Virus record (IMG/VR): IMGVR_UViG_3300043540_000465
From: an uncultured virus (IMG/VR IMGVR_UViG_3300043540_000465)
Taxonomy: Duplodnaviria > Heunggongvirae > Uroviricota > Caudoviricetes
Reading direction: 5' to 3' (one strand)
Length of the DNA: 64,000 nt
Within the stretch, counting starts at the first letter, position 1; each line of letters opens with the position of its first letter. Shown in pieces: positions 1 to 64,000 of the stretch. The position numbers and the translations under genes are program-made. The notes beneath the pieces are model-generated. The model was not told where the DNA came from. It ran no database searches and saw nothing but the letters and a program-made list of their open reading frames with translations.

Positions 1-98
1 AGCCGAAGGCCGAGGAGCCGAAGGCCGAGGAGCCGAAGGCCGAGGAGCCGAAGGCCGAGGAGCCGAAGGCCGAGGAGCCGAAGGCCGAGGAGCCGAAG
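1..98 (+). repeat. 15-bp tandem repeat (gccgaggagccgaag) encoding (AEEPK)n
   Basis: About six consecutive copies at the window start, in frame with the FtsK-domain ORF. Confidence 0.95.
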
Positions 99-2762
99 GA
101 AGAAGCAGCCCCGCTGGAGACGCGGCACAAGCCCGTGTCCACGAGGGCTCCAGCAGGCGAGGATAAGAACGAGGACATTCCCGAGGTAGCTCCCGAAGAT
201 GTGGAGGAGCTGCCCGACGAAGAAGAGCCGGAGGCCAAGCCCGACGAGGCCAAGAAAGATGAAGCCAAGCCCGAGGAGGCCAAGCCAGAAGCGGCTAAGG
301 GACCGGACAAGGAGTTGACGGCGTTGTTGAAGCCGCCACAGTCCGTTAGTAAGGACGACAAGGAAGTCGCTGAGAAACGCAGCACATTGGAGGGCCTGAT
401 TCAGAGGCTGGGACTGGCAGGCAAGCTGAGCGACAAGGTATCGGTTGGCCCCACCGTCACATCGTTCACGGTCGAAGTGCCCAAGGGTCGGGACTTCAAC
501 GGCGAGAAGCTAGCCGACCGCTTGGAGAAAGACGAGGATATCAAGGTCATCGTCGGCAAGCAGCACGGCGGCAAAGTCGAAGTGCAGGTGCCTAACGCGA
601 AGCGGTCGACAGTAGTGCTACGCCAAGTAACGGACTCGCCGGAGTTCAAGGCTGCGCCGCCATCCGCCATCGCGCTGGGCGTCGATCCAGTCGGCAAGCC
701 ATTGCTGCTGGATCTTGCCAAGGCGGAGAGCCCGCACATGCTGGTGACCGGTACCACCGGTTCGGGGAAGTCAGTGGCGATTCAGAGCATGCTAGCATCG
801 GTGATGCTACGTAGCCCGAAGGACACCAAGCTGGTGGTCATCGACCCGAAGAACGAGTTTCAGAGCCTCGATGGCGTACCGCACTTGGCAATGCCGCGCA
901 TCTCTGACGACAAGGGGACGATTGCGCAGGACGCCACCGCGGCGTTGCGCAAGCTGACCCAGGAGATGGACGAGCGCGTGCGGCGTATCGGCGCACACAA
1001 GGATCTTAAAACCTACAACGAGGCCAACCCCGACAAGAAGATGCCACGGATCGTGGTGGTCGTCGACGAATTCAAGGATCTGATGGGCGAGTCGGGCGGC
1101 GACTTCCAGAAGTATGTGGGGCGGCTGTTGCAGAAGGCCCGCTCGACCGGGATTCACCTGATCATGGGCACGCAAGAGCTGACGAGTGGCATGCTCAAGG
1201 AGAAGACCATCAGCAGCAACTTGCCGGTGCGCATCGCGTTCCGCGCCGCCAAGAAGCAGAACAGTCTCAACACATTGGGTGAGGGTGGCGCGGAGCAGCT
1301 CATGGGTGGCGGCGATGGGTTGGTGAAGATCGGTGGTGGCGAGATGCAGCGCTTTCAGGCGCCCTACATCACTGACAAGGGGAAGGACAACGAGTGGAGC
1401 AAGCTCACCGACGCGTTGCGCCAGCGGGGTACAGACTACGACCCCGCACTATACACCGAGGCTAAGCCGGAAGAAACTGCGAAGCCTGAGACCAAGCCCG
1501 AAGCTGCTAAGCCTGAGACCAAGCCCGAAGCCAAGCCCAAGGCCAAAGAGGACGAAGAGCAAGACTTCACCAAGCACTCGGATACTGAGCTAGAAGACGT
1601 CATCAAGGATCGTACCAAGAAGATCAAAGCGCTAGAGAAAGAGCGCAAGTCGTTGCAGAAGCCGCCGGACTGGCAGAGCGACGTCATCAAGAACCTGCAG
1701 AGCTGTGCCAGCGATCCCAAGTCGCCGATGTGTCAGTCCGCCAAGGAAGGGCTAGACAAGCTCAATAAGGCCAAAGAAGAGGGCCTCAGGCGGGTCGATA
1801 ATGAGCTGGCTAAGCACCGCGGCGTGCTACAACGGGTGGAAACCGAGCAGAAGCGGCGCGAGAAGCTCACGCAGCAGTTCGAGAAGCCCGAGGAGAAGCC
1901 GAAAAAACATGAACCGAAGAAGCCGGAAGCTGGTGAGGATGTCTTTCCCGTCGACGAGGGTGCCGACGAAGACGAGAGTGCCGCCTGGCCACGACCGCGC
2001 TACGATGAGGACGAAGCGCGGACGGCCCCGGCGGTACCGGTAATAATCACCCGCAAGGAAATGCGACAGGAACGCAAGGACCGTAAGCAGCGGGAGAAGG
2101 ACGAGCGACGCAAGGCCAAGGACGAGCAGCGCAAAGCCAAGGAGCCGCCCAAGTCGATTACCTCGCCGGCTACGCCTACGCCCGCCGATCGGGCTGATGG
2201 GCCGCTGCCATCACCGTCGGCCCCCGCCCCGGATGCGCAAGCTACCAACGAGCACCTGCGCGATCAGGGCGTTAGCGACGCGGTAGCCAAGCACGTGTCC
2301 GAGATGCTGAGTGAGGAGCACGACCCACAGAAAATGCACCAGGCCATGTCCAAGGCGATCGACAAGGCGGTGGGGTCACTTACCGATCCCAATGCGCGAG
2401 CGGATGTGCTCGCCACCAAGGGTAGCGTTGCGCACGTGCTGGCGAAGAAGTTTGGCGCGGGCACCAAGCGAACTAGTGAAGTACTACGCAGCCTGCGCAA
2501 GTCGGCCGGAGGCCTGTGGGGCAAGATCTGGGGTGGCCTCAAGAAGCTGTTTGGCGCCATCGGCAAGGGCATCAAGTGGTTGTTCAGCCGTATCGGCAAG
2601 GCCGCGCGTCGCTTCGGCAGAACCATCACAGGGATTGAGGCGCGTCACCAGGCCCGCCTGAATCAAGCTGCTCGGCACCTGTATCTGCGGGTGCCGCCGC
2701 ACACTACACCAGTAGCCGCCGCGGTATATTACCACGGCGTGCCGTACTTACCACAAGCGTGA
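3..2762 (+). CDS. 5'-truncated large low-complexity protein with an FtsK/SpoIIIE ATPase domain
   Basis: Frame is open from position 3. Motifs HMLVTGTTGSGKS (Walker A), IDPK, IVVVVDEFKDL (Walker B), ARSTGIHLIMGTQ, NLPVRIAF, GAEQLMGGGDGL; flanked by K/E/P-rich tracts. Confidence 0.9.
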   Translation, partial: PKAEEPKAEEPKAEEPKAEEPKAEEPKAEEPKEEAAPLETRHKPVSTRAPAGEDKNEDIPEVAPEDVEELPDEEEPEAKPDEAKKDEAKPEEAKPEAAKGPDKELTALLKPPQSVSKDDKEVAEKRSTLEGLIQRLGLAGKLSDKVSVGPTVTSFTVEVPKGRDFNGEKLADRLEKDEDIKVIVGKQHGGKVEVQVPNAKRSTVVLRQVTDSPEFKAAPPSAIALGVDPVGKPLLLDLAKAESPHMLVTGTTGSGKSVAIQSMLASVMLRSPKDTKLVVIDPKNEFQSLDGVPHLAMPRISDDKGTIAQDATAALRKLTQEMDERVRRIGAHKDLKTYNEANPDKKMPRIVVVVDEFKDLMGESGGDFQKYVGRLLQKARSTGIHLIMGTQELTSGMLKEKTISSNLPVRIAFRAAKKQNSLNTLGEGGAEQLMGGGDGLVKIGGGEMQRFQAPYITDKGKDNEWSKLTDALRQRGTDYDPALYTEAKPEETAKPETKPEAAKPETKPEAKPKAKEDEEQDFTKHSDTELEDVIKDRTKKIKALEKERKSLQKPPDWQSDVIKNLQSCASDPKSPMCQSAKEGLDKLNKAKEEGLRRVDNELAKHRGVLQRVETEQKRREKLTQQFEKPEEKPKKHEPKKPEAGEDVFPVDEGADEDESAAWPRPRYDEDEARTAPAVPVIITRKEMRQERKDRKQREKDERRKAKDEQRKAKEPPKSITSPATPTPADRADGPLPSPSAPAPDAQATNEHLRDQGVSDAVAKHVSEMLSEEHDPQKMHQAMSKAIDKAVGSLTDPNARADVLATKGSVAHVLAKKFGAGTKRTSEVLRSLRKSAGGLWGKIWGGLKKLFGAIGKGIKWLFSRIGKAARRFGRTITGIEARHQARLNQAARHLYLRVPPHTTPVAAAVYYHGVPYLPQA

Positions 2763-2784
2763 TGTCTGTTATCGGAGGTTTACC

Positions 2785-3333
2785 ATGGACCTACTGAATC
2801 AGTTGGAGCAGGAGTTCGGCGTCGTCACCACAGCCACAGAAGCAATCACGCTGTTCGGTCACAAGTGGACGCTGCGCAAGCTGGACTACAGCGACATCGA
2901 CAAGGCCAACCAGTTCACTTTCAAGTCGCAGGACGACAGCGCCGGTGGCATCGACGGCATCGAGCCGCTGGTGCTGGGGTTCCGTTCGTCGCTGGGGTTC
3001 GTGGCCGTGTCGCTGGCGGCGATTGACGACCAGCCGGTGTGGCAGGTATTCAAGACCGCCAAGGCTGAGGAGGTCGTGCCGTTCGACCCTATGTTCCCAC
3101 CCGCCAAGATTCGTCACCGCACTGCGGATCGCGTGCTGGCGTTCATGCTGTCGATGAAGAGCAATATGGATCTGGTCATGCAGCTGTACGACCTATACAC
3201 GTCGAAGCTGGATGATCGTCGCCGCGAACCGGAGGAGACCGCCGAGGCCAAGGCTGCTTCGGGTGCCGCGGAGGGCGCCGCGACCAACCCTTTGACCGAG
3301 TCTGGCAGCGCTCCGCCCGCCTCCGCCGGCTAG
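2785..3333 (+). CDS. Tail assembly chaperone (gpG-like)
   Basis: GGAGG RBS; lies just before tape-measure-like genes; ends just after a slippery heptamer. Confidence 0.7.
   Translation: MDLLNQLEQEFGVVTTATEAITLFGHKWTLRKLDYSDIDKANQFTFKSQDDSAGGIDGIEPLVLGFRSSLGFVAVSLAAIDDQPVWQVFKTAKAEEVVPFDPMFPPAKIRHRTADRVLAFMLSMKSNMDLVMQLYDLYTSKLDDRRREPEETAEAKAASGAAEGAATNPLTESGSAPPASAG
3288..3294 (+). promoter_or_regulatory. -1 programmed ribosomal frameshift site C CCT TTG
   Basis: X_XXY_YYZ heptamer in the correct phase of ORF 2785; the -1 frame is open from here to 3920. Confidence 0.8.
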
Positions 3334-3920
3334 TCTACCTCTGTTGGACGACAGGTCGGCTGCCCACCGAAGCGTGTGTGCAGCAGTTGTCGGAAGGCCA
3401 GCTACTGTTCCTAGAGTATGGCTTCCAACGACTGGAGCAGGAGCAGTGGCGCCGGCTAGAACGGACCCTGGGAACGTTGTGGGAGTGGACCGACGTCTAC
3501 AACTCCGTGACCGGACGACCACTGGAAGACGACGAGGCGCCGGCCGCCAGCATGGAGGAGATGGCGGCCGAGGATCGTACTGAGCTACGGATGCCGCTGG
3601 CATCCATCCTCAAGCCGGAACTGTTGCAGTTGATTCGCAAGCAGCTCCGTCCGCCCGCGAAGCTGCGGCGTGATGGAGCGCACATCGAGGGCGAAGACCT
3701 GTCGAAGGAGGAGTTCCTCAATCTGTTCGGCCAAGCCATCCGCTCTGTACCGGCGGCGGCCTCGGCCATCCAGGACAGCATGCGACCCTTCTTCTCGCAG
3801 CAACCCGCGCCCAAGCGCAGTCCCCACGTGGACCGGCCGACGGCGCCACCTCGTAAGCCTACACCCGCAGCTATCATAGTTCCTACGCCGGCTCCAGCCC
3901 CACCCCGCAAACCGAGGTAA
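3288..3920 (+). CDS. Frameshifted tail chaperone extension (gpT-like)
   Basis: -1 frame reads PFDRVWQRSARLRRLVYLCWTTGRLPTEACVQQLSEGQLLFLEY..., continuing into listed ORF 3378..3920. Confidence 0.7.
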   Translation, partial: PFDRVWQRSARLRRLVYLCWTTGRLPTEACVQQLSEGQLLFLEYGFQRLEQEQWRRLERTLGTLWEWTDVYNSVTGRPLEDDEAPAASMEEMAAEDRTELRMPLASILKPELLQLIRKQLRPPAKLRRDGAHIEGEDLSKEEFLNLFGQAIRSVPAAASAIQDSMRPFFSQQPAPKRSPHVDRPTAPPRKPTPAAIIVPTPAPAPPRKPR

Positions 3921-3926
3921 AGTACC

Positions 3927-6785
3927 GTGCCAGATCCTACCCAGAGGGACAAGGGCTTCATCGGCAGCATGGTGCAGAAGCACGCGCGGCAGATGGTGGT
4001 CAGAGACGCGCAGAAGCAGCTGGACGCCCTCAACATCAGTGTCTACACCTTCAAGGAAGAACTGGAGAAGATCGAGAAGGTCAACGTTCGTGCGGCCGAT
4101 AAGCTGAAGCGTCAAGCCAAAGCGCTGGGCTGGGTCGATGACGAGCTGAACTTCATCCGCAAGTCCTACAATCAGGACATCAAGGCGATCCGTGTTGCCG
4201 AGCAGCGGCTGGCCATATGGCAGAAGCGGTTTGCTGGCGTCAAGACCATCATCCAGCACCACGCGGCCGAGATCACGGCCGCCGCGGGCGTGGGAGTAGC
4301 GCTCAAGAACCTAATGGAACAGTACACCACGGCGACCACGCAGTTGGTGCAGACTACGGGCCAGCTGGGCGACAACGCCATGGACGCGGCCAAGCGCGCG
4401 GACGACTTGGCCGATGCTTACCGCAAGGCTGTGGCCACGGCGGGCTCCTTCGGGCACTCGGCCGAGGAGGCGAAGAAGGTCGCCGACGATCTGGTGAAGC
4501 TGTTTGGTGGCGACGTCGTCGGTCAAGCCTCGTATACCGAAGCCATCAGCGTCATCGGCTCTATGGCCAGCGTCACTGGGCAGCGCATGGAGGAGTTTTC
4601 CGCGCTGTACAAGAAGCGGTTTATGGAGCAGGGTAAGACGATGGAGGAGACCAACATCGAGTTCGGTCACGTCATCGTCGGCTACGAGAAGCTACGGATG
4701 GCATCGGAGCTGCAGCAGAAGTACGGGTCCAATATCGCCACCCAGTTCCGCGAGGACTTCGTCAAGAGCACCGTGATGGCGGCGGAAGAGATCAGTTCCA
4801 CGGTCGCGGACTTGGACAAAGTAAATAAGATCACCGGCGCCGTGGCCGAGCGCGCCATGCAGCTGGGACTCAAGCTGGGGGACATCAACAGGATCACTGC
4901 TAACATTGGCAAGCTCTTCAAACTACCCGAAGTGATGCAGTTCGAAGTAGGTCGGGAAGTCATCCGCGACGTGCTCGCGGAGCGAGCCAAGCGCACTGGC
5001 CCGGAGTTTGACGCGTTCCTAGCCGAGAACTTCAAGGGGCAGGAGGAAATCGTCAAGCTGGCGCTGGAAAAGTTCGAAACCAAGAAGCTGCCGGAATGGG
5101 ACACGGCCATGCTGCTCATGAGCGCCGGTGCGGGGAAGGGCTTGGTAATGGCCAAGCAGATGCAACGGCTGAGTAAGATGGCCCAGAATTCCAGCAACTT
5201 CATCAGCATACTGCATGAGCAGATGGGCATAGATCAACAGATGGCCTTCAGGATATGGTCCATCTTCGACCGTGGCGGTACCGTAGAAGAGGTGGTGCGC
5301 GAGATGGAGCGGGACTCCAAGGCTACCGCGGGAAAGGATCGGCAGGCGGATGCTAAGGCGGCAGCTGCTACCAATGCCGCACGGGCCGGAATCAAGAAGC
5401 AGCACGACGCTGCCAAGAACTGGCTCAATGAGTTCAAGTCCTGGCTGCATTCGCAGTTCCAATCACCCATCCGCAGCATGATCATCACCCTGGGCGGGCT
5501 GGGTAGCTGGGCACTGCTCAACGTCGTCGCCAACAGGATCATCGCGGGTCAGGTAGCGGGGGTGCGTCGTTCTGCAGAGGCTGCGGCTCTGGCCGCGGGG
5601 GCGCCGGGCGCCCCCGCGGCAGCCGTGGGCGCCGCGGGTAGCGTGGGCAAGGTGGGAGGCTGGTTCAGCCGTCACAAGGTTGCCGGATCGGTACTCGCGG
5701 TCGGCGCCGCCGTCGGTATCGGTGTGGGCCTGAACCAGTTGTCGCAGTCAGATCCGACGGAGATGCAAGCCGAGTTAGAGAAGCTGGCGGGGCTCAACCC
5801 GGGCGATCTGGGTACCTACAGCCAGCCCGAGAGAGTCAACGCCGCGCTGACGGCCGAGGCTGCGAAGAGAGCTAGAAGCGGCGACGAGGCGACGAAGACA
5901 GCCGAGGCCGCGCGCACCAAGTCCGTCGGCCCAGCAATTACGATAGGAGCGGCAGGCATACCGGAGACCCAGCTCGGACGGGCTGCGGAAGCGCAGAGTC
6001 AGCGCATGGAAGCTGCGGTCATGAAGTCGGCGGAGTTGGAGCGTCCGATCGCCGAGGGCATCACGGGGTTTGGTACGCCAGGCTTGGCTGTGGGCTTGAT
6101 AGGCACCGCTGAGACCTACGCTCGCGAATACCTGTATCGCGGCTACCGCTGGTTAGCGTACAAGACTATGCCGAAGAAGGACGCATACTCTGCGACCGAT
6201 GTGGCTAAGGCCAAGGCCATCGTGTTTCTAGAGATCGCTAAGTTGGCCGCCACCCCGCAGGACATATTGTCGTGGATGCGTCCCGTTGCCGCGCTGGAGC
6301 GATGGCAGGAGATGGACATCACCAACCGCGAGCGGGCACTTCGAGCTTCGCAGGACTTGCTGGAGGACATCAAGAGATCGGGCAACGCGCAGAAGGCACT
6401 TACCTCGCGTGAGGGTAAGCAGCGTCTGGAGGTCATCAAGGCCGCAGCCGGCGCCGCCGAGGCGGAGCGGATTCGCGCCGCTGCGCTAGCGGGCCGGATG
6501 ACCGAGGAAACGCTGCGGCAGCGACAAGAGCTGAGTCTGAAGATTGGCGCAAAGGTTACCATGGCCGCTGGGCTGGAAAAGCAGCAGGTACCTACTGGTC
6601 GCGAAGTGATGATCGGTACTGATGGACGACCGCTGGAGCGGCTGACGGCAGAGGATCTACGCCTCAAGTTCCGCGCCAACATGTTCGATTACGTTTCGGG
6701 CGCGCTGGTGTGTGAGTGGACGAACCCCGAGGTGGTGAGTACGATCTTCCAAGCGGTGAAGCAACAGGCGAAGGGGAAACGCTAG
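3927..6785 (+). CDS. Tape-measure-like protein 1
   Basis: 952 aa, Ala-rich helical with hydrophobic segments, directly after the chaperone pair. Confidence 0.7.
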   Translation: MPDPTQRDKGFIGSMVQKHARQMVVRDAQKQLDALNISVYTFKEELEKIEKVNVRAADKLKRQAKALGWVDDELNFIRKSYNQDIKAIRVAEQRLAIWQKRFAGVKTIIQHHAAEITAAAGVGVALKNLMEQYTTATTQLVQTTGQLGDNAMDAAKRADDLADAYRKAVATAGSFGHSAEEAKKVADDLVKLFGGDVVGQASYTEAISVIGSMASVTGQRMEEFSALYKKRFMEQGKTMEETNIEFGHVIVGYEKLRMASELQQKYGSNIATQFREDFVKSTVMAAEEISSTVADLDKVNKITGAVAERAMQLGLKLGDINRITANIGKLFKLPEVMQFEVGREVIRDVLAERAKRTGPEFDAFLAENFKGQEEIVKLALEKFETKKLPEWDTAMLLMSAGAGKGLVMAKQMQRLSKMAQNSSNFISILHEQMGIDQQMAFRIWSIFDRGGTVEEVVREMERDSKATAGKDRQADAKAAAATNAARAGIKKQHDAAKNWLNEFKSWLHSQFQSPIRSMIITLGGLGSWALLNVVANRIIAGQVAGVRRSAEAAALAAGAPGAPAAAVGAAGSVGKVGGWFSRHKVAGSVLAVGAAVGIGVGLNQLSQSDPTEMQAELEKLAGLNPGDLGTYSQPERVNAALTAEAAKRARSGDEATKTAEAARTKSVGPAITIGAAGIPETQLGRAAEAQSQRMEAAVMKSAELERPIAEGITGFGTPGLAVGLIGTAETYAREYLYRGYRWLAYKTMPKKDAYSATDVAKAKAIVFLEIAKLAATPQDILSWMRPVAALERWQEMDITNRERALRASQDLLEDIKRSGNAQKALTSREGKQRLEVIKAAAGAAEAERIRAAALAGRMTEETLRQRQELSLKIGAKVTMAAGLEKQQVPTGREVMIGTDGRPLERLTAEDLRLKFRANMFDYVSGALVCEWTNPEVVSTIFQAVKQQAKGKR

Positions 6786-6923
6786 TGCCAAAGCGGCGAC
6801 GTAATGCACGGAAACGGGTAGCGTGCTGGCGCCACGGCGTACGCTCGATTAGGATTCTCTACAGGCACGCGAACCCTGAGGTGGTGAGTACGATCTTCCA
6901 AGCGGTGAAGCAACAGGCGAAGG
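6721..6923 (+). repeat. 54-bp direct repeat (6721-6774 and 6870-6923, one mismatch) duplicating the 3' end of tape-measure gene 1
   Basis: cgaaccc(c/t)gaggtggtgagtacgatcttccaagcggtgaagcaacaggcgaagg occurs twice. Confidence 0.95.
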
Positions 6924-6934
6924 ACACGCGGTAA
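6785..6934 (+). pseudogene. C-terminal relic of a PD-(D/E)XK/Vsr-like endonuclease
   Basis: KRRRNARKRVACWRHGVRSIRILY resembles KQRGIRKRIACRRHNVLLIGVPY at 19830-20015. Confidence 0.5.
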
Positions 6935-6937
6935 CCT

Positions 6938-9400
6938 ATGCTGATCGATCGCTCTGCTGAAGGCCAGCTCAGTTTCACCGAGCTGCTACACATCCGCGAC
7001 GTCCACAAGGACCAGCAGATCATTCGCGATCTGCGCACCGCCGGTGTCAGTCTACGAGGTCTGGAGAAGTCGTTTGCCGCGCTAGCGGCTAGCGACCCGA
7101 TGAAGTTCATGCAGCTGCACCATGCGTTGCAGCGGCAGGGCGTCATCATCAAGGGGCGCATCGATCAGCAGCGCGTGCAGCAGCTGGTCAAGTCTGGTAC
7201 CGAGTTCCACACTGCCCACGAACGCTTCACCAACTCCTTCTGGGGGTTGACCGGCAAGGTCGTCGAGCTAGCCAAGCGCTACTCGCCTACCGCCCTGGCG
7301 GTGATGGCGTACAAGCAGATGTTTGGCACGGACAGTCTCTACGCCCGCACGCTGGCTACCAACCTGCAGACCACCGGCGGCCTGGCGGATCAAACCGGGA
7401 TGGCCGTGTTGCAGCAGTCCATGGCCTTTGCCGATATGGAGGCCAGCATCGTTGAGCAGCTGCGGCGCTACGGTCTGATTCTCGACAAGCACGAAGCAAG
7501 CAAGATCACCAAGGAGTATGCCAAGTACTTTGGTACGGGGGCGGCGGGTGCGCGTCAGATTATGTCTCGCTTGGCTGCTACCGCCAAGATGACTGACACC
7601 AATGTCGACGAACTGTTCGACATCTTGATCCAGCAACACAAGACCTACGGCCAGGGGGCGCTGAAGACCGCCGCCGAGTTGCATCTCAACACCCAGATGT
7701 TTCGTCGCACCGCCAACCTACTCACCAGCAACGAGATGTTTCGCAGCTACATGGACGGCAAAGGCATGCAGACGGTGTGGCCCAGTCTCATGCAAGAGAC
7801 GTTCATGCAATGGCAGAAGGGCTTTACTGAGACCGGCGCGAGCGTGCAAGTCATCGGCAAGCTAGTAGCACTCAGCTACGAACATGCGGCCAAGCACGGT
7901 AAGATGCAGAAGCGGGTGCAGCGGGAAGCTGACACGTACGTGCATATGCTCAAGGGTGCCGACTGGATGCGCATAGGCGTCGGCATCAACGTCCTAGAGC
8001 GCTTGGAGCGTAAGGTCAAAGAGGTGCAGATTGCGCGCACCGGGATAACCGAGGCGGAAGCGGTGCACCAAGTACTCATCGCGCGTTACGGAGCTAATCA
8101 GCTAGGTATCGTTGAGCCGATCCTGCGGGCCTTTATGCGGGGAGAGCGCGCCTATACCCCTGAAGCGATTATGCAGGTGGATCAGAGCCTCGACGACACG
8201 CTGCTAGAAACTACTACTGAGATGCAGAAGCTGTGGCAGCAGATGTCCACCCACGGCGTGATGCAGCATGCACTGGCCGCTGGCGCCGACTACATTTCGG
8301 CCTTTGGCACGGCACTCACCGTCGAACAGGGTGGTCTGCTCCGTGTGGAGCAGCAGGCCAAGGATACCCGTTCACAGTCGCAGCGTAACCTGAAACTGCT
8401 GCACGACTCAGCCGACTTCCTGGTGGAATCGGATATCACCGCAACCACCGTCATTCAGCGCGTCATGGCGATGGCCCAGCGCTGGCTAGCCACGCCGCTA
8501 GGCAAGCTCGCAGCGGCGACGGGGATTCTTGGTACTAAGCTGGCGCTCGACGGCTATTACAAAGTCACCATGATTATGGACTGGTTCCGCGCCGCCCTAG
8601 CGTATGCGCGTATGGCCGGGCTGACTACGGCGGCTGGACTGATCGCACACGTCAAACTAGAGCTGCTCAAAGCAGGTCAGGTACTACGCGACATGCGCAG
8701 TATGGCCGGAGCCGCGGGTCGCATCATCATTCCGGCGGCGTTGCTGGGATTAGCTGCTACACGGGCGCCGGATCGCGCGCAGGATAACGTCACCGCATCC
8801 ATGGCTGCCAACCAAGCGATGAAGGTGGTGGGTCAGCGCCGGGTGCCGCAGCTGCCGGGGCTAGCGACCCCCGAGGAGTTGGACCCGGCCAAGATCGCCG
8901 AACGTGCCGAGCGGGATGCCAGTCTGACCGAGATGGCGAAGCGGCAGAACATATCACAACTGGATATCACGCGGCAGCCGGAGGGTGCGCTGGTGCATCC
9001 GGTTTACCAGGACCGTCCGTTCACCATGAACGTGATGCAGCTACCGCCCCAACCGCCTACGCCAGCTGAACGTACCACCGGTGTGCCCAGTACATCCATG
9101 CGACCGATGGCGGAATTACGTACGGTGCAATTCGCACCACGCAGTGAGCTGGAATCGCAGCTTCTGGCGTCCGGCATTCCGTTAACCAGCACTGGAAGGA
9201 TTGCGATCAGCACGCTAGCGCGCATCGAATCATCACGTCGGATGAGTGAGATGCGAGAGCTATGGATCAGTGCCATGGGAGGACGCGTGCACCGCAGCGA
9301 AACGGGGCGGGAGGTGGTACGCGTGCAGTTCGCTGATTTTGCGCGGATGGTGTCGGGTGTATACATCCATCGCGCCTTTACTATCTCGCGTAGGATATAG
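6938..9400 (+). CDS. Tape-measure-like protein 2
   Basis: 820 aa helical protein with blocks collinear to protein 1 (e.g. LATNLQTTGGLAD vs TTQLVQTTGQLGD). Confidence 0.6.
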   Translation: MLIDRSAEGQLSFTELLHIRDVHKDQQIIRDLRTAGVSLRGLEKSFAALAASDPMKFMQLHHALQRQGVIIKGRIDQQRVQQLVKSGTEFHTAHERFTNSFWGLTGKVVELAKRYSPTALAVMAYKQMFGTDSLYARTLATNLQTTGGLADQTGMAVLQQSMAFADMEASIVEQLRRYGLILDKHEASKITKEYAKYFGTGAAGARQIMSRLAATAKMTDTNVDELFDILIQQHKTYGQGALKTAAELHLNTQMFRRTANLLTSNEMFRSYMDGKGMQTVWPSLMQETFMQWQKGFTETGASVQVIGKLVALSYEHAAKHGKMQKRVQREADTYVHMLKGADWMRIGVGINVLERLERKVKEVQIARTGITEAEAVHQVLIARYGANQLGIVEPILRAFMRGERAYTPEAIMQVDQSLDDTLLETTTEMQKLWQQMSTHGVMQHALAAGADYISAFGTALTVEQGGLLRVEQQAKDTRSQSQRNLKLLHDSADFLVESDITATTVIQRVMAMAQRWLATPLGKLAAATGILGTKLALDGYYKVTMIMDWFRAALAYARMAGLTTAAGLIAHVKLELLKAGQVLRDMRSMAGAAGRIIIPAALLGLAATRAPDRAQDNVTASMAANQAMKVVGQRRVPQLPGLATPEELDPAKIAERAERDASLTEMAKRQNISQLDITRQPEGALVHPVYQDRPFTMNVMQLPPQPPTPAERTTGVPSTSMRPMAELRTVQFAPRSELESQLLASGIPLTSTGRIAISTLARIESSRRMSEMRELWISAMGGRVHRSETGREVVRVQFADFARMVSGVYIHRAFTISRRI

Positions 9401-9402
9401 AC

Positions 9403-11979
9403 ATGGCGGGCTTCATCGCCAACTGGGCACACTACATCGTTTCCTGGGGCGCCGCGCAGAAACTGCAAGGCTCTGGGATAGGTCTGCCCGATACCAAGAC
9501 CATCCAGAAGCGTGAGCGGGAACTGAAGCAGTTGGAGAAGCGCTTCGGTCCCGAGTACGTTGCCAAGCTGGCGCGTTCCGAAGATCAGTTTCAGCAGATC
9601 CTAGAGTGGCAGGTCGACGCGGGCGAATCCTTCGCCCTCGGCTTCCGCGATATGATGCAGAAGCAGGGCTGGTTCGAAACCCAGACCGATCGCGCTACCG
9701 GTAAGACCTTCACTCGCGTGCTGTGGGACAAGAAGGCGGCCCCGTTCTTCGACCAGCTGAGGAAGGAGTCCGACTTCGTCGAGAAGCAGGTAGGGTTTGT
9801 ATCCAAGCAGGTGATCAAAGCCCCGAGCTGGGTGTCCACGCTGTCAGCCTTTGACTTTGCGTGGTCGTCGGTGCTGCAGATTGAAGAGGACTATCGCGAG
9901 ACCCTGCAGGCCAATCTACGCGGCGCGATGGACTTCCGCACTGCCGAGAAGAACGCCTATCGCGCCCTGGCAGGCTTCAATACCGTCAAGGCAACCCAAG
10001 TAGCCACCGAGTTTGGTGAAGATTACCAGGCGCTGCGCCGCATTCTGCAGGAGCACTACCAGCTGTTCCGCAAGGAGGTCACGCTGCAGCAGCTGCGGGA
10101 GATGGCGGCTATAGGTCGCATGATGGATCTGGTGGCCACCGACGTCCACGCCTACGTAGTAGAGCGCAAGCGCGAGTTTGGCGTCGACGTGGAAGCGGCG
10201 CAGCGCGAGCTGGCTACCGCCAGCATCGTCTTCGATGATGCGGTTGAGGAGATGAGTAAGTACGCCGCCAGGCGTAATTTCATGCCGTGGCGCACGGTCT
10301 TCTTCCAAGGCTTACGGCAGGCGCAGCAGTCGGTAGCTGCAATGCCGAAAAACCTCAGCATTATCGCAACGTCGATGTCCAGCGCACTCAAGCAGGCGGT
10401 TAAGCGAGGTCTGACGACGCCGGCGGGCGTTAGCAAGTTTGTAGAGCAGACGGCGCAGACGGTGGCACAGGATCCCAATGTGCAGCTGCAGATAGGCAAA
10501 GAGTTCTACCGACGCCTAGAAGCTAAGGTTGCCGAGCTGAACCGTGAGTTCAATGTTGGGAACCAGCCTGAAGCGCAGCTGAGCCTTCGCCGCAAGGCAT
10601 TGGAGGCGTTGCTGGGGTCAGAGCTAGTCGATCAGGCGGTCGCTATCGACCGTTACTATACCAAGCAGAAGGTAGCCAAGGCAGAGGCGCTGCAGGAGAT
10701 GGCACTGCTGTTCTTGCAGACCAGTGAAGGTCAAGCTACCAACTTCGACGTGTTGGACCGCTTCTACAATCCGATGACGCGGGACGAGGCGTTCCGCCAT
10801 CTGATGGATGTCACTAAGGATCCGGGCTACTCCATGATCTTCGCCGACGCGGCGAAGACCGGGGGGCTGAAGGAGGTAGCACAAGACATCCGACGTCAGA
10901 CGCAGAAGCGTCAGCAAGATCAGCAGCGTGCGACCAAGCGGTTAGGAGACATCGTGACGGCGGTGTCCACCCTGCCGTCGCGTACCTACTCCTGGCTCAA
11001 GGCGGCGTGGGCGTGGCCGTGGACCAAGGTCTTTGCATCACTGGCGTTGGTGGCAGGCGGCACCTACTGGGATCACATCATACGCAAGCGGCTGGGGATC
11101 GAGCTGGTGGGAGCGTGGGGTGCGATCAGCAAGCTAGCCGCCGCGCTGCGGCGCAAGCAGGTGGCAGACTTGGCCACCAACGAATCGCCCACCACCAAGG
11201 ACACCGCCAGGGTTAGTTGGCTGCGCGATAAGCTGTCGCGGGTGTGGAACCGCATCAAGCTGCTGACCACCGCGATAAAGTCACGGCTGGCAAGGTGGTT
11301 ACCCCGGCTCACCAAACTGTTACGCCGCATTGCCAGCATCGTGCCGAAGATTCAGCGTTACCTGCGGCGTCGATCCTGGGCCAAGCTGAAGCAGCGCGCC
11401 CGTGCCGCGAAGCTACGGGGCGAGCGATTGGTGCCTAGCAAAGTACGTCCGATACTAGGCAAAGTACGTCCGATACTAGGCAAGCTGAGGGGCAAGGGCG
11501 GGGCGCTCGGCAAAATCGGCGGTACGATCGAGATCGGCTTCGGCACCAAGAGCTACGTCGAAGCCATGAAGAGCTTCTTCGAGCAAAGGCAATTGCTGAA
11601 GAACGAACTACAGAAGGAGCAGGCGGCGGTGCTAGCGGAGCCTAAGCTAACCAAGGATGAGGTGTGGGAGCGCGAGATGTATCGGCGCATTTTTGCCAAC
11701 AAGCAGCGCCTGGACATCTTAGAGCACGTCAACTACGTTACCACGTTCGATCTGGGACAACAGACGGCGGCGGCCAAGGAACGGCGTGACGAACTAACTC
11801 AAATCTGGAAGGTTAACGTTCAGGATGAGAAGCGAGAGGAAGGCGGGGTGACGTTAGAAGAGGCCTCGCGCTACATCAAGGAGCACCCTCCGGAGATGAT
11901 CATGTACGATACCGCGGCGGCTGTAGTACACTGCCTACAATGGATGCGGACTGGCATGGCCCGCGCACGTAAATCTTAG
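9403..11979 (+). CDS. Tape-measure-like protein 3
   Basis: 858 aa helical protein with a Trp-rich hydrophobic segment and very basic C-terminal third; blocks collinear with proteins 1 and 2. Confidence 0.6.
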   Translation: MAGFIANWAHYIVSWGAAQKLQGSGIGLPDTKTIQKRERELKQLEKRFGPEYVAKLARSEDQFQQILEWQVDAGESFALGFRDMMQKQGWFETQTDRATGKTFTRVLWDKKAAPFFDQLRKESDFVEKQVGFVSKQVIKAPSWVSTLSAFDFAWSSVLQIEEDYRETLQANLRGAMDFRTAEKNAYRALAGFNTVKATQVATEFGEDYQALRRILQEHYQLFRKEVTLQQLREMAAIGRMMDLVATDVHAYVVERKREFGVDVEAAQRELATASIVFDDAVEEMSKYAARRNFMPWRTVFFQGLRQAQQSVAAMPKNLSIIATSMSSALKQAVKRGLTTPAGVSKFVEQTAQTVAQDPNVQLQIGKEFYRRLEAKVAELNREFNVGNQPEAQLSLRRKALEALLGSELVDQAVAIDRYYTKQKVAKAEALQEMALLFLQTSEGQATNFDVLDRFYNPMTRDEAFRHLMDVTKDPGYSMIFADAAKTGGLKEVAQDIRRQTQKRQQDQQRATKRLGDIVTAVSTLPSRTYSWLKAAWAWPWTKVFASLALVAGGTYWDHIIRKRLGIELVGAWGAISKLAAALRRKQVADLATNESPTTKDTARVSWLRDKLSRVWNRIKLLTTAIKSRLARWLPRLTKLLRRIASIVPKIQRYLRRRSWAKLKQRARAAKLRGERLVPSKVRPILGKVRPILGKLRGKGGALGKIGGTIEIGFGTKSYVEAMKSFFEQRQLLKNELQKEQAAVLAEPKLTKDEVWEREMYRRIFANKQRLDILEHVNYVTTFDLGQQTAAAKERRDELTQIWKVNVQDEKREEGGVTLEEASRYIKEHPPEMIMYDTAAAVVHCLQWMRTGMARARKS
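11438..11483 (+). repeat. 21-bp tandem duplication (KVRPILG x2)
   Basis: gcaaagtacgtccgatactag repeated twice exactly. Confidence 0.95.
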
Positions 11980-11995
11980 TGCGTGCCTCGGTACC

Positions 11996-12003
11996 GTATC
12001 TTT
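11996..12003 (+). promoter_or_regulatory. GTATCTTT motif (putative phage late promoter); also at 16557, 45805, 52220
   Basis: Identical AT-rich 8-mer in four intergenic gaps just upstream of starts. Confidence 0.55.
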
Positions 12004-12010
12004 ATAGCAC

Positions 12011-13315
12011 ATGACACACACCGCTGCTAGCATCCGTCGGGCGCAACGCAAGCTGCAGCGCATCGTTGATCGCGATGCGCTGCCGGTGCTGGTGACGTCC
12101 GGTACCACGGCCACAGGCACGCCGTGTCTGCAAGTCACCGCACTAATCCTCACGCCTGAGCTGCGGTTGCGGTTGCCCACCACCGTCGACGATGTGCCTG
12201 TATGTGTAGTCGAAACCAGTACACAGGTACGGCAGGCGGGCGTGGTCACCGCGGGCGAGTGGTTGCTGGGCTTCTTCCTCGCGCACCTGGGGCGAAAAGC
12301 CTACGACGAGGTGAAGAAGAAGCTGAAGCTCGCCGCAATTCAGCAGCTAGCCTCGCCCTACCTCATGGAGTACATGGCGCGCTACGACCGCGATCCGGAC
12401 ATTCGCGGGGCCGCAGCGCGCAAGCTGCTCAACCCGCGCCTGCTACGGCAGCTGCTTGACAACGAACGCCATCCTGTGGTAAGATCGATCTTGCTAGAAC
12501 AGTTGCCACCGGAGGCGTTGTTGGGACTATATGTCGGCCTGCGGGACCGGGCACGGAAAATGGAGATCGTTCCGCACGTGCACAACCAGGAAACGTACTT
12601 CAAGCTGCTGTGCAATGAAGGTGATCCCAAGCTGGCAGCGCAGCTGCTGCCGAAGATTACCAACCCGGACTACCTTGAGCTGCTGCGCACGCACCAGCTT
12701 ACTGCGGTGCGGGAGTGGGCGGTACGGACGCTGCCAGAGATGCTGAAGCTCCATGGCGACATGGAGTCGAATCCGGACAAGATCACCGACGCGGTCCTGT
12801 CCTTTCCTACGATGACCCCGCAGGTACAGCGGTTGCTGTCGTGGGTGACGGTGCCCCAGGTGTTCTACACCCTGGTGCTGAAGCACCCTAACCTGGAGAT
12901 CAAGCAGGCCGCGCTGCGAGGACTACAGGCGTTGCGTCCGCGTGACCTGTGCAAGCTAGCGGCGGATGAGCGGATGATCTTCGACCTGCGCAACGCGGCG
13001 TTGACGTTGTGCCACGGCATCGACCTCAATATGGTAGCACATCTGGCCGAAGCTGACAAGGACGCCCGGATTCGCGCACAGGCCCTGAGCCTGTTGGAAG
13101 ACAGTCCTAACTTGGACAGCCTGCTAGCGCGACTGGCAGTGACCGAAACCGATGCAGTAGTGCTAACCCAGGTAGTACAAATGGCTCATGACGTGCGCAT
13201 GCTACGTCGCTTGAGTAAGCGCTTGACGACGCTGCCGCAGGCCGGGGCTGTAAAGCAGTTGCTGGATGCACGCCTTCAGCGCGCCCAAGGTGAGACCCAT
13301 GCAAGCGTACACTAA
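12011..13315 (+). CDS. HEAT/leucine-rich-variant helical repeat protein
   Basis: Repeated units such as DRDPDIRGAAARKL, ERHPVVRSILLEQL, DKDARIRAQALSLL. Confidence 0.7.
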   Translation: MTHTAASIRRAQRKLQRIVDRDALPVLVTSGTTATGTPCLQVTALILTPELRLRLPTTVDDVPVCVVETSTQVRQAGVVTAGEWLLGFFLAHLGRKAYDEVKKKLKLAAIQQLASPYLMEYMARYDRDPDIRGAAARKLLNPRLLRQLLDNERHPVVRSILLEQLPPEALLGLYVGLRDRARKMEIVPHVHNQETYFKLLCNEGDPKLAAQLLPKITNPDYLELLRTHQLTAVREWAVRTLPEMLKLHGDMESNPDKITDAVLSFPTMTPQVQRLLSWVTVPQVFYTLVLKHPNLEIKQAALRGLQALRPRDLCKLAADERMIFDLRNAALTLCHGIDLNMVAHLAEADKDARIRAQALSLLEDSPNLDSLLARLAVTETDAVVLTQVVQMAHDVRMLRRLSKRLTTLPQAGAVKQLLDARLQRAQGETHASVH

Positions 13316-13523
13316 GTTCATGCAACTGCTGGCGACCGGCAAGCCCATCGCTCTGCGCAGCACCACGCCCGGTGCGGAAGTATCGTTCCGTGTTGGATCG
13401 CAGCGCTTCATCATCGGTACAGAACAGCCTCTGCTCATCACGCAACAGGTGCCGCGGCGTACGCTACACGCCGCTACTGATCTGCACAACCTGCTGCGTA
13501 TGGGTATGCTGCAGGTCGGCTAA
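13299..13523 (+). CDS. Small hypothetical protein
   Basis: ATG overlapping the end of the upstream gene; fills the gap in the + strand run. Confidence 0.6.
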   Translation: MQAYTKFMQLLATGKPIALRSTTPGAEVSFRVGSQRFIIGTEQPLLITQQVPRRTLHAATDLHNLLRMGMLQVG

Positions 13524-13537
13524 CCCCAGGGTGCACT

Positions 13538-14068
13538 ATGGCTCCGGCGCTGGAACGCGAAAATCCGACCTACCCGCTGGCGTTGGCGCCGCGCAAGCCG
13601 CCGCGCAAGCCGCCCAAGTGGGTGCTCACGCCCGACATCATCGAGCACGAGCGGAACATCATTCGTACCAAGTTCCTGGCCGACATCGAGCGCAAGCAGC
13701 TGAAGATTGATCTGACGGCACCACCGCTCAAGATCCCGATCTTCCGCATCCGTCACAACGAGAGCGAGATCAAGAAGCGCTGGTACGCCACGCCGCAGGC
13801 GTGGGAGCACCACAACCGGCGGGCGGAGAAGCTGATTCAGGCGTTCCAGAAAGGCGTGCCGATTCCGCCGGTCATGGCGCGCAAGCTGGGGCCGGATCGT
13901 TACCGCATCTGGGATGGCAATCACCGGCTGATCGCAGCCAAGCGCGCGGGCGTCAAGTACGTGTACGTGTTCCCCGTGTTGCCGACCAAGGTGGAGCAGA
14001 TGCCAGAGCGCAACACGGTGCAGTTCAAGGGCGTGCTGTACGATCAGGTCAATCCGCCGCGCAAGTAG
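13538..14068 (+). CDS. ParB/Srx-like N-terminal domain protein
   Basis: IPPVMARKLGPDRYRIWDGNHRLIAAKRAG motif. Confidence 0.75.
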   Translation: MAPALERENPTYPLALAPRKPPRKPPKWVLTPDIIEHERNIIRTKFLADIERKQLKIDLTAPPLKIPIFRIRHNESEIKKRWYATPQAWEHHNRRAEKLIQAFQKGVPIPPVMARKLGPDRYRIWDGNHRLIAAKRAGVKYVYVFPVLPTKVEQMPERNTVQFKGVLYDQVNPPRK

Positions 14069-14078
14069 GGGGGGGCAC

Positions 14079-14270
14079 ATGTTACCGACCAAGATTCGCC
14101 GCGATGGGAACACGTACGTGCAAGCCGCCAAGTACTCGGCGGCGGCGACCAAGCTGCTGCGGTTGTCGGACAAGACCGGCGCGGCGGCGAAGAAGGCGCT
14201 GTTCGCCGCGCTGCAGGAGGTGGCGAAGCAGCACCCCGAGGCGCATAATGAGCGATTGGCTTGTGGGTGA
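14079..14270 (+). CDS. Small hypothetical protein
   Basis: G-rich RBS; N-terminus MLPTKIRRDGNTYVQA resembles ORF 17508. Confidence 0.6.
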   Translation: MLPTKIRRDGNTYVQAAKYSAAATKLLRLSDKTGAAAKKALFAALQEVAKQHPEAHNERLACG

Positions 14271-16548
14271 CGTAGACGGTAACGACCTGCTCGACATTGG
14301 GGACGTCATTCTGCTGGTGGAGTTTCTGTTCCACGGCGGTACCCTCACAGCCGACCAGAAGCTGCGGGGCATTATCTGGCCTGCTCCTGGCAAACTAGAA
14401 CCCAGCATCGACGACCTGCTGTCGTTGATCGGCGTGGTGTTCCACGGCGAGCCCAACTGGGGCCGCACGGGCGGTACCATCACTGGACCCACGGGCACTA
14501 TCACCGTGCCGACCGATCCCGTGATCGATGGCCCGCCGCTGATCAGTTGCAAGGATGTGCAGCTGGCGGCGGCCACGGGCGGGTCGCAGGCCACCTGCTT
14601 GATCACCCTGGAAGGCTGCCGCGACCGCCGCGCCTACGTGGTGTGGAACACCAACACCACCGTCAGCGTGGATACGGTGGTACGCCTGTTCGGTTTCGAT
14701 CCTGCGCTCAGTACGTGGACGCTGATGCCCGGCGTCAAGACCATCGACAACATCAATGGGCAGCTGATAGTGCAGCCGCAGGAGGCAGTATCGCTCGACG
14801 GTACCGCCGAAGGCAGCCACTCGCCCTACTCGATGGCGGGCTACCTGATGTTCGTACTGACCGCGGAACAAGCTGCACAGTACACACAGCTACGCATCGA
14901 GCTGACCGTCCGGCGGCGTAGCGGCGGTATGATCACGACCTCGCCCAAGTTTCGCTTCTGTGTGCAGAACCTTGGGCTGATGGCCGACACCGCTAAGGCC
15001 ATCAACGTGTCGTCGCTGGCGGCGGGCAACGTTACGACGCTGCTGCTCAAGGGGCAGTACAACGCCACGCAGACGTTGACCAGTAGCACTACCTCCAGTC
15101 GCTACTACGTTACCTTCTACCCGCTGCACCTTCCGGTCAACTACAGCATCGCCTCGTCCACCTCGCGCGCGATGCCTACGCTGTCGCTGGCGCAGGAGGA
15201 GCAGACCTTCAACCTTGACGTCTACTCCCAGACCGTGATCAACTTCTTGGAGGATATGGGAGTCAACTTGGGGCCGCTGGCGCCCAACCTCGATGCCGTG
15301 GGCGACATCGTTGAGTTGTATACCCCCGTCAGCATCGACCGCGAAGGTCACGACGTCCGTGACCTGCAGAACTACGTGGTCAAGGCCATCGAGCCGCGGT
15401 ATCGACTCTACGTGCACACCGAGTACACCAACGCAACGCAGATCTCTCAACTCATCACGCGCCTGAACGAGATGCTGCCACGCTTGGTGGCCACCTTCGG
15501 CACGCTAACCCCCGTCAGCGGTGACAGTCGGCTGAACATCGTGCTAGCTCCGGCGTTGTTCGACATCGAGAATCTGTGGGGCATGTTCGCGCCGCGCGAC
15601 CTAGTGGCCGGTGACCCCGAGTCCAACGAAGGCATCTACGTGTACTACCGGCCGGCGTTGTACCGCACCACGCCTACCAGTACCGATATCGACGTGGGCT
15701 TTGTGCTGCGCGGCGTCGCCCACGAATTTGCTCACGCGCTGCAGTTCGTGAACGTTACGCTAGCTCGCGCCATTGCCTACCTAGGTCTGCCGCCCGGCAC
15801 CCTGCTGCCGGGCGATAAGGAGCAGCTACCGCAGGCCGTGTGGCCCACCATCAGTGAGGGGCTGGCGCTGTTGGCCGAGCTAGAGTCGGGTTACAGCTAC
15901 CATAAGCTGCCGTCAATGCCGGTCACCCCGGTTTCGGGTACGACGGACAGGGCGATGACCGCCTCGGCTTCCAAGCTAAGCTTCATCGTCAATGCTCTGT
16001 TCGATCACCCCGCTACGGGTACGCTGATGGTGGGGCCGGGCGGGCGCGTGAACATGGCCACGCAGGCGCTGCTAGGGCTGTTCTTCCAGTGGTTGTCGGA
16101 GCGTACCTTACCGGCGGTGCCGCGTACCACCTTCATTCAAGATCTGGTGGCGACCACCGACCTGATGGAGCTGGAGCAGCTGGTAGGTACGGCGCACAAT
16201 CAGAGCCTGCTGTGGTTGCTGCGCGATTTCGTCATCACGTGCCTCAACCAACCGTTGGGTGGCGTCTACCCCTTCGACGCTTCCAAGTACACTTTCGGCC
16301 CAGTCACCGCGTGGACGGTGGGTACCGATACGTTGTACCGGGGGGTGCAGCTGTACAACGACGGATCGACGACGGCCCCAGCGTTGCGGTCGCTGCCACC
16401 GCGGCAAGTTGACGTGGGCAAGCAGAATCTAGCGGACGCTATGCGATCCCTCACGCCACTGTTGCTGACTTGGGCGGTGTCGAACACCTACCAATTGAGC
16501 TTCAACGTCGACGAACCTAGCCTCGTCGCGTTCCTGCGCGTGGCCTGA
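14248..16548 (+). CDS. Dockerin-like N-terminus plus HExxH zinc metallopeptidase (gluzincin-like)
   Basis: Likely start ATG 14248; GDVDGNDLLDIGDVILLVEFLF (dockerin/EF-hand-like); VAHEFAHALQF followed by ISEGLA. Confidence 0.65.
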   Translation: MSDWLVGDVDGNDLLDIGDVILLVEFLFHGGTLTADQKLRGIIWPAPGKLEPSIDDLLSLIGVVFHGEPNWGRTGGTITGPTGTITVPTDPVIDGPPLISCKDVQLAAATGGSQATCLITLEGCRDRRAYVVWNTNTTVSVDTVVRLFGFDPALSTWTLMPGVKTIDNINGQLIVQPQEAVSLDGTAEGSHSPYSMAGYLMFVLTAEQAAQYTQLRIELTVRRRSGGMITTSPKFRFCVQNLGLMADTAKAINVSSLAAGNVTTLLLKGQYNATQTLTSSTTSSRYYVTFYPLHLPVNYSIASSTSRAMPTLSLAQEEQTFNLDVYSQTVINFLEDMGVNLGPLAPNLDAVGDIVELYTPVSIDREGHDVRDLQNYVVKAIEPRYRLYVHTEYTNATQISQLITRLNEMLPRLVATFGTLTPVSGDSRLNIVLAPALFDIENLWGMFAPRDLVAGDPESNEGIYVYYRPALYRTTPTSTDIDVGFVLRGVAHEFAHALQFVNVTLARAIAYLGLPPGTLLPGDKEQLPQAVWPTISEGLALLAELESGYSYHKLPSMPVTPVSGTTDRAMTASASKLSFIVNALFDHPATGTLMVGPGGRVNMATQALLGLFFQWLSERTLPAVPRTTFIQDLVATTDLMELEQLVGTAHNQSLLWLLRDFVITCLNQPLGGVYPFDASKYTFGPVTAWTVGTDTLYRGVQLYNDGSTTAPALRSLPPRQVDVGKQNLADAMRSLTPLLLTWAVSNTYQLSFNVDEPSLVAFLRVA

Positions 16549-16592
16549 GTGCGCGTGTATCTTTGATTAGTCACGATTCACAGGAGCCTACC

Positions 16593-17360
16593 ATGGCCAA
16601 GCGCCCCAAGCAGACTCAGCCTCGGTTCATCGCCACTGCCGTGTCGCTGCGGATGGCCGAGCTACGCACCATCGCGCCTGATGAGTACCGGCAACTATGC
16701 CGTAAGTTTGCGGGCTACTTTGCGGGCGTCGCGCGCAATGAGATCTCTGGATGGCTGGGCTTGGATCTGCACAGCTGCGCGGCAGCGCTGAACGACCCGA
16801 TGCGCTTCGCGCAGCTCGCCATGCTGGTACCCAAGCTGTCCCGCTCGCTCTACGAGCTGGCGGAACTGGACGAGGCTTTCCGTCTGCTGGGCGACGAGGA
16901 TCTGCACACGCAGATGCAGCAACACATGGCGGCGGCCGACGAGTTCCGCACTGGCATCCGTACGGCGCTGCTGCATCACAAGGACGACCGGCACAAGAAC
17001 TTCCCCGACCTCGTCGATGCGCTGATCAAGTTACGCACCGCCACCAAGCCGTACCTCGACGGTATTCGCGCCGCCTACGCGCAGGTGTTCGCGGTCACGG
17101 TCACGCGGGCGTCGTTCTACCTCAGTCCGGTGTACCAGCGCAAGCTGCCGTCGGCCATCCCGCCCATCGGGCGCACGCTTAAGGTGGCGTATATGGAAGG
17201 CTCCCTTCAGGGACTGTACCAACGTCTGGGGCCACAGGCGGACGAGGTGTGGGCACAAGTCAGGCCGCAGATTATGAGCGACCTGGATCTGCTGCTGCGC
17301 AACTCAGGTGGGCTGGCCAACAGTTTGCGCGATGCCGGCCTGCAGTTCGCGCGCATGTGA
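16593..17360 (+). CDS. Hypothetical helical protein
   Basis: AGGAG RBS before ATG 16593; long ORF. Confidence 0.75.
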   Translation: MAKRPKQTQPRFIATAVSLRMAELRTIAPDEYRQLCRKFAGYFAGVARNEISGWLGLDLHSCAAALNDPMRFAQLAMLVPKLSRSLYELAELDEAFRLLGDEDLHTQMQQHMAAADEFRTGIRTALLHHKDDRHKNFPDLVDALIKLRTATKPYLDGIRAAYAQVFAVTVTRASFYLSPVYQRKLPSAIPPIGRTLKVAYMEGSLQGLYQRLGPQADEVWAQVRPQIMSDLDLLLRNSGGLANSLRDAGLQFARM

Positions 17361-17507
17361 GGGAGCAGCGTGAGCACACCGAAGCAGATCAAGCGTCGCG
17401 GCACCACGAGCGGATGCGACGGCACAAGCAATTTCTGCAGTACATCGACGCGCATTCCAACATCGCCAACCCACTGTTCGCCAACGATAATGAGCACAGG
17501 TGATATC

Positions 17508-17750
17508 ATGAAGACGCCCACGAAGATCAAGTACCGCGGTCGGGTCTACAAGCAAGCCAAGCCCATGGGGATGATCCGTGTCGAAGTGCAGTACACTGCG
17601 GTGTTCGACATGGCCGATCCGAATCCGAATACGACGGACTTCAAGGGCTCCAAGGCCGTGGCCGACGAGTTCGTGAAGTACGTCACGTATTTGAACCGCA
17701 GGGGCGAGCTGGCCAAGCGGCTCAAGACGTACATGCTCTTTCGTCACTGA
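17508..17750 (+). CDS. Small hypothetical protein
   Basis: AGGTG RBS before ATG 17508; MKTPTKIKYRGRVYKQA N-terminus. Confidence 0.6.
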   Translation: MKTPTKIKYRGRVYKQAKPMGMIRVEVQYTAVFDMADPNPNTTDFKGSKAVADEFVKYVTYLNRRGELAKRLKTYMLFRH

Positions 17751-17753
17751 CCT

Positions 17754-17760
17754 TGTAAAG
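17754..17760 (+). promoter_or_regulatory. TGTAAAG motif (putative phage middle promoter); also at 13249, 25171, 27119, 30060, 31425, 33362
   Basis: Same 7-mer recurs shortly upstream of gene starts, mostly in the replication region. Confidence 0.5.
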
Positions 17761-17769
17761 GTAGAGTGA

Positions 17770-17967
17770 ATGGGTGGTTGCTGCCGTGATCGATCTGTGA
17801 ACCTGCCAATGCCCGGCGGTGTGTGTCCCATCTGCCACACCGGCAAGCTGCTACGGCTGGTACGCCGTACCGGTCCCGAGGCGCGACGCTGTACGAACCC
17901 CACGTGCCTCGTAGTGTTTGAGCGCAACGACCCACGACTGCGGTACACCAAGTTAGGAGCTACATGA
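17770..17967 (+). CDS. Small zinc-ribbon protein
   Basis: CPICHTG...CTNPTC. Confidence 0.55.
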   Translation: MGGCCRDRSVNLPMPGGVCPICHTGKLLRLVRRTGPEARRCTNPTCLVVFERNDPRLRYTKLGAT

Positions 17968-18236
17968 TCTCTCGATCCAAAGCACGATCCTGGGCGCGTG
18001 CCCGCCGGCTGCAGGCCCGCAACGTCATGCAGGGGGTCGTGACGTTGCAGCGCCACCGGGCATCGGGCATCCAGGAGCAAGTGCAGATCATCAGTCACGG
18101 ACTGCCGGTATCTCACGTCGTGATTACCGATGCGCAGGGTGGGGCCGTACAGCTGCCCATCGAGTTTCTACCGTCGGTGCAAGAGGTGCTGGCCACCATC
18201 CCCGTGACGGTGACCGAACGCGGACCTACTAACTAG
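17964..18236 (+). CDS. Small hypothetical protein
   Basis: AGGAG RBS; ATGA overlap with the upstream gene. Confidence 0.65.
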   Translation: MISRSKARSWARARRLQARNVMQGVVTLQRHRASGIQEQVQIISHGLPVSHVVITDAQGGAVQLPIEFLPSVQEVLATIPVTVTERGPTN

Positions 18237-18517
18237 TTGTGGCAACGGCCGGATCACGGTGCGGCCGGAGCCTACGCGTCGGAGCGTGGTGGGCCGACGT
18301 TAGCCACAAGGGTGAGCCGGAAGCGCGCGGTCGTTGACTGCGGCGGAGGGCTCGCCTATCCACTGGTGGCATGGTGGTGTTGCTGCAGCGGCTACTGCCT
18401 CGTTGCGCCACCGCAGCACCCACGCCGAGGCGAGAGCGTCTCGCTGGTTGTGGGAAGTGCACGACCCGGCGTGGTTTTAGGGGGCGAACAGGCTTCGACG
18501 GGGAGACAGAAGCTACT
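18237..18517 (+). ncRNA. Candidate structured RNA (several multibranch stems) ending in a tmRNA-5'-like motif
   Basis: Nested inverted repeats across the whole gap; GGGGGCGAACAGGCTTCGACGGGG at 18480-18503. Confidence 0.5.
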
Positions 18518-18868
18518 ATGGCTGATGAACTGACGCCCGAGATGCAGCTGGTCATGCGCACCGCCGCCGGCATGACGTTCACGCTGCGCGAAGCCGAAAT
18601 TCTCGATGCGAACCACACGGGCATCCGTCCGTGGTTGCAACGCAGTGCCTTCCTGCGCGATATGCTGGAGTGTGCGTTCTGCACCTCGTTCTGGACCGGC
18701 ATGCTTGCGTACGTGCTATGGCGTCCGCGTGACTTCCGCTGGCGCCGCGTGCCACTGATCGGCTTTGCCGCAGCCACCTACGGCTACGAATACGACCTAC
18801 ACCTACGACAACTGGAAGAGGCCGTAGAAGGTGCGCCTATCTTGGACCATGCGCGAGAAGCACTTTGA
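18518..18868 (+). CDS. Small membrane protein with CxxCxxxW motif (DUF1360-like)
   Basis: LRDMLECAFCTSFWTGMLAYVLW. Confidence 0.55.
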   Translation: MADELTPEMQLVMRTAAGMTFTLREAEILDANHTGIRPWLQRSAFLRDMLECAFCTSFWTGMLAYVLWRPRDFRWRRVPLIGFAAATYGYEYDLHLRQLEEAVEGAPILDHAREAL

Positions 18869-19112
18869 GTTGCAGCTATCACCCCATGCTGCCTGCGAAG
18901 CAGCGCAAGTAGCCTGCGGCCCGCCTGCGGACAGGGACGCGTGGCTGCAGTCGCTGCAGCAGGTCAAGCAAGCCCAACGCCAACTGCTAAGCGAAGCCCA
19001 AGCTGAGGATGCTACCTTCGACGTGCGTCTGGGCCGGTGGAACTTCGCTCCCAAGATCGAGATCGACGACGCGGGTGTGAAGGTTGGGGTACTAGTGACG
19101 TTGTCGTTCTAG
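18849..19112 (+). CDS. Hypothetical protein
   Basis: ORF overlapping the upstream stop. Confidence 0.55.
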   Translation: MREKHFELQLSPHAACEAAQVACGPPADRDAWLQSLQQVKQAQRQLLSEAQAEDATFDVRLGRWNFAPKIEIDDAGVKVGVLVTLSF

Positions 19113-19125
19113 ATTGGGAGGAGTC

Positions 19126-19317
19126 ATGCCGACCGAAGCAGTGGCGACCACACCACCGCAATCGCTGCGGTGTGAGCGTTGTGATGTGGTGCTGCAGATC
19201 GTGGATGCGGAACACCGTTGTTGCCCGCGCTGCGGGCGCCGCTACGAGTTACGCATGGTTATCGAGGGCCAGACTTACTGGGCGTCTCCTCCCACGCACC
19301 TCCACGGAGGTAAGTAG
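19126..19317 (+). CDS. Small zinc-ribbon protein
   Basis: GGAGGAG RBS; CERC...CPRC. Confidence 0.65.
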   Translation: MPTEAVATTPPQSLRCERCDVVLQIVDAEHRCCPRCGRRYELRMVIEGQTYWASPPTHLHGGK

Positions 19318-19805
19318 TGCCCAAGAAGGCACGCGCCGTCGAGATCCTCCGCTGCTGCGTCTGCCGACACAAGTACCCACGGCCGTTCATGAACCTACAC
19401 CATCGCCAGCCCCGCGAGGCCGGCGGTGTCGACGAGCCTGCCAACCAATCATGGTTGTGCGCGGGATGCCATCAGAATCTGCACCGCCTGGTGGAGATGA
19501 TGCTGCGAGGTGAGGGTGGGGCCGCTGCCGACTGCGCGGCCACCATCTACCCTCACCCCAAGCCACGCATGATGATCATGACGCTGGCGCGCGAAGCTGC
19601 GTACCACCTAATGCACATGCAGGAACTGGGGGTGCGTGTCACCGCCGCGGCTAAAAAGTCGGTGACCTTAGAGCTGTCCGGCATCATCTACCAGCAGCTA
19701 CGCGTGCTATCTCAGCAAACGCGGGGGCGGCGCGGGGAGCCGTTGTCGGTACCGCGCTACATCCTCGCGCTGATCACGCGCCATCTCGCCAATCCGCTGT
19801 TTTAG
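19317..19805 (+). CDS. HNH endonuclease-like protein with possible C-terminal ribbon-helix-helix
   Basis: CCVC...LHHRQPREAGGVDEPANQSWLCAGCHQNLH. Confidence 0.7.
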   Translation: MPKKARAVEILRCCVCRHKYPRPFMNLHHRQPREAGGVDEPANQSWLCAGCHQNLHRLVEMMLRGEGGAAADCAATIYPHPKPRMMIMTLAREAAYHLMHMQELGVRVTAAAKKSVTLELSGIIYQQLRVLSQQTRGRRGEPLSVPRYILALITRHLANPLF

Positions 19806-20015
19806 GCTTCCGTACCAGCATATCAAGGAGTGCAGCACTATCGCGATGTGGGTAAACGGAACGGTAGAGGTGGCCTAGTGGGCAGCAAGCAACGTGGTAT
19901 TCGTAAGCGGATTGCCTGTCGTAGACACAACGTTCTGCTTATAGGCGTCCCCTACTGGAAGCACGACGTAGAAACCCTCGTGCGCACGCAATTGCAGCGT
20001 AGAAGCTGCAATTAG
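19806..20015 (+). pseudogene. C-terminal relic of a PD-(D/E)XK/Vsr-like homing endonuclease
   Basis: AYQGVQHY...KRIACRRHNVLLIGVPYWKHDVE; the N-terminal part is missing. Confidence 0.65.
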
Positions 20016-20123
20016 TAACTACCGGATTAGTACGTATCTGCTTCACGCCGCCGCGGTCCCCTACCGAAAAGCCGAATCATCGTCGACACTTATCCGCTTT
20101 GTCCCCAGGGCCATCCCCACTCC

Positions 20124-20152
20124 TTGACAAGCTGCGACGGCCGTGGTAGGAT
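20124..20152 (+). promoter_or_regulatory. sigma70-type promoter TTGACA-N17-TAGGAT with extended -10 TG
   Basis: TTGACA 20124-20129, TAGGAT 20147-20152, about 40 nt before ORF 20192. Confidence 0.75.
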
Positions 20153-20158
20153 GGGAAT

Positions 20159-20182
20159 TCGTAGCGTAGCCCTACGCTACGA
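20159..20182. repeat. Palindrome with 11-bp arms in the leader (operator or hairpin)
   Basis: tcgtagcgtag-cc-ctacgctacga. Confidence 0.8.
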
Positions 20183-20191
20183 CTACCGGCC

Positions 20192-22072
20192 ATGAACTCG
20201 GCGAAGCTAACAACGCACGCGCAGCTGAATCCTCGCGTGCGCGCGCTATATCCACTGCTGCTGGATACCAGTGCGCTGCGGCGCGTGGCGTTGCAGTACG
20301 CGAGCAAACAGCTCACCCATCTGCTACTCAGCTCCTCGCTGCGGCGACGGTGGGCACTCGGTCCCGACAAGACGATACGCGTGTTGGACTACATCACGCG
20401 TGTAGATTTCACCGACGCTGCGGTCACTGCCGAGGTCAACTTCCTACGGGAGTGCGAAGCGCGCATCGCACCCCAGTTCTTCCTCAACTTCATCGTCGTC
20501 ATTGAGGATCTGTTGGGCGTGCTGCTGCACGAGCGCAACCACTACCTGCTGGTAGGGCTGATCTACCCCATGGTGCTGACCGCCTTCGATCCTCGGCTGC
20601 CCCACAACCTCATCGACGACATCCTGATTAACGCGCTGGTGCGGTCGCTGTGCTTCACCGACGTGTTCGAACGCTTCTACCTGGGTGCTAACGGCGACGT
20701 AAAGCACAAGGTGCCTACCGATGCCTGCGGCAACTGGACTCCACCACCCGATCCTCAGCAGTTCACACCGTGGTCGCTGCCGCTGCTGACCTATCGCAAT
20801 GACTATGCGGTGCAGGGAGTGACGCAGATCATCATTCAAGCTAGCAAGCACAAGGCCCTGACCAATCGGCTGCTCGGGACGCTATACCGCATGCTGGCAG
20901 TGCATTGGTGCAGCTACACCACTTTCCGCCGTCGTCTCGTGGATCTGTGTGGGTCGCTGCATAAGGACGAGCGGCGGCATCCACTGGCGAAGCGTCTGCG
21001 CCGTATGCTCCGCGAAGCTGAGGGCACGACGTGCCCGGCGGGATTGACCGTCAAGCAGTGGGCCGAGATGCGCGTCCAAGCCGAAGAGCGCTACACCCTG
21101 GTAGATTGTCTGAATCATCTGCGGCAAGGGTTTATGGCCGTGCAGGAACTGCAGCGACGCATGCAGCGTACCAGGGGGTCCGACAAGAAGCCGCTGCCGG
21201 TTGAGTCGCCGCTGCCGCTGCTGGGCCAGTCGCAGCCTGAACCGCTGGGAGCGGTTAAGGTAACCATGCGTGGTGATGACGACCAGTGCTTGCCCGAGTG
21301 GACCGACGCCGATACCGAGATGGCCCGCGTAGCACGCGAGGGGTTGGAGGAGTTGCAGATCTGTGCTACGCGCACGGGAGTTACGGCGATCAATGTGGAG
21401 CCGCTGGATCGCTATCAGCGGCTGCTGGTGGATACACTCGCGGGTCACATTGCCATGCAGTACCACGACGGGGAGCAATGGCACGCGCAGCGCCTACCCA
21501 CAGTGCCTGCGCATCTCACCAACGCTGACTTGTGTGCCATCGCTCACGACGTGCCGCTGCTGGATTTCGGCACACGGATCTATGACACGTCGGTGCCTAA
21601 CTACCACCTCATTGTCGACGTCAGTGGCTCGATGAGCAGGTTCCTGCCGTTGCTGCCGCCGTTTCTGCGCGCCATTCGCCCCTACCTGGATGATACCACG
21701 GTCAACTTCAGTGGTGTCTGTCGCGAGCTGGCTACTGATGAAGCCGCCCACCGCGTGCTCACCAACCACAGCACCAAGTTCATTCCGGTGTGGGAGTTGG
21801 TGTTGCAGAACGACTGGCAGAGGATCATCGTGCTGACCGACGACTACAGCAACGAGGGCAAAGACGCGTTAGTCCACGACAGCTTCCTGCAGCTGCAGCA
21901 CCGAATCCGGCAGAATGTAGTAGTGCTATGCTTGATTCGAGTAAGTGACAACGACGGCCCATGGACCGAACTGCTACGCTGGCAGGGTCAGCTGTTAGGG
22001 TCGCCGCACGCATTGGTGATTCTGGACCCCGACGCGGTGCGCGAACGCAAGGTGATGCATGGGATTTCTTGA
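20192..22072 (+). CDS. vWA domain protein (MoxR partner)
   Basis: C-terminal MIDAS motif IVDVSGSM, later IIVLTDD; adjacent to an AAA+ gene. Confidence 0.75.
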   Translation: MNSAKLTTHAQLNPRVRALYPLLLDTSALRRVALQYASKQLTHLLLSSSLRRRWALGPDKTIRVLDYITRVDFTDAAVTAEVNFLRECEARIAPQFFLNFIVVIEDLLGVLLHERNHYLLVGLIYPMVLTAFDPRLPHNLIDDILINALVRSLCFTDVFERFYLGANGDVKHKVPTDACGNWTPPPDPQQFTPWSLPLLTYRNDYAVQGVTQIIIQASKHKALTNRLLGTLYRMLAVHWCSYTTFRRRLVDLCGSLHKDERRHPLAKRLRRMLREAEGTTCPAGLTVKQWAEMRVQAEERYTLVDCLNHLRQGFMAVQELQRRMQRTRGSDKKPLPVESPLPLLGQSQPEPLGAVKVTMRGDDDQCLPEWTDADTEMARVAREGLEELQICATRTGVTAINVEPLDRYQRLLVDTLAGHIAMQYHDGEQWHAQRLPTVPAHLTNADLCAIAHDVPLLDFGTRIYDTSVPNYHLIVDVSGSMSRFLPLLPPFLRAIRPYLDDTTVNFSGVCRELATDEAAHRVLTNHSTKFIPVWELVLQNDWQRIIVLTDDYSNEGKDALVHDSFLQLQHRIRQNVVVLCLIRVSDNDGPWTELLRWQGQLLGSPHALVILDPDAVRERKVMHGIS

Positions 22073-23339
22073 AGAGCAGCTGCATCTCTATGGGCTGCAA
22101 GACCAAGAGCTAGCCATCATCGCCAACATGGTGATCCGCCATCCCGTGCTGCTGGTAGGCTGGCATGGCAGCGCCAAGACCGAACTGTGCTGGCGGCTGG
22201 CGGCGGCGCTGTACGGCGTGGAGCTTACGGCCCGCCGTTTCCGCAAGTACGAAGCTAAGAACCTCGATATGACCGAGATGTTGGGGTATGCGGACGTGTA
22301 CGCCCTGCGACACCATCGCGGACGGCGGGAGGTGGGGTACGTGCCAAGCCCCATCTCCATGGCCACGCGGTGGGTAGTGCTGATCGATGAAATCCTGGTG
22401 GCAAGCGGATTCACCCAGAACAAGCTGCTGGAGCTGGTACGGGAACGTACCATTCAAGGCGTACCCACAGAGGTGCGCTACATCTTCGCCGCGACCAATC
22501 CACCGAGCGCGGGCAACTTCAACCTCTACGATGTGAATCCCGGATCGCTGCCATTGGTGGATCGGTTCTCCGTGGTAACCTTCCCGCGGTTTCTGCTGAA
22601 CTCGACTACCGACCGCGAGTCGCTCAAACGGATCATCCGCCACTCCGATATGCCGCTGCAGCCGGGCGCCCGGCCGCTGCGGGCCATCATCAAGCGGGCG
22701 CGGGCCAAGCTGGCCAGCTTCTCTGCCGACGACATCGAGACGGTAGACAATCTGGCCGTCGAACTATTCGCACGCTTCACCGAGGTTGAGGGCCGCGCGG
22801 CCTCGGCAGTGGGTGAGCCGCTGACCACGTTGTCCCCGCGCAAGACCAAGGTGCTGGCCAACTTCCTGCTGGCGGTCGAGGCATTGCGGCGCACGTCCCC
22901 GCAAGTGCACTACTCACTCAGCTGCGTTACCGAGGGGGTGCTGGGCATGGTGCCCGAAGCTACTGCATTGTGCCGGGCCAAGATAGCGAACCTCGACAAA
23001 CTGCGTGCGGACGTAGCCAGCCTGCTAGGCCACCTGCAACTACGCGATCCCTTGCGCGCACATCGGAGGGATCTGCTGAAACTGGTGTGCGCCAACGTAC
23101 CCGATCAGCTGGCGTGGACTACCGAGGTGCTCAGCACGGCACGCACGATCACCGATCCCGCCATACTCGCACGCGCCATCGTCCTAGTGGAGCGACGTGG
23201 GCTGCCGGGAAAAATGGTAGGCAAGGATCTGCGGCGCATGCTGGCCAGAATCGTGCTGGACCCCAAGCAGTCGTTCACCATCACCCGGGTTATCGATGCA
23301 GTGGAACAGGCGCTAGCGCGTGCTCGGAGGCGTGTATGA
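22059..23339 (+). CDS. MoxR-family AAA+ ATPase
   Basis: VLLVGWHGSAKT, VLIDEI, FAATNP, LVDRF. Confidence 0.85.
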   Translation: MGFLEEQLHLYGLQDQELAIIANMVIRHPVLLVGWHGSAKTELCWRLAAALYGVELTARRFRKYEAKNLDMTEMLGYADVYALRHHRGRREVGYVPSPISMATRWVVLIDEILVASGFTQNKLLELVRERTIQGVPTEVRYIFAATNPPSAGNFNLYDVNPGSLPLVDRFSVVTFPRFLLNSTTDRESLKRIIRHSDMPLQPGARPLRAIIKRARAKLASFSADDIETVDNLAVELFARFTEVEGRAASAVGEPLTTLSPRKTKVLANFLLAVEALRRTSPQVHYSLSCVTEGVLGMVPEATALCRAKIANLDKLRADVASLLGHLQLRDPLRAHRRDLLKLVCANVPDQLAWTTEVLSTARTITDPAILARAIVLVERRGLPGKMVGKDLRRMLARIVLDPKQSFTITRVIDAVEQALARARRRV

Positions 23340-23998
23340 GCATCGAGATTACTTCACGGTTCAGTACCACGATGCGCACGGCCCAGCGCTATCCAGAGCT
23401 GCTGTCGTTGAACACCTTGTTGCGGGATTTGCAGCACCAGCAGCACGGCACCCGCGCGGACGACGTACAGGTGCCGTATTACTTCATCGACGACGAGGTC
23501 GCCTTGCAGTTGCTGTGCGTGGCGTATGGAGAGCGTCGTGGTCAGCCGCGCGGCCAGCCTCAACTTTCCCGTACCGCACTCGACGGGGTAGACCTTACTC
23601 AGCTAGCATGGTGCGCTCTGTATCCTATACCCCGTCCGCAGCTCGCCAAGCTGGCGAAGATCTACAACCCTGGGCTGCGCAACACCATCGTCATCAACAC
23701 CGCGCCGCAGCCGCCCGTTCTCGGCAAAGTCGATGCCCGTGAAGCGTGGCAGCAAGCTGCGATCACCATCTACATCGGGGAACAGGTACTGCTGTTTCCC
23801 GCCACTGATCGTACTGGTACCGATGCGCCCAAGGAGGTCACCGACCTGTATCTCAATGGGGGCATGACTGGACTGCTGGAAGCTGCGGGGCAGCCGCAGG
23901 TGCGCACCATCTTCTTCAATCCACGCCAGCGCGATCTGGATGGTGCCCATGGAGATAACGCACTAGCCAACATACTGACGGGTCTGTTCGTGAAGTAG
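23336..23998 (+). CDS. Hypothetical protein
   Basis: ATGA overlap with the AAA+ stop and a GGAGG RBS. Confidence 0.65.
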   Translation: MSIEITSRFSTTMRTAQRYPELLSLNTLLRDLQHQQHGTRADDVQVPYYFIDDEVALQLLCVAYGERRGQPRGQPQLSRTALDGVDLTQLAWCALYPIPRPQLAKLAKIYNPGLRNTIVINTAPQPPVLGKVDAREAWQQAAITIYIGEQVLLFPATDRTGTDAPKEVTDLYLNGGMTGLLEAAGQPQVRTIFFNPRQRDLDGAHGDNALANILTGLFVK

Positions 23999-24032
23999 AA
24001 CCAAGACCGATCTTCAACCCAGAAGGGACACG

Positions 24033-25175
24033 ATGCTGCAATCAATCCTAGCCGAGTTCGATACCGAGGACCGTCCGGCCATCACCGCCGTAGTCGGGCG
24101 CTACGTCGCGCGGCTAACCCGCTCCCGCGAGTTCAACCATCAGATCAAGGCGTTCGGCAAGCACGTGCCGACGCTGCGAGCCACCAAGCATGATGTGCTG
24201 GACCGGCATGCCTACTTCCTCACCCGGCTGTGGCGTGCGGTGTACGAGCACGTGCGCTACGGCATTCGGGTCGAGCTGCTAGCTACCGAGTTCCGCGTCA
24301 GTCGGCGGGACATATCCACGGTGCTGGGCACCATGACCGAGCGCGATCGACAGCGCATCATCCACTCCCGCGTCGGCGTGGACTACCTAGCTGCCGAGCA
24401 GCGCGAGCACATCGTCGACGAGATCCGCAGGTCGGCCCGGCGGCTGGCGCAGCGCAAGCTACGCTTCATCTCCCGCTACGACTCTGGCATCAGCCTAGAA
24501 GACCTAGAGGCCGATCTGGTCGCCGAGGGCGTGCGCACCTTTATGTACTACGAGCACTTCGGCCCTACCCAGCTATCCAAGATCCTCAACTACGTCCGCA
24601 TCAGCGTACACAACCGCTGCATCAACCTCATCCACCACTACTGCACCATCGGCCGCGCAGCGGTCAAGGCCGAGCAGGGCTACCGCTGCGTAGACTGCAG
24701 CCACACCTTCGACATTCGCGTAGGGCCACCGCCCGCGCAGTGCCCCAAGTGCGCCTCGGACAATCTCATCGACCAGACCAAGGAGCGGGAGTACGTAGTC
24801 ACCAAGATCAGCTTGGATGACTGCCTACGCGACAAGCAGCGCGCGCACGAGATCGAAGCCCAGATCGCACTACCCCAGGAGCGATCGCTCACCACCGACG
24901 AGCTGCTGCACCGTCTGGATGCAGTAGCGGATCCCCGCGTGCGCGAGTTCTTCAACATCATCAATGGACGCGTGTGGCGCTTCGCGCGGTGGCTGTACCG
25001 CATCCACGGCAAACCCAGCGTTACGGCCTTGACCCTGGCCGAGCGGGGCGAGTACGCCCGCGAGTACCTGGGACTGACGGTGTCCGAATTGGTGCAGCAG
25101 CTGCACGGGGTGCTGGATCCAGAGGTGTTGGCCTACTACCTTCAGCGCCATGCGGCCACGACCGACGCCTTGTAA
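24033..25175 (+). CDS. Sigma-factor-like protein with inserted zinc ribbon
   Basis: Region-2-like SLEDLEADLVAEGVRTFMYY...LNYVRISVHNRCINLI, then CVDC...CPKC, then ISLDD. Confidence 0.55.
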   Translation: MLQSILAEFDTEDRPAITAVVGRYVARLTRSREFNHQIKAFGKHVPTLRATKHDVLDRHAYFLTRLWRAVYEHVRYGIRVELLATEFRVSRRDISTVLGTMTERDRQRIIHSRVGVDYLAAEQREHIVDEIRRSARRLAQRKLRFISRYDSGISLEDLEADLVAEGVRTFMYYEHFGPTQLSKILNYVRISVHNRCINLIHHYCTIGRAAVKAEQGYRCVDCSHTFDIRVGPPPAQCPKCASDNLIDQTKEREYVVTKISLDDCLRDKQRAHEIEAQIALPQERSLTTDELLHRLDAVADPRVREFFNIINGRVWRFARWLYRIHGKPSVTALTLAERGEYAREYLGLTVSELVQQLHGVLDPEVLAYYLQRHAATTDAL

Positions 25176-25222
25176 AGACGCCACATGCCCGGCCAGTCAC
25201 CCCTATTCTATGGACCACTACC

Positions 25223-25372
25223 ATGCGTGCCGTGCGGCGTACTTCCGCCAATCAGATCATCGGTCCTGCCCTGGACTATGGGGCTACCAGCCCGCCGCGT
25301 AGACGCGGGCCTACGGTACTAGGAGTGCTGCTACTGGTGCTAGGATTGACAATCTTCATCTGGCGCTGTTAA
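25223..25372 (+). CDS. Small single-pass membrane protein
   Basis: C-terminal VLGVLLLVLGLTIFIW. Confidence 0.45.
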   Translation: MRAVRRTSANQIIGPALDYGATSPPRRRGPTVLGVLLLVLGLTIFIWRC

Positions 25373-25384
25373 CAAGGAGCAACC

Positions 25385-26419
25385 ATGCCGAGACAGTTGA
25401 CCCATTACGTCGTGCAGCTTGGCACCACCGCGGCGGGGACGGTCGAGGATTCACCACCAGGGTACCAGTTTCTAGAGTACCGCGGCCTGCGCTACGGCGT
25501 GCAGCCCAAACGCGGCTGCAGTGACTGTCATGGCAACGGCGTTGTCACGCGCAACAACGAGCAGTCCAAGTGCGACTGTCTGTGGCGACGGCTGTTCGAT
25601 GCGCGGCGTCAAGCGCCGCGTCCTGCCGAGCGGCTGTTCGTGTCGGATGCGCCGGGCATGGTAGAGCAGCTGCGCAAACGTGCCGAGGTGTTGCGCAAGC
25701 AGGTGCTCGAAGCCCGGCAGGCGTACGAAGCCACGCAGTGCAACCGCGACGAGGCGCTGATCAAGCACGACCAGAAGGTCGAGGAGCAGCAGGAGGCGGT
25801 GCGCAAGTGCGAGGAGCAGCACCAGCAGGTGCTGACCGACATCGCGCACCTGGAGAAGAGCATCGACTACAACACCGGGAGGGCCGACGAACTGCGAGCG
25901 CAAGCGCGCGAACTGGAAGTCCAGGTAACCAAGGACAAGGCTACCCTGGTCAATCTGCGCAGCAACCAACTGCACCGAGTCAGCATGGAGCGTGACCGGG
26001 CCGCGAAGAAGGCCCAGACCCTGCAAGAGCAGCGCGAGCGTATCCTGCACGACTGGCAGAAGCATTTGCGCGACCCGCAGAAGGAGCTGCGCCGAGCGGA
26101 GGAGCGGCTCAGCCGAGTGGAACAGCAGCTGCGGCGGCTGAGCATCGAGGACGAACCGGGCGCCGAAGCCGCGGTACCGAAGGAGGCCATGCCACTCACC
26201 ATCGTGACCGCGCCTACGGCCCCGCTGCATGTGCTAGCAGACCCCCTGCAGCTGGTCACGCCGCCGGGGGTGGTGATCACGCACACACCGTCACATGAGG
26301 CCTGCCTAGCCCGCGGCGTGCCCTGCTCTTCCGCGTGTCCGGCAGGCCTGCCCCAACCGGCATCAACCACAGTATCGGAGGCACCGCCGCCACCAACTAC
26401 TACTACGGAAACCGAGTAG
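25385..26419 (+). CDS. Zinc-finger plus long coiled-coil protein
   Basis: AAGGAG RBS; CSDCHG...CDC followed by a heptad-rich region. Confidence 0.75.
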   Translation: MPRQLTHYVVQLGTTAAGTVEDSPPGYQFLEYRGLRYGVQPKRGCSDCHGNGVVTRNNEQSKCDCLWRRLFDARRQAPRPAERLFVSDAPGMVEQLRKRAEVLRKQVLEARQAYEATQCNRDEALIKHDQKVEEQQEAVRKCEEQHQQVLTDIAHLEKSIDYNTGRADELRAQARELEVQVTKDKATLVNLRSNQLHRVSMERDRAAKKAQTLQEQRERILHDWQKHLRDPQKELRRAEERLSRVEQQLRRLSIEDEPGAEAAVPKEAMPLTIVTAPTAPLHVLADPLQLVTPPGVVITHTPSHEACLARGVPCSSACPAGLPQPASTTVSEAPPPPTTTTETE

Positions 26420-26433
26420 AAAGGAGAAGTTCG

Positions 26434-26871
26434 ATGAGCGTGCTCGTATTACCGAACGTCAAGGAAGCCCGTGCGCAGAGCCGCATCCCCGTCGAGACGC
26501 TGGACGGCTACCGCACCATCATCAAGGACGCCGTGACCCGGGCCATTCTGGATCACAAGGCAGCCGTGACGGTGGAGCTGGTCAACGTGGCCGAGGCCCC
26601 GCGGGTGCTGAACCGGCTCATCCGCGAGATCCGCTTCACCGCTGCGAAAGACGACGATGGCAAGGCTAAGTCCAAGACCGGATACCGCGCCTACGTGCCG
26701 TTCGGTGGCGTGGTCGACGGCACCACCGCCGGGACGTCGACGGTCAAGCTCACCATCGAGTGGGGCAAGCTCGATGATATGGTGCTGGAGCTGAGCCCGC
26801 CGCGGCCCGACTTCATGATGCCGGAGGAAGAGGTGGACGAGGCCGACGTGCCGGACGAGGTCGAGGACTAG
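26434..26871 (+). CDS. Hypothetical protein with acidic C-terminus
   Basis: AAGGAG RBS before ATG 26434. Confidence 0.7.
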   Translation: MSVLVLPNVKEARAQSRIPVETLDGYRTIIKDAVTRAILDHKAAVTVELVNVAEAPRVLNRLIREIRFTAAKDDDGKAKSKTGYRAYVPFGGVVDGTTAGTSTVKLTIEWGKLDDMVLELSPPRPDFMMPEEEVDEADVPDEVED

Positions 26872-26880
26872 GTACCACCC

Positions 26881-26944
26881 CCGGACTGCCAGCACGACTG
26901 TCCGTGTGCCTCCACCACCTGCTCCCACCGTGCTGGCAGTCCGG
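26881..26944. repeat. Perfect 16-bp inverted repeat with a 32-nt spacer
   Basis: ccggactgccagcacg (26881-26896) / cgtgctggcagtccgg (26929-26944). Confidence 0.9.
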
Positions 26945-27145
26945 TATCTTGTACTACTCATGGGTCGCTCCGTACCCCCACCCGATGATCTAGCCTATGC
27001 GGTGCTGGCACTGCACCGTCTTACCAAGCCGCACTGCACCTGCTCCCACTGCCGACGCATCTCCACCGTCGTAACGTGGTTGCAATCCTACCTGCAGCGT
27101 CAGACGCGGCAGGCTAGCTGTAAAGACCGTCGCCGCTGAAATTAC

Positions 27146-27227
27146 CGCATTCTTGCAGAGATCTCAAAGGGTCCGTTGTGCCAACTGTCATCGTATTCGG
27201 CACGCTAAGCCGCATGGAGCAGCATGA
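27146..27227 (+). pseudogene. C-terminal relic of an HNH endonuclease
   Basis: RILAEISK / frameshift / VRCANCHRIRHAK; its stop overlaps the helicase ATG. Confidence 0.6.
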
Positions 27228-30064
27228 GTCGTCCTAAGACTGCCGTCCTCGCCAATCGCCTGTGGGTTGCCAAGCGGCTGGTCAAGCCCCAGCACCTCCA
27301 TCCGTTTCGCTACACCGTACGCGAGCGTGTATGGGACGACATGTTTGGCGCGTTCGTGATCATGGACCGCGAGGTCTGTGCTTATCGCGAGTACGCTACC
27401 AAGGTCGGCTTCCACTGCGGTGATCTGGAGAAGCTGCGGTCCACCTTTCGCGGCTTCACCTTCTACGACGACCGGGCGGCGCCGCGACTACCGCTACGCG
27501 GACGCAAGCTCAAGGTACGGCTCAAACTCCACGCCGAGCAGCGCGCTGCAGTGCGGGCGTGGCTGAAGCGCGGCTACGGCATCATCTTCGCTCCGGTACG
27601 GTGGGGCAAGACCATCGCCGCCGCCGCTGCCGCCTTCAAGCTAGGCCTGCGCACCATCATGATGGTGGACAAGCTCTCGCTAGCGCAGCAGTGGCTCGAC
27701 GAACTTCGTAAGTCCAAGCACACCAACCTGCGCAAGATCGAACGCCAGCTGGGGCGCCCGCTAGCAGGCGTGCTCGCGGGCAGCATCAAGCCCGACGCCC
27801 TGCGCAAGCTCAAGCACTTTCCCCCGCTGACCTTCACCACCTTTCAGTCGATCCACTCGCTACTCAAGCGCCGCCCGAAGTTCATGCGGCGGCACCGTAA
27901 TGATTTCGGCTTGGTAATCGTCGACGAGTGTTTCGTTTCCGGTACGCCAGTGCTACTAGCTGACGGTACTACCAAACCTATTGAGCAGGTCGTTGTTGGT
28001 GATCTGGTGTGGACGCCTGGCGGGCCGCGCCCAGTCAGTAACATCATGCACCGGCGTGGACGTATCTTGGAAGTGGTATCGGATGACGGCAGCAAGGTAT
28101 ACTGTACCGCCAATCATCCGTTTGCTACCGTAAGCGGTACGTTCGTGGCCGGAGGCCACCTCGATGGCTCGCAGGAGATTATCAGGTGCTGCGTGCGCCA
28201 AGTGCGGGAAACCGATGCGTCCAGACAATCGCAGGGATTACCACAAGTATTGCCAACCCGCCGCGTTCCCGCGGGGAAGATGCCCGTACTGTCATCAGCC
28301 AATACTACCAGCAGCACGTGGCGGGCATGCACTGTGTTGCGAGAAGAACCCCCATCGCTTGACAGGTGGGGACGAAGTTTGGAACAAGGGCTTAACTCGC
28401 GCGACAGATGCTCGGGTGGATCGGGTAGCTCGGATGAAAGAGGGTGTGCCTGCGCCGTGGGCACGACGCAACATGCTCAATCACAATCCAATGAAAGACG
28501 AGAAGGTACGACGGAAGGCGCGGCGAGGACTGCTGCGTGCTATTCGGGAGGGTCGTGTAGTACCCTACGGCAATCGGCGACTGTACGGCAACGGGAGATC
28601 CGCTACCCCGCTGGAACGGTAGTGCCAGTCGCGACTGCTGCGCTGGGGCTTCCGGCGCGAGTTAGCAATTCCCACCCATCAATTGTGGGGCCAGGGATAC
28701 CCGACGTGCTACAAGGTGGACTTCGGACACCGCCGGTTGCAGATCGCGGTGGAGATCGACGGCAGCAGTCATCTAAACCGGCGCCATCTGGACCGCAAGA
28801 AGGACCAACTACTGGTGAAGCTAGGATGGTACGTGCTGCGTTTTCCGATTACCGACTTCCCAACGGCGATCTTGTCTGTGGTACGGCATGCCGTGCGCGT
28901 GCGACGCCGATCTCATATGAGGCAGACGTCTTCAATCTAGAAGTAGTTGAGATACCACTCTACGTAGCGGGAGGTTTTCTGGTACATAACTGCCATCATA
29001 CCCCCGCCATCACCTACGCCCACGCCATCTCCTTCTTCAACGCCGCGCACCGCTTGGGCGTGACTGGTTCGATCAAGCGGCGCGACGGCAAGCACATGGT
29101 GATGCACGACATCATGGGACCGGTCACCGGCATTGGTACCCAAGAGCAGATGCCGGTGACGGTCTACCTGCACTTCACCGACGTCAATGTGCGAGCGCAG
29201 ACCTCGTGGACCACCATGATCTCCAATCTGTGTCGCAGCCTGCCGCTGACCGACGCGGTGTTGGAGCAGGTGATCACCGATGCCGAGCAGGGACGCTACG
29301 TCATGGTGCACTCCGAGCGTAATCAGCACTTGGAGGATATGTGCGCCCGCGTACGACGACTGGCGCCGCATCTCAACCCGCAGTTCGTCCACCAAAAGGT
29401 CAAGGTGCCGGTGCGCAAGCAGTACGTGCGGCAGATGGAGCGGGGCAAGATCAAGGTGCTGTTCGTTGGCAACGTGTTCATGGAAGGCATGACCATCAAG
29501 CGGGCCGACTGCTTGCACCTGTTCCCCACCACGACCAACCCCGAGGTGGTGAAGCAGCGTACCGGGCGCGTGCGCACGTTCGTGGCCGGCAAGCCCCGGC
29601 CCATCGTGCGGCTGTGGTGCGTGGGTGGGCACGGTGGCCTGTTTGCGGGCCGGACCGTCCATCTCAAGTACTTCAAGGAGCATCCGCACGACTTCCATAT
29701 GCGGACGGCAACGCTGGCCGAGGTGGTAGGCAACACCGCCACGCGGAAACTTCAGCAACGGGAACGGCGGGCGGCACGCACCTGCAGCCAGTGCCGACGC
29801 TTCATTCGCTGTCGCACCACCAAGCACATTCGCGCGCAAGGATCGGTATGCTCGCGCTTCAAGGAGCACCAGGTACCCGCCCAGCTCAAGCTGCAGTGGT
29901 TGGTGCACCACCGCCATCGACTGAACGAGTACGGCCAGCGGATGATCAGTAGCTTCCGCCGCCAGAGCGCGAAACGGCTGTCGGTGGATCAGTTGCGCAT
30001 CCTGAACGAGGTGTACATGGATCTGCTGAACAACCAGCAGACCACCAAGCTGCCATCCTTGTAA
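27224..30064 (+). CDS. Superfamily 2 (DExH) helicase containing an intein
   Basis: APVRWGKT motif I; VIVDE|CH motif II split by the intein; GVTGS motif III; QRTGRVRT motif VI. Confidence 0.9.
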   Translation: MSRPKTAVLANRLWVAKRLVKPQHLHPFRYTVRERVWDDMFGAFVIMDREVCAYREYATKVGFHCGDLEKLRSTFRGFTFYDDRAAPRLPLRGRKLKVRLKLHAEQRAAVRAWLKRGYGIIFAPVRWGKTIAAAAAAFKLGLRTIMMVDKLSLAQQWLDELRKSKHTNLRKIERQLGRPLAGVLAGSIKPDALRKLKHFPPLTFTTFQSIHSLLKRRPKFMRRHRNDFGLVIVDECFVSGTPVLLADGTTKPIEQVVVGDLVWTPGGPRPVSNIMHRRGRILEVVSDDGSKVYCTANHPFATVSGTFVAGGHLDGSQEIIRCCVRQVRETDASRQSQGLPQVLPTRRVPAGKMPVLSSANTTSSTWRACTVLREEPPSLDRWGRSLEQGLNSRDRCSGGSGSSDERGCACAVGTTQHAQSQSNERREGTTEGAARTAACYSGGSCSTLRQSATVRQREIRYPAGTVVPVATAALGLPARVSNSHPSIVGPGIPDVLQGGLRTPPVADRGGDRRQQSSKPAPSGPQEGPTTGEARMVRAAFSDYRLPNGDLVCGTACRARATPISYEADVFNLEVVEIPLYVAGGFLVHNCHHTPAITYAHAISFFNAAHRLGVTGSIKRRDGKHMVMHDIMGPVTGIGTQEQMPVTVYLHFTDVNVRAQTSWTTMISNLCRSLPLTDAVLEQVITDAEQGRYVMVHSERNQHLEDMCARVRRLAPHLNPQFVHQKVKVPVRKQYVRQMERGKIKVLFVGNVFMEGMTIKRADCLHLFPTTTNPEVVKQRTGRVRTFVAGKPRPIVRLWCVGGHGGLFAGRTVHLKYFKEHPHDFHMRTATLAEVVGNTATRKLQQRERRAARTCSQCRRFIRCRTTKHIRAQGSVCSRFKEHQVPAQLKLQWLVHHRHRLNEYGQRMISSFRRQSAKRLSVDQLRILNEVYMDLLNNQQTTKLPSL
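27929..28990 (+). mobile_element. Intein (354 aa) inserted in the DECH box
   Basis: N-terminal CFVSGTPVLLADG, block B CTANHPF, block F VFNLEV, C-terminal LVHN, +1 residue Cys. Confidence 0.95.
28164..28940 (+). pseudogene. Vsr/DUF559-like endonuclease nested in the +1 frame inside the intein, interrupted by TAG at 28620-28622
   Basis: GGAGG 28151-28155 then ATG 28164; CxxC fingers, VWNKG and NPMK (NUMOD3-like), TPLER*, YKVDFG...IAVEIDGSSH...DRKKDQLLVKLGWYVLRF. Confidence 0.85.
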
Positions 30065-30075
30065 AGTAGAGAGCC

Positions 30076-30696
30076 ATGCCTGAAGACCTGTCGGCGAGCC
30101 GGGACAAGTTCATAGCGCTGTGTCGACGGGCGCACATCCCGTCACAGTACTGGTTCGACAAGAAGTGGCGGCGTGCCCAGCCCAGCTACTACAAGACCAC
30201 CATCGCCTACCACGAGGGTGAGTACGTGCGCCTACGGGAGCACGAGCAGGCGCAGTGGTTGCAGCGATTGGCTACCGACATCACACTGCTCCAGCAGCCA
30301 CACTTCCTGGCCTTCCTGGGCGATCACTTTCCCGACCTCGCTAATCGCGTGGCCTTCGGCTTGCTGGTGCGGGCGCTGCTGCACGGAGATAGGGTACGCG
30401 CGTTCGCCGCCAGCGCGCTCAGCGTGCCGCATGGCGACGCCGTGGACGAGGTGCTGGCGTCCCCGCCCAAATACACCGCGGTGCTGATCCACGGAGCGCA
30501 CACCGACGACGATCAGACGCGTCGGCAAGTCATCCGCGACTTCGTGCAGCTGCATGATCGGGCGCTGCGGCTGCTGGTAATCCACGGTCACGATCCGCTC
30601 ACCTACCTGCACACGGTGCTAGGTCTCAACCCACACGGGGTGTTCTACCTACCCACGCGCGGTACCATCTTCAAGCTAGGCACCGAGAAGCTATAG
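30076..30696 (+). CDS. Hypothetical protein, possibly a degenerate helicase-loader-like fold
   Basis: Lies between the SF2 helicase and DnaB; no intact Walker A. Confidence 0.55.
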   Translation: MPEDLSASRDKFIALCRRAHIPSQYWFDKKWRRAQPSYYKTTIAYHEGEYVRLREHEQAQWLQRLATDITLLQQPHFLAFLGDHFPDLANRVAFGLLVRALLHGDRVRAFAASALSVPHGDAVDEVLASPPKYTAVLIHGAHTDDDQTRRQVIRDFVQLHDRALRLLVIHGHDPLTYLHTVLGLNPHGVFYLPTRGTIFKLGTEKL

Positions 30697-30704
30697 GGGC
30701 ACGC

Positions 30705-30959
30705 ATGTTGTTCATGGGTAATGGTGAGCACTCAAGGGCGAGGTGCTGGAGGCTAGCGAGTACCATGGTCGAGCTACTCATAGGTATAGGTGGCTGGCAG
30801 CAGCGCATGAGCACCAAAGCCCCACTGAGCAAACCGCCGGAATGGGAGGCAGAGCAGCGGCAGTTGCAACACTGGCGAGACCAGGACGAGTTCTTCTTGC
30901 TGGATGTGGCAGCAGCACTGGGCTACGAGTTCCAGGGGCTCAAGCAGGGGAAGAAATGA
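30705..30959 (+). CDS. Hypothetical protein
   Basis: Fills the gap; overlaps the next start. Confidence 0.5.
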   Translation: MLFMGNGEHSRARCWRLASTMVELLIGIGGWQQRMSTKAPLSKPPEWEAEQRQLQHWRDQDEFFLLDVAAALGYEFQGLKQGKK

Positions 30960-31429
30960 TGGCGCACCGGTACCCCGCACCCCACGTCCGCGACACCAGT
31001 CGGGCCGCCTACCACCAGATCCTGCGCGATGGTATGCTGTCGCGATCGCGCCGCCGTGTCTACCAATGGCTGTATCACCATGGCCCTGCGACCGGGCGCC
31101 TAGTCGAGCGCGATGCGGGCTACCGCCATGCCAACAAGCGTCTCCCTGAGCTACGCGACCGCTTGGTGGTGCGCGAGGTGGGCCGGGCTACCTGTCCAGT
31201 CACTGGCAAGGTCGCGATCTGGTGGGATGTTACTAGTAAGCTGCCGGTCGAACCCAAGCGCTACCACGAGTACCGCGTGCTGCTGCGCGTACGCCCCAAG
31301 CAGGATCCGTGGGGTACCGCCAAGCACCTGCACCGCCAGCTGCGGCGCGATCTGCGAGGCGTGCAAGTATCTGCCACGCTCGACGTCACTCTGCGCACGG
31401 TACGCCGCACCGTCGGGACCGTGCTGTAA
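30956..31429 (+). CDS. Winged-HTH-like DNA-binding protein
   Basis: TSRAAY...RVYQWLYHHGPATGRLVE...KRLPELRDRLVVREVG. Confidence 0.55.
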   Translation: MMAHRYPAPHVRDTSRAAYHQILRDGMLSRSRRRVYQWLYHHGPATGRLVERDAGYRHANKRLPELRDRLVVREVGRATCPVTGKVAIWWDVTSKLPVEPKRYHEYRVLLRVRPKQDPWGTAKHLHRQLRRDLRGVQVSATLDVTLRTVRRTVGTVL

Positions 31430-31438
31430 AGTCTACCA

Positions 31439-32785
31439 ATGCGACTGCGTAATCCCCACGCCGAGTTGCAGGCCGTCATCACCATTCTGGACGGTCCCAC
31501 CACAGTCTCGGCCAAGCTGCTAGGTATGGTGCGCGAGGAGCACTTTGGCTACGGCCCTACCCACGAGATCATTACCGCAGTCTATCGACACATCAGCCGC
31601 CGCAAGGCCGACGAACCGGCCGAACTACCGTCGGCGCGTTCGTTTCGGTTCACGCCCGGTCTCAGTGACATCGCCCGCGATCTGCTGGGGCAGAAGCACA
31701 AGCCGGTACGGCACGAGGCTGACATTCCCGCGTTGTACGACACCCTGGAGTACTTTCGCAAGGTGCGAGTACTGCACGGCTTCGTCCGTAATGTCGCCAA
31801 GCAGATGAGCGGCGCGGCCGGAACCGTAGACCTGACCCAGGTGCGTGAAGACATGGTGCAGACCTCCGAGCGGATGATCCTCCGCGACGAGAGCACGGTC
31901 TTTACTCACATCCCCGGCAAGGGCGCAGCCGAGGCGTTCAAGGAGGCGTTGGAGCATACCCAGCTGATATCGTCGCCGTTCAAGAACTTCAACGACATGG
32001 CGGGAGGCTTCGCGCTAGGTGACCTGCACATCCTAGCCTCACATCGTTCCGGCGGCAAGTCAGCTATGCTCAACTGCCTAGCCGACTACTTCTACTCCGA
32101 GCTGAACCTGTCGACCGCCATTGTGCAGTTGGAGATGAGCCGGGCGACCCAGGTGCGTCGCCTGCTGGCGAAGAAGATCAAGTTCAAGCACAGCACACTA
32201 CGGCAGACGCCATGGCATAAGCTAGATAAGGAAACCCGCCGCAACCTGCAAGAGGCCTATCGGGCGCACTACAAGCACGGCGTGAAGCATGGGTGTGCCT
32301 TCGACATCATCACCCCAGGCAACATCTCCGCGATGGGGCTGGAACTGCTGCTGCGGCCGTTCAACTATCGGGTGATCTTGATCGACTATCTCAATTTGAT
32401 GGAGCTGGATGGCCAACCACACGACAACGAGGCGTCTCGCCTTGGTGCTACCGCCAAGGCGTTGAAGCACATGGCCAGACGCCTGAACGCCGCGGTGTTT
32501 GCGTTGACGCAGCTGGACATGGCGGAGGACAAGATCCGATACAGTCGGGCCATTGAGGAGCATGCGGACTTGGTGTGGGCGTGGCGGTGGGGCAAGGAAG
32601 AGCAAGAAGGGGGCAGAGTGACCGCGATCAATCAGATGAAGACCCGGCACTTTGAGCCGTTCGTGTTCTACCTCAAGCCGGTCCTAGACTACATGACGTT
32701 CGAACCGGCGACCGAGGATGAGGTGATGAGCATGACTACGCCCCAGGACAAGAAGTTCACCAAGAGCATGGAAGGGAACATCTAG
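31439..32785 (+). CDS. DnaB-like replicative helicase
   Basis: GFALGDLHILASHRSGGKS, QLEMS, ILIDYLNLM, LKHMARRLNAAVFALTQL, SRAIEEHADLV. Confidence 0.85.
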   Translation: MRLRNPHAELQAVITILDGPTTVSAKLLGMVREEHFGYGPTHEIITAVYRHISRRKADEPAELPSARSFRFTPGLSDIARDLLGQKHKPVRHEADIPALYDTLEYFRKVRVLHGFVRNVAKQMSGAAGTVDLTQVREDMVQTSERMILRDESTVFTHIPGKGAAEAFKEALEHTQLISSPFKNFNDMAGGFALGDLHILASHRSGGKSAMLNCLADYFYSELNLSTAIVQLEMSRATQVRRLLAKKIKFKHSTLRQTPWHKLDKETRRNLQEAYRAHYKHGVKHGCAFDIITPGNISAMGLELLLRPFNYRVILIDYLNLMELDGQPHDNEASRLGATAKALKHMARRLNAAVFALTQLDMAEDKIRYSRAIEEHADLVWAWRWGKEEQEGGRVTAINQMKTRHFEPFVFYLKPVLDYMTFEPATEDEVMSMTTPQDKKFTKSMEGNI

Positions 32786-32786
32786 C

Positions 32787-33374
32787 ATGGCCATCATCGG
32801 CTGTGATATGGACGGCATCCTGGCCGCGCTACTGCCGGTGTGGCTGCAGTGGCACAATGAGCGCTGGCAGCCGTCGGTGACCGTGGACATGATTACCGAG
32901 TGGGACATGACCCGCGTGGTCAGTCCCGACTGTGGGCGGCAGATCCTGACGCTACTGGATGACGTGCGGTTGTACGAACGTGTGCCACCACTCGCGGGAG
33001 CGGTACAAGGCGTCACTCGCCTGTTCGATGCCGGTCACGATCTGGTGGTGGTGACCGACGCGTCGGGCCACGAAGACACCTGCGGCGACAAGATCCGCTG
33101 GCTGCGGCGCCACCTGCCGTGGCTAGCGCGAACCAACATCGGCATCTTTAACCGCAAGGAGCTGATCTGCTTCGACGCGTTGATCGAAGACAACCCCACG
33201 ATGCTGCTGAAGTACCGTCGTCGCTGGCCCGCGGCGACAACGGTGTGCATCGACTACCCATACAACCGCATGGTGCCGGTCGACTATCGGGCGTTGGACT
33301 ACCGCGATCCGGCCGCGGCATGGACTGGTATTGCGGACTTCCTGCTACAACGCTTGCCGCTTGTAAAGTCCTAA
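32787..33374 (+). CDS. 5'(3')-deoxyribonucleotidase (HAD superfamily)
   Basis: DMDGILA, PPLAGAV, KIRWL, DALIEDNP, PYNR. Confidence 0.88.
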   Translation: MAIIGCDMDGILAALLPVWLQWHNERWQPSVTVDMITEWDMTRVVSPDCGRQILTLLDDVRLYERVPPLAGAVQGVTRLFDAGHDLVVVTDASGHEDTCGDKIRWLRRHLPWLARTNIGIFNRKELICFDALIEDNPTMLLKYRRRWPAATTVCIDYPYNRMVPVDYRALDYRDPAAAWTGIADFLLQRLPLVKS

Positions 33375-33398
33375 CACGTCACCAATCACGGAGTTACC

Positions 33399-34712
33399 AT
33401 GAAGTTCACCATCGATACCGCGGAGCTTCGCAGCACGTTCGACGCCATCGGCAGTGCGCTCAAGGCGCTAGACTGGAAGAACACCTGTCTTATCACGGCA
33501 CGTAAGCAGCACGTAGTGGTCGAGGCTTCCGCGGGCGGTGGTTACTTCAAGCGCACGCTGGAGGCCAAGGTGGACGCTGCGGGCGAGATGCAGGTGGCGG
33601 TCAATCACCTACCGGAGTTTCCCGCATCGGCTACTACCTTCGCCCGGGATGGCGCGCGAGTAGGCTTCGTATCGGGTCGCCTGAAAGGCGCCTTCGACGT
33701 GCCGTCGGATGCCGATGCTGTGGATCGGATCGATAAGGCCATCAAGGACGGCATCGTGATCTCGGCGCCGCTGCTGCACCAGCTGATTCGTACCATCCTG
33801 TTCGCCCCGGCCAATCCCGAGATCCCGATTGGCCTGCGGATCTGTACTCGCGCCAAGCACCACGAAGTGAAAGCCGTGGCGTTCGACTCCTACCGGGCTG
33901 CGATCTTCCAGCAGACCTTCTCGCCCGCCAAGGCGCCTCCCAAGTCTGGCAAGGACGAGGACAAGAAGCCTGGCGAGGACAAGAAGCCTGGCGAGGACAA
34001 GAAGCCTGGCGAGGACAAGAAGCCTGGCAAGGGCAAGAAGCCTGGCAAGGGCAAGAAGCCTGGCGAGGACAAGAAGCCTGGCAAGGGCAAGCCCCAGGAT
34101 GAGCCTACGGTAGCGGAACTGCACGCCGAGGTGCTGGACGACGTGGACTACATGTTCACCGCCAGCATGGCCAATGCCATTTACGGGCTGTTCGACGACG
34201 ACATCCACATCGGCGCCACGAAGAAGCTGGCGTGCTTTGCGGATGCGCACACGGTGCTGTTCCTGCCGTACATGGCACCTGACGCGTCGGAAGATGTGGA
34301 CGACTTGATGCAGGATCTGCGGCACCAGAAACCCCGCATCGAGGCGCTGCTCGATCCGCACGCCGCCGAGCAGACCATCGCCCCGGCCTGCTCCATCATC
34401 TCGCGCAAGGAAGGCCTGCTCACGTTGGTGCCGGATGCCAGCAAGGGCGTGCTGGGGGTGCAGGTGGCGTCGGAGTACGCCAAGACCCATACGCAGGTGG
34501 ATCTGCTCAAAGTGAAGATCCGCGATGCCACGCCGTTCGACGTATCCTACGGCTACTTGATGGAGTTCCTGGCCAACATCGCCTGGTACATCACGCCGGC
34601 CGACACCGAGTGTGGTGCCGTGACGCTGCAGGTCTTCAAGAGGTGCCTGACGTTGTCGGTGCCGCAAGCGATCTACGTCATGCCGTTGCGTACCCATAAG
34701 ACCAAGGACTAG
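33399..34712 (+). CDS. DNA polymerase sliding-clamp-like (beta-clamp-like) protein with repeat insertion
   Basis: MKFTIDTAEL start, AVAFDSYRAA, FDVSYGYLMEFL, YVMPLR end resemble beta-clamp landmarks. Confidence 0.6.
   Translation: MKFTIDTAELRSTFDAIGSALKALDWKNTCLITARKQHVVVEASAGGGYFKRTLEAKVDAAGEMQVAVNHLPEFPASATTFARDGARVGFVSGRLKGAFDVPSDADAVDRIDKAIKDGIVISAPLLHQLIRTILFAPANPEIPIGLRICTRAKHHEVKAVAFDSYRAAIFQQTFSPAKAPPKSGKDEDKKPGEDKKPGEDKKPGEDKKPGKGKKPGKGKKPGEDKKPGKGKPQDEPTVAELHAEVLDDVDYMFTASMANAIYGLFDDDIHIGATKKLACFADAHTVLFLPYMAPDASEDVDDLMQDLRHQKPRIEALLDPHAAEQTIAPACSIISRKEGLLTLVPDASKGVLGVQVASEYAKTHTQVDLLKVKIRDATPFDVSYGYLMEFLANIAWYITPADTECGAVTLQVFKRCLTLSVPQAIYVMPLRTHKTKD
33957..34091 (+). repeat. 18-bp tandem repeat encoding EDKKPG/KGKKPG
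   Basis: About seven units of gaggacaagaagcctggc / aagggcaagaagcctggc. Confidence 0.95.
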
Positions 34713-34715
34713 CTC

Positions 34716-35174
34716 GTGCAGCTTTCTGCGCTACTTGAAGCCCCCTGCCACCAGATGCTACCACTGTCGCGACGGCAGTCGGCCTTCTGGTTACGGGTTG
34801 AGGAGGGCACGGCCTTAGCTGAAGCCGCTAGCACGGTCTTGACGCGCGAGATGGTGTACCACTCATCCCGTGTGCGGCTGCAGCGGTACCTGCTAGGACG
34901 ACGCGTGGTGGCCTACGTGCTGTGGTTCCGTCGCCACGGCCAACTGCCGCGCGTGCTGCATCGCGACTGGTACGTCTTGGGGTTCTTCGGGTACAAGGTT
35001 ACCTCACTGCGCATGCTGTACGACGACGGCTATGTGCGCCTGATCAGCGGCGGCAAGTTCAACGTCTTCGCGTTCGTATACTTGCGCATGGAGCGCATCG
35101 CTGCCCCCGACGAGCTGGATGCTCCCAGTAGCGACGAGGCATCGTCGCTGTCCATCTACCGCTCCAACCTGTAG
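34716..35174 (+). CDS. Hypothetical protein
   Basis: Tightly follows the clamp gene. Confidence 0.6.
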   Translation: MQLSALLEAPCHQMLPLSRRQSAFWLRVEEGTALAEAASTVLTREMVYHSSRVRLQRYLLGRRVVAYVLWFRRHGQLPRVLHRDWYVLGFFGYKVTSLRMLYDDGYVRLISGGKFNVFAFVYLRMERIAAPDELDAPSSDEASSLSIYRSNL

Positions 35175-35230
35175 TCTGCTGGAAGCGGGACGTGACCGGC
35201 TTTGTACGTAGTCAACTAGGCTTATAACCC

Positions 35231-35425
35231 ATGCCACGCAAGCTGAACCTACAAGAGGAGTACTCCAAAGCCGATCGCGAACGCGTCCGCGGCATCGTAG
35301 CCCGTATTCGCCAAGAGGATGTGTGTGGCACCTGCCTATGGTTCAACGGCATGTGCTCGTACTACGAGAAGCTGACGGTGCTGACCCCCACGGCGGTGGC
35401 CTGCCAGCACTGGGAGACCCGATGA
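35231..35425 (+). CDS. Small Cys-rich protein
   Basis: CGTC...C...C pattern. Confidence 0.55.
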   Translation: MPRKLNLQEEYSKADRERVRGIVARIRQEDVCGTCLWFNGMCSYYEKLTVLTPTAVACQHWETR

Positions 35426-35679
35426 GTCGCGGCATCTACCTACTGGCCAAGCTGTGCTGCAACAAGACGCGGGTGAAGCTGTTGGCGCAAGCCCCCACGT
35501 TGCTACCCCAGCTGCAGCACGACTTGCAGCAGGCCGTAGACCAGACCGCCGTGACGGTGCTGCGGTACAGTACCAAGGGCACCACGGTAGCGGTGGTATT
35601 GCAGCGCCCCTCCGCTACCGCCCTGCAGCATATCATTCAAGCACTGCGCGCGGCGGGGTACGAGGACTTCCACCAGTGA
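35422..35679 (+). CDS. Hypothetical protein
   Basis: ATGA overlap with the upstream gene. Confidence 0.55.
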   Translation: MSRGIYLLAKLCCNKTRVKLLAQAPTLLPQLQHDLQQAVDQTAVTVLRYSTKGTTVAVVLQRPSATALQHIIQALRAAGYEDFHQ

Positions 35680-35911
35680 AGCCGTCTAGCGCACTGTGCG
35701 AGCCGCTGTCTACGCGCGAGGTGTGTCCCTGTGTCGGCGCCCCAACTACTAGCCGACGCGCCACCACCTAGTGCCCAAGAGTCAGGGTGGCCATAGCACC
35801 GTGTGGTTGTGCCGCGACTGTCATCGTGCGATCCACGTGCTGTTCACTAACCGAGAACTGGAGCAGCAGTACAACACCGTAGCGGTGGCACGCGCCAAGA
35901 GGTGGAACTGA
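35676..35911 (+). pseudogene. HNH endonuclease pseudogene (frameshift plus TAG)
   Basis: ...EVCP / 1-nt loss / LCRRPNY*PTRHHLVPKSQGGHSTVWLCRDCHRAIHVLFTNRELEQQYNT; absent from the ORF track. Confidence 0.75.
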
Positions 35912-36447
35912 TGCGCGGACGTCTGGATATTCGTGAGGTGCTGCGGGCCGACCCGGCCGTGCAGGATGCCAATGCTCGGGCGCGTAAGGTCAAGACCAAC
36001 TATCGGCTGCTGCTGGAGGAGTTGGCTACGCTCAAAGTAGGTTGCCCGGCCCACCGCCGTGGCCAGGACTATGATTTCGACGACGAGATCGTGCGCCTGC
36101 ACAAGGTGCAGGCGAACTTGGACCGGTTAGTAGAGCTTCGGCTGACGATGCAAGCGCAACGCTTCCACCTCAAGCAGCTGCGCGATCAGGTGCGGGACCA
36201 TCTGATGAACTTCGACGTGATCGCGCGTCTGCGCACCAAGGATGAACGCGTCACCGCCATCGACTCGGTCATGCCAAAAGTGGCCCAGCGATTGAGCGAG
36301 ATCGAGTTGCTGCTAGAGCAGGTCGAAGTGGTCTACTGGAACCTGCACAACACGGGGGAGCACCTTAAGGCACAACAGTATGCAGCTGCCAAACTCGTCG
36401 ATCTCCTCGGAGACGTGCGTAGAAGCCAGGGACGTAAGGAGCACTGA
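35911..36447 (+). CDS. Helical/coiled-coil hypothetical protein
   Basis: TGATG overlap; helical sequence in the replication block. Confidence 0.65.
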   Translation: MRGRLDIREVLRADPAVQDANARARKVKTNYRLLLEELATLKVGCPAHRRGQDYDFDDEIVRLHKVQANLDRLVELRLTMQAQRFHLKQLRDQVRDHLMNFDVIARLRTKDERVTAIDSVMPKVAQRLSEIELLLEQVEVVYWNLHNTGEHLKAQQYAAAKLVDLLGDVRRSQGRKEH

Positions 36448-36645
36448 TGCTTTCGATTCACAAAGGTAACCTCGCGCCACCCCAAGGCGCTAATCCTGGA
36501 GTGCAGAAACGAGGTATGCAATGAGCGTGGCCAGCATTCACGGCACGCCCGTGCCGAAGCACTGGACGGTCTTTACGGTGGGCGAGACCACGGTGCTGTT
36601 CGAACCGGTGAAGCCTGTGGTGCTTAATCCTGTCAGGGTGAAGTA

Positions 36646-37158
36646 ATGGCCCTGGTCTGTCATCACGATCGCGTGCCGCTGCAGCGCACCGACCACAAGG
36701 GCTACTGGCAGTGCGGGGTCTGTGGGCGGGTGCGCAGCCGCGACTACTGGAAGGCGCACCAGCCGGACCAGCCGCTGCATGAGGCTATGACCAAGCGGCG
36801 CCATAAGAAAGTCGCGCCACCACCACCACCACCACCCGACATCACCAAGCTGGGACCAACGTTCCGGAAGGGCTTTCAGCGGATCATCAACCGCGTGCTG
36901 GCGGGGGTACGTGATAGTACCCTCGCGATCGAAGCGACCGATCGGCTGGTAGCCGATCGCCGTCACGGCGATGCCGGCAACACCCGCATCGAAGAGTTCG
37001 ATTCGCGTCTACTGGACAAGGCGGTCGATGTCGTCACTGAGCTGTACGTCGTCCAAGAGATCGCCAATCTGCTAGGACTGGAGCCGTGGCTGAAGCGTAG
37101 CATACTACGTAATCTCATAGCGCGTAGGTGGCCACCACCGCTACGACGACAGTCCTAA
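36646..37158 (+). CDS. Hypothetical protein with N-terminal zinc finger
   Basis: CHH...WQCGVCG; poly-Pro linker. Confidence 0.65.
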   Translation: MALVCHHDRVPLQRTDHKGYWQCGVCGRVRSRDYWKAHQPDQPLHEAMTKRRHKKVAPPPPPPPDITKLGPTFRKGFQRIINRVLAGVRDSTLAIEATDRLVADRRHGDAGNTRIEEFDSRLLDKAVDVVTELYVVQEIANLLGLEPWLKRSILRNLIARRWPPPLRRQS

Positions 37159-37222
37159 ACGTGCAGCTAGAAACTGTAGCGGTCGTAGCCGCCGACGAAC
37201 TTCAGCTTGAGTAAGGATAGCC

Positions 37223-37882
37223 ATGACTAAAGATGCGTCGAAAGTACGAGAGGCTGAAGCGCAAGATTCTAAGCAACCTGATCAGCCGCCGGTGGCCGAC
37301 GCCGCGTGCGCGCCTGCCCCGGTAGCGGCACCACCCATCGCTCCCGTACCGGTGGTGTATCTATCGTATCCCCACCTCAGCTACACCGAGTGTCCGGACT
37401 ACATGGGCGCGCTGCAACGCGCCTGTATGCCACGGCTGCACTTCTTCGATCCGGGCGCCGATTGTAGCACGTCGCAGCGCTGGGCTACGACGTTGCAACG
37501 CCTTCAGACGGCCAGTCCGGCGATTGCCGTGGTACCGGATGGGGTCTTCAAGGGCCTGAATCTACCGCTCACGCTGTTCGCCCCGCCGGGACAAGAACAG
37601 ATGGCTTGGGGTCTGCAGCTGACCTATCGTGCGCACGTGCTGCGATCGCTATACGTACTGCTGCGTAGCAAGGCCGTGCTGGCGGATGCGATGCTACCGG
37701 GCCGCGGCGAGCAGATGATCGATCTGCTTCTCGCCCGCCTGTGCGACATCCCCATCCTCGCGGTAAGCGAGCAGCCGTCATTGTCCCCACAGCTGGGCTA
37801 CCTCGCCAGCGCCGTCGTCACTCCCACCGACAAACTGCTACCTGATCTGCTGAATTTCTACGTCGGATACAGCCTGACCTAA
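37223..37882 (+). CDS. Nucleoside 2-deoxyribosyltransferase-like fold protein (divergent)
   Basis: VVYLSYP...FFDPG...RSKAVLAD...GRGEQMIDLLLARLCDIPILAV pattern. Confidence 0.4.
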   Translation: MTKDASKVREAEAQDSKQPDQPPVADAACAPAPVAAPPIAPVPVVYLSYPHLSYTECPDYMGALQRACMPRLHFFDPGADCSTSQRWATTLQRLQTASPAIAVVPDGVFKGLNLPLTLFAPPGQEQMAWGLQLTYRAHVLRSLYVLLRSKAVLADAMLPGRGEQMIDLLLARLCDIPILAVSEQPSLSPQLGYLASAVVTPTDKLLPDLLNFYVGYSLT

Positions 37883-37886
37883 GCGA

Positions 37887-37910
37887 CGCTGCCAGCTAAC
37901 ACTGGCAGCG
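37887..37910 (+). terminator. GC-rich hairpin at the replication/baseplate boundary
   Basis: cgctgccag-ctaaca-ctggcagcg; no clear U-tract. Confidence 0.4.
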
Positions 37911-37963
37911 CTCCGCTCCTATGTTTAACGGTACGCGCACTCAGTAGCCACGCTACCGTTACC

Positions 37964-40900
37964 ATGGACCCCAACAAGGACAAGCCCAACACCGGCGCCG
38001 CGCCCACCACGGGCGCAAGTAGTACTCCGGCACCGACTGTTACTCCTACCACGCCGCAGCCAGACATGGCGGCGGCCCAGACAGCGCGGGCCTACGCGCT
38101 CGCCGAAGCATCGGCTAAAGTTCGAGCCGAGGGCGACACCGCCAAAGCCGACAAGCTGCAGGCGGCGGCCGAGGCTGCGGCCAAGGAGTCGGCCAAAGCC
38201 TCATCGGAGATATACGCACGCAGCGCCGACGCCGAAGCGAATAAGCTGGTCAACAACGCCGTCGCGCAGAGCCGGCAGAATGAGACCGACCGTAAGGCGA
38301 TCGCGTTCACCGAGCAGCAGTTCGGGCCACACCCTGCCTACTTCGTGTCGGTGCGGGTGTTCATCGCCGGCGTCGAAGTCACCAACTGGCTAACCGGCAC
38401 AGTAACCATCACCTATGCCGGGAGAGATGGGCACAACACGGCCTCGTTCACGCTGCAAAGCGCTCTCGACAACTTCATCATCACCAACCGCAACGCACCG
38501 GGGTTGATGGTGACCGATCGCGCCACTGGCGAAGTCAAGGAGACCGAAGCCAACCTGCAGATCTACGGGGATGCGGTCAAGCGTGTGATCGATCTTGAAA
38601 TCCAGATGAGTATCGCCAAGGCCAACGGTGACACGGCTACGGTCCAACGGCTAACCGACGAGTACACCGCCGCGCGCGCGGCGGAGGACACCTCGCGCTT
38701 AAACCCCATGGGCGCGAAGATCACGCAAAGCGACGTGATCAACCAAGGTGGCCGCAAGGGGCAGTGGCGTGACGGTGGGGCGGAAATACCGCTGTACTCT
38801 GAGGCGGCTAAGCACGCCATCTACGACTACAAGAACGACCGCACGCTGAATCCGGTGCTGGACATCGATGGTGAACAACTGGGCCGCACCACCAGCGCCA
38901 ACACCTCTGGCAGTCGCATGTGGCCGCTGCAAGCCCAGCGCCCGGTCTTCCACAAGAACGATCCGGTACGCATCTTCGTCCACAACCCCTTCTACCACCC
39001 GCGCGACGCCAGCGACGAGCAGTGGCTACCGGCGTTCGCGGGGTTCATCGAAAGCTACCCGTGGTCCGACGACTACCTGACCGGGCATACTGACGTGCAG
39101 ATCTCGTGCTACGACCTGCGTGCGCTGATGCGTTACATGCGGGTGATTAACCTGCTACCGCAAGGAAGCATAGAGGGGTCGAAGACCAAGGCCGGCGCCG
39201 AGTTGAACCTACTCAAAAAGTACTTCGGCCAGGGCGGTGGCAGCGACAGCAGCGGCTTCACCAACTCCATGTTCACGCTGATGCTGCTCAACAGCGGTAC
39301 CAAGAACATGCTGGCGGGCAAGCGCTTCGAGATCCTGGTGATCAATCTCACGGTGGGTGAGATCACCGATGCGGCCGGCAACCCCGTCCCTACTAGCTTT
39401 GGTACCTCACTAGAAGCCTCGGGTGGGGGGAAACTAACGCCGGTAGGACCGCTCTTCAAGCTAGGCAAGACTCAGCTATACGGTGGCACCGACGATGCTA
39501 ACCTGGAAGGCATCAAGGGAGTAACCACGGCGTCGTCATCCCCCACTTCGCTAGATGACTGGCACACGCTATGTCTATGTGGGCCGCGCGACCTCAGTCG
39601 CTACGGAGTGACGACCAAACGGGTCGATGATCGCTACCTGACGTCTGCGCAGGTAGAGCAGCTGGGCAAGAATACTATCTGGTGGTATGTAGACGCGTCG
39701 GGCACCATCCAGCCAGGCAAAGCCTGTCCGGTCAACCAAGAGCTGCACATGCTGCTGCCGGGTAAACTCACGGTGTTTCGTACCTTGTTCACGCAAGAGA
39801 CCGTGAGCCCCCTCGTGGAGGGTACGGAACTCGACTACACCGACCGGTTCACGCTGCTCAATGAGATCTGCAACATCATGGACTACCAGTGGTACGTCAC
39901 GCCGTTCGGTGACTTGGCGTTTGAGTTTCCCATGTATGACTTTTTCCCGGATCCGGGGATGCGGGTGCAGGGTTCCAAGCGTAGTACACAAGCTGGTAGA
40001 AGTGCCACCAGTCAAGCGCCTGCCAACAAGGCGCACATGGGCTTCCAAAAGTGGGCCGGGGCGTTCACGCTAGACTGGCACCTAACCTCTGCATCGTTCA
40101 ACGAGGAGGGCGGTGAACTCACCACCATCCTGTTCGCCGACGGCGAATTGAATGAGTACGGCCCAGGAAAATCCAACGTTCCAACCAACAAGTCACTGCT
40201 GTTTATTCCGGCGATGCTGCGCCGACTGGGTGGGGTCACGGCCTCGGTTAACTTCCCCTACCTGACCAACAAGCGCGCCATCTGCCTTGCGGGGTTGTTG
40301 GAGTTTCGGCGGCGCATTGCTCGCTACGCGACCATGGAGGTAAGTACTATCTACCGCCCACTGTGGCTGCCCAACCGACCCATCTTCGCCGTACCCCGCC
40401 AGCGCTGCGGCACCATTTCGAGCGTCACGCACACCTTGGAGATCAACGGCACTGCGGGTACCTCGGTGTCGCTACAGTATGTGCGTCAGCGTGACGAGTT
40501 CGGTAACTGGACCCATGTCACCGGGGCCGAGAACATGCCGTTGGACTACACGTTAATGGAGAACAACTACCCCAACTGGCAGAACCGCCAAGATCTGAAC
40601 TACCTCATCGACGGTATCTGTATGCCGTGTCTCAGTGAATCTGAGGGCGGCCTCGATGCACCTCCGGGTGGTACTGGTAGACCCACAGCTACTCCGTTCC
40701 GCAAGACCAACAAGGGTCCGCAGCTGACCCCAAAACAAGTCGCCATGCTGGTTAAGTGTACTCAGAATGCCAAGGGTCACAAACGGAAGGTGCCCATCGC
40801 CATGATGACGGCGCTGTCGGCAGCGGAGACGGGGAGTACCTACCAGATGAACTTAGAGAACCTCAGTTCCAAAGGAGGGCGGCGCAAATCGAACGCCTAT

Positions 40901-41371
40901 GGTATCTGGCAAGAGACAAGTGCTAGTACGTCACTTAAAGGTGACGCACACCGTGAGGCCGCAGGCGACCCGGTACAATCTACTGGACGCGTTGTGGATG
41001 CCCGCGATCGTTACTGGGGCAACATCCAGTCGCTAACGTCTAACGAGGATGATCAAGTACGCTGGTTGTATATGGCCCATAACATGGGTAACGGTGTCAT
41101 CGACGGGGCTTTAGCGGCCAAGCGTAGTGGCGCTACTACCTATGAGGCGCAGCAGGCTGCGGTCAAGCAGGACTGGTGTCCTAAGCACGGCTACACTCAA
41201 GAGGAGGCCGACGACCGCTTCAACTTTGCCGAGAACGCTCTCAACGCCTACCGCGGACTCAAGAACGACCCCGCTGTGACTAACCCGCAAGGCGACTGTG
41301 CCGAAACGCTTAATCCGAATACCTATAAAAACATCACCGAGCAGTGGAAGAAGGACAACTCCCAGGCGTGA
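37964..41371 (+). CDS. Baseplate hub-like protein with C-terminal lytic transglycosylase domain
   Basis: VRVFIAGVEV, YQWYVTPFGDLAFEFP, YRPLWLPNRP hub-like motifs; C-terminal AAETGS, AYGIWQ, YMAHNMGNG. Confidence 0.7.
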   Translation: MDPNKDKPNTGAAPTTGASSTPAPTVTPTTPQPDMAAAQTARAYALAEASAKVRAEGDTAKADKLQAAAEAAAKESAKASSEIYARSADAEANKLVNNAVAQSRQNETDRKAIAFTEQQFGPHPAYFVSVRVFIAGVEVTNWLTGTVTITYAGRDGHNTASFTLQSALDNFIITNRNAPGLMVTDRATGEVKETEANLQIYGDAVKRVIDLEIQMSIAKANGDTATVQRLTDEYTAARAAEDTSRLNPMGAKITQSDVINQGGRKGQWRDGGAEIPLYSEAAKHAIYDYKNDRTLNPVLDIDGEQLGRTTSANTSGSRMWPLQAQRPVFHKNDPVRIFVHNPFYHPRDASDEQWLPAFAGFIESYPWSDDYLTGHTDVQISCYDLRALMRYMRVINLLPQGSIEGSKTKAGAELNLLKKYFGQGGGSDSSGFTNSMFTLMLLNSGTKNMLAGKRFEILVINLTVGEITDAAGNPVPTSFGTSLEASGGGKLTPVGPLFKLGKTQLYGGTDDANLEGIKGVTTASSSPTSLDDWHTLCLCGPRDLSRYGVTTKRVDDRYLTSAQVEQLGKNTIWWYVDASGTIQPGKACPVNQELHMLLPGKLTVFRTLFTQETVSPLVEGTELDYTDRFTLLNEICNIMDYQWYVTPFGDLAFEFPMYDFFPDPGMRVQGSKRSTQAGRSATSQAPANKAHMGFQKWAGAFTLDWHLTSASFNEEGGELTTILFADGELNEYGPGKSNVPTNKSLLFIPAMLRRLGGVTASVNFPYLTNKRAICLAGLLEFRRRIARYATMEVSTIYRPLWLPNRPIFAVPRQRCGTISSVTHTLEINGTAGTSVSLQYVRQRDEFGNWTHVTGAENMPLDYTLMENNYPNWQNRQDLNYLIDGICMPCLSESEGGLDAPPGGTGRPTATPFRKTNKGPQLTPKQVAMLVKCTQNAKGHKRKVPIAMMTALSAAETGSTYQMNLENLSSKGGRRKSNAYGIWQETSASTSLKGDAHREAAGDPVQSTGRVVDARDRYWGNIQSLTSNEDDQVRWLYMAHNMGNGVIDGALAAKRSGATTYEAQQAAVKQDWCPKHGYTQEEADDRFNFAENALNAYRGLKNDPAVTNPQGDCAETLNPNTYKNITEQWKKDNSQA

Positions 41372-41471
41372 GCCGGAGACGATAGCCTGCACAATGCGTC
41401 TAGATGGTATCAGATCTCCCGTGGTCTCATAGTGTGTGGAACCTATCACGTAACCTCAGAAAGGAGTGAGC

Positions 41472-42269
41472 ATGTCCCATCCGCACGCGCATATGATTCA
41501 TGGTCAACTACGGCATCTCGGGGGCTGGCGTCGCGACACCCCCGATCACCGCGACCGGCACTACATGGCGATCGCGCCGGCGATGGCACTACCGTCCCGC
41601 GGTGACACCAGTCAGTTCGACTCACCGATCGAAGACCAGGGACCGATCGGCTCGTGCACGGCCCACGCCTCTACCAGCGGTATGGAGGTGCTGTACCCCA
41701 AGCTGCTATCCAAGCCCGCGCCGCAGCTATCACGGCTGTTCGTCTACTACATGACTCGCACGGTCTACGAGCATGTGGCGCCAGACGATGACAGTGGCTG
41801 CGAGATCCGCAACGTCATCAAGTGCCTAGTCAAGTACGGCACCTGCCTGGAATCGCTATGGCCATACACCAACCCCGAGCAGCAGTTCGCGGTGGCGCCG
41901 CCCGCCGAGTGCCGGCAGGATGCACTCAACCATCAGGTGCTAACGTACTACCGTCTCACCGGGCTGCGGCAGATCCAGCAGTGCCTGGCTAGCGGCTATC
42001 CGGTGATCGGAGGCTTCGCGGTGCCCGAGAGCGCCATGGACGAGCACGTCGCCCAGGATGGCATCCTGCACTTTCCCCAGCCTAATGAGGCGTTCGTGGG
42101 TGGCCACGCGGTACTGTTCGTGGGCTACGACAACACCACGCGGCTGGTGAAGTTCAAGAACTCGTGGGGACCGGCGTGGGGCCAGAAGGGCTACGGCTTC
42201 CTGCCGTACGACTTCTTCATCGACGGGCTGGCCGACGACTTCTGGACCGTACGTCGCGAGGAGATGTAG
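41472..42269 (+). CDS. Papain-like (C1A) cysteine peptidase
   Basis: DQGPIGSCTAH, LSRLFVYY, GGHAVLFVGYD, KNSWG. Confidence 0.92.
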   Translation: MSHPHAHMIHGQLRHLGGWRRDTPDHRDRHYMAIAPAMALPSRGDTSQFDSPIEDQGPIGSCTAHASTSGMEVLYPKLLSKPAPQLSRLFVYYMTRTVYEHVAPDDDSGCEIRNVIKCLVKYGTCLESLWPYTNPEQQFAVAPPAECRQDALNHQVLTYYRLTGLRQIQQCLASGYPVIGGFAVPESAMDEHVAQDGILHFPQPNEAFVGGHAVLFVGYDNTTRLVKFKNSWGPAWGQKGYGFLPYDFFIDGLADDFWTVRREEM

Positions 42270-42279
42270 GAGCTAGCTC

Positions 42280-43512
42280 ATGGCTGCCCCACGATTCGCG
42301 CCCAACTGGATGCAGGAAGTTGATAGTCTAGAACGAGATACCCGACATCTACGCCTGAACGCGGTGCGCAGCGGCTTTGTGACCTCATACAATCGACAGA
42401 CGGAAGAGATCACCGGAGTCACGCGCACGGGGGCGTTTCGCGGGCAGCTGCCACCCATCTTCGAATCTGCCGGGGCGTACATTCGCGGCGGCTATAGTCC
42501 ACAGGGCGTGTGGGTGGCGTACAACCAGGATCAGGCGCAGCCCATCATCATCGCGCAGCACACTTCGTCCGCCGACAAGCAGCTCGCACAGTACGACGCC
42601 GGTACTGGCTACTACCGACCGTTGGAGCCAGGGGCTATCGACATCAAGTCCAGTGGCATGGCCGGGATGTATGCCGACACCGGCGGTACGCTAGAGCTGC
42701 GCGGGGGCTTGGTGCAAGGCCTGTTGTCGCAGGAGCTGATGGCCATCGAGTGGCATGCGCCCGCACACCGTCGGTTTCTGCATACCGCTAACGAGTACCT
42801 GGGTGGGGATCAAGAGGTGTTCGGTACGGTGATGCGGCACCTCAACCCGCTGGATCCGCTACCCCAGCCGGTTCCCGATCCCACCAACCCCACCACCTTC
42901 GCCAAGGAGTACTCTCGCACGCTCAGCGGCCTGCTCACTCCGGCAGTACTGGTACGCGAGGGCACGCTGCTGATGGATGACATGGGCGTGCCCATGCTCA
43001 GCAGCATGGGCGTGCCGCTACGGGCGGCGCACCGCTACGGCTCTACTGGCGTGGGCACCTCGGGCTGGGATGTGGACCAGCTAGGCAACATGGATCTGTA
43101 CACCGGCATCGAAGCGGTGACTGGCATAACCGTCAAGGTCCCAACGGGGTTCTTCAACGTCACCGCCGGACTCGGAGTAACGTTGAAGAGTCCGGTGTCG
43201 GTATCGCTGATGGCCCCGACGGTGACGGCGACCGCCGAAGCCAGTATGTCCCTGGCCTCACCGGGCACTATCGCCATTGGCGCTACGGGTTCACTTAATC
43301 TAGCGGGCACCGGACTGGCCACGCTCAGCAGTGGCTCGTTGCTGAGTCTGTCGGCGCCGTTGATCACGCTTGGTCCCACGCCCAACTACGTGGGCATCGT
43401 GACCGAAGCTACTCCATGCCCCTACTTGACGTCCTTGGGCTTGACGCCGCCTGCCAACCTGCATGGCGCCACGATGTTGTGTACCAAGACGGTACGCGTC
43501 AGCATGTTGTAG
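42280..43512 (+). CDS. Baseplate spike/puncturing-like protein
   Basis: After the hub; LEPGAIDIKS, then a small-residue beta-strand repeat C-terminus with Cys/His tip. Confidence 0.55.
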   Translation: MAAPRFAPNWMQEVDSLERDTRHLRLNAVRSGFVTSYNRQTEEITGVTRTGAFRGQLPPIFESAGAYIRGGYSPQGVWVAYNQDQAQPIIIAQHTSSADKQLAQYDAGTGYYRPLEPGAIDIKSSGMAGMYADTGGTLELRGGLVQGLLSQELMAIEWHAPAHRRFLHTANEYLGGDQEVFGTVMRHLNPLDPLPQPVPDPTNPTTFAKEYSRTLSGLLTPAVLVREGTLLMDDMGVPMLSSMGVPLRAAHRYGSTGVGTSGWDVDQLGNMDLYTGIEAVTGITVKVPTGFFNVTAGLGVTLKSPVSVSLMAPTVTATAEASMSLASPGTIAIGATGSLNLAGTGLATLSSGSLLSLSAPLITLGPTPNYVGIVTEATPCPYLTSLGLTPPANLHGATMLCTKTVRVSML

Positions 43513-43552
43513 CAAAGGTACAGTTTGGCATGTCTTTCTCTTGGGGGGAGGT

Positions 43553-43705
43553 ATGTCGCTACGACCAACTCAGGTAGAAGTTGAACGAATATGTCAGCGT
43601 GCGGGAGTACGACTGCTCAGTAGATACCGCGACAACAGTCGTCGCCTCATGCCCTACTGGAAGCGCGACGTCGAAGCTTCCCTTCGCCGCAAGCTAGCAG
43701 CTTAG
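43553..43705 (+). pseudogene. Internally deleted endonuclease gene (N- and C-termini fused)
   Basis: GGAGG RBS; MSLRPTQVEVERICQRAGVRLLSRYRDNSRRL joined to MPYWKRDVEASLRRKL, matching PYWKHDVETLVRTQL at 19830-20015. Confidence 0.65.
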
Positions 43706-43712
43706 GTGCTAC

Positions 43713-45803
43713 ATGGTGCAGCCCGCCTTCATCGTCCCTGCGGAAAAACCGGTCGACGACATCTACCTGCAGCAGCGTGCGCTGATCGATGCGCAGCTGT
43801 ATCAGGTGGCGCGTGACATCGACCAGATCATGAACCAGCCTCCCGTAGCAGCTACCGGGTGGTTGGGGATCATCGCCGGGGCGACGCCGGACTGGGGACC
43901 GGAGGCGACCGTAGTGGCCACGCGGTACCTGGGGGCTGGCGCCATCGCCGTGGTAGCCAACGTGCAGTGGATGGTAGAGCAGCCGCTGGACACTACCACT
44001 CCGATGCATGCGCTGCAGAAGATTGCCACCGCGATCAGCCAAGCCAATCCCCAAGTGCAGGTAACCGTCGACCCCACGCTGCTACGGCTTAATGTAGTGG
44101 CCACGACCGCTGGCAGTGCGGGCAATGCCATCCCGTTGAACGTTGGTCCCAGCTACCAGAGCTTCATCGAAGCCTCCGGTACCACGCTAAGTGGCGGCAA
44201 GGATGGCAACGTGCGGCAGCAGCTAGATGCCGTCGTCGCCTCGACTACCCAGGTGATGGTAGCATCGGATCGTATGCTGATTCATGGACGAACCGACTAC
44301 AAAGAGGTTACGCAGGCGCTGGGCGTATACGCTCCCGACATTGAGCAGCAGGCGGCCGAGCGGCGGATGACCATCGCGGGGTTCCCTATGCTGTGCGGCA
44401 AGCCGTTGATCCGCGATGGCAAAAACCGGATGGCCGGGGCCATTGACCTTGTCAACCTGCTGGGGGCGGGCAAGGCCGTAGAGGCGCTGCACTCCCACGC
44501 GCCGGGCAGCATCATCGTAGTACCGGTGGTGACTAAGCTGGTCAGCACACCCTACGTCACCTCCTGCGGTACCATCTTCCGCGATGAGTACCACGAAACG
44601 GTGCTGCCACTAGATCAAGGGCCGCACGCGGTCCCCGCTGGGGCGACAGCCGTCTACTATGCATACCACATCGGCACCATCGTACCCACGCCCACGATGG
44701 TCGACCGGCTGCTGAGTGTAGGCTTCAGCTACGAGCAGATTGGAGTGATGATGTACGAGGGCGGTGACCGGCTAAACGTCAAGGTCACCAAGATCGCGGA
44801 CCCCACCATCCTAGATCAGGTACTCACTACTGCCAGCCTCGACGATTTGACCGAGGTGTCGTTCCGCAACATCAAGGACTGGGTGTGGAACGCCACCGCG
44901 GCCGATTGGCAGAAGGCGGTCAGCGCCTGGGTCGTCGACACCTTGGGATCGGCTGGCGCCGACCTACTCAAGGCGTTCGAGTACATGAACCAGACGGAGC
45001 TGTGGCCGTTCGGCGACTACCTGAAGACGGCGCTGGATGAAGTGAGTAACTGCCTCGACCAGAAGCTGATCGACCTGTTCAGTTGGCTGGTGGCCAAGGT
45101 GGAGTGGTTCAATGACTTCATCCAGAAGACGTTGGTCGATCCGGTGCTCAAGTTCGCCAACGCGGCCAAGGGCCTGATCGAGTTTGTGAAGTCGCTGTTC
45201 CAGAACTTCCCCGGCAGCGTCGCGCTGTGCTTGCTGGGCGACATGGTGATCGAGCTGCTGCCCCAGCTGCAAGACCTCTTCAATCTGGTGATGCTAACCG
45301 TGACCCAGTTCATCAACACGGTCATGCTAACCCTGACGCCGCTGTTCGCGGCCATGCAGCTCGCGCTGCAACCCATCTGTTTGATCAACGGCGTGGTCAC
45401 CGCGCTACTCGGTCACAGCGTGCCGGGGCTGGAGTGCCTGCCCCCACTAAACATTCCGGTACCGCCGATCCTCATCGATCTGCTGAACCGCTTGGCCGAC
45501 TTCCTCAAGCTGATTCCCCGGGTCATCGGCATCCTCACCGATGCGCTCGCCCAGATTCTGGATGCGCTCGCGAGCCTGCTGAACTTCAGTCTCAAGTCGT
45601 CGGGGCCAGGGTCGTGTAATGCCACCTCGATCTCGGCGATGCTGGTAGCGCTAGCCGCCGTTCTAGGCGGAGCGTTGCTGGCCGGGTTGCTCAAGGACGC
45701 GGGCATCTGCCAGACCCCGGATGCTACGATTCCGGATGAACCCGCCACTGCCAGTAGCGCTACCACTCCAAAGGGGTGGTGTCCGCCGGGCGGTACGTCG
45801 TAA
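43713..45803 (+). CDS. Virion/baseplate-region protein with hydrophobic helical C-terminus
   Basis: 696 aa between the spike and wedge genes. Confidence 0.6.
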   Translation: MVQPAFIVPAEKPVDDIYLQQRALIDAQLYQVARDIDQIMNQPPVAATGWLGIIAGATPDWGPEATVVATRYLGAGAIAVVANVQWMVEQPLDTTTPMHALQKIATAISQANPQVQVTVDPTLLRLNVVATTAGSAGNAIPLNVGPSYQSFIEASGTTLSGGKDGNVRQQLDAVVASTTQVMVASDRMLIHGRTDYKEVTQALGVYAPDIEQQAAERRMTIAGFPMLCGKPLIRDGKNRMAGAIDLVNLLGAGKAVEALHSHAPGSIIVVPVVTKLVSTPYVTSCGTIFRDEYHETVLPLDQGPHAVPAGATAVYYAYHIGTIVPTPTMVDRLLSVGFSYEQIGVMMYEGGDRLNVKVTKIADPTILDQVLTTASLDDLTEVSFRNIKDWVWNATAADWQKAVSAWVVDTLGSAGADLLKAFEYMNQTELWPFGDYLKTALDEVSNCLDQKLIDLFSWLVAKVEWFNDFIQKTLVDPVLKFANAAKGLIEFVKSLFQNFPGSVALCLLGDMVIELLPQLQDLFNLVMLTVTQFINTVMLTLTPLFAAMQLALQPICLINGVVTALLGHSVPGLECLPPLNIPVPPILIDLLNRLADFLKLIPRVIGILTDALAQILDALASLLNFSLKSSGPGSCNATSISAMLVALAAVLGGALLAGLLKDAGICQTPDATIPDEPATASSATTPKGWCPPGGTS

Positions 45804-45817
45804 GGTATCTTTGTGCT

Positions 45818-46309
45818 ATGAGCAAGACCGTTGCTATGAAGGATGGTACGTTCTTTGTGTTACCTAATGGCCAGCTGTTAGTTATAGCCAATACGGATAA
45901 ATGTGAGCAGGATCTCGTCGAGGCATTCGGTACGCCGTACCTGGAGACCGAAGGCTACGGCAACGAGTTGTTCTTGTTTGTCGGGCAAGCGCCGCTCGCG
46001 GGAGCGCTGATGGAGTCGCAGGTGGGCATGATGGCAGAGCGCTGCTTTGATCGACTGCGCACTGCGCAGATGGCCGACCCCTACATCACCACGGATGAGC
46101 AGCTCGCCGAGATGGTTGGCATGACGGTCGACGCCATTCCAGAAGAGGCCGGCAGCTTCATCTACAGCTTTGGCGTGCACACGGCCTCGGGTCGCGTCAT
46201 CGGTGACGTGCGCTTCCCCTTCTCTGCCAAGCAGCTGGAGCCTCCAGGCATGGAGGTGCAGCCCACTTCACCCCACAACCTCTTCCCTTGGAGTTGGCTC
46301 TCCAAGTAG
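45818..46309 (+). CDS. Baseplate wedge gp25-like protein
   Basis: Size and position before baseplate J; KCEQDL...GYGNEL...LRTAQ pattern. Confidence 0.55.
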   Translation: MSKTVAMKDGTFFVLPNGQLLVIANTDKCEQDLVEAFGTPYLETEGYGNELFLFVGQAPLAGALMESQVGMMAERCFDRLRTAQMADPYITTDEQLAEMVGMTVDAIPEEAGSFIYSFGVHTASGRVIGDVRFPFSAKQLEPPGMEVQPTSPHNLFPWSWLSK

Positions 46310-46321
46310 AGCGAGACGCGC

Positions 46322-47716
46322 ATGGCCACGCAAGACGACGTCATCTCTACCGTCTACACCAATCTGGATCCGTCGCTGGATCAGCAGAAAGGGCCGCTCA
46401 AGCGGCTGTTTCTTGATCCCCATCGCGCGGTAGTGAGCTACACCAAGACCAGCGTCGATCGGCTGATCGCGCTGTTCACCCAGCAGCGTCCGGACAACAT
46501 GACCTCGGAAGAGTACGATGCTATCACCAAGCCCTGGGGTGGCATCAATCGCTTCTTGGGCCTGCCCGCCTTCGGTACCGTCACCGTCTACGCGTACACC
46601 AAGCCCGCCGCCGACTTCGTAATCCCCTTCGGCACGGTGTTCAGCGACGACACAGGGTCGTTGCTGTACCAGGCGTCCGCTGAGCTACGCGTGGCCGTTG
46701 GCGATCTGGATCGCTACTTCAACCCCACCAATCGGCGGTTCGAGTTCGACCTCACCATCATCGCCAAGGAGGTGGGATCGGACTTCGCCGTACCGGCAGG
46801 TCGTATCACCAAGATCGTGTCCGACATCCCCTTCGCCAGCGGCGTCATCAACCAGAAGGCGCTGACCGGCGGCTTGCCGGTGGAGTCGGATAGCAGCATC
46901 GACTCCCGGTTTCGGGCACGGTTGGAAGGTACGGATCGCGGTAGTTCGGGGTGGATCAGCTTCACCACGCTGTCGGTAGCCGGAGTGCAGAGCGTGGCGC
47001 TCATCGCGCCCGGCCACCAGCTGTTCTCGCGGCGCACTGCGCGCCCGGCCATCGACGTCTACGTCATCGGCGATAACATCCTGCAAGCAACCTATAGCGT
47101 CGTGGTGACCGATCCAACTCGCCGCAGCTATCAGATCCTATCACCCGAGGGCAACGCACGCCGGGCCACCAGCATCGTCCGCGTGGTGCAGAACAGCCAA
47201 GATACCATCACCAACTGGAGCTTCGTGCCGGATACTACGCGTATGGGACAGGCCGTCAACGCGGCTACCTACGTTGAGTTCACCGCGGGCTTCCCGCTCG
47301 ACACGCGGTTGGACATCACCTACGAGTACAACTACTTGTTGGAGCTGGTGCAGGCCAACCTAGAGATTCAAGATGGCACCACCGGCACTTATCTCTTCAA
47401 CACCGACATGCTGGCGTTCGCGGCCAAGCCCGTAGCGTTGGAAGTGGACTTCACGCTGAACACGCTGTCGTCCACCAACCAAGTCTACCTGCAGCAGCAG
47501 GTGCAGAATGTGACCATGGAGTTGCTGAACCAACTGGACTACGTGGGGCAACTTACGCCGACGCAGTTCATTACCGATCTGCAAGCGCAGGTTCCCGCTG
47601 CGTCGCCGGTGCTCCACAAGTTCAAGCGCAAGGACGACACGCAACTGGTGGGCGTCATCACGCTGTCGGACATCGAGTTCCCCCAACTGGCTTCGGCCGA
47701 TCTGGTCATTCGCTGA
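46322..47716 (+). CDS. Baseplate J-like wedge protein
   Basis: IPFGTVFS, VINQKALTGGLPVESDSSIDSRFR, IDVYV motifs. Confidence 0.8.
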   Translation: MATQDDVISTVYTNLDPSLDQQKGPLKRLFLDPHRAVVSYTKTSVDRLIALFTQQRPDNMTSEEYDAITKPWGGINRFLGLPAFGTVTVYAYTKPAADFVIPFGTVFSDDTGSLLYQASAELRVAVGDLDRYFNPTNRRFEFDLTIIAKEVGSDFAVPAGRITKIVSDIPFASGVINQKALTGGLPVESDSSIDSRFRARLEGTDRGSSGWISFTTLSVAGVQSVALIAPGHQLFSRRTARPAIDVYVIGDNILQATYSVVVTDPTRRSYQILSPEGNARRATSIVRVVQNSQDTITNWSFVPDTTRMGQAVNAATYVEFTAGFPLDTRLDITYEYNYLLELVQANLEIQDGTTGTYLFNTDMLAFAAKPVALEVDFTLNTLSSTNQVYLQQQVQNVTMELLNQLDYVGQLTPTQFITDLQAQVPAASPVLHKFKRKDDTQLVGVITLSDIEFPQLASADLVIR

Positions 47717-48534
47717 TGCGCTGGACCGACTACCTGCAGCAGCTACGACGGCGCGTACCGGCGGCGGTGCTACGACAGTATGGTACTGTCACGCACGACC
47801 ACGTACCGTACCCCCTGATGGTAGCCGAGCAGCCAGGATCACCGTGGTTGGTGGTGACCTCGGGGTTCCACGGCGACGAGGCCGGCGGGCCGCTGTCGCT
47901 GCTGCGCTACGCAGGCCTGCTGTTGCAGCAGGCCAAGACGCGCGGCTTTGGCCTGCGCATCTACTTCTGCGTTAACCCCTCGGGGTGGGAACGCAACGAA
48001 CGCTGCAATCGCGACGGCAAGTGCTTCTCTAATGCCGTGCTACAGTACAATGTCGATGGCGTACTGCGGGATGATGTACCGCCCGGCACGCAGCCGCGAG
48101 ACTATCAGCTGATGCTCAAGCAGGCCCCGCCGGAGACGCAGCAGGTGTTTGCCGACATCACCCAGTTGCCGCTGGCGCAGCTGCGAGGCTTCCTCGATCT
48201 GCACCAAGTAGGGGAGCAAGGTGACGACGTCACGTACGCGTACGTGTTCGGGTCGCGGCGACCCTACCGACGGATCATTCGCGCTACGGCTAAGTACGCC
48301 CGCCTCCTAGCCCATGCCGAGGTGGATCGTCGCGAAGCCAGCGACGTCGCCATCACCACCGACGCTGACGGACTATGCAAGTACCATGACGGTAGCGTGA
48401 GCGACTACCTCGATCGCAAAGGCGTGCGCTACAACGCTACCGTGGAGACGGCCGTGACCCTGCCGTTGGAACGGGTGCATGCGGTCAACCTGACGTGGCT
48501 GCTAGGCTTCGTGACACTGATGGGGCAGGCATAG
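47716..48534 (+). CDS. M14-family (succinylglutamate desuccinylase-like) zinc hydrolase
   Basis: GFHGDEAGG, VNPSG..R..R, FLDLH, TVET. Confidence 0.8.
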   Translation: MRWTDYLQQLRRRVPAAVLRQYGTVTHDHVPYPLMVAEQPGSPWLVVTSGFHGDEAGGPLSLLRYAGLLLQQAKTRGFGLRIYFCVNPSGWERNERCNRDGKCFSNAVLQYNVDGVLRDDVPPGTQPRDYQLMLKQAPPETQQVFADITQLPLAQLRGFLDLHQVGEQGDDVTYAYVFGSRRPYRRIIRATAKYARLLAHAEVDRREASDVAITTDADGLCKYHDGSVSDYLDRKGVRYNATVETAVTLPLERVHAVNLTWLLGFVTLMGQA

Positions 48535-48537
48535 GCC

Positions 48538-50415
48538 ATGCTGCGGCTAGAACCCGATCTGGGTCTGCACGTTGGTGTTTATGGTAGTATCTTAGCGAGC
48601 ATACCGCCATCGCAGTTCTATCTACGCGGAGCCATCAACGTCCCTTACGGTACCAACCCCTTCCCCTTCATTGCGACTACCACAACGTGGGACAAGCCGC
48701 TGCAGGTATACGTCAACGGCGAGCGGCAGTTCAGCGCCCTGGCCATCTCCGCGGGTACGGTACGGCGCAGCAAGAAGTGGCCTAACGGCTTCTATCTGCA
48801 AGTCACGGTACCGCTACGGTTGCAGGAGGGGAAGAACACCGTTGCGGCCGAGTGCGGTACTGAGCAGGTAGTGCACGAGGTAGTGGCTACGCGTCCGCTC
48901 ACCATGCTGTGGGCGTTCGCGCAGAACATCATGGAGCAGCTATACCTGCCGCTCAATGCGGAATGGGTAGCATCGCTGTCGCCATGGTCCTCGCACTTCG
49001 TCGAGGCGCTGCTCAACTACGCGCCGCTGATGCCCGATGAGCGGATAGCGCGCACCCACGGTTTCCGCAAGACCACCTTCGGCTCGATGGTGCGCCCGCT
49101 GACGTTGTCCGGTATCACATCGTTCGTTGCTGGGCTAATCTACAGCAACCCCATCATCGTGCCGGTCACCGAGAACCGCTTTGGCACGCTGACGCTGAAC
49201 CTGAATCGCCGCGCGCTGCTCGACGCGGGTAGTGACATTCACGTGTGGGTGCCCAACCGCGGCCTAGCCACTTGGCTAGCGTTCGCGCGCTTGGTACTGA
49301 ATCTGCGGCACGTGTTCGTGGTCGACAAGGTGGCGCCAGGCGAGGTGGCGGTACGTGAGCCCGGCCGCGGGCCGCGGTGGCCCGGCGAGCTACCCCCACC
49401 CGCGGAGATCCCTGACGATCCGTTTACGCCCGCCGCGGGCCAGCTCATCGTGCAGCAGCACGCCTTCAACCAGGATCACCTGGGACCGGATCTGAACGGC
49501 CTGCTGCGCGACATCCCCCGCATCGACTTCTCGGTGCAGCCTACGCTAGCGACTAACCGCAACGCCGGCTTCTACCGCTGGACCTACAAACTGGACCAGA
49601 AGGTACGGATCCCCGTCGGGGTGCGGCGGCTGCGCGGCGCTATGAAGTGTGATGGTACGCACTTGATTCCGCGTCACGATGGCGTGGACTACATGGGGCC
49701 GTTCCTGCCGGCGCACATCTCCCGGCCACGCGTACCCCTGACGTGGACGGTGACGCCGCTGGGCGTAGTGGCCAATGCGCAGCTGGGAAAGCCTCCTGCC
49801 GGTCCTGGATTCCGTGGGTTCCCCCTTACCAGTCGGCGGTTCGCCGCGCGGTACCAAACGGAGCGCACCACGCCGCTGCCCACGTATCATGCGGCGCCGC
49901 TCAACACCATGTCGGGGTACTTCCGGCGCCTGCCTCCGCCCGACGTGGTCACGTTCCCCGTGACGCCGGTGCTCAATCAGCAAGTGCACCTGATCGTTGC
50001 GCAGCCCGGTTTCCCGGTTGACTACTACCAGTTCAACGGTACGACGTGGCTGCCGTTCACGCCCACGCACGTATGGACGGCGGAGTTCATCGCCGAGCTA
50101 GCTAGCCACGGCCTGACTCCGGCGAATCTGAATCGCCTGGATCACGTCGCGCGGTTCGCGGACTTGCTGGCGTTGCCCCCACCAGTACTGGCTGACCTAC
50201 GCAAGGTGGAGTACGACGGCTGCGATTACTGGTGGAACGGTAGCAGCTGGCAACGGGTGCACTACGAGTTCCACCCGCAACTAGGTGGCGCGCAGCTGCG
50301 CGATCTGGTCGAAGTACGCATGGACCACGAAGCTCTGGTACCCCCGTGCGAGCCTACCACCTTTGGTACGGCTACGCAGGGCTCCGATACCTATGGCGGC
50401 GTGTGCGTTGTTTAG
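48538..50415 (+). CDS. Baseplate/tail structural protein
   Basis: Position; shares a YxxNGxxW module with ORFs 52251 and 53225. Confidence 0.6.
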   Translation: MLRLEPDLGLHVGVYGSILASIPPSQFYLRGAINVPYGTNPFPFIATTTTWDKPLQVYVNGERQFSALAISAGTVRRSKKWPNGFYLQVTVPLRLQEGKNTVAAECGTEQVVHEVVATRPLTMLWAFAQNIMEQLYLPLNAEWVASLSPWSSHFVEALLNYAPLMPDERIARTHGFRKTTFGSMVRPLTLSGITSFVAGLIYSNPIIVPVTENRFGTLTLNLNRRALLDAGSDIHVWVPNRGLATWLAFARLVLNLRHVFVVDKVAPGEVAVREPGRGPRWPGELPPPAEIPDDPFTPAAGQLIVQQHAFNQDHLGPDLNGLLRDIPRIDFSVQPTLATNRNAGFYRWTYKLDQKVRIPVGVRRLRGAMKCDGTHLIPRHDGVDYMGPFLPAHISRPRVPLTWTVTPLGVVANAQLGKPPAGPGFRGFPLTSRRFAARYQTERTTPLPTYHAAPLNTMSGYFRRLPPPDVVTFPVTPVLNQQVHLIVAQPGFPVDYYQFNGTTWLPFTPTHVWTAEFIAELASHGLTPANLNRLDHVARFADLLALPPPVLADLRKVEYDGCDYWWNGSSWQRVHYEFHPQLGGAQLRDLVEVRMDHEALVPPCEPTTFGTATQGSDTYGGVCVV

Positions 50416-50457
50416 CACCTACCATAGTGGTTCGGGCAGCACCTTCGGAGGCTAGCG

Positions 50458-51012
50458 ATGCCGCAGCATCATCCCTGGACTACCAGTACCCCCGCGCAGC
50501 AAGACACGCCAGGAGTGCAGCAGCCAGATCTGGTTGACGATTCGCTACCAGGACTGCATGATGGCGACACTGTGCTGGCGTCGCAGATCATGACGCTGCG
50601 CGATGAGGTCTACAACCTGTGGCAGCGGCTCGGTACGGATGATTTGCTACCGCTAACTTGCGTGCGCGCGCAGTTGCCGCTGACCAACTGGCTGCAGACC
50701 GTCGACGCTACGCCCACTACCATTCTCACCATTCCGCTGCGGGCGGGGCAGGTGGTGTGGATCGAAGCCACGGCCACCGGCGGTGACGTGGGCGACGTTA
50801 ACCAGTTCGCGGCGCGTTGCTTGGCGTGCGCGCATCGCGCGGTCGGTGGCGCGATTCTCGACCACAGCTTCTTGCTGTATCAGTACGCCACCAATCCGAC
50901 GTGGGCGATGACTCTGGTTCCCAGCGGCAACGACGTACTACTGCAAGTGCAGGGGGCACTAGCTACTACGATCAACTGGGGCGCCACCGCCCGCTTCCAG
51001 CCCTCGACGTAA
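50458..51012 (+). CDS. Putative tail fibre/structural protein
   Basis: GGAGG RBS; beta-rich C-terminus. Confidence 0.55.
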   Translation: MPQHHPWTTSTPAQQDTPGVQQPDLVDDSLPGLHDGDTVLASQIMTLRDEVYNLWQRLGTDDLLPLTCVRAQLPLTNWLQTVDATPTTILTIPLRAGQVVWIEATATGGDVGDVNQFAARCLACAHRAVGGAILDHSFLLYQYATNPTWAMTLVPSGNDVLLQVQGALATTINWGATARFQPST

Positions 51013-51022
51013 GGAGATCGAG

Positions 51023-52144
51023 ATGACCATCACCACTTTCGGTGTCTTCGGGCAGCAAGAACCTGCTTACTCTCCCTCGCGGGCGTGCAGTGTCCTAGTG
51101 AACAGTGGCAACGCCTTTCCGCTCGGGTCGGTCAGGAAGGGGCAGCGGTGCGAGCTGATGATCAAGGCGGTGCCTGGGGCGCCGACGCAAGCGGTGGCGC
51201 ACATCTACGCTAGTGGGGGAGGTGACCCTCGGTGGAGTGGGCTGAATGATGGAGGTCGCATACTCACGGAGGCCAACGGCCCCCTGACGATTTACGATCC
51301 GGAGCGGGCAGTGGTAGTGGCGGTGCGGAAGTACGACGGCGCCGGTGGCGCCGACTTCAACGCGTACCTCTATCCGGTGGACGGCTCGAACGAGATGGAT
51401 CGCGTCCCTCCACTGCTAGTAGCTCAGCAGCAGAATCGCATGGTGGGAGTGACCGGCATCACCGTCAACACCTTCAGCGGCGCACCGACGCCGGCGGTGG
51501 CGAACGATCTGCTGCTGGCATGGGTGGCAGCGCCGTTGGGAGCCACACCGTCACCAGTCGGCGCGGGCTGGACTAGCCTGGGAGTGATCATTCCTGGAGC
51601 CGATCCTACTGTGTCGCTGTGGTACAAGCTCGCGGTGGGCGGCGAGCTAAACGAGACGTGGCAGGACCTGGCCTGGCCGGCCGGCGTATGGGCGGCGACA
51701 CTGCACGTCTTACATGTAGTCGGGGCTTCGACCATCGAAGACTATGGCCTCAAGTACCCGCAGGCCATCCTCGGGTACAGCGGCATTACTAGCCCGCTCA
51801 CCTACGCGCTCTGGACCGGACAGACGGCTCAGATGGTAGCCGACACCCGCTTCCCCCCGGTTATCTCTCCGGTGCTGCAGGTAGCCTGCTTCGCTAACTT
51901 CAACGCGCCCTACCCGGGAGTCGGGGACATCTTCTTCGCGGTGTTACCATATTCGTTGGAGGCCGCGATCACCAAAGGCGGTGGCGAGGACGCAGTCGCC
52001 AATGCGACGATGTGTGCGGGTGCAGCGGTCGTCACGGACCCGGCGAACATCCAGTGGCACGGGATCAACATCGATCCGATGATGGCAGGTCCAAGCAACG
52101 TCTATCCGTTCCAGGCCGGGACGATTACGCTCGCGCCGATGTAG
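51023..52144 (+). CDS. Putative virion structural protein
   Basis: AAGGAG RBS; beta-rich (ANDLLLAWVA...GWTSLG...SLWYKLA). Confidence 0.55.
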   Translation: MTITTFGVFGQQEPAYSPSRACSVLVNSGNAFPLGSVRKGQRCELMIKAVPGAPTQAVAHIYASGGGDPRWSGLNDGGRILTEANGPLTIYDPERAVVVAVRKYDGAGGADFNAYLYPVDGSNEMDRVPPLLVAQQQNRMVGVTGITVNTFSGAPTPAVANDLLLAWVAAPLGATPSPVGAGWTSLGVIIPGADPTVSLWYKLAVGGELNETWQDLAWPAGVWAATLHVLHVVGASTIEDYGLKYPQAILGYSGITSPLTYALWTGQTAQMVADTRFPPVISPVLQVACFANFNAPYPGVGDIFFAVLPYSLEAAITKGGGEDAVANATMCAGAAVVTDPANIQWHGINIDPMMAGPSNVYPFQAGTITLAPM

Positions 52145-52250
52145 AACTGCACTGCTACCGCTTCGCGCTCCCCCGTACTGACTGCGTCGCACGCCGCTTA
52201 CCATCTGCAGCTTCTCTCTGTATCTTTGTACGACATTCCAAGGTGACGCG

Positions 52251-53183
52251 ATGGCGGTCTACGAGGTACTGTCCCTAGCTACGCGGATTGCGCGCGAGAA
52301 GCAGGGTGAGATGATGGTGACTGGCAAGCCGTATACGATCACCCATTTCACGGTCGGCAACCAAGGGCACGATCCGGAAGACCGCTACAACGCGCTCACG
52401 CCAGACGTCAACCTCGTCGAACCTACCGATGAGGTCATCCCCCCGCAGCGCATCACCGACGTCATTCCCTACGACCAAGCCACCGGCTTCGGTCCCGTGT
52501 GGATCTGTACCATTCCGCAGGGGCTGGCTACCGGCGTGGTGTCGTCGTTGTACTTGTGGGCGGACATGGCGAAGCCACAGGTACCAGGCTATCCCGTTCC
52601 GCCGCAGATGGCGAACCTGCCCACCGTGGGTACGTTGGGGCAGACCTGCGAGATCCTGCAGTGGGGTTACTACCAGTGGGACGGCGGCAAGTGGACGCTG
52701 CAAAGCACACCCGTAGACGTCGTTGCCTTTCCGTCGCTGCCCAACGTTGGCAACACCGTGCACTTAACGGTCGCGCAGCTCGGCTACCCCGTCGACTACT
52801 ATGTGTACAACGGCGTGAACTGGGAAGCCATCCAACAAGTAGTGGCGTTGCCCGCGCCCGCGCCATGGGTGTACATGGTTATGCGCCTGGAGGGCACGTT
52901 ACCGGAGCCGGTACCCAGCAAGTACGTGTGGGATGAGACCACGGCGGCTTGGACTAATCTGTACCTCGCAGCCGTACCCCGGTTCGTGGATCTCCCGACG
53001 CCCCCTACGCCACTGGTCGTGGGCCAGCGGGCCTACGTCATTGCCGATGGGCAGGAGTACTACTGGAACGGCTCCTTCTGGAACTTGGCATACGACCGGT
53101 TCTTGTTCTCCATCAGCCACATGCCGGAGCTTATCAAGCTGGCGGAAGAGCAGGATACCTGGAACGTCGGCATTCAGTTCTGA
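52251..53183 (+). CDS. Tail-collar/baseplate-like protein with inserted repeated W-rich modules
   Basis: ITHFTVGNQGHDP N-terminus; four YxW/YxG-W repeats. Confidence 0.55.
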   Translation: MAVYEVLSLATRIAREKQGEMMVTGKPYTITHFTVGNQGHDPEDRYNALTPDVNLVEPTDEVIPPQRITDVIPYDQATGFGPVWICTIPQGLATGVVSSLYLWADMAKPQVPGYPVPPQMANLPTVGTLGQTCEILQWGYYQWDGGKWTLQSTPVDVVAFPSLPNVGNTVHLTVAQLGYPVDYYVYNGVNWEAIQQVVALPAPAPWVYMVMRLEGTLPEPVPSKYVWDETTAAWTNLYLAAVPRFVDLPTPPTPLVVGQRAYVIADGQEYYWNGSFWNLAYDRFLFSISHMPELIKLAEEQDTWNVGIQF

Positions 53184-53224
53184 CTTAGTACTGCACCTCG
53201 CGCCCGCTTCGCGGAGAGAGATCA

Positions 53225-56200
53225 ATGGCCATTCGCGCACTGCTCGCCTGGGATTCCAACGACCTACCGTCGACGTGGAATGACCGCTTTCGCAGCATCT
53301 TCAAGGTGGGCGTCTATTCTGGAGGTACGTCCACGCCCGCGGCCACGCCACTGCACGTCACCGTCAGTCCCTTCGTGGCCGTGTCGTTCGACGGCATGGT
53401 GGTACGGGACGATGACGAGGCCCACGACATCCCGCTGACCGACAACGCCGACCAGCTGATCTGCCTGCTGGCCAAGTACCGCGAGTTCGACGATCCGATC
53501 CTGCAGTGGCAGGTGATCCTAACCTCCAGCCTGCCGGCGCATCCGGACAAGGACTACCTGATCATCTTCGCCCGCGCCATCACGGTCGGTGGCGTCATCA
53601 CCAGCTTGGAACCGTGGGCTGAGCATCGCATCGATGGTGTGAGTCGTCACCCGCTACGGCCCCCGGTGGCCACCACGGGTGATCTGCCGCTCACTGGCAA
53701 CGTCGTGGGTGACGTGATCCCGGTGCTGGCCGATGCCTCGCTGTGGATCTGGGAAGCCGACAACACTTGGCATCCACACTACGCCAACATCGATCCGTTT
53801 GTGCTGACCATCACTTCGGCGCTGATGGGCTACAGCGAGAGCCTGCGCTATGGCAACGGTACCGGCATCATCGCGGGCGGGTCTGCGTACGAGGAGAAGC
53901 CCGGCAGCTGGCCGACGCAGGACGGCAGCCTGTCCGACTACCGCACCGAAGTCCGTGCCCAGGTGCAGGCGGGGTTGCAGAACCTGGAGCTAGCCGTCGA
54001 AGGTTTCTCGGCCATGCTCAACGGGCATTTCCTTAAGACCTACCCGGTGACGCTGCCGCTAGTGCCGCAGCCCACCTCGGGGGCGTGGCCGCAGTACGCG
54101 GTGTGCCTGGAGTACTACCGGGAGCAGCTGACCACCGATCCCGATGTGACGACGCCGTACTACAAGCGCTACACTACGCGGGCGCTGACCGCCCCCGGTG
54201 ATCCGGTAGATGCTACCATTCTCGATCTGCTGCCCATCGTGGACACGCAGGAGCAGAACACCGAGCTGAACTTCGACTACTTCCCCATCGAGATCACCGG
54301 CAAGAACGTGTGGGTGCGGGCGCGATGGCAGTTGACGGTGAAGCCCATCAACAGCACGCTGGCGAATTCGTCGCATGTACCCCCGCAGCACCTGCACAAC
54401 TACTTCAAGGTTGATCCGCTGGCGGTGTGGGGTGGCGCCACCACCTACGCCCTAGAGACCGGCGGCCCTGGCCCCAATCCCTATTGGGGTGAGAATCTAT
54501 ACATCGGGACCAAGGCCGACGCCTACCAGGGGATCGCGTACATGATCCCGCTGTTCGTGGTGCGCACGGATGGCACGCTGCCGCTACCGACTACGCAGTC
54601 GCCGTGGACCTACCCCGCCGGCGGTACGCAGCTGCGCTTGGGGCTATGGTCAGTGTACCCGCGCGTGCGCGACAACCTGCAGCAGCTGGGCACCGATCAT
54701 CAGCTGCTCAAGCACTTCTCCGAGCTGGCCGAGCAGCGCAGCCGGCGCTGCTCTGGCTTCGTAGATTTTGGTGGCTACCGCTGGTCGGGTGGCGCGGCCA
54801 ACTCGGTGTGGTGGGAGCGGGAGAATCTGCAGCCACCTGTGGAGTATGGTCCCGAGGCCAAGCACGTAGCTGTGCAGGTGGATGGCTTCGTCGCGCGTCT
54901 GCCGTTCCTGGCCCAGCAGGTGTTCATGGCGACGCTGCCAGCGCCGCCCAGCGAACTGGGATCCTATCGGCGCGATCTGGTCTACCTGACCATGCGGCGC
55001 GTGCTCAATCCCATTCCCACGACCATGCTGCAAGCAGCCACTCCCCCCAGCTGGTTCGTGGACACCGGCATTCCGGTATCGTACTACGAGTACGTCAACG
55101 ACGTAACCAACACGCCGGCCAAGCGGCTGGCGTCAGGCACGCTCAAGTACCAGCTGCGTGTAGAAGTTGCGGAGGCGGGTGATGCCTTCGACGAGTTCTC
55201 CGCGTTCTACCAGTACAACGGCGAGGCGCCGAAGCTGGATGTCGATGGTCGACCTCTGGCACGCAATCTCAACGGCGTGCTGTATCACCGCCACGCCAGC
55301 GATCCGGGGTTGTGGGTGGGGGTAGAAGACCTGCGCAACTTCGTCGATCAGCGGCCGGTGCTGCAGAGCGTGTGGCCCAGTGAGTCCGAGCCTACCGCCA
55401 TCGAGCCGCCGGTAGCCAACGACACCGCACGCAATCGCAACGATCAGCTGATCACCGACGGCATGGTCTACGCCATCCCTCTGGCGCTGGTGCATCGGCG
55501 CAATACCGCGACGTACGACCCCTGTGCCAACCCTAACGGCACGACGGCTAGTCGGAACGCGCAGTCCTACCGACCGGACGGCGCCATCGACGCCACGCTG
55601 GTGCTGTTGCGCGAGATCCTGGACCTGCGGCACCTCGTCGAGCTGGTGGGTACCGACTTGGAGTCGGTGCTATACCGCAGTCTCGATCTCAACGTGCAGG
55701 GCAAGCTGTTCACCTCGTTCGGCTTCGACGAGCTGGGTGGCGTCGTCGTGCGCGATCGCTTGGGCGCGGAGATCCTACGCACCGAGCAGCTGGGCGGCGA
55801 TCCGTGCTCCGATGAGCTGGCGCCACCGGATGGCAAGCGGCTGCTGTGGTCCGACAGCGAGGAGTACTACTCACGCCCGCTGCATCAGCGACTGGATGAT
55901 GTGCAGCTGGGACAGGGCTTTGATCTCAGCATTCAACCGTCCGGATGGTGGGGAACCGATCCGACCTACAACTCGCAGCTGGCGCTGCAACCCTACACGT
56001 TGGAAGGGCGCAATATTGTCGGGCAGGTCGGCACGCCGGCCAACGGTACTCCGCCTAATGCCGGTACGCCAGTGCCAGATGGCGGGGCGCTGCGGTTGGT
56101 GCGCGGCAGCGTCATGTACATGCTGGAAGATGGGCTGTCGATTCCACCAGCCTACGTGATGGCCTACCCCAACATCGCCACGCGGCGCGTGGCTGTGTTC

Positions 56201-59200
56201 GACACCATGGATTGGGAGAGCGCTGCACCCACACCCAACCTCGATGGCTGCGAGCTGCGTCACCACAGCACCGCGGCCTACGAGCTGTTGGAAGAGGTGG
56301 CGTGGGGCATGTACGTCAGTACCTCCCCGGATCTGCGCACATGGCTGGGCTATGCCGGCGCCGATCCGCAGGATCTGACCAACTACCACGGCACTGAGCT
56401 GTTCACCGCGGTCTACGAGCGCTACTACGGGCGCGTCAATCACGGTTTGAAGTTCACGCCGACGCGGGCGCTGCTGGGCTTCCGCCACGAAGACATCACA
56501 CAGCCGCAGCCGGCGACGGTGGACGACTACGTGTTCCCTGACATTCCGCATCTGCGGTTGCGGGTGAAGCCGACCAAGGTGGTCGAGTACGCGTTCTACC
56601 AGTGGAACGGCAGCGTGTGGAACACGGTCAGCGCGCCCCCGGATGCTACTATCAGACCGCTGGATCCAGTGGTGGGGCAGACCGTGCACGTCACCACGCC
56701 GGGACCCTACGAGGGCTACTGGGTGTGGAACGGCGCGGCCTGGGATCTCATCGCGGTGGTGACGACGCTGCCGGTCTCCGGCACCTACGTCGGCATCGTC
56801 GTGCACTACATGGAGCCGCTGGGCAACATCCTGTGGAAGTTCACCATCCCGTTCAGCGATCTCTACCGCGCGACGGCCGAGCAGCTCTACGGTGATCCCA
56901 CGGCCAACATCGATCACCTGGGCTCGCTGCTCAGCTCGTGCGTGTTCCCCATCGAAGTCAACGACGGCGAGACGCCGGTGGCCCTGTACGGCTACGAGGT
57001 GCACGGCAGCGACTCGGTCGACATCTACGTCAAGTCGTTGCCCGAATCCACCAACATCGACTACTCCGGCTACGGGGCGGATCCGCAAGCTCACCCCTGG
57101 CCCGACTTCAACCTGGGGCGCACGGCGCTGGCGATGCCGGCCGTCGACGCTAACAAGTACTACAACGTGATGGTGGGCGTGCGGTTCGATCACCTGTTCA
57201 CCGGCTACCGCCTGGGGAAGGCTAATCGGTCGGTGGAAGCGCTGTACGAATGGCGCACGCAGTACCTCTACAACGGCGAGGGGAATCGCATCATACACTC
57301 GCACACCAGCACGTTGGATTCAGTCTTCAACACCGCCGTGGTGGCCCGCGACGGCGTCATCCTCGCTGCGCACGTCTACCGCGTGCCAACGACCTCGGAG
57401 AAGCTGGCCGGCAAGACCAAGAATCTCTGGGTCACTAATCATCGCCTGGCTCCGTCGGGCTACCTGGGCACCAACTTCGTGCCCTTCTGCTTGCTGTTTG
57501 ATCAGGATGGCTACATCAACCCGATCGGGGCGCCCGATCACAACGTCTACATGGTGCACTACTTGGTGCATCGGCCGGTCAAGACGTGCGAGCGTGTGCT
57601 GGTCAACTATCTGTTCGCGCCGTACCAGGGCATCGTGCGGGACAACCAGGACGCGATGCTGAAGCTACAGGGCAAGGCGCTGCGCGTCAGCGACATCTTC
57701 ACCACCGGTTACGGTGCCTATGCGCCGTGGCTGAACTACTGGCTGATCGACCCGCTGTGGACGCAGCCGACGCCCAACCAAGGCGTGCGCACGCTGGAAG
57801 ACGCGTTCGAACGCGCGTGGTATCCCACGCTGCGCCATGATCTGTACTTCAACTACGCTAACCTGCTGGGGTACCTGCCCTTCCCCAAGCTCGACAGCAT
57901 CGGCATCATCGTCAAGAATCAGAACTGCGGGCAGCTGGAGGGGTGGAACATCGACGAAGGTGACATCAAGCCACCAGTGTTCCGGTCGCAGGTGCTACCG
58001 CCGGGGCTAGTGCGGCGGCATCGCCGGCCCGACTTGTTCTACTCGCTCTACGGCTTCACCGACCCTCTGCTGGCCGAGCTGGCAGCATTCAACCCCTTCG
58101 GGGGCGAGCTGACGATGTTCATCATGGGCCTGCTGGGGCCGAGCCGGGCGGTGCCTTGGTTCGCCTACTTCCGTAACTCGAAGACTAGCACGTTGAACTT
58201 AGGCTACAACCAGCTGCACCAGATCAACGGCTTCGGCTATCCGTCGACCGATCCGCTGCAGGCGTTCCATTCGCTGCTGCGGTTGTCAGGAACGCAACAG
58301 GCCGCGTTTGCCAACGACAACATCGTGCCGGGGCGGCGCGGCTGGTTGTTCACCGAAACCTACGCCTCGCACGATCTGATCATGCAGCTACCGAAGATCC
58401 ATCCGCAGATCTGTCAAGTGCGGTACCCGTCGGGCAATGTGTTCTTCGGTCCCGATGGCGACTACTGGAACAGAGTGGCCGCGCCGGACGGGACGGGCGC
58501 GCAGCAGTTCCCTGGGCAGTTCGGGGTGGCCTGGGCCGGGCAGGACATGGACTACCCGCTGATTGGGGTGGGAAGGGCCGAAGATCCCGACAGCCACCAG
58601 CTGGAGCTCAGTCTGCTGCAAAACCCACCGGAGGAGCCGACGCAAGTCACCCTGAGTGGTCGCAGCATCACGCCGCCCAGCTTGGTGCGCGCCTCACTCT
58701 ACAACTACCTTGGCATGCTGCTGCAGCATCCGAGCGGGGATCTGCTCCTGCAGATCACGTGCGGCTACTCGTGCAACCCCGTATTCTCTCCGGTCGGCGG
58801 CATCTACGACGGCTTCGTGCCGCTGTATCGCCCGCTGGTGCGCGACAACCAACTGGATCGGCACAAGAGTACCTACGGCTACGAACCGTACCTGCTACCG
58901 GATCCCAACGGCGCGCTGGCACCGCTGGCGAATGCCGGTACCTACTGCCTGTCGACCCCGCCGGGGCCGGGGCCGGGGCACGACGTGCCGTTCACGGTGT
59001 GCATCGACAAGTTCACCGTGACGGGGCAGGGCTCCAACATCACCGGGCACTGGGGCGGGCTGCCGACGGTGCCACCGCAGATCATGGTGGGCATCTGGAC
59101 CAGCGAGGCCGAGCGGCTGGCGCACCCCTACAACCCAGATCGTATCATTAAGCAGGGTGTGAACAACTTTGGTGGTGTCGGTAATCCGCCAGTCTTCTCG

Positions 59201-59668
59201 ACGTTTGCCTACGACGCCAGCGCGCTGCGGGGTACATACCATGTTCAAGTTACGGCAATGCCGGGCAACAGCGTCTCAGTCACGATCACCAAGCCCGACA
59301 GCACCACCGTCAACCTGGGGCCGATTGCCTTCAACCCGTACAACCCCGGCGATTCAGTGGCGTTCGTGATCGACGCGCATCTCACCATCACCACTACTGT
59401 CGGCATTGTGGTGACGTGGAATGCCTCCACCAACTTCAACTACCTGCTGCATACGTCGGCAGTGGGCAATGTGCTCGATCCAGGGGTGACGTGTACCTGC
59501 AATCCTACCGGTGATTGGTTGGTCGTGTTCAGCCTCAACGTGTATCCCGGCGTGGTCACGGATCGGGTCGTGGTGTGGCTGGTGGACGGCGCGCACGCGG
59601 CTGACAACTACCTGCCGACCGATCGACTGTGCGATCCGGCGGTCGCGACCATCGGTGACATTGACTAG
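53225..59668 (+). CDS. Very large tail fibre/baseplate protein (2147 aa)
   Basis: Position; YRRDLVYL, DGMVYAIPLALVHRRN, RPDG...ILDLRH motifs resembling large myophage baseplate/fibre proteins. Confidence 0.65.
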   Translation: MAIRALLAWDSNDLPSTWNDRFRSIFKVGVYSGGTSTPAATPLHVTVSPFVAVSFDGMVVRDDDEAHDIPLTDNADQLICLLAKYREFDDPILQWQVILTSSLPAHPDKDYLIIFARAITVGGVITSLEPWAEHRIDGVSRHPLRPPVATTGDLPLTGNVVGDVIPVLADASLWIWEADNTWHPHYANIDPFVLTITSALMGYSESLRYGNGTGIIAGGSAYEEKPGSWPTQDGSLSDYRTEVRAQVQAGLQNLELAVEGFSAMLNGHFLKTYPVTLPLVPQPTSGAWPQYAVCLEYYREQLTTDPDVTTPYYKRYTTRALTAPGDPVDATILDLLPIVDTQEQNTELNFDYFPIEITGKNVWVRARWQLTVKPINSTLANSSHVPPQHLHNYFKVDPLAVWGGATTYALETGGPGPNPYWGENLYIGTKADAYQGIAYMIPLFVVRTDGTLPLPTTQSPWTYPAGGTQLRLGLWSVYPRVRDNLQQLGTDHQLLKHFSELAEQRSRRCSGFVDFGGYRWSGGAANSVWWERENLQPPVEYGPEAKHVAVQVDGFVARLPFLAQQVFMATLPAPPSELGSYRRDLVYLTMRRVLNPIPTTMLQAATPPSWFVDTGIPVSYYEYVNDVTNTPAKRLASGTLKYQLRVEVAEAGDAFDEFSAFYQYNGEAPKLDVDGRPLARNLNGVLYHRHASDPGLWVGVEDLRNFVDQRPVLQSVWPSESEPTAIEPPVANDTARNRNDQLITDGMVYAIPLALVHRRNTATYDPCANPNGTTASRNAQSYRPDGAIDATLVLLREILDLRHLVELVGTDLESVLYRSLDLNVQGKLFTSFGFDELGGVVVRDRLGAEILRTEQLGGDPCSDELAPPDGKRLLWSDSEEYYSRPLHQRLDDVQLGQGFDLSIQPSGWWGTDPTYNSQLALQPYTLEGRNIVGQVGTPANGTPPNAGTPVPDGGALRLVRGSVMYMLEDGLSIPPAYVMAYPNIATRRVAVFDTMDWESAAPTPNLDGCELRHHSTAAYELLEEVAWGMYVSTSPDLRTWLGYAGADPQDLTNYHGTELFTAVYERYYGRVNHGLKFTPTRALLGFRHEDITQPQPATVDDYVFPDIPHLRLRVKPTKVVEYAFYQWNGSVWNTVSAPPDATIRPLDPVVGQTVHVTTPGPYEGYWVWNGAAWDLIAVVTTLPVSGTYVGIVVHYMEPLGNILWKFTIPFSDLYRATAEQLYGDPTANIDHLGSLLSSCVFPIEVNDGETPVALYGYEVHGSDSVDIYVKSLPESTNIDYSGYGADPQAHPWPDFNLGRTALAMPAVDANKYYNVMVGVRFDHLFTGYRLGKANRSVEALYEWRTQYLYNGEGNRIIHSHTSTLDSVFNTAVVARDGVILAAHVYRVPTTSEKLAGKTKNLWVTNHRLAPSGYLGTNFVPFCLLFDQDGYINPIGAPDHNVYMVHYLVHRPVKTCERVLVNYLFAPYQGIVRDNQDAMLKLQGKALRVSDIFTTGYGAYAPWLNYWLIDPLWTQPTPNQGVRTLEDAFERAWYPTLRHDLYFNYANLLGYLPFPKLDSIGIIVKNQNCGQLEGWNIDEGDIKPPVFRSQVLPPGLVRRHRRPDLFYSLYGFTDPLLAELAAFNPFGGELTMFIMGLLGPSRAVPWFAYFRNSKTSTLNLGYNQLHQINGFGYPSTDPLQAFHSLLRLSGTQQAAFANDNIVPGRRGWLFTETYASHDLIMQLPKIHPQICQVRYPSGNVFFGPDGDYWNRVAAPDGTGAQQFPGQFGVAWAGQDMDYPLIGVGRAEDPDSHQLELSLLQNPPEEPTQVTLSGRSITPPSLVRASLYNYLGMLLQHPSGDLLLQITCGYSCNPVFSPVGGIYDGFVPLYRPLVRDNQLDRHKSTYGYEPYLLPDPNGALAPLANAGTYCLSTPPGPGPGHDVPFTVCIDKFTVTGQGSNITGHWGGLPTVPPQIMVGIWTSEAERLAHPYNPDRIIKQGVNNFGGVGNPPVFSTFAYDASALRGTYHVQVTAMPGNSVSVTITKPDSTTVNLGPIAFNPYNPGDSVAFVIDAHLTITTTVGIVVTWNASTNFNYLLHTSAVGNVLDPGVTCTCNPTGDWLVVFSLNVYPGVVTDRVVVWLVDGAHAADNYLPTDRLCDPAVATIGDID

Positions 59669-59686
59669 CGAGACTGAGGACGACGC

Positions 59687-62600
59687 ATGAGCTGCCCGAT
59701 TCGGCCCCGGTCTATACCTGAAGGTCTCCCTGGGTGTCCATCTGAGCCGGTACCTTCGGTGGGCGATTCGTCGACTATCGTCGGCGATCCCATCATTCGT
59801 GACCTCTATCCCACGCCGGGGGAGACCGCCATACTCACCAAGTACCATCCGCTGTACGTCTACTTGGTGGATCTGTTCGCGCACGGCAGTCCCAGCCCGC
59901 TCTACTTTGGCGAGGCCGCCATCTTCCACGACATGAACGGCGTTCCCTGGTGGCCGTTCGGCCAGCGCATGGAGCCCGCGGAAGGATATCGTGTAGGACT
60001 GGCGCGCACCGACTTCTACAACATCATTGGGCTGGCTACTACCAGCAGCTACTGGGACGGCTTCGACCCGGAGCGCATGAACTTCGCGCTCATGTGGGCC
60101 ATCCGCCAGTACTATCTCACGACCTACCACGTGGATCTGGCACGCTTCCACGTTGAGATCCGTGCGGGAGCCCCGTACCGCATCGACGATCCACTACAGC
60201 CGGCGCGGGAAGCTATTGTGCTGCGCGAGCTGCCACAGCACTGCACCGAGCGGGAGTGCTTCATCCCCGGCGAAGTAGATCCGATCAATGACTACCGCTA
60301 CTACGTGGCCGACCAGTTGATTGCGAGTCTGCTGCGGCACTTCACCGACGGCATGACGGGTCTTACCTCGTGGGGGCGGCGGCTCAAATGGGCAGGTACG
60401 TTCAACCCCTCATTGGCGCGCGGCTATCTGCACAACGGCACTAGCTACTTGAACCAGCTACAAGACGGCTGGGAGCTGCATCTGGGCTGCAAGTTGTTCG
60501 ACCAGCTACTGCGAAACTTCGTGGGCCTGCGCAACACCGATCCCGCGAGCTACGATCCGGCGGCGACCCCACCCGTGGATCCGACGGATCCGCCGCCGCC
60601 TAATTACCATGCCGCGTGGACCAACTTCGTGCACTTCGGCCGTGGAACAATGGCGCAGTGGCTGCGCTACTGGATCGAGTTCAATACCGGGTTGCGGGAA
60701 GACACTGGCACCTTCCTCACCAGTGGCGAGCGCTTCAACTATGGCACTACACAGCTGTATCCACTAGTCCATCCCTCACCGCTGCCACGGCTGTACCACA
60801 CGGCAACGTGGTTCAACACCGGTAACTTGGTGTTGGTGGCAGGCGGCTGGAGCAAGGGTCACGTGATCAATACCGCGGATCTCTACAGCGTGACCTTCGG
60901 CGTCTGGACCAACACCAACGACATGCTACAAGCTCGCGCGCTGCACACGGCCACGTGGTTGCTCCTCGCGCCGGACCAGATCCTGGTCACCGGCGGCATC
61001 AACGACGATGGCATGCCGCTGGCGAGCACCGAGGCGTTTGATGTTGTGGCGCACACCTGGAGCCCGCGGGCGCCGATGGCCCATGCGCGCGTGCAGCACA
61101 CGGCCACTTATCTAACGGACGTCAGCGGCGACAAGGTGGTCGTGGTCGGCGGGTGGGGTGGTATCAGCGGTGGGATGTCGGCGACCGATTGCTCGCAGAC
61201 TTACGACATCGCCACCGATACGTGGAGCGCGCCCGTTGCCCTGCACCAAAGTCGCGCCTTGCACGCCGCCATGAATATAGCGACCGGACAGCTGTTCGTG
61301 TGCGGTGGCGTGGGTGCTGATGGCGTTCCGACTGCGTCGACCGAGATGTATACGGTAGCCGGGGGGTGGAGCACCAGAGCGACCATGCCTGACGCGCGCT
61401 ACGGCCACACGCTCACCACACTCATCGGTCCCAGCTCCCACACCTACCTAGTGGCAGTAGGTGGCTACGGTCCCGGTGGCATCGTGCTGGATTCCGCCGC
61501 CGCCTACCGCACCGACAACGACACGTGGAACATCACGCTCAATCCCGCCCCAATGAACTACCGACGGGCGCTGCACAGTGCGGCCCAGATCGACGATACT
61601 AGCTTGCTCGTCTACGGCGGGGTAGACGAGGTGGGCAATCCGGTGGCCCAGGCTGAGATCTACAACACTATAACCAACTCCTGGACGGTGGTGCCGCAAG
61701 TCACCGCGCGCAAGGGCGCGACGGCCACCAGCCTGGGCACCACGGGCGGTGGGGGTACGGTGGACGTGCTGCTCGTCGGCGGCGACGACGCGGCAGCCGG
61801 TCCCGTGAGCAAGAAGCTGCACTGGGCGATGCAAACCGGCGTCGGTGATCTCGGCGCGCTGCGTACCGCACGCGTCGTCACCGTGCGCCCCCAAGACGAC
61901 TGGCGTATCAGCGACGACGTCGCCACGGTACTGGCCGAGTACCAACGGCAAATCTGCTCCCACGCGGTGGTGGACTACCACATCAAGTGGGTGCGGCGGT
62001 GGGCGTGGGGCATTGGTGGCGCCGGCAACAACGAAGGCTACGTCGACGGTCGCAGCATCAACTATGGTGGGGGAGCGGTGCGGTTGCTTGAGGCGCCGCC
62101 GCCGACGATCGCGCAACCGGCACCGCCTAATCCGAACCCGTGGTGGTACATGCCGTCGAACCTGATCCATCGCCACGTGTGGGCGCCCGACCTGCGACGA
62201 TGGGACTGCAATCACGACTTCCCATGGTCGCCGTCGCAGGGCAACTCCAAGTACTTCTTGATGTGCCCGTGGGTGCTCAACTGGACTGACTGGCACGCGC
62301 TCGACGCGCTCTGCCGGAGCGCACCCGACTGGGCCACCGCGCTGGTGCAGCGCGAGCTAGAAGCAACGCAGCTGGATGCCATGCTCACTGCATGGCCGGC
62401 GTGGCGCCGTGTGCTAAATGCCTACGCGAGCACCTGGGCGGTGCAGCCGCCGTGGAGCAACATCAACGCTTATCTGGACGTCGAGGCGTTCCAGTTGATG
62501 GGCAAGGCGCCAGAGGCAACCGTGGACCCGCGCAACACGCCCCCACCGGATCCGGCGTGGACGGACTCATCGGTGTCCGCGACGTTTACGCTCCGCGAAC

Positions 62601-63214
62601 GAGACGTGCTGCTGGCGGTGTTTGAGCAGTATCTCGCCGATAGCCCGAGCAGCACGGGCCTGCCTGCGGACATGACCACGGTAGTCTGGTTCAGTCGGTT
62701 GGGTAACTGCAGCAGGTACCCCTACTGGACGAGCAACAACACCAGCGTCTTGGACTGGAGCCAGATCGGCATAACGCGCGAGATGGCCGACGGGATCATC
62801 GATCAAGCCGTCTACGATCCGCTGTGGGGCGCGGAGCCGTTCCACGCGCTCCACGCCGCCGCGGTCACCTTCCTGAGCGAGCTGTCACGGCAGGGCGTGC
62901 TCAAGGAGAGCAATCCGCCGGGCGAGTTCTACAACTATGCCCAGACGGTGACGTACGGCGCGAATACCGTGTTCGACTACTACTGGCGGGTGTGGGGCAA
63001 GGAAGCGGCGGCGCCACCGCCAGATCCGCAGACGGATGGCGGTGCCTTCCGCGACATTCTCCCTGCGATGGATCCCATCTCCCGCTTCCATTCGGAGTAC
63101 TGGCAAGCGAGTGTGGACGCCGTCGGGGGAACGAATAAGCCCAGCGATAGCCTGATGATGCACTTCTTCATGGCCAGCGCGCTGATGTACTACATGGGCC
63201 ATCGAGGTTACTGA
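59687..63214 (+). CDS. Kelch-repeat beta-propeller protein, probably virion-associated
   Basis: Seven R..HTAT...(V/L)LVxGG-type repeats at about 60780-61800. Confidence 0.85.
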   Translation: MSCPIRPRSIPEGLPGCPSEPVPSVGDSSTIVGDPIIRDLYPTPGETAILTKYHPLYVYLVDLFAHGSPSPLYFGEAAIFHDMNGVPWWPFGQRMEPAEGYRVGLARTDFYNIIGLATTSSYWDGFDPERMNFALMWAIRQYYLTTYHVDLARFHVEIRAGAPYRIDDPLQPAREAIVLRELPQHCTERECFIPGEVDPINDYRYYVADQLIASLLRHFTDGMTGLTSWGRRLKWAGTFNPSLARGYLHNGTSYLNQLQDGWELHLGCKLFDQLLRNFVGLRNTDPASYDPAATPPVDPTDPPPPNYHAAWTNFVHFGRGTMAQWLRYWIEFNTGLREDTGTFLTSGERFNYGTTQLYPLVHPSPLPRLYHTATWFNTGNLVLVAGGWSKGHVINTADLYSVTFGVWTNTNDMLQARALHTATWLLLAPDQILVTGGINDDGMPLASTEAFDVVAHTWSPRAPMAHARVQHTATYLTDVSGDKVVVVGGWGGISGGMSATDCSQTYDIATDTWSAPVALHQSRALHAAMNIATGQLFVCGGVGADGVPTASTEMYTVAGGWSTRATMPDARYGHTLTTLIGPSSHTYLVAVGGYGPGGIVLDSAAAYRTDNDTWNITLNPAPMNYRRALHSAAQIDDTSLLVYGGVDEVGNPVAQAEIYNTITNSWTVVPQVTARKGATATSLGTTGGGGTVDVLLVGGDDAAAGPVSKKLHWAMQTGVGDLGALRTARVVTVRPQDDWRISDDVATVLAEYQRQICSHAVVDYHIKWVRRWAWGIGGAGNNEGYVDGRSINYGGGAVRLLEAPPPTIAQPAPPNPNPWWYMPSNLIHRHVWAPDLRRWDCNHDFPWSPSQGNSKYFLMCPWVLNWTDWHALDALCRSAPDWATALVQRELEATQLDAMLTAWPAWRRVLNAYASTWAVQPPWSNINAYLDVEAFQLMGKAPEATVDPRNTPPPDPAWTDSSVSATFTLRERDVLLAVFEQYLADSPSSTGLPADMTTVVWFSRLGNCSRYPYWTSNNTSVLDWSQIGITREMADGIIDQAVYDPLWGAEPFHALHAAAVTFLSELSRQGVLKESNPPGEFYNYAQTVTYGANTVFDYYWRVWGKEAAAPPPDPQTDGGAFRDILPAMDPISRFHSEYWQASVDAVGGTNKPSDSLMMHFFMASALMYYMGHRGY

Positions 63215-64000
63215 TGCCGCTGCCTTCAATCACTCCCTACAGCCCGGCGCAGCGTGTCGTCTTCGATGCACTGCTGGCGGGTGCGCCACCGGCCAACATT
63301 ACCACGGTCTTGGACTTTCTCGACCAAGTGATCTACAACGAACGCGACGTGATGTACAACGGCCTGCTAGCGGCGCCGACTACGCCACCAGATGAGCCGG
63401 TGACGATGCTCACCGACGTCGCCAATGCGTTGATTCACTTCGGCCCGGTAGGTTTCGCGTACCTGATCGAGCGGTTCTCTGTAGGCACGGGCGGCGTCGA
63501 CCTGCTGAACCCCCGATTGATTACGCCGGTAGATCCCACCGCGACCGGGCTGGTAAACGAGGTCTACAGCGACCTGCTGCTAGCCGAGCGGCAGATCAGC
63601 ATCAGCAGCTTCGTCGGCGGTACCAAGCCAAACGAGAGTGATGTGAATGCGGCGGCGGCGGTGCAGGGGGTGTACTACTTCGACATCCGTGCGGTGACGT
63701 TCATCGACCCAACGCACGCGACGCTGGATGTAGACGTGACGCCGCAAGGCAGTGCAGTCATCCATCTGACTGGGATTCCGTTCGATCCGTCGGCGCCAGG
63801 CGACATCGTGGCCTTGACAGTGAGCCCCAGTCTGTGGCATAATGTATCGGTAGCGATGATTCTAAGTTGGACGCCACTGATCACGCACTGGTATCTGCGC
63901 GTGCTGAACATTCCGATCATCGAGCGCCCGTCCGCGACGGCGATTGCAATTCCGTGCCGGATTCCGCAGCAGGCGCTGCGCTTCGGCTTGGGCGAGCTGG
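63214..64000 (+). CDS. 3'-truncated hypothetical (probably structural) protein
   Basis: TGATG overlap with the upstream stop; frame MPLPSITPYSPAQRVVFD... is open to the window end; not in the ORF track. Confidence 0.75.
   Translation, partial: MPLPSITPYSPAQRVVFDALLAGAPPANITTVLDFLDQVIYNERDVMYNGLLAAPTTPPDEPVTMLTDVANALIHFGPVGFAYLIERFSVGTGGVDLLNPRLITPVDPTATGLVNEVYSDLLLAERQISISSFVGGTKPNESDVNAAAAVQGVYYFDIRAVTFIDPTHATLDVDVTPQGSAVIHLTGIPFDPSAPGDIVALTVSPSLWHNVSVAMILSWTPLITHWYLRVLNIPIIERPSATAIAIPCRIPQQALRFGLGEL

Follow-up and report, generated by a model that had tools for sequence, protein, structure and literature searches.

The SF2 helicase gene in the analysed window (a 64,000-nucleotide stretch of DNA from an uncultured virus) most probably, at roughly 80%, carries a non-canonical intein: a splicing-competent contiguous intein overlapped by an endonuclease gene in the +1 frame, with the endonuclease knocked out in this copy and the element in an early decay phase of the homing cycle. 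Based on Pfam matches to ResIII (41.5 bits), Helicase_C (39.1 bits) and DEAD (30.5 bits), the ORF at 27224..30064 encodes an SF2 helicase, and its insert-free homologues (P0003 and P0005-P0007) are 592-602 aa long. According to the initial annotation, the helicase DECH box is split by an intein with normal splicing blocks. This is what is found, as C1, TANHPF, VFNLEV and HN/C are all read at 27929-28990 and the helicase frame runs VIVDE/CFVSGT...TANHPF...VFNLEV...LVHN/CHH. Because the intein-less homologues (P0003, P0005-7, L085 and L086) are colinear and read VIVDEVHH over the junction, the intein limits can be set exactly at 27929-28990 (354 aa), with the insertion site in the Walker-B/motif II (DE/VH) of the helicase. 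The host gene is organized as follows.

27224..30064, + strand: SF2 helicase gene, encoding a 946-aa precursor and about 592 aa once spliced (Pfam ResIII, DEAD and Helicase_C; insert-free homologues)
27224..27928, + strand: N-extein, ending in the Walker-B/motif II residues VIVDE (alignment with empty alleles; GC3 0.81)
27929..28990, + strand: intein of 354 aa, from C1 to HN (junctions set against the empty-allele DNA of L085 and L086)
28991..28993, + strand: +1 extein Cys (TGC), where empty alleles have Val (GTG) (comparison with empty alleles)
28991..30064, + strand: C-extein (comparison with empty alleles; GC3 0.85)

Inside the element the GC3 is 0.56-0.64, against 0.81-0.85 in the exteins. 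Megablast of positions 26000-31500 gave no matches to cultured phages, and tblastn of the helicase retrieved distant helicases only, with at most 29% identity and none spanning 80% of the query. Scans of viral contigs, using either the C-extein alone or alignment A1, gave no helicase relative, and the window holds no second copy of the intein or the nuclease.

In the helicase frame, the intein consists of two Hint parts separated by a long insert.

27929..28195, + strand: N-terminal Hint subdomain, residues 1-89, with block A CFVSGT and block B TANHPF (pLDDT 84-97; 62% identical to the P0004 mini-intein over 90 aa)
28196..28795, + strand: intein-frame insert, S/G/R/A/T/P-rich and predicted to be disordered, the shadow of the +1-frame gene (pLDDT 34-56; absent from P0004)
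28796..28990, + strand: C-terminal Hint part, with block F VFNLEV and block G LVHN (pLDDT 72-95; 45% identical to P0004 over 66 aa)

All catalytic residues of the intein are present (C1, T-A-N-H, H353-N354 and C+1). The Pfam scores of Hint-type families stay under their cut-offs, with 29.9 bits for Hom_end_hint (cut-off 32.1), 23.8 for Vint (27) and 17.8 for Intein_splicing (35.8). The AlphaFold model nevertheless has a Hint fold, with a pLDDT of 84-97 over residues 1-89 and 95 over residues 330-354. With Foldseek, this model matches 45 PDB chains (E <= 0.001), led by the inteins MchDnaB-1 and gp41-1, and the matches listed are inteins or other Hint-fold domains. The second-best of them, the gp41-1 intein, presumably comes from the fractured-gene data set of Dassa et al. 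2009. Block F has an N (VFNLEV) whereas many class-1 inteins have a D, and this N is common to most of the 33 aligned family inteins. The middle of the intein frame had been described as low-information S/G/R-rich sequence, in agreement with residues 90-289 having no Pfam match and a pLDDT of 34-56. It had also been described as stop-free over 28164-28940, and indeed contains 0 stops there, against 11 in the third frame. The intact motifs, in a helicase 93-95% identical to empty alleles, suggest that the intein is active in splicing.

Over the same DNA, the +1 frame carries the nested gene, with a stop codon inside it.

28151..28155, + strand: GGAGG, Shine-Dalgarno (SD)-like, 8 nt before ATG 28164 and within the intein codons A-G-G (read from the sequence; putative function)
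28164..28622, + strand: 5' piece of the nested gene, 152 codons, with two CxxC zinc ribbons and a helical NPM/GNG region, closed by TAG (weak Zn-ribbon Pfam matches; aligns with 44 homologues)
28620..28622, + strand: in-frame TAG nonsense codon of the nested gene (44 of 44 homologues continuous at this position)
28623..28940, + strand: 3' piece of the nested gene, a Vsr/DUF559 (EDxHD-type) core with E197, D199, H203 and D210 (DUF559 37.1 bits; pLDDT 87-96; 3R3P, 3HRL)

A Vsr/DUF559-type core had been proposed for this frame from its motifs. An HMM search, chosen beforehand as the test that could refute it, found DUF559 (PF04480) at 37.1 bits, above the Pfam cut-off of 20.6 (E 3e-9). The EDxHD residues, assigned to the published motif (PMC3239194) through alignment position, are conserved in 43-44 of the 44 relatives, and GNG, P, YK.D, DG..H, D.KK and L..GW..R are invariant throughout the 45 aligned sequences. 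With the stop read through, the nested product is modelled by AlphaFold at a pLDDT of 87-96 over residues 150-250. The Foldseek top match of the nuclease is I-Bth0305I (3R3P; probability 1.00, E 4.6e-3), Vsr (1CW0) is also listed, and the nuclease profile finds 3HRL (4e-11) and, weakly, 3R3P (0.0099) in the PDB. Of the zinc fingers and NUMOD3-like motifs proposed for the N-terminal part, only the former are kept, as zinc ribbons with weak Pfam matches; apart from these, neither NUMOD3 nor any other DNA-binding family in Pfam matches the 152-aa piece at E <= 1.

The GGAGG 8 nt before the ATG is present as first described, and so is the end of the gene at 28940 inside block F, where the TAG at 28938-28940 is read in the L-E codons of 'NLEV'. 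The +1 frame is closed upstream by a TAA at 28131-28133, 10 codons before the ATG, and this stop, the SD-like sequence and the ATG together point to independent translation of the nested gene. Both the SD-like sequence and the ATG fall in intein sequence that the P0004 mini-intein protein also conserves (GG[HQ]LDGS), so they may predate the endonuclease or be incidental.

A profile-guided scan gave 155 viral relatives of the nuclease. In 77 of 80 viral loci (58 unique ORFs; locus GC 0.29-0.68), the endonuclease ORF is fully spanned by a long open host frame at the same +1 offset, in accordance with the initial view of the endonuclease as a separate +1-frame ORF, rather than an in-frame domain, in a dual-coded gene-in-intein-in-gene. 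All 44 representative spanning ORFs match Intein_splicing at E <= 1e-3 (23 of them over the Pfam cut-off), 35 being helicase-type and 9 DnaX-type proteins. The Tyr of YK[VIL]D is encoded by TAC in all 58 ORFs; with TAT, the host frame would acquire a TAA stop. Across three groups of related loci, the variable columns fall at host codon position 3 in the exteins and the Hint-N part. In the overlap they fall at host position 1, the third position of the endonuclease codons (32/6/5, 26/6/7 and 138/81/64 columns at host positions 1/2/3). Purifying selection on the endonuclease frame is thus observed in these relatives rather than in the window copy, for which no close relative bearing the insert was found. 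The divergences of intein residues 1-60 and the nuclease core correlate weakly over 32 elements (Spearman r 0.23, reached by 6 of 2000 permutations in a Mantel-type test with saturated distances and inflation by related rows), in a direction that weakly favours co-inheritance of the two.

Other arrangements occur in the same family. L055 and L075 (UvrD-type helicases) have DUF559 in frame inside the intein, L072 is a free-standing homologue in the same nuclease clade, and P0018-P0021 (152-267 aa) have lengths that would fit stand-alone genes. L001-L004, the matches of a first scan that used the nuclease piece by itself, do not enter any of the family counts. In L001 and L002 the spanning ORF has 310 aa, with an HNH match and without an intein match, L003 has no frame spanning it fully, and L004 did not reach the E 1e-3 threshold in tblastn. 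The regex used for the intein N-boundary missed the DE/C junction in 9 of 41 loci; the boundary was mis-set in L008, L009, L016, L017, L019, L074 and L079, L056 gave no candidate and L060 has EE/C. In L057 the boundary was likewise mis-set, and DE/C was read by eye.

At 61% GC, the window is rich in long spurious ORFs, and in the +2 off-frame of its other genes 62 of 9438 sliding windows 259 codons long contain no stop. An open run of this length by itself is modest evidence, and the comparative support is decisive. There is next to no chance that the high GC content has left the +1 ORF open by accident, with the insert being no more than a degenerate in-frame domain or linker, an explanation refuted by the DUF559 match over its curated cut-off, the 155 viral relatives, the alignment, the confident Vsr-like fold and the purifying selection on the endonuclease frame in relatives. 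Negligible, too, is the probability of an assembly artefact in which two compensating indel errors put an in-frame intein domain into +1. The in-frame DUF559 domains of L055 and L075 could serve as a precedent for it, but the same offset recurs in 77 of 80 independent viral loci from many samples. In addition, the contig of a second assembler (run X1, probably the same sample; k-mer depth about 240) has 0 differences over 27800-29100 (1301 bases), the TAA at 28131-28133 closes the +1 frame just before the ATG and the host frame is stop-free throughout. The artefact is rejected because of the recurring offset and the identical second assembly; the compensating indels raised in the initial annotation are thus not borne out at contig level, and the layout stands. 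It is also very unlikely that the endonuclease is made by +1 ribosomal frameshifting from the intein frame, as a fusion to the N-extein and N-intein, instead of by internal initiation. The gene does lie inside a translated ORF and its ATG in conserved intein codons. Against this, the +1 frame is open for just 10 codons before ATG 28164, which has the GGAGG 8 nt upstream, the +1 frame of relatives mostly opens a few codons before the first start codon, and free-standing homologues exist (L072 and, by length alone, P0018-P0021).

The nested gene had been taken as one 777-nt ORF, which is not correct, since the in-frame TAG at 28620-28622 splits it into pieces of 152 and 105 codons, at a position where the frame of the relatives is uninterrupted. 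TAG is the commonest stop of the window, ending 17 of its 36 long ORFs, and no tRNA genes are found in the window; on these two grounds, reassignment of TAG is ruled out. The copy also differs in 2 of 30 highly conserved columns, G141Y and N229I, residues that are kept by 41 of 44 and 44 of 44 relatives, respectively. The stop and the two lost residues suggest relaxed selection on the nested gene. All four EDxHD residues are intact and only one codon is disabling. Most likely, the endonuclease gene of this copy was inactivated recently, with probable loss of nuclease function, in an intein that is itself still intact. Alternatively, the endonuclease might still be active, either through low-level read-through of TAG 28620 or by cooperation of the 152-aa DNA-binding piece with a separately started nuclease piece. 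The retained catalytic residues and 28 of 30 conserved columns, the single stop breaking the frame and the confidently folded core of the read-through model all speak for this. It is nevertheless unlikely, as TAG is a genuine stop in this window, which has no suppressor tRNA, and N229, invariant in 44 relatives, is lost. Moreover, the first in-frame start past the stop is TTG 28683, which has no SD-like sequence upstream and would delete the first helix of the nuclease domain.

For the helicase itself, the initial annotation suggested a search for homologues with empty, mini-intein and full alleles. Empty alleles are P0003, L085 and L086 (93-95% identity) as well as P0005-7 and L087, and P0004 is a mini-intein allele; a close relative with the endonuclease was not found. 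The initial annotation proposed that a free-standing endonuclease invaded a mini-intein. As a local event this is unlikely, since the intein and nested gene occur together, at the same offset, in many host genes, and the composite of intein and endonuclease most likely came as one unit. Given arrival as a unit, the P0004 mini-intein would more simply be a deletion derivative.

As reconstructed from sequence and models, the non-canonical intein would be a composite selfish element of two overlapping genes. The class-1-type contiguous intein would be translated with the helicase and excise itself, leaving DECH at motif II. Its Hint fold would be built from the N-terminal 89 and the C-terminal ~65 residues, and the ~200 middle residues would form a disordered loop whose sole requirement is to contain no stop codon. 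The same DNA in the +1 frame encodes a homing endonuclease of free-standing type, whose N-terminal zinc-ribbon and helical part would bind DNA and whose C-terminal part is a Vsr-like EDxHD nuclease. Where relatives keep the gene intact, translation of the enzyme would begin at a start codon of its own within the host mRNA. The enzyme would cut intein-less alleles at ...GTCGACGAG/GTGCATCAC..., the sequence of the empty site being given by L085 and L086, after which repair would copy in the whole element. Both the internal initiation and the cleavage target are predictions from the sequence. In the window, TAG 28620 and the loss of two near-invariant residues would leave a dead endonuclease in a splicing-competent intein, at an early phase of decay.

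The initial annotation considered this architecture possibly novel, which overrates it, as out-of-frame intein endonucleases are already published. Non-canonical inteins with the endonuclease as a separate overlapping ORF are described by Gosselin, Arsenault and Gogarten (bioRxiv 10.1101/2025.01.02.630785) and also treated by Phillips, DeSimone and Gogarten (bioRxiv 10.64898/2026.09.14.751524); both cite Gorbalenya 1998, 'Non-canonical inteins'. According to the accessible text of these preprints, variants include antisense LAGLIDADG, antisense VSR-like, frame-3 endonuclease VII-like (actinophages) and +2-frame LAGLIDADG (cyanobacterial dnaX) endonucleases, and the proposed origin is a free-standing endonuclease gene invading an intein. 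In the window too, the intein frame stays open across an endonuclease ORF read in a different frame. Common to the published cases and the window are the contiguous intein, the disordered, domain-less middle of the intein frame and an endonuclease that the same DNA encodes in a different frame or on the other strand. The window family further resembles them in the selection on the endonuclease frame (here in relatives) and in the coexistence of empty, mini and full alleles. The window differs from these accounts by its sense-strand +1-frame Vsr-like/EDxHD gene with zinc ribbons, in the helicase Walker-B DE site. Neither a sense-strand +1 Vsr-like version nor a preference for the Walker-B site appears in the accessible text, and the preprint supplementary tables might list cases. 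In the 2025 preprint such layouts are described as rare, whereas in the present nuclease clade they are the rule (77 of 80 loci).

Two other systems are related. Dassa et al. 2009 (PMC2677866) described fractured genes, in which split inteins flank a free-standing Vsr-like endonuclease gene. As far as that description extends, the window resembles them in nuclease family, phage-like DNA, replication/repair host genes and a same-strand endonuclease between the intein halves, the 3' end of which overlaps the C-terminal intein coding region. In fractured genes, however, the host frame is broken, with a stop after the N-intein, a gap of 27-51 nt, a new start for the C-intein and trans-splicing. 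The window has instead a single unbroken host ORF of 946 codons, without such a stop and new start, and 77 of 80 relatives likewise have an unbroken host frame, so the intein is contiguous and would splice in cis. The prototype of the EDxHD homing endonuclease family is I-Bth0305I (Taylor et al. 2011, PMC3239194; PDB 3R3P), which, like the window gene, has its DNA-binding region at the N terminus and, C-terminal to it, a Vsr-like nuclease in which E, D, H and D residues are conserved. As reported there, a group I intron within a phage recA gene encodes I-Bth0305I, which shows NUMOD-type motifs but no zinc site, whereas the window gene has two CxxC pairs and no NUMOD match, overlaps an intein out of frame and is broken by a stop codon.

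A wider reading, held with moderate confidence, is that the +1-nested layout might be no rare accident: a large and for the most part unannotated clade of composite elements, each an intein with a Vsr-like endonuclease, might have it as the ancestral condition, favoured by selection. This clade would be specialised on the Walker-B 'hhhDE' site of P-loop NTPases (SF2/SNF2 helicases and DnaX) and move as a unit between unrelated host genes, with the endonuclease stop hard-wired in blocks F/G (CTA-GAx or CTA-GTx). If so, one helicase lineage would display the full homing cycle: empty, occupied with a freshly killed endonuclease, and mini-intein. This series of empty, nonsense-mutated and mini alleles might help to date the steps of the cycle. 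Nothing in these findings overturns current understanding. The family does show that overlapping genes for a contiguous intein and a nuclease of free-standing type are capable of stable coexistence, a layout intermediate between the split inteins of fractured genes and classical inteins, where the nuclease is in frame; both a free-standing (L072) and an in-frame state (L055 and L075) occur within one nuclease clade. Gene callers give the host ORF only, so such endonucleases are overlooked and their inteins taken for 'decaying' or 'mini' ones. Protein engineers may find the splicing domain of interest, given its relationship to the fast gp41-1-type inteins.

The helicase gene of the window contains a gene-in-intein-in-gene element whose layout recurs in viral relatives, and the nuclease copy within it is broken by a stop codon. 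The features concerned are:

27224..30064, + strand: SF2 helicase gene, 946 aa, with ResIII, DEAD and Helicase_C domains
27929-28990, + strand: intein, 354 aa, junctions set by empty-allele DNA
28131-28133, + strand: TAA closing the +1 frame upstream of the ATG
28151-28155, + strand: GGAGG upstream of the ATG, read from the sequence
28164, + strand: ATG of the nested gene, +1 frame
28620-28622, + strand: in-frame TAG in the nested gene, read from the sequence and overlooked earlier
28938-28940, + strand: terminal TAG of the +1 frame, within the L-E codons of block F (translation)
28991-28993, + strand: +1 Cys, in place of the Val of the empty alleles (comparison with L085 and L086)

Five homologues of the helicase were found. 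Four are empty, lacking residues 236-589 and reading VIVDEVHH: P0003 (592 aa, 93-95% identity) and P0005 to P0007 (593-602 aa, approximately 70% identity). The fifth, P0004 (790 aa, 64% identity), has an intein of approximately 198 aa at the same insertion site. The DNA of two further empty alleles, L085 and L086, reads GTCGACGAG|GTGCATCAC, and the occupied allele of the window reads GAG|TGTTTC...CATAAC|TGCCATCAT. Because this empty-allele DNA fixes the junctions, the intein limits proposed in the initial annotation (27929-28990) hold, with Cys replacing Val behind them; of the alleles it had suggested looking for, empty and mini-intein ones are represented beside the occupied allele of the window. 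Beside the intein, the window reads RNDF (27890-27928) and HHT (28994-29002) where L085 and L086, empty alleles of 93% identity, read RNAF and HHS; homing may have left these extein differences as a co-conversion tract, or the alleles may simply have diverged.

The normal splicing blocks C1, TANH, VFNLEV and HN/C are all present as first described, and the window intein looks intact, judging from its sequence. Curated Hint HMMs score under their cut-offs. Modelled by AlphaFold from 33 family inteins, the intein reaches a pLDDT of 84-97 over residues 1-89 and 95 over residues 330-354. At E <= 0.001 the model finds 45 PDB chains, with the MchDnaB-1 and gp41-1 inteins on top. Residues 90-289 have a pLDDT of 34-56 and no Pfam match. 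Over 28164-28940 the intein frame contains 0 stops, as claimed, and the third frame 11. The GGAGG, the ATG and the frame end at 28940 inside block F were likewise recovered. The +1 translation shows two CxxC pairs, then a helical region and the predicted DUF559/Vsr core (37.1 bits, cut-off 20.6), whereas the NUMOD3-like motifs reported with it gave no NUMOD3 match in the Pfam search. Read through the stop, the nested protein has a pLDDT of 87-96 over residues 150-250. Among PDB folds it best matches the catalytic domain of I-Bth0305I (3R3P; probability 1.00, E 4.6e-3, TM 0.62 by target), and the matches listed also include Vsr 1CW0 and 3HRL; a 45-sequence nuclease profile finds 3HRL at 4e-11 and 3R3P at 0.0099.

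A profile-guided scan of viral contigs yielded 155 nuclease relatives, and 80 loci were kept. In 77 of these (58 unique ORFs, locus GC 0.29-0.68), a nuclease ORF of 160-340 codons lies at +1 relative to the host and is wholly spanned by an open host frame of approximately 400-2789 codons. All 44 representative spanning ORFs (35 helicase-type and nine DnaX clamp-loader-type proteins) give Intein_splicing matches (E <= 1e-3) that lie on either side of the insert; 23 exceed Pfam's cut-off. For 32 of 41 loci the called intein N-boundary falls on ...hhDE|C(F/M)..., so that, like the window intein, these inteins follow immediately on the acidic residue pair of Walker B; nine further calls are mis-set, without resolved boundary, or EE|C. 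Of the 58 unique ORFs, 44 close the nuclease with TAG, and in 54 the stop precedes the intein end by 4-23 codons, usually as CTA-G within '|LVHN' or 'N|LEV'. In L005, L013, L017 and L047 the nuclease ORF extends 7-30 codons beyond the intein end into the C-extein, which makes a stretch of the host helicase dual-coded as well. Three loci depart from the +1 layout. Two encode UvrD-type helicases with DUF559 in frame inside the intein, at 450-514 in L055:2846-5356 (Intein_splicing 267-556) and at 503-565 in L075:2612-5407 (Intein_splicing 309-612); L072 instead has a free-standing nuclease gene adjoining a 606-codon ORF. Therefore, in-frame, +1-nested and free-standing forms coexist in one nuclease clade. 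As side observations, a second intein occurs in the host helicases of L015:1939-5382 and L050:2299-5454 (LAGLIDADG_3/Hom_end matches upstream) and L067:614-4783 (second Hint_2 match at residues 989-1032), and the intein-bearing helicases of L006, L020 and L067 are fused C-terminally to an N6_N4 DNA methylase domain.

Codon-position counts of variable alignment columns were made in three groups of related loci (L027, L037 and L015). In the exteins and the Hint-N-only part, variable columns fall at host position 3 (positions 1/2/3 in the L027 group: 13/14/51 and 5/3/28). In the overlap they fall at host position 1, equivalent to position 3 of the nuclease, with 32/6/5 (L027), 26/6/7 (L037) and 138/81/64 (L015), and the nuclease tail over blocks F/G is almost invariant. 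The selection check proposed for both frames points, in these relatives, to the nuclease frame in the overlap. The invariant YK[VIL]D uses TAC for Tyr in all 58 ORFs; TAT would give a host-frame TAA. A chance ORF could show such an open run, as do 62 of 9438 sliding windows placed off-frame in other genes of the window, and on window statistics alone the open frame is only suggestive of a real gene. The comparative sequence evidence is decisive for a real nested gene, leaving chance with a negligible probability. An assembly artefact through compensating indels is equally improbable: a second assembler's contig of the public run X1, probably the same sample assembled differently, is identical over 27800-29100 without gaps at a k-mer depth of ~240.

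The initial annotation had described one uninterrupted endonuclease gene, and was only partly confirmed because it missed the TAG at 28620-28622. Since TAG terminates 17 of the 36 long ORFs and no tRNA genes were found in the window, this is a genuine stop. Homologues are unbroken at this site, in the first helix of the nuclease domain, and G141 and N229, kept by 41 and 44 of 44 relatives, are both changed; the TAG is therefore a real lesion. Of 30 highly conserved columns the copy nevertheless keeps 28, among them E197, D199, H203 and D210. A nuclease still made by read-through, or as a two-piece enzyme, is unlikely. Frameshifting in place of internal initiation is quite improbable; the TAA closes the +1 frame ahead of the GGAGG and ATG.

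In intact relatives, the host mRNA would give two products: a precursor spliced by a Hint domain bearing a long disordered loop, and a nuclease from a putative internal start. The nuclease would cut intein-less alleles, at a presumed target site, and repair would then copy in the whole element. Sequence variation in the L027 and L037 groups is lower within the element than in the exteins around it (L037: 39/617 variable insert columns versus 122/300 N-extein columns), which fits a recent spread between diverged host genes. Distances of the intein N-terminus and nuclease core correlate weakly positively in a Mantel-type test (r 0.23, reached by 6 of 2000 permutations). The window exteins share 93-95% identity with empty alleles that look functional. 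GC3 is 0.56-0.64 in the element, well away from the 0.81-0.85 of the exteins, so its residence has been short. The element reads as one shortly after a probable loss of nuclease activity, with splicing and internal start presumed. The P0004 mini-intein (62% and 45% identity in two Hint parts) may represent a later stage, and empty alleles an uninvaded or cured state. Of the earlier interpretation, the gene-in-intein-in-gene architecture stands; the intact nested gene does not, the novelty was rated too high, and local invasion of a mini-intein by a free-standing endonuclease is unlikely.

As to novelty, the concept is already published in two preprints. Gosselin, Arsenault & Gogarten (bioRxiv 10.1101/2025.01.02.630785) describe inteins whose endonuclease is encoded in a different frame or on a different strand (antisense LAGLIDADG, antisense VSR-like and frame-3 endonuclease VII-like), state that VSR-like nucleases are otherwise known only with split inteins, and credit the first non-canonical inteins to Gorbalenya 1998. 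Phillips, DeSimone & Gogarten (bioRxiv 10.64898/2026.09.14.751524) report that dnaX inteins of cyanobacteria hold a LAGLIDADG in the +2 frame, and that selection there is frame-specific. In Taylor et al. 2011 (PMC3239194), I-Bth0305I was characterised and the EDxHD family named. Dassa et al. 2009 (PMC2677866) found the same nuclease family between split-intein halves with the host frame broken; in the window and 77 of 80 relatives, in contrast, it is open throughout. Unlike these published antisense, frame-3 and +2 types, the window has a sense-strand +1 Vsr-like gene in a contiguous intein, of which no description was found in the accessible literature on inteins and endonucleases, preprint supplements aside. 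The value lies in the family-wide evidence and the three-state allele series (empty, occupied, mini), not in the decayed window copy.

The window has 61% GC, with long ORFs almost all on the + strand, and encodes phage-type proteins such as an FtsK/HerA-like ATPase, a DnaB-like helicase and baseplate J. Comparison with cultured phages found no close one. Run X1, the sole public run found to contain this sequence and probably its source, carries the label of a hot springs metagenome. A 2147-aa ORF without Pfam match (53225-59668) and, after it, a 1175-aa ORF with multiple Kelch repeats (59687-63214) lie downstream of genes that look structural, baseplate-J-like ones among them. Within the phage-like gene block, 41466-42269 encodes a cysteine protease of the papain family (Peptidase_C1, E 9e-12).
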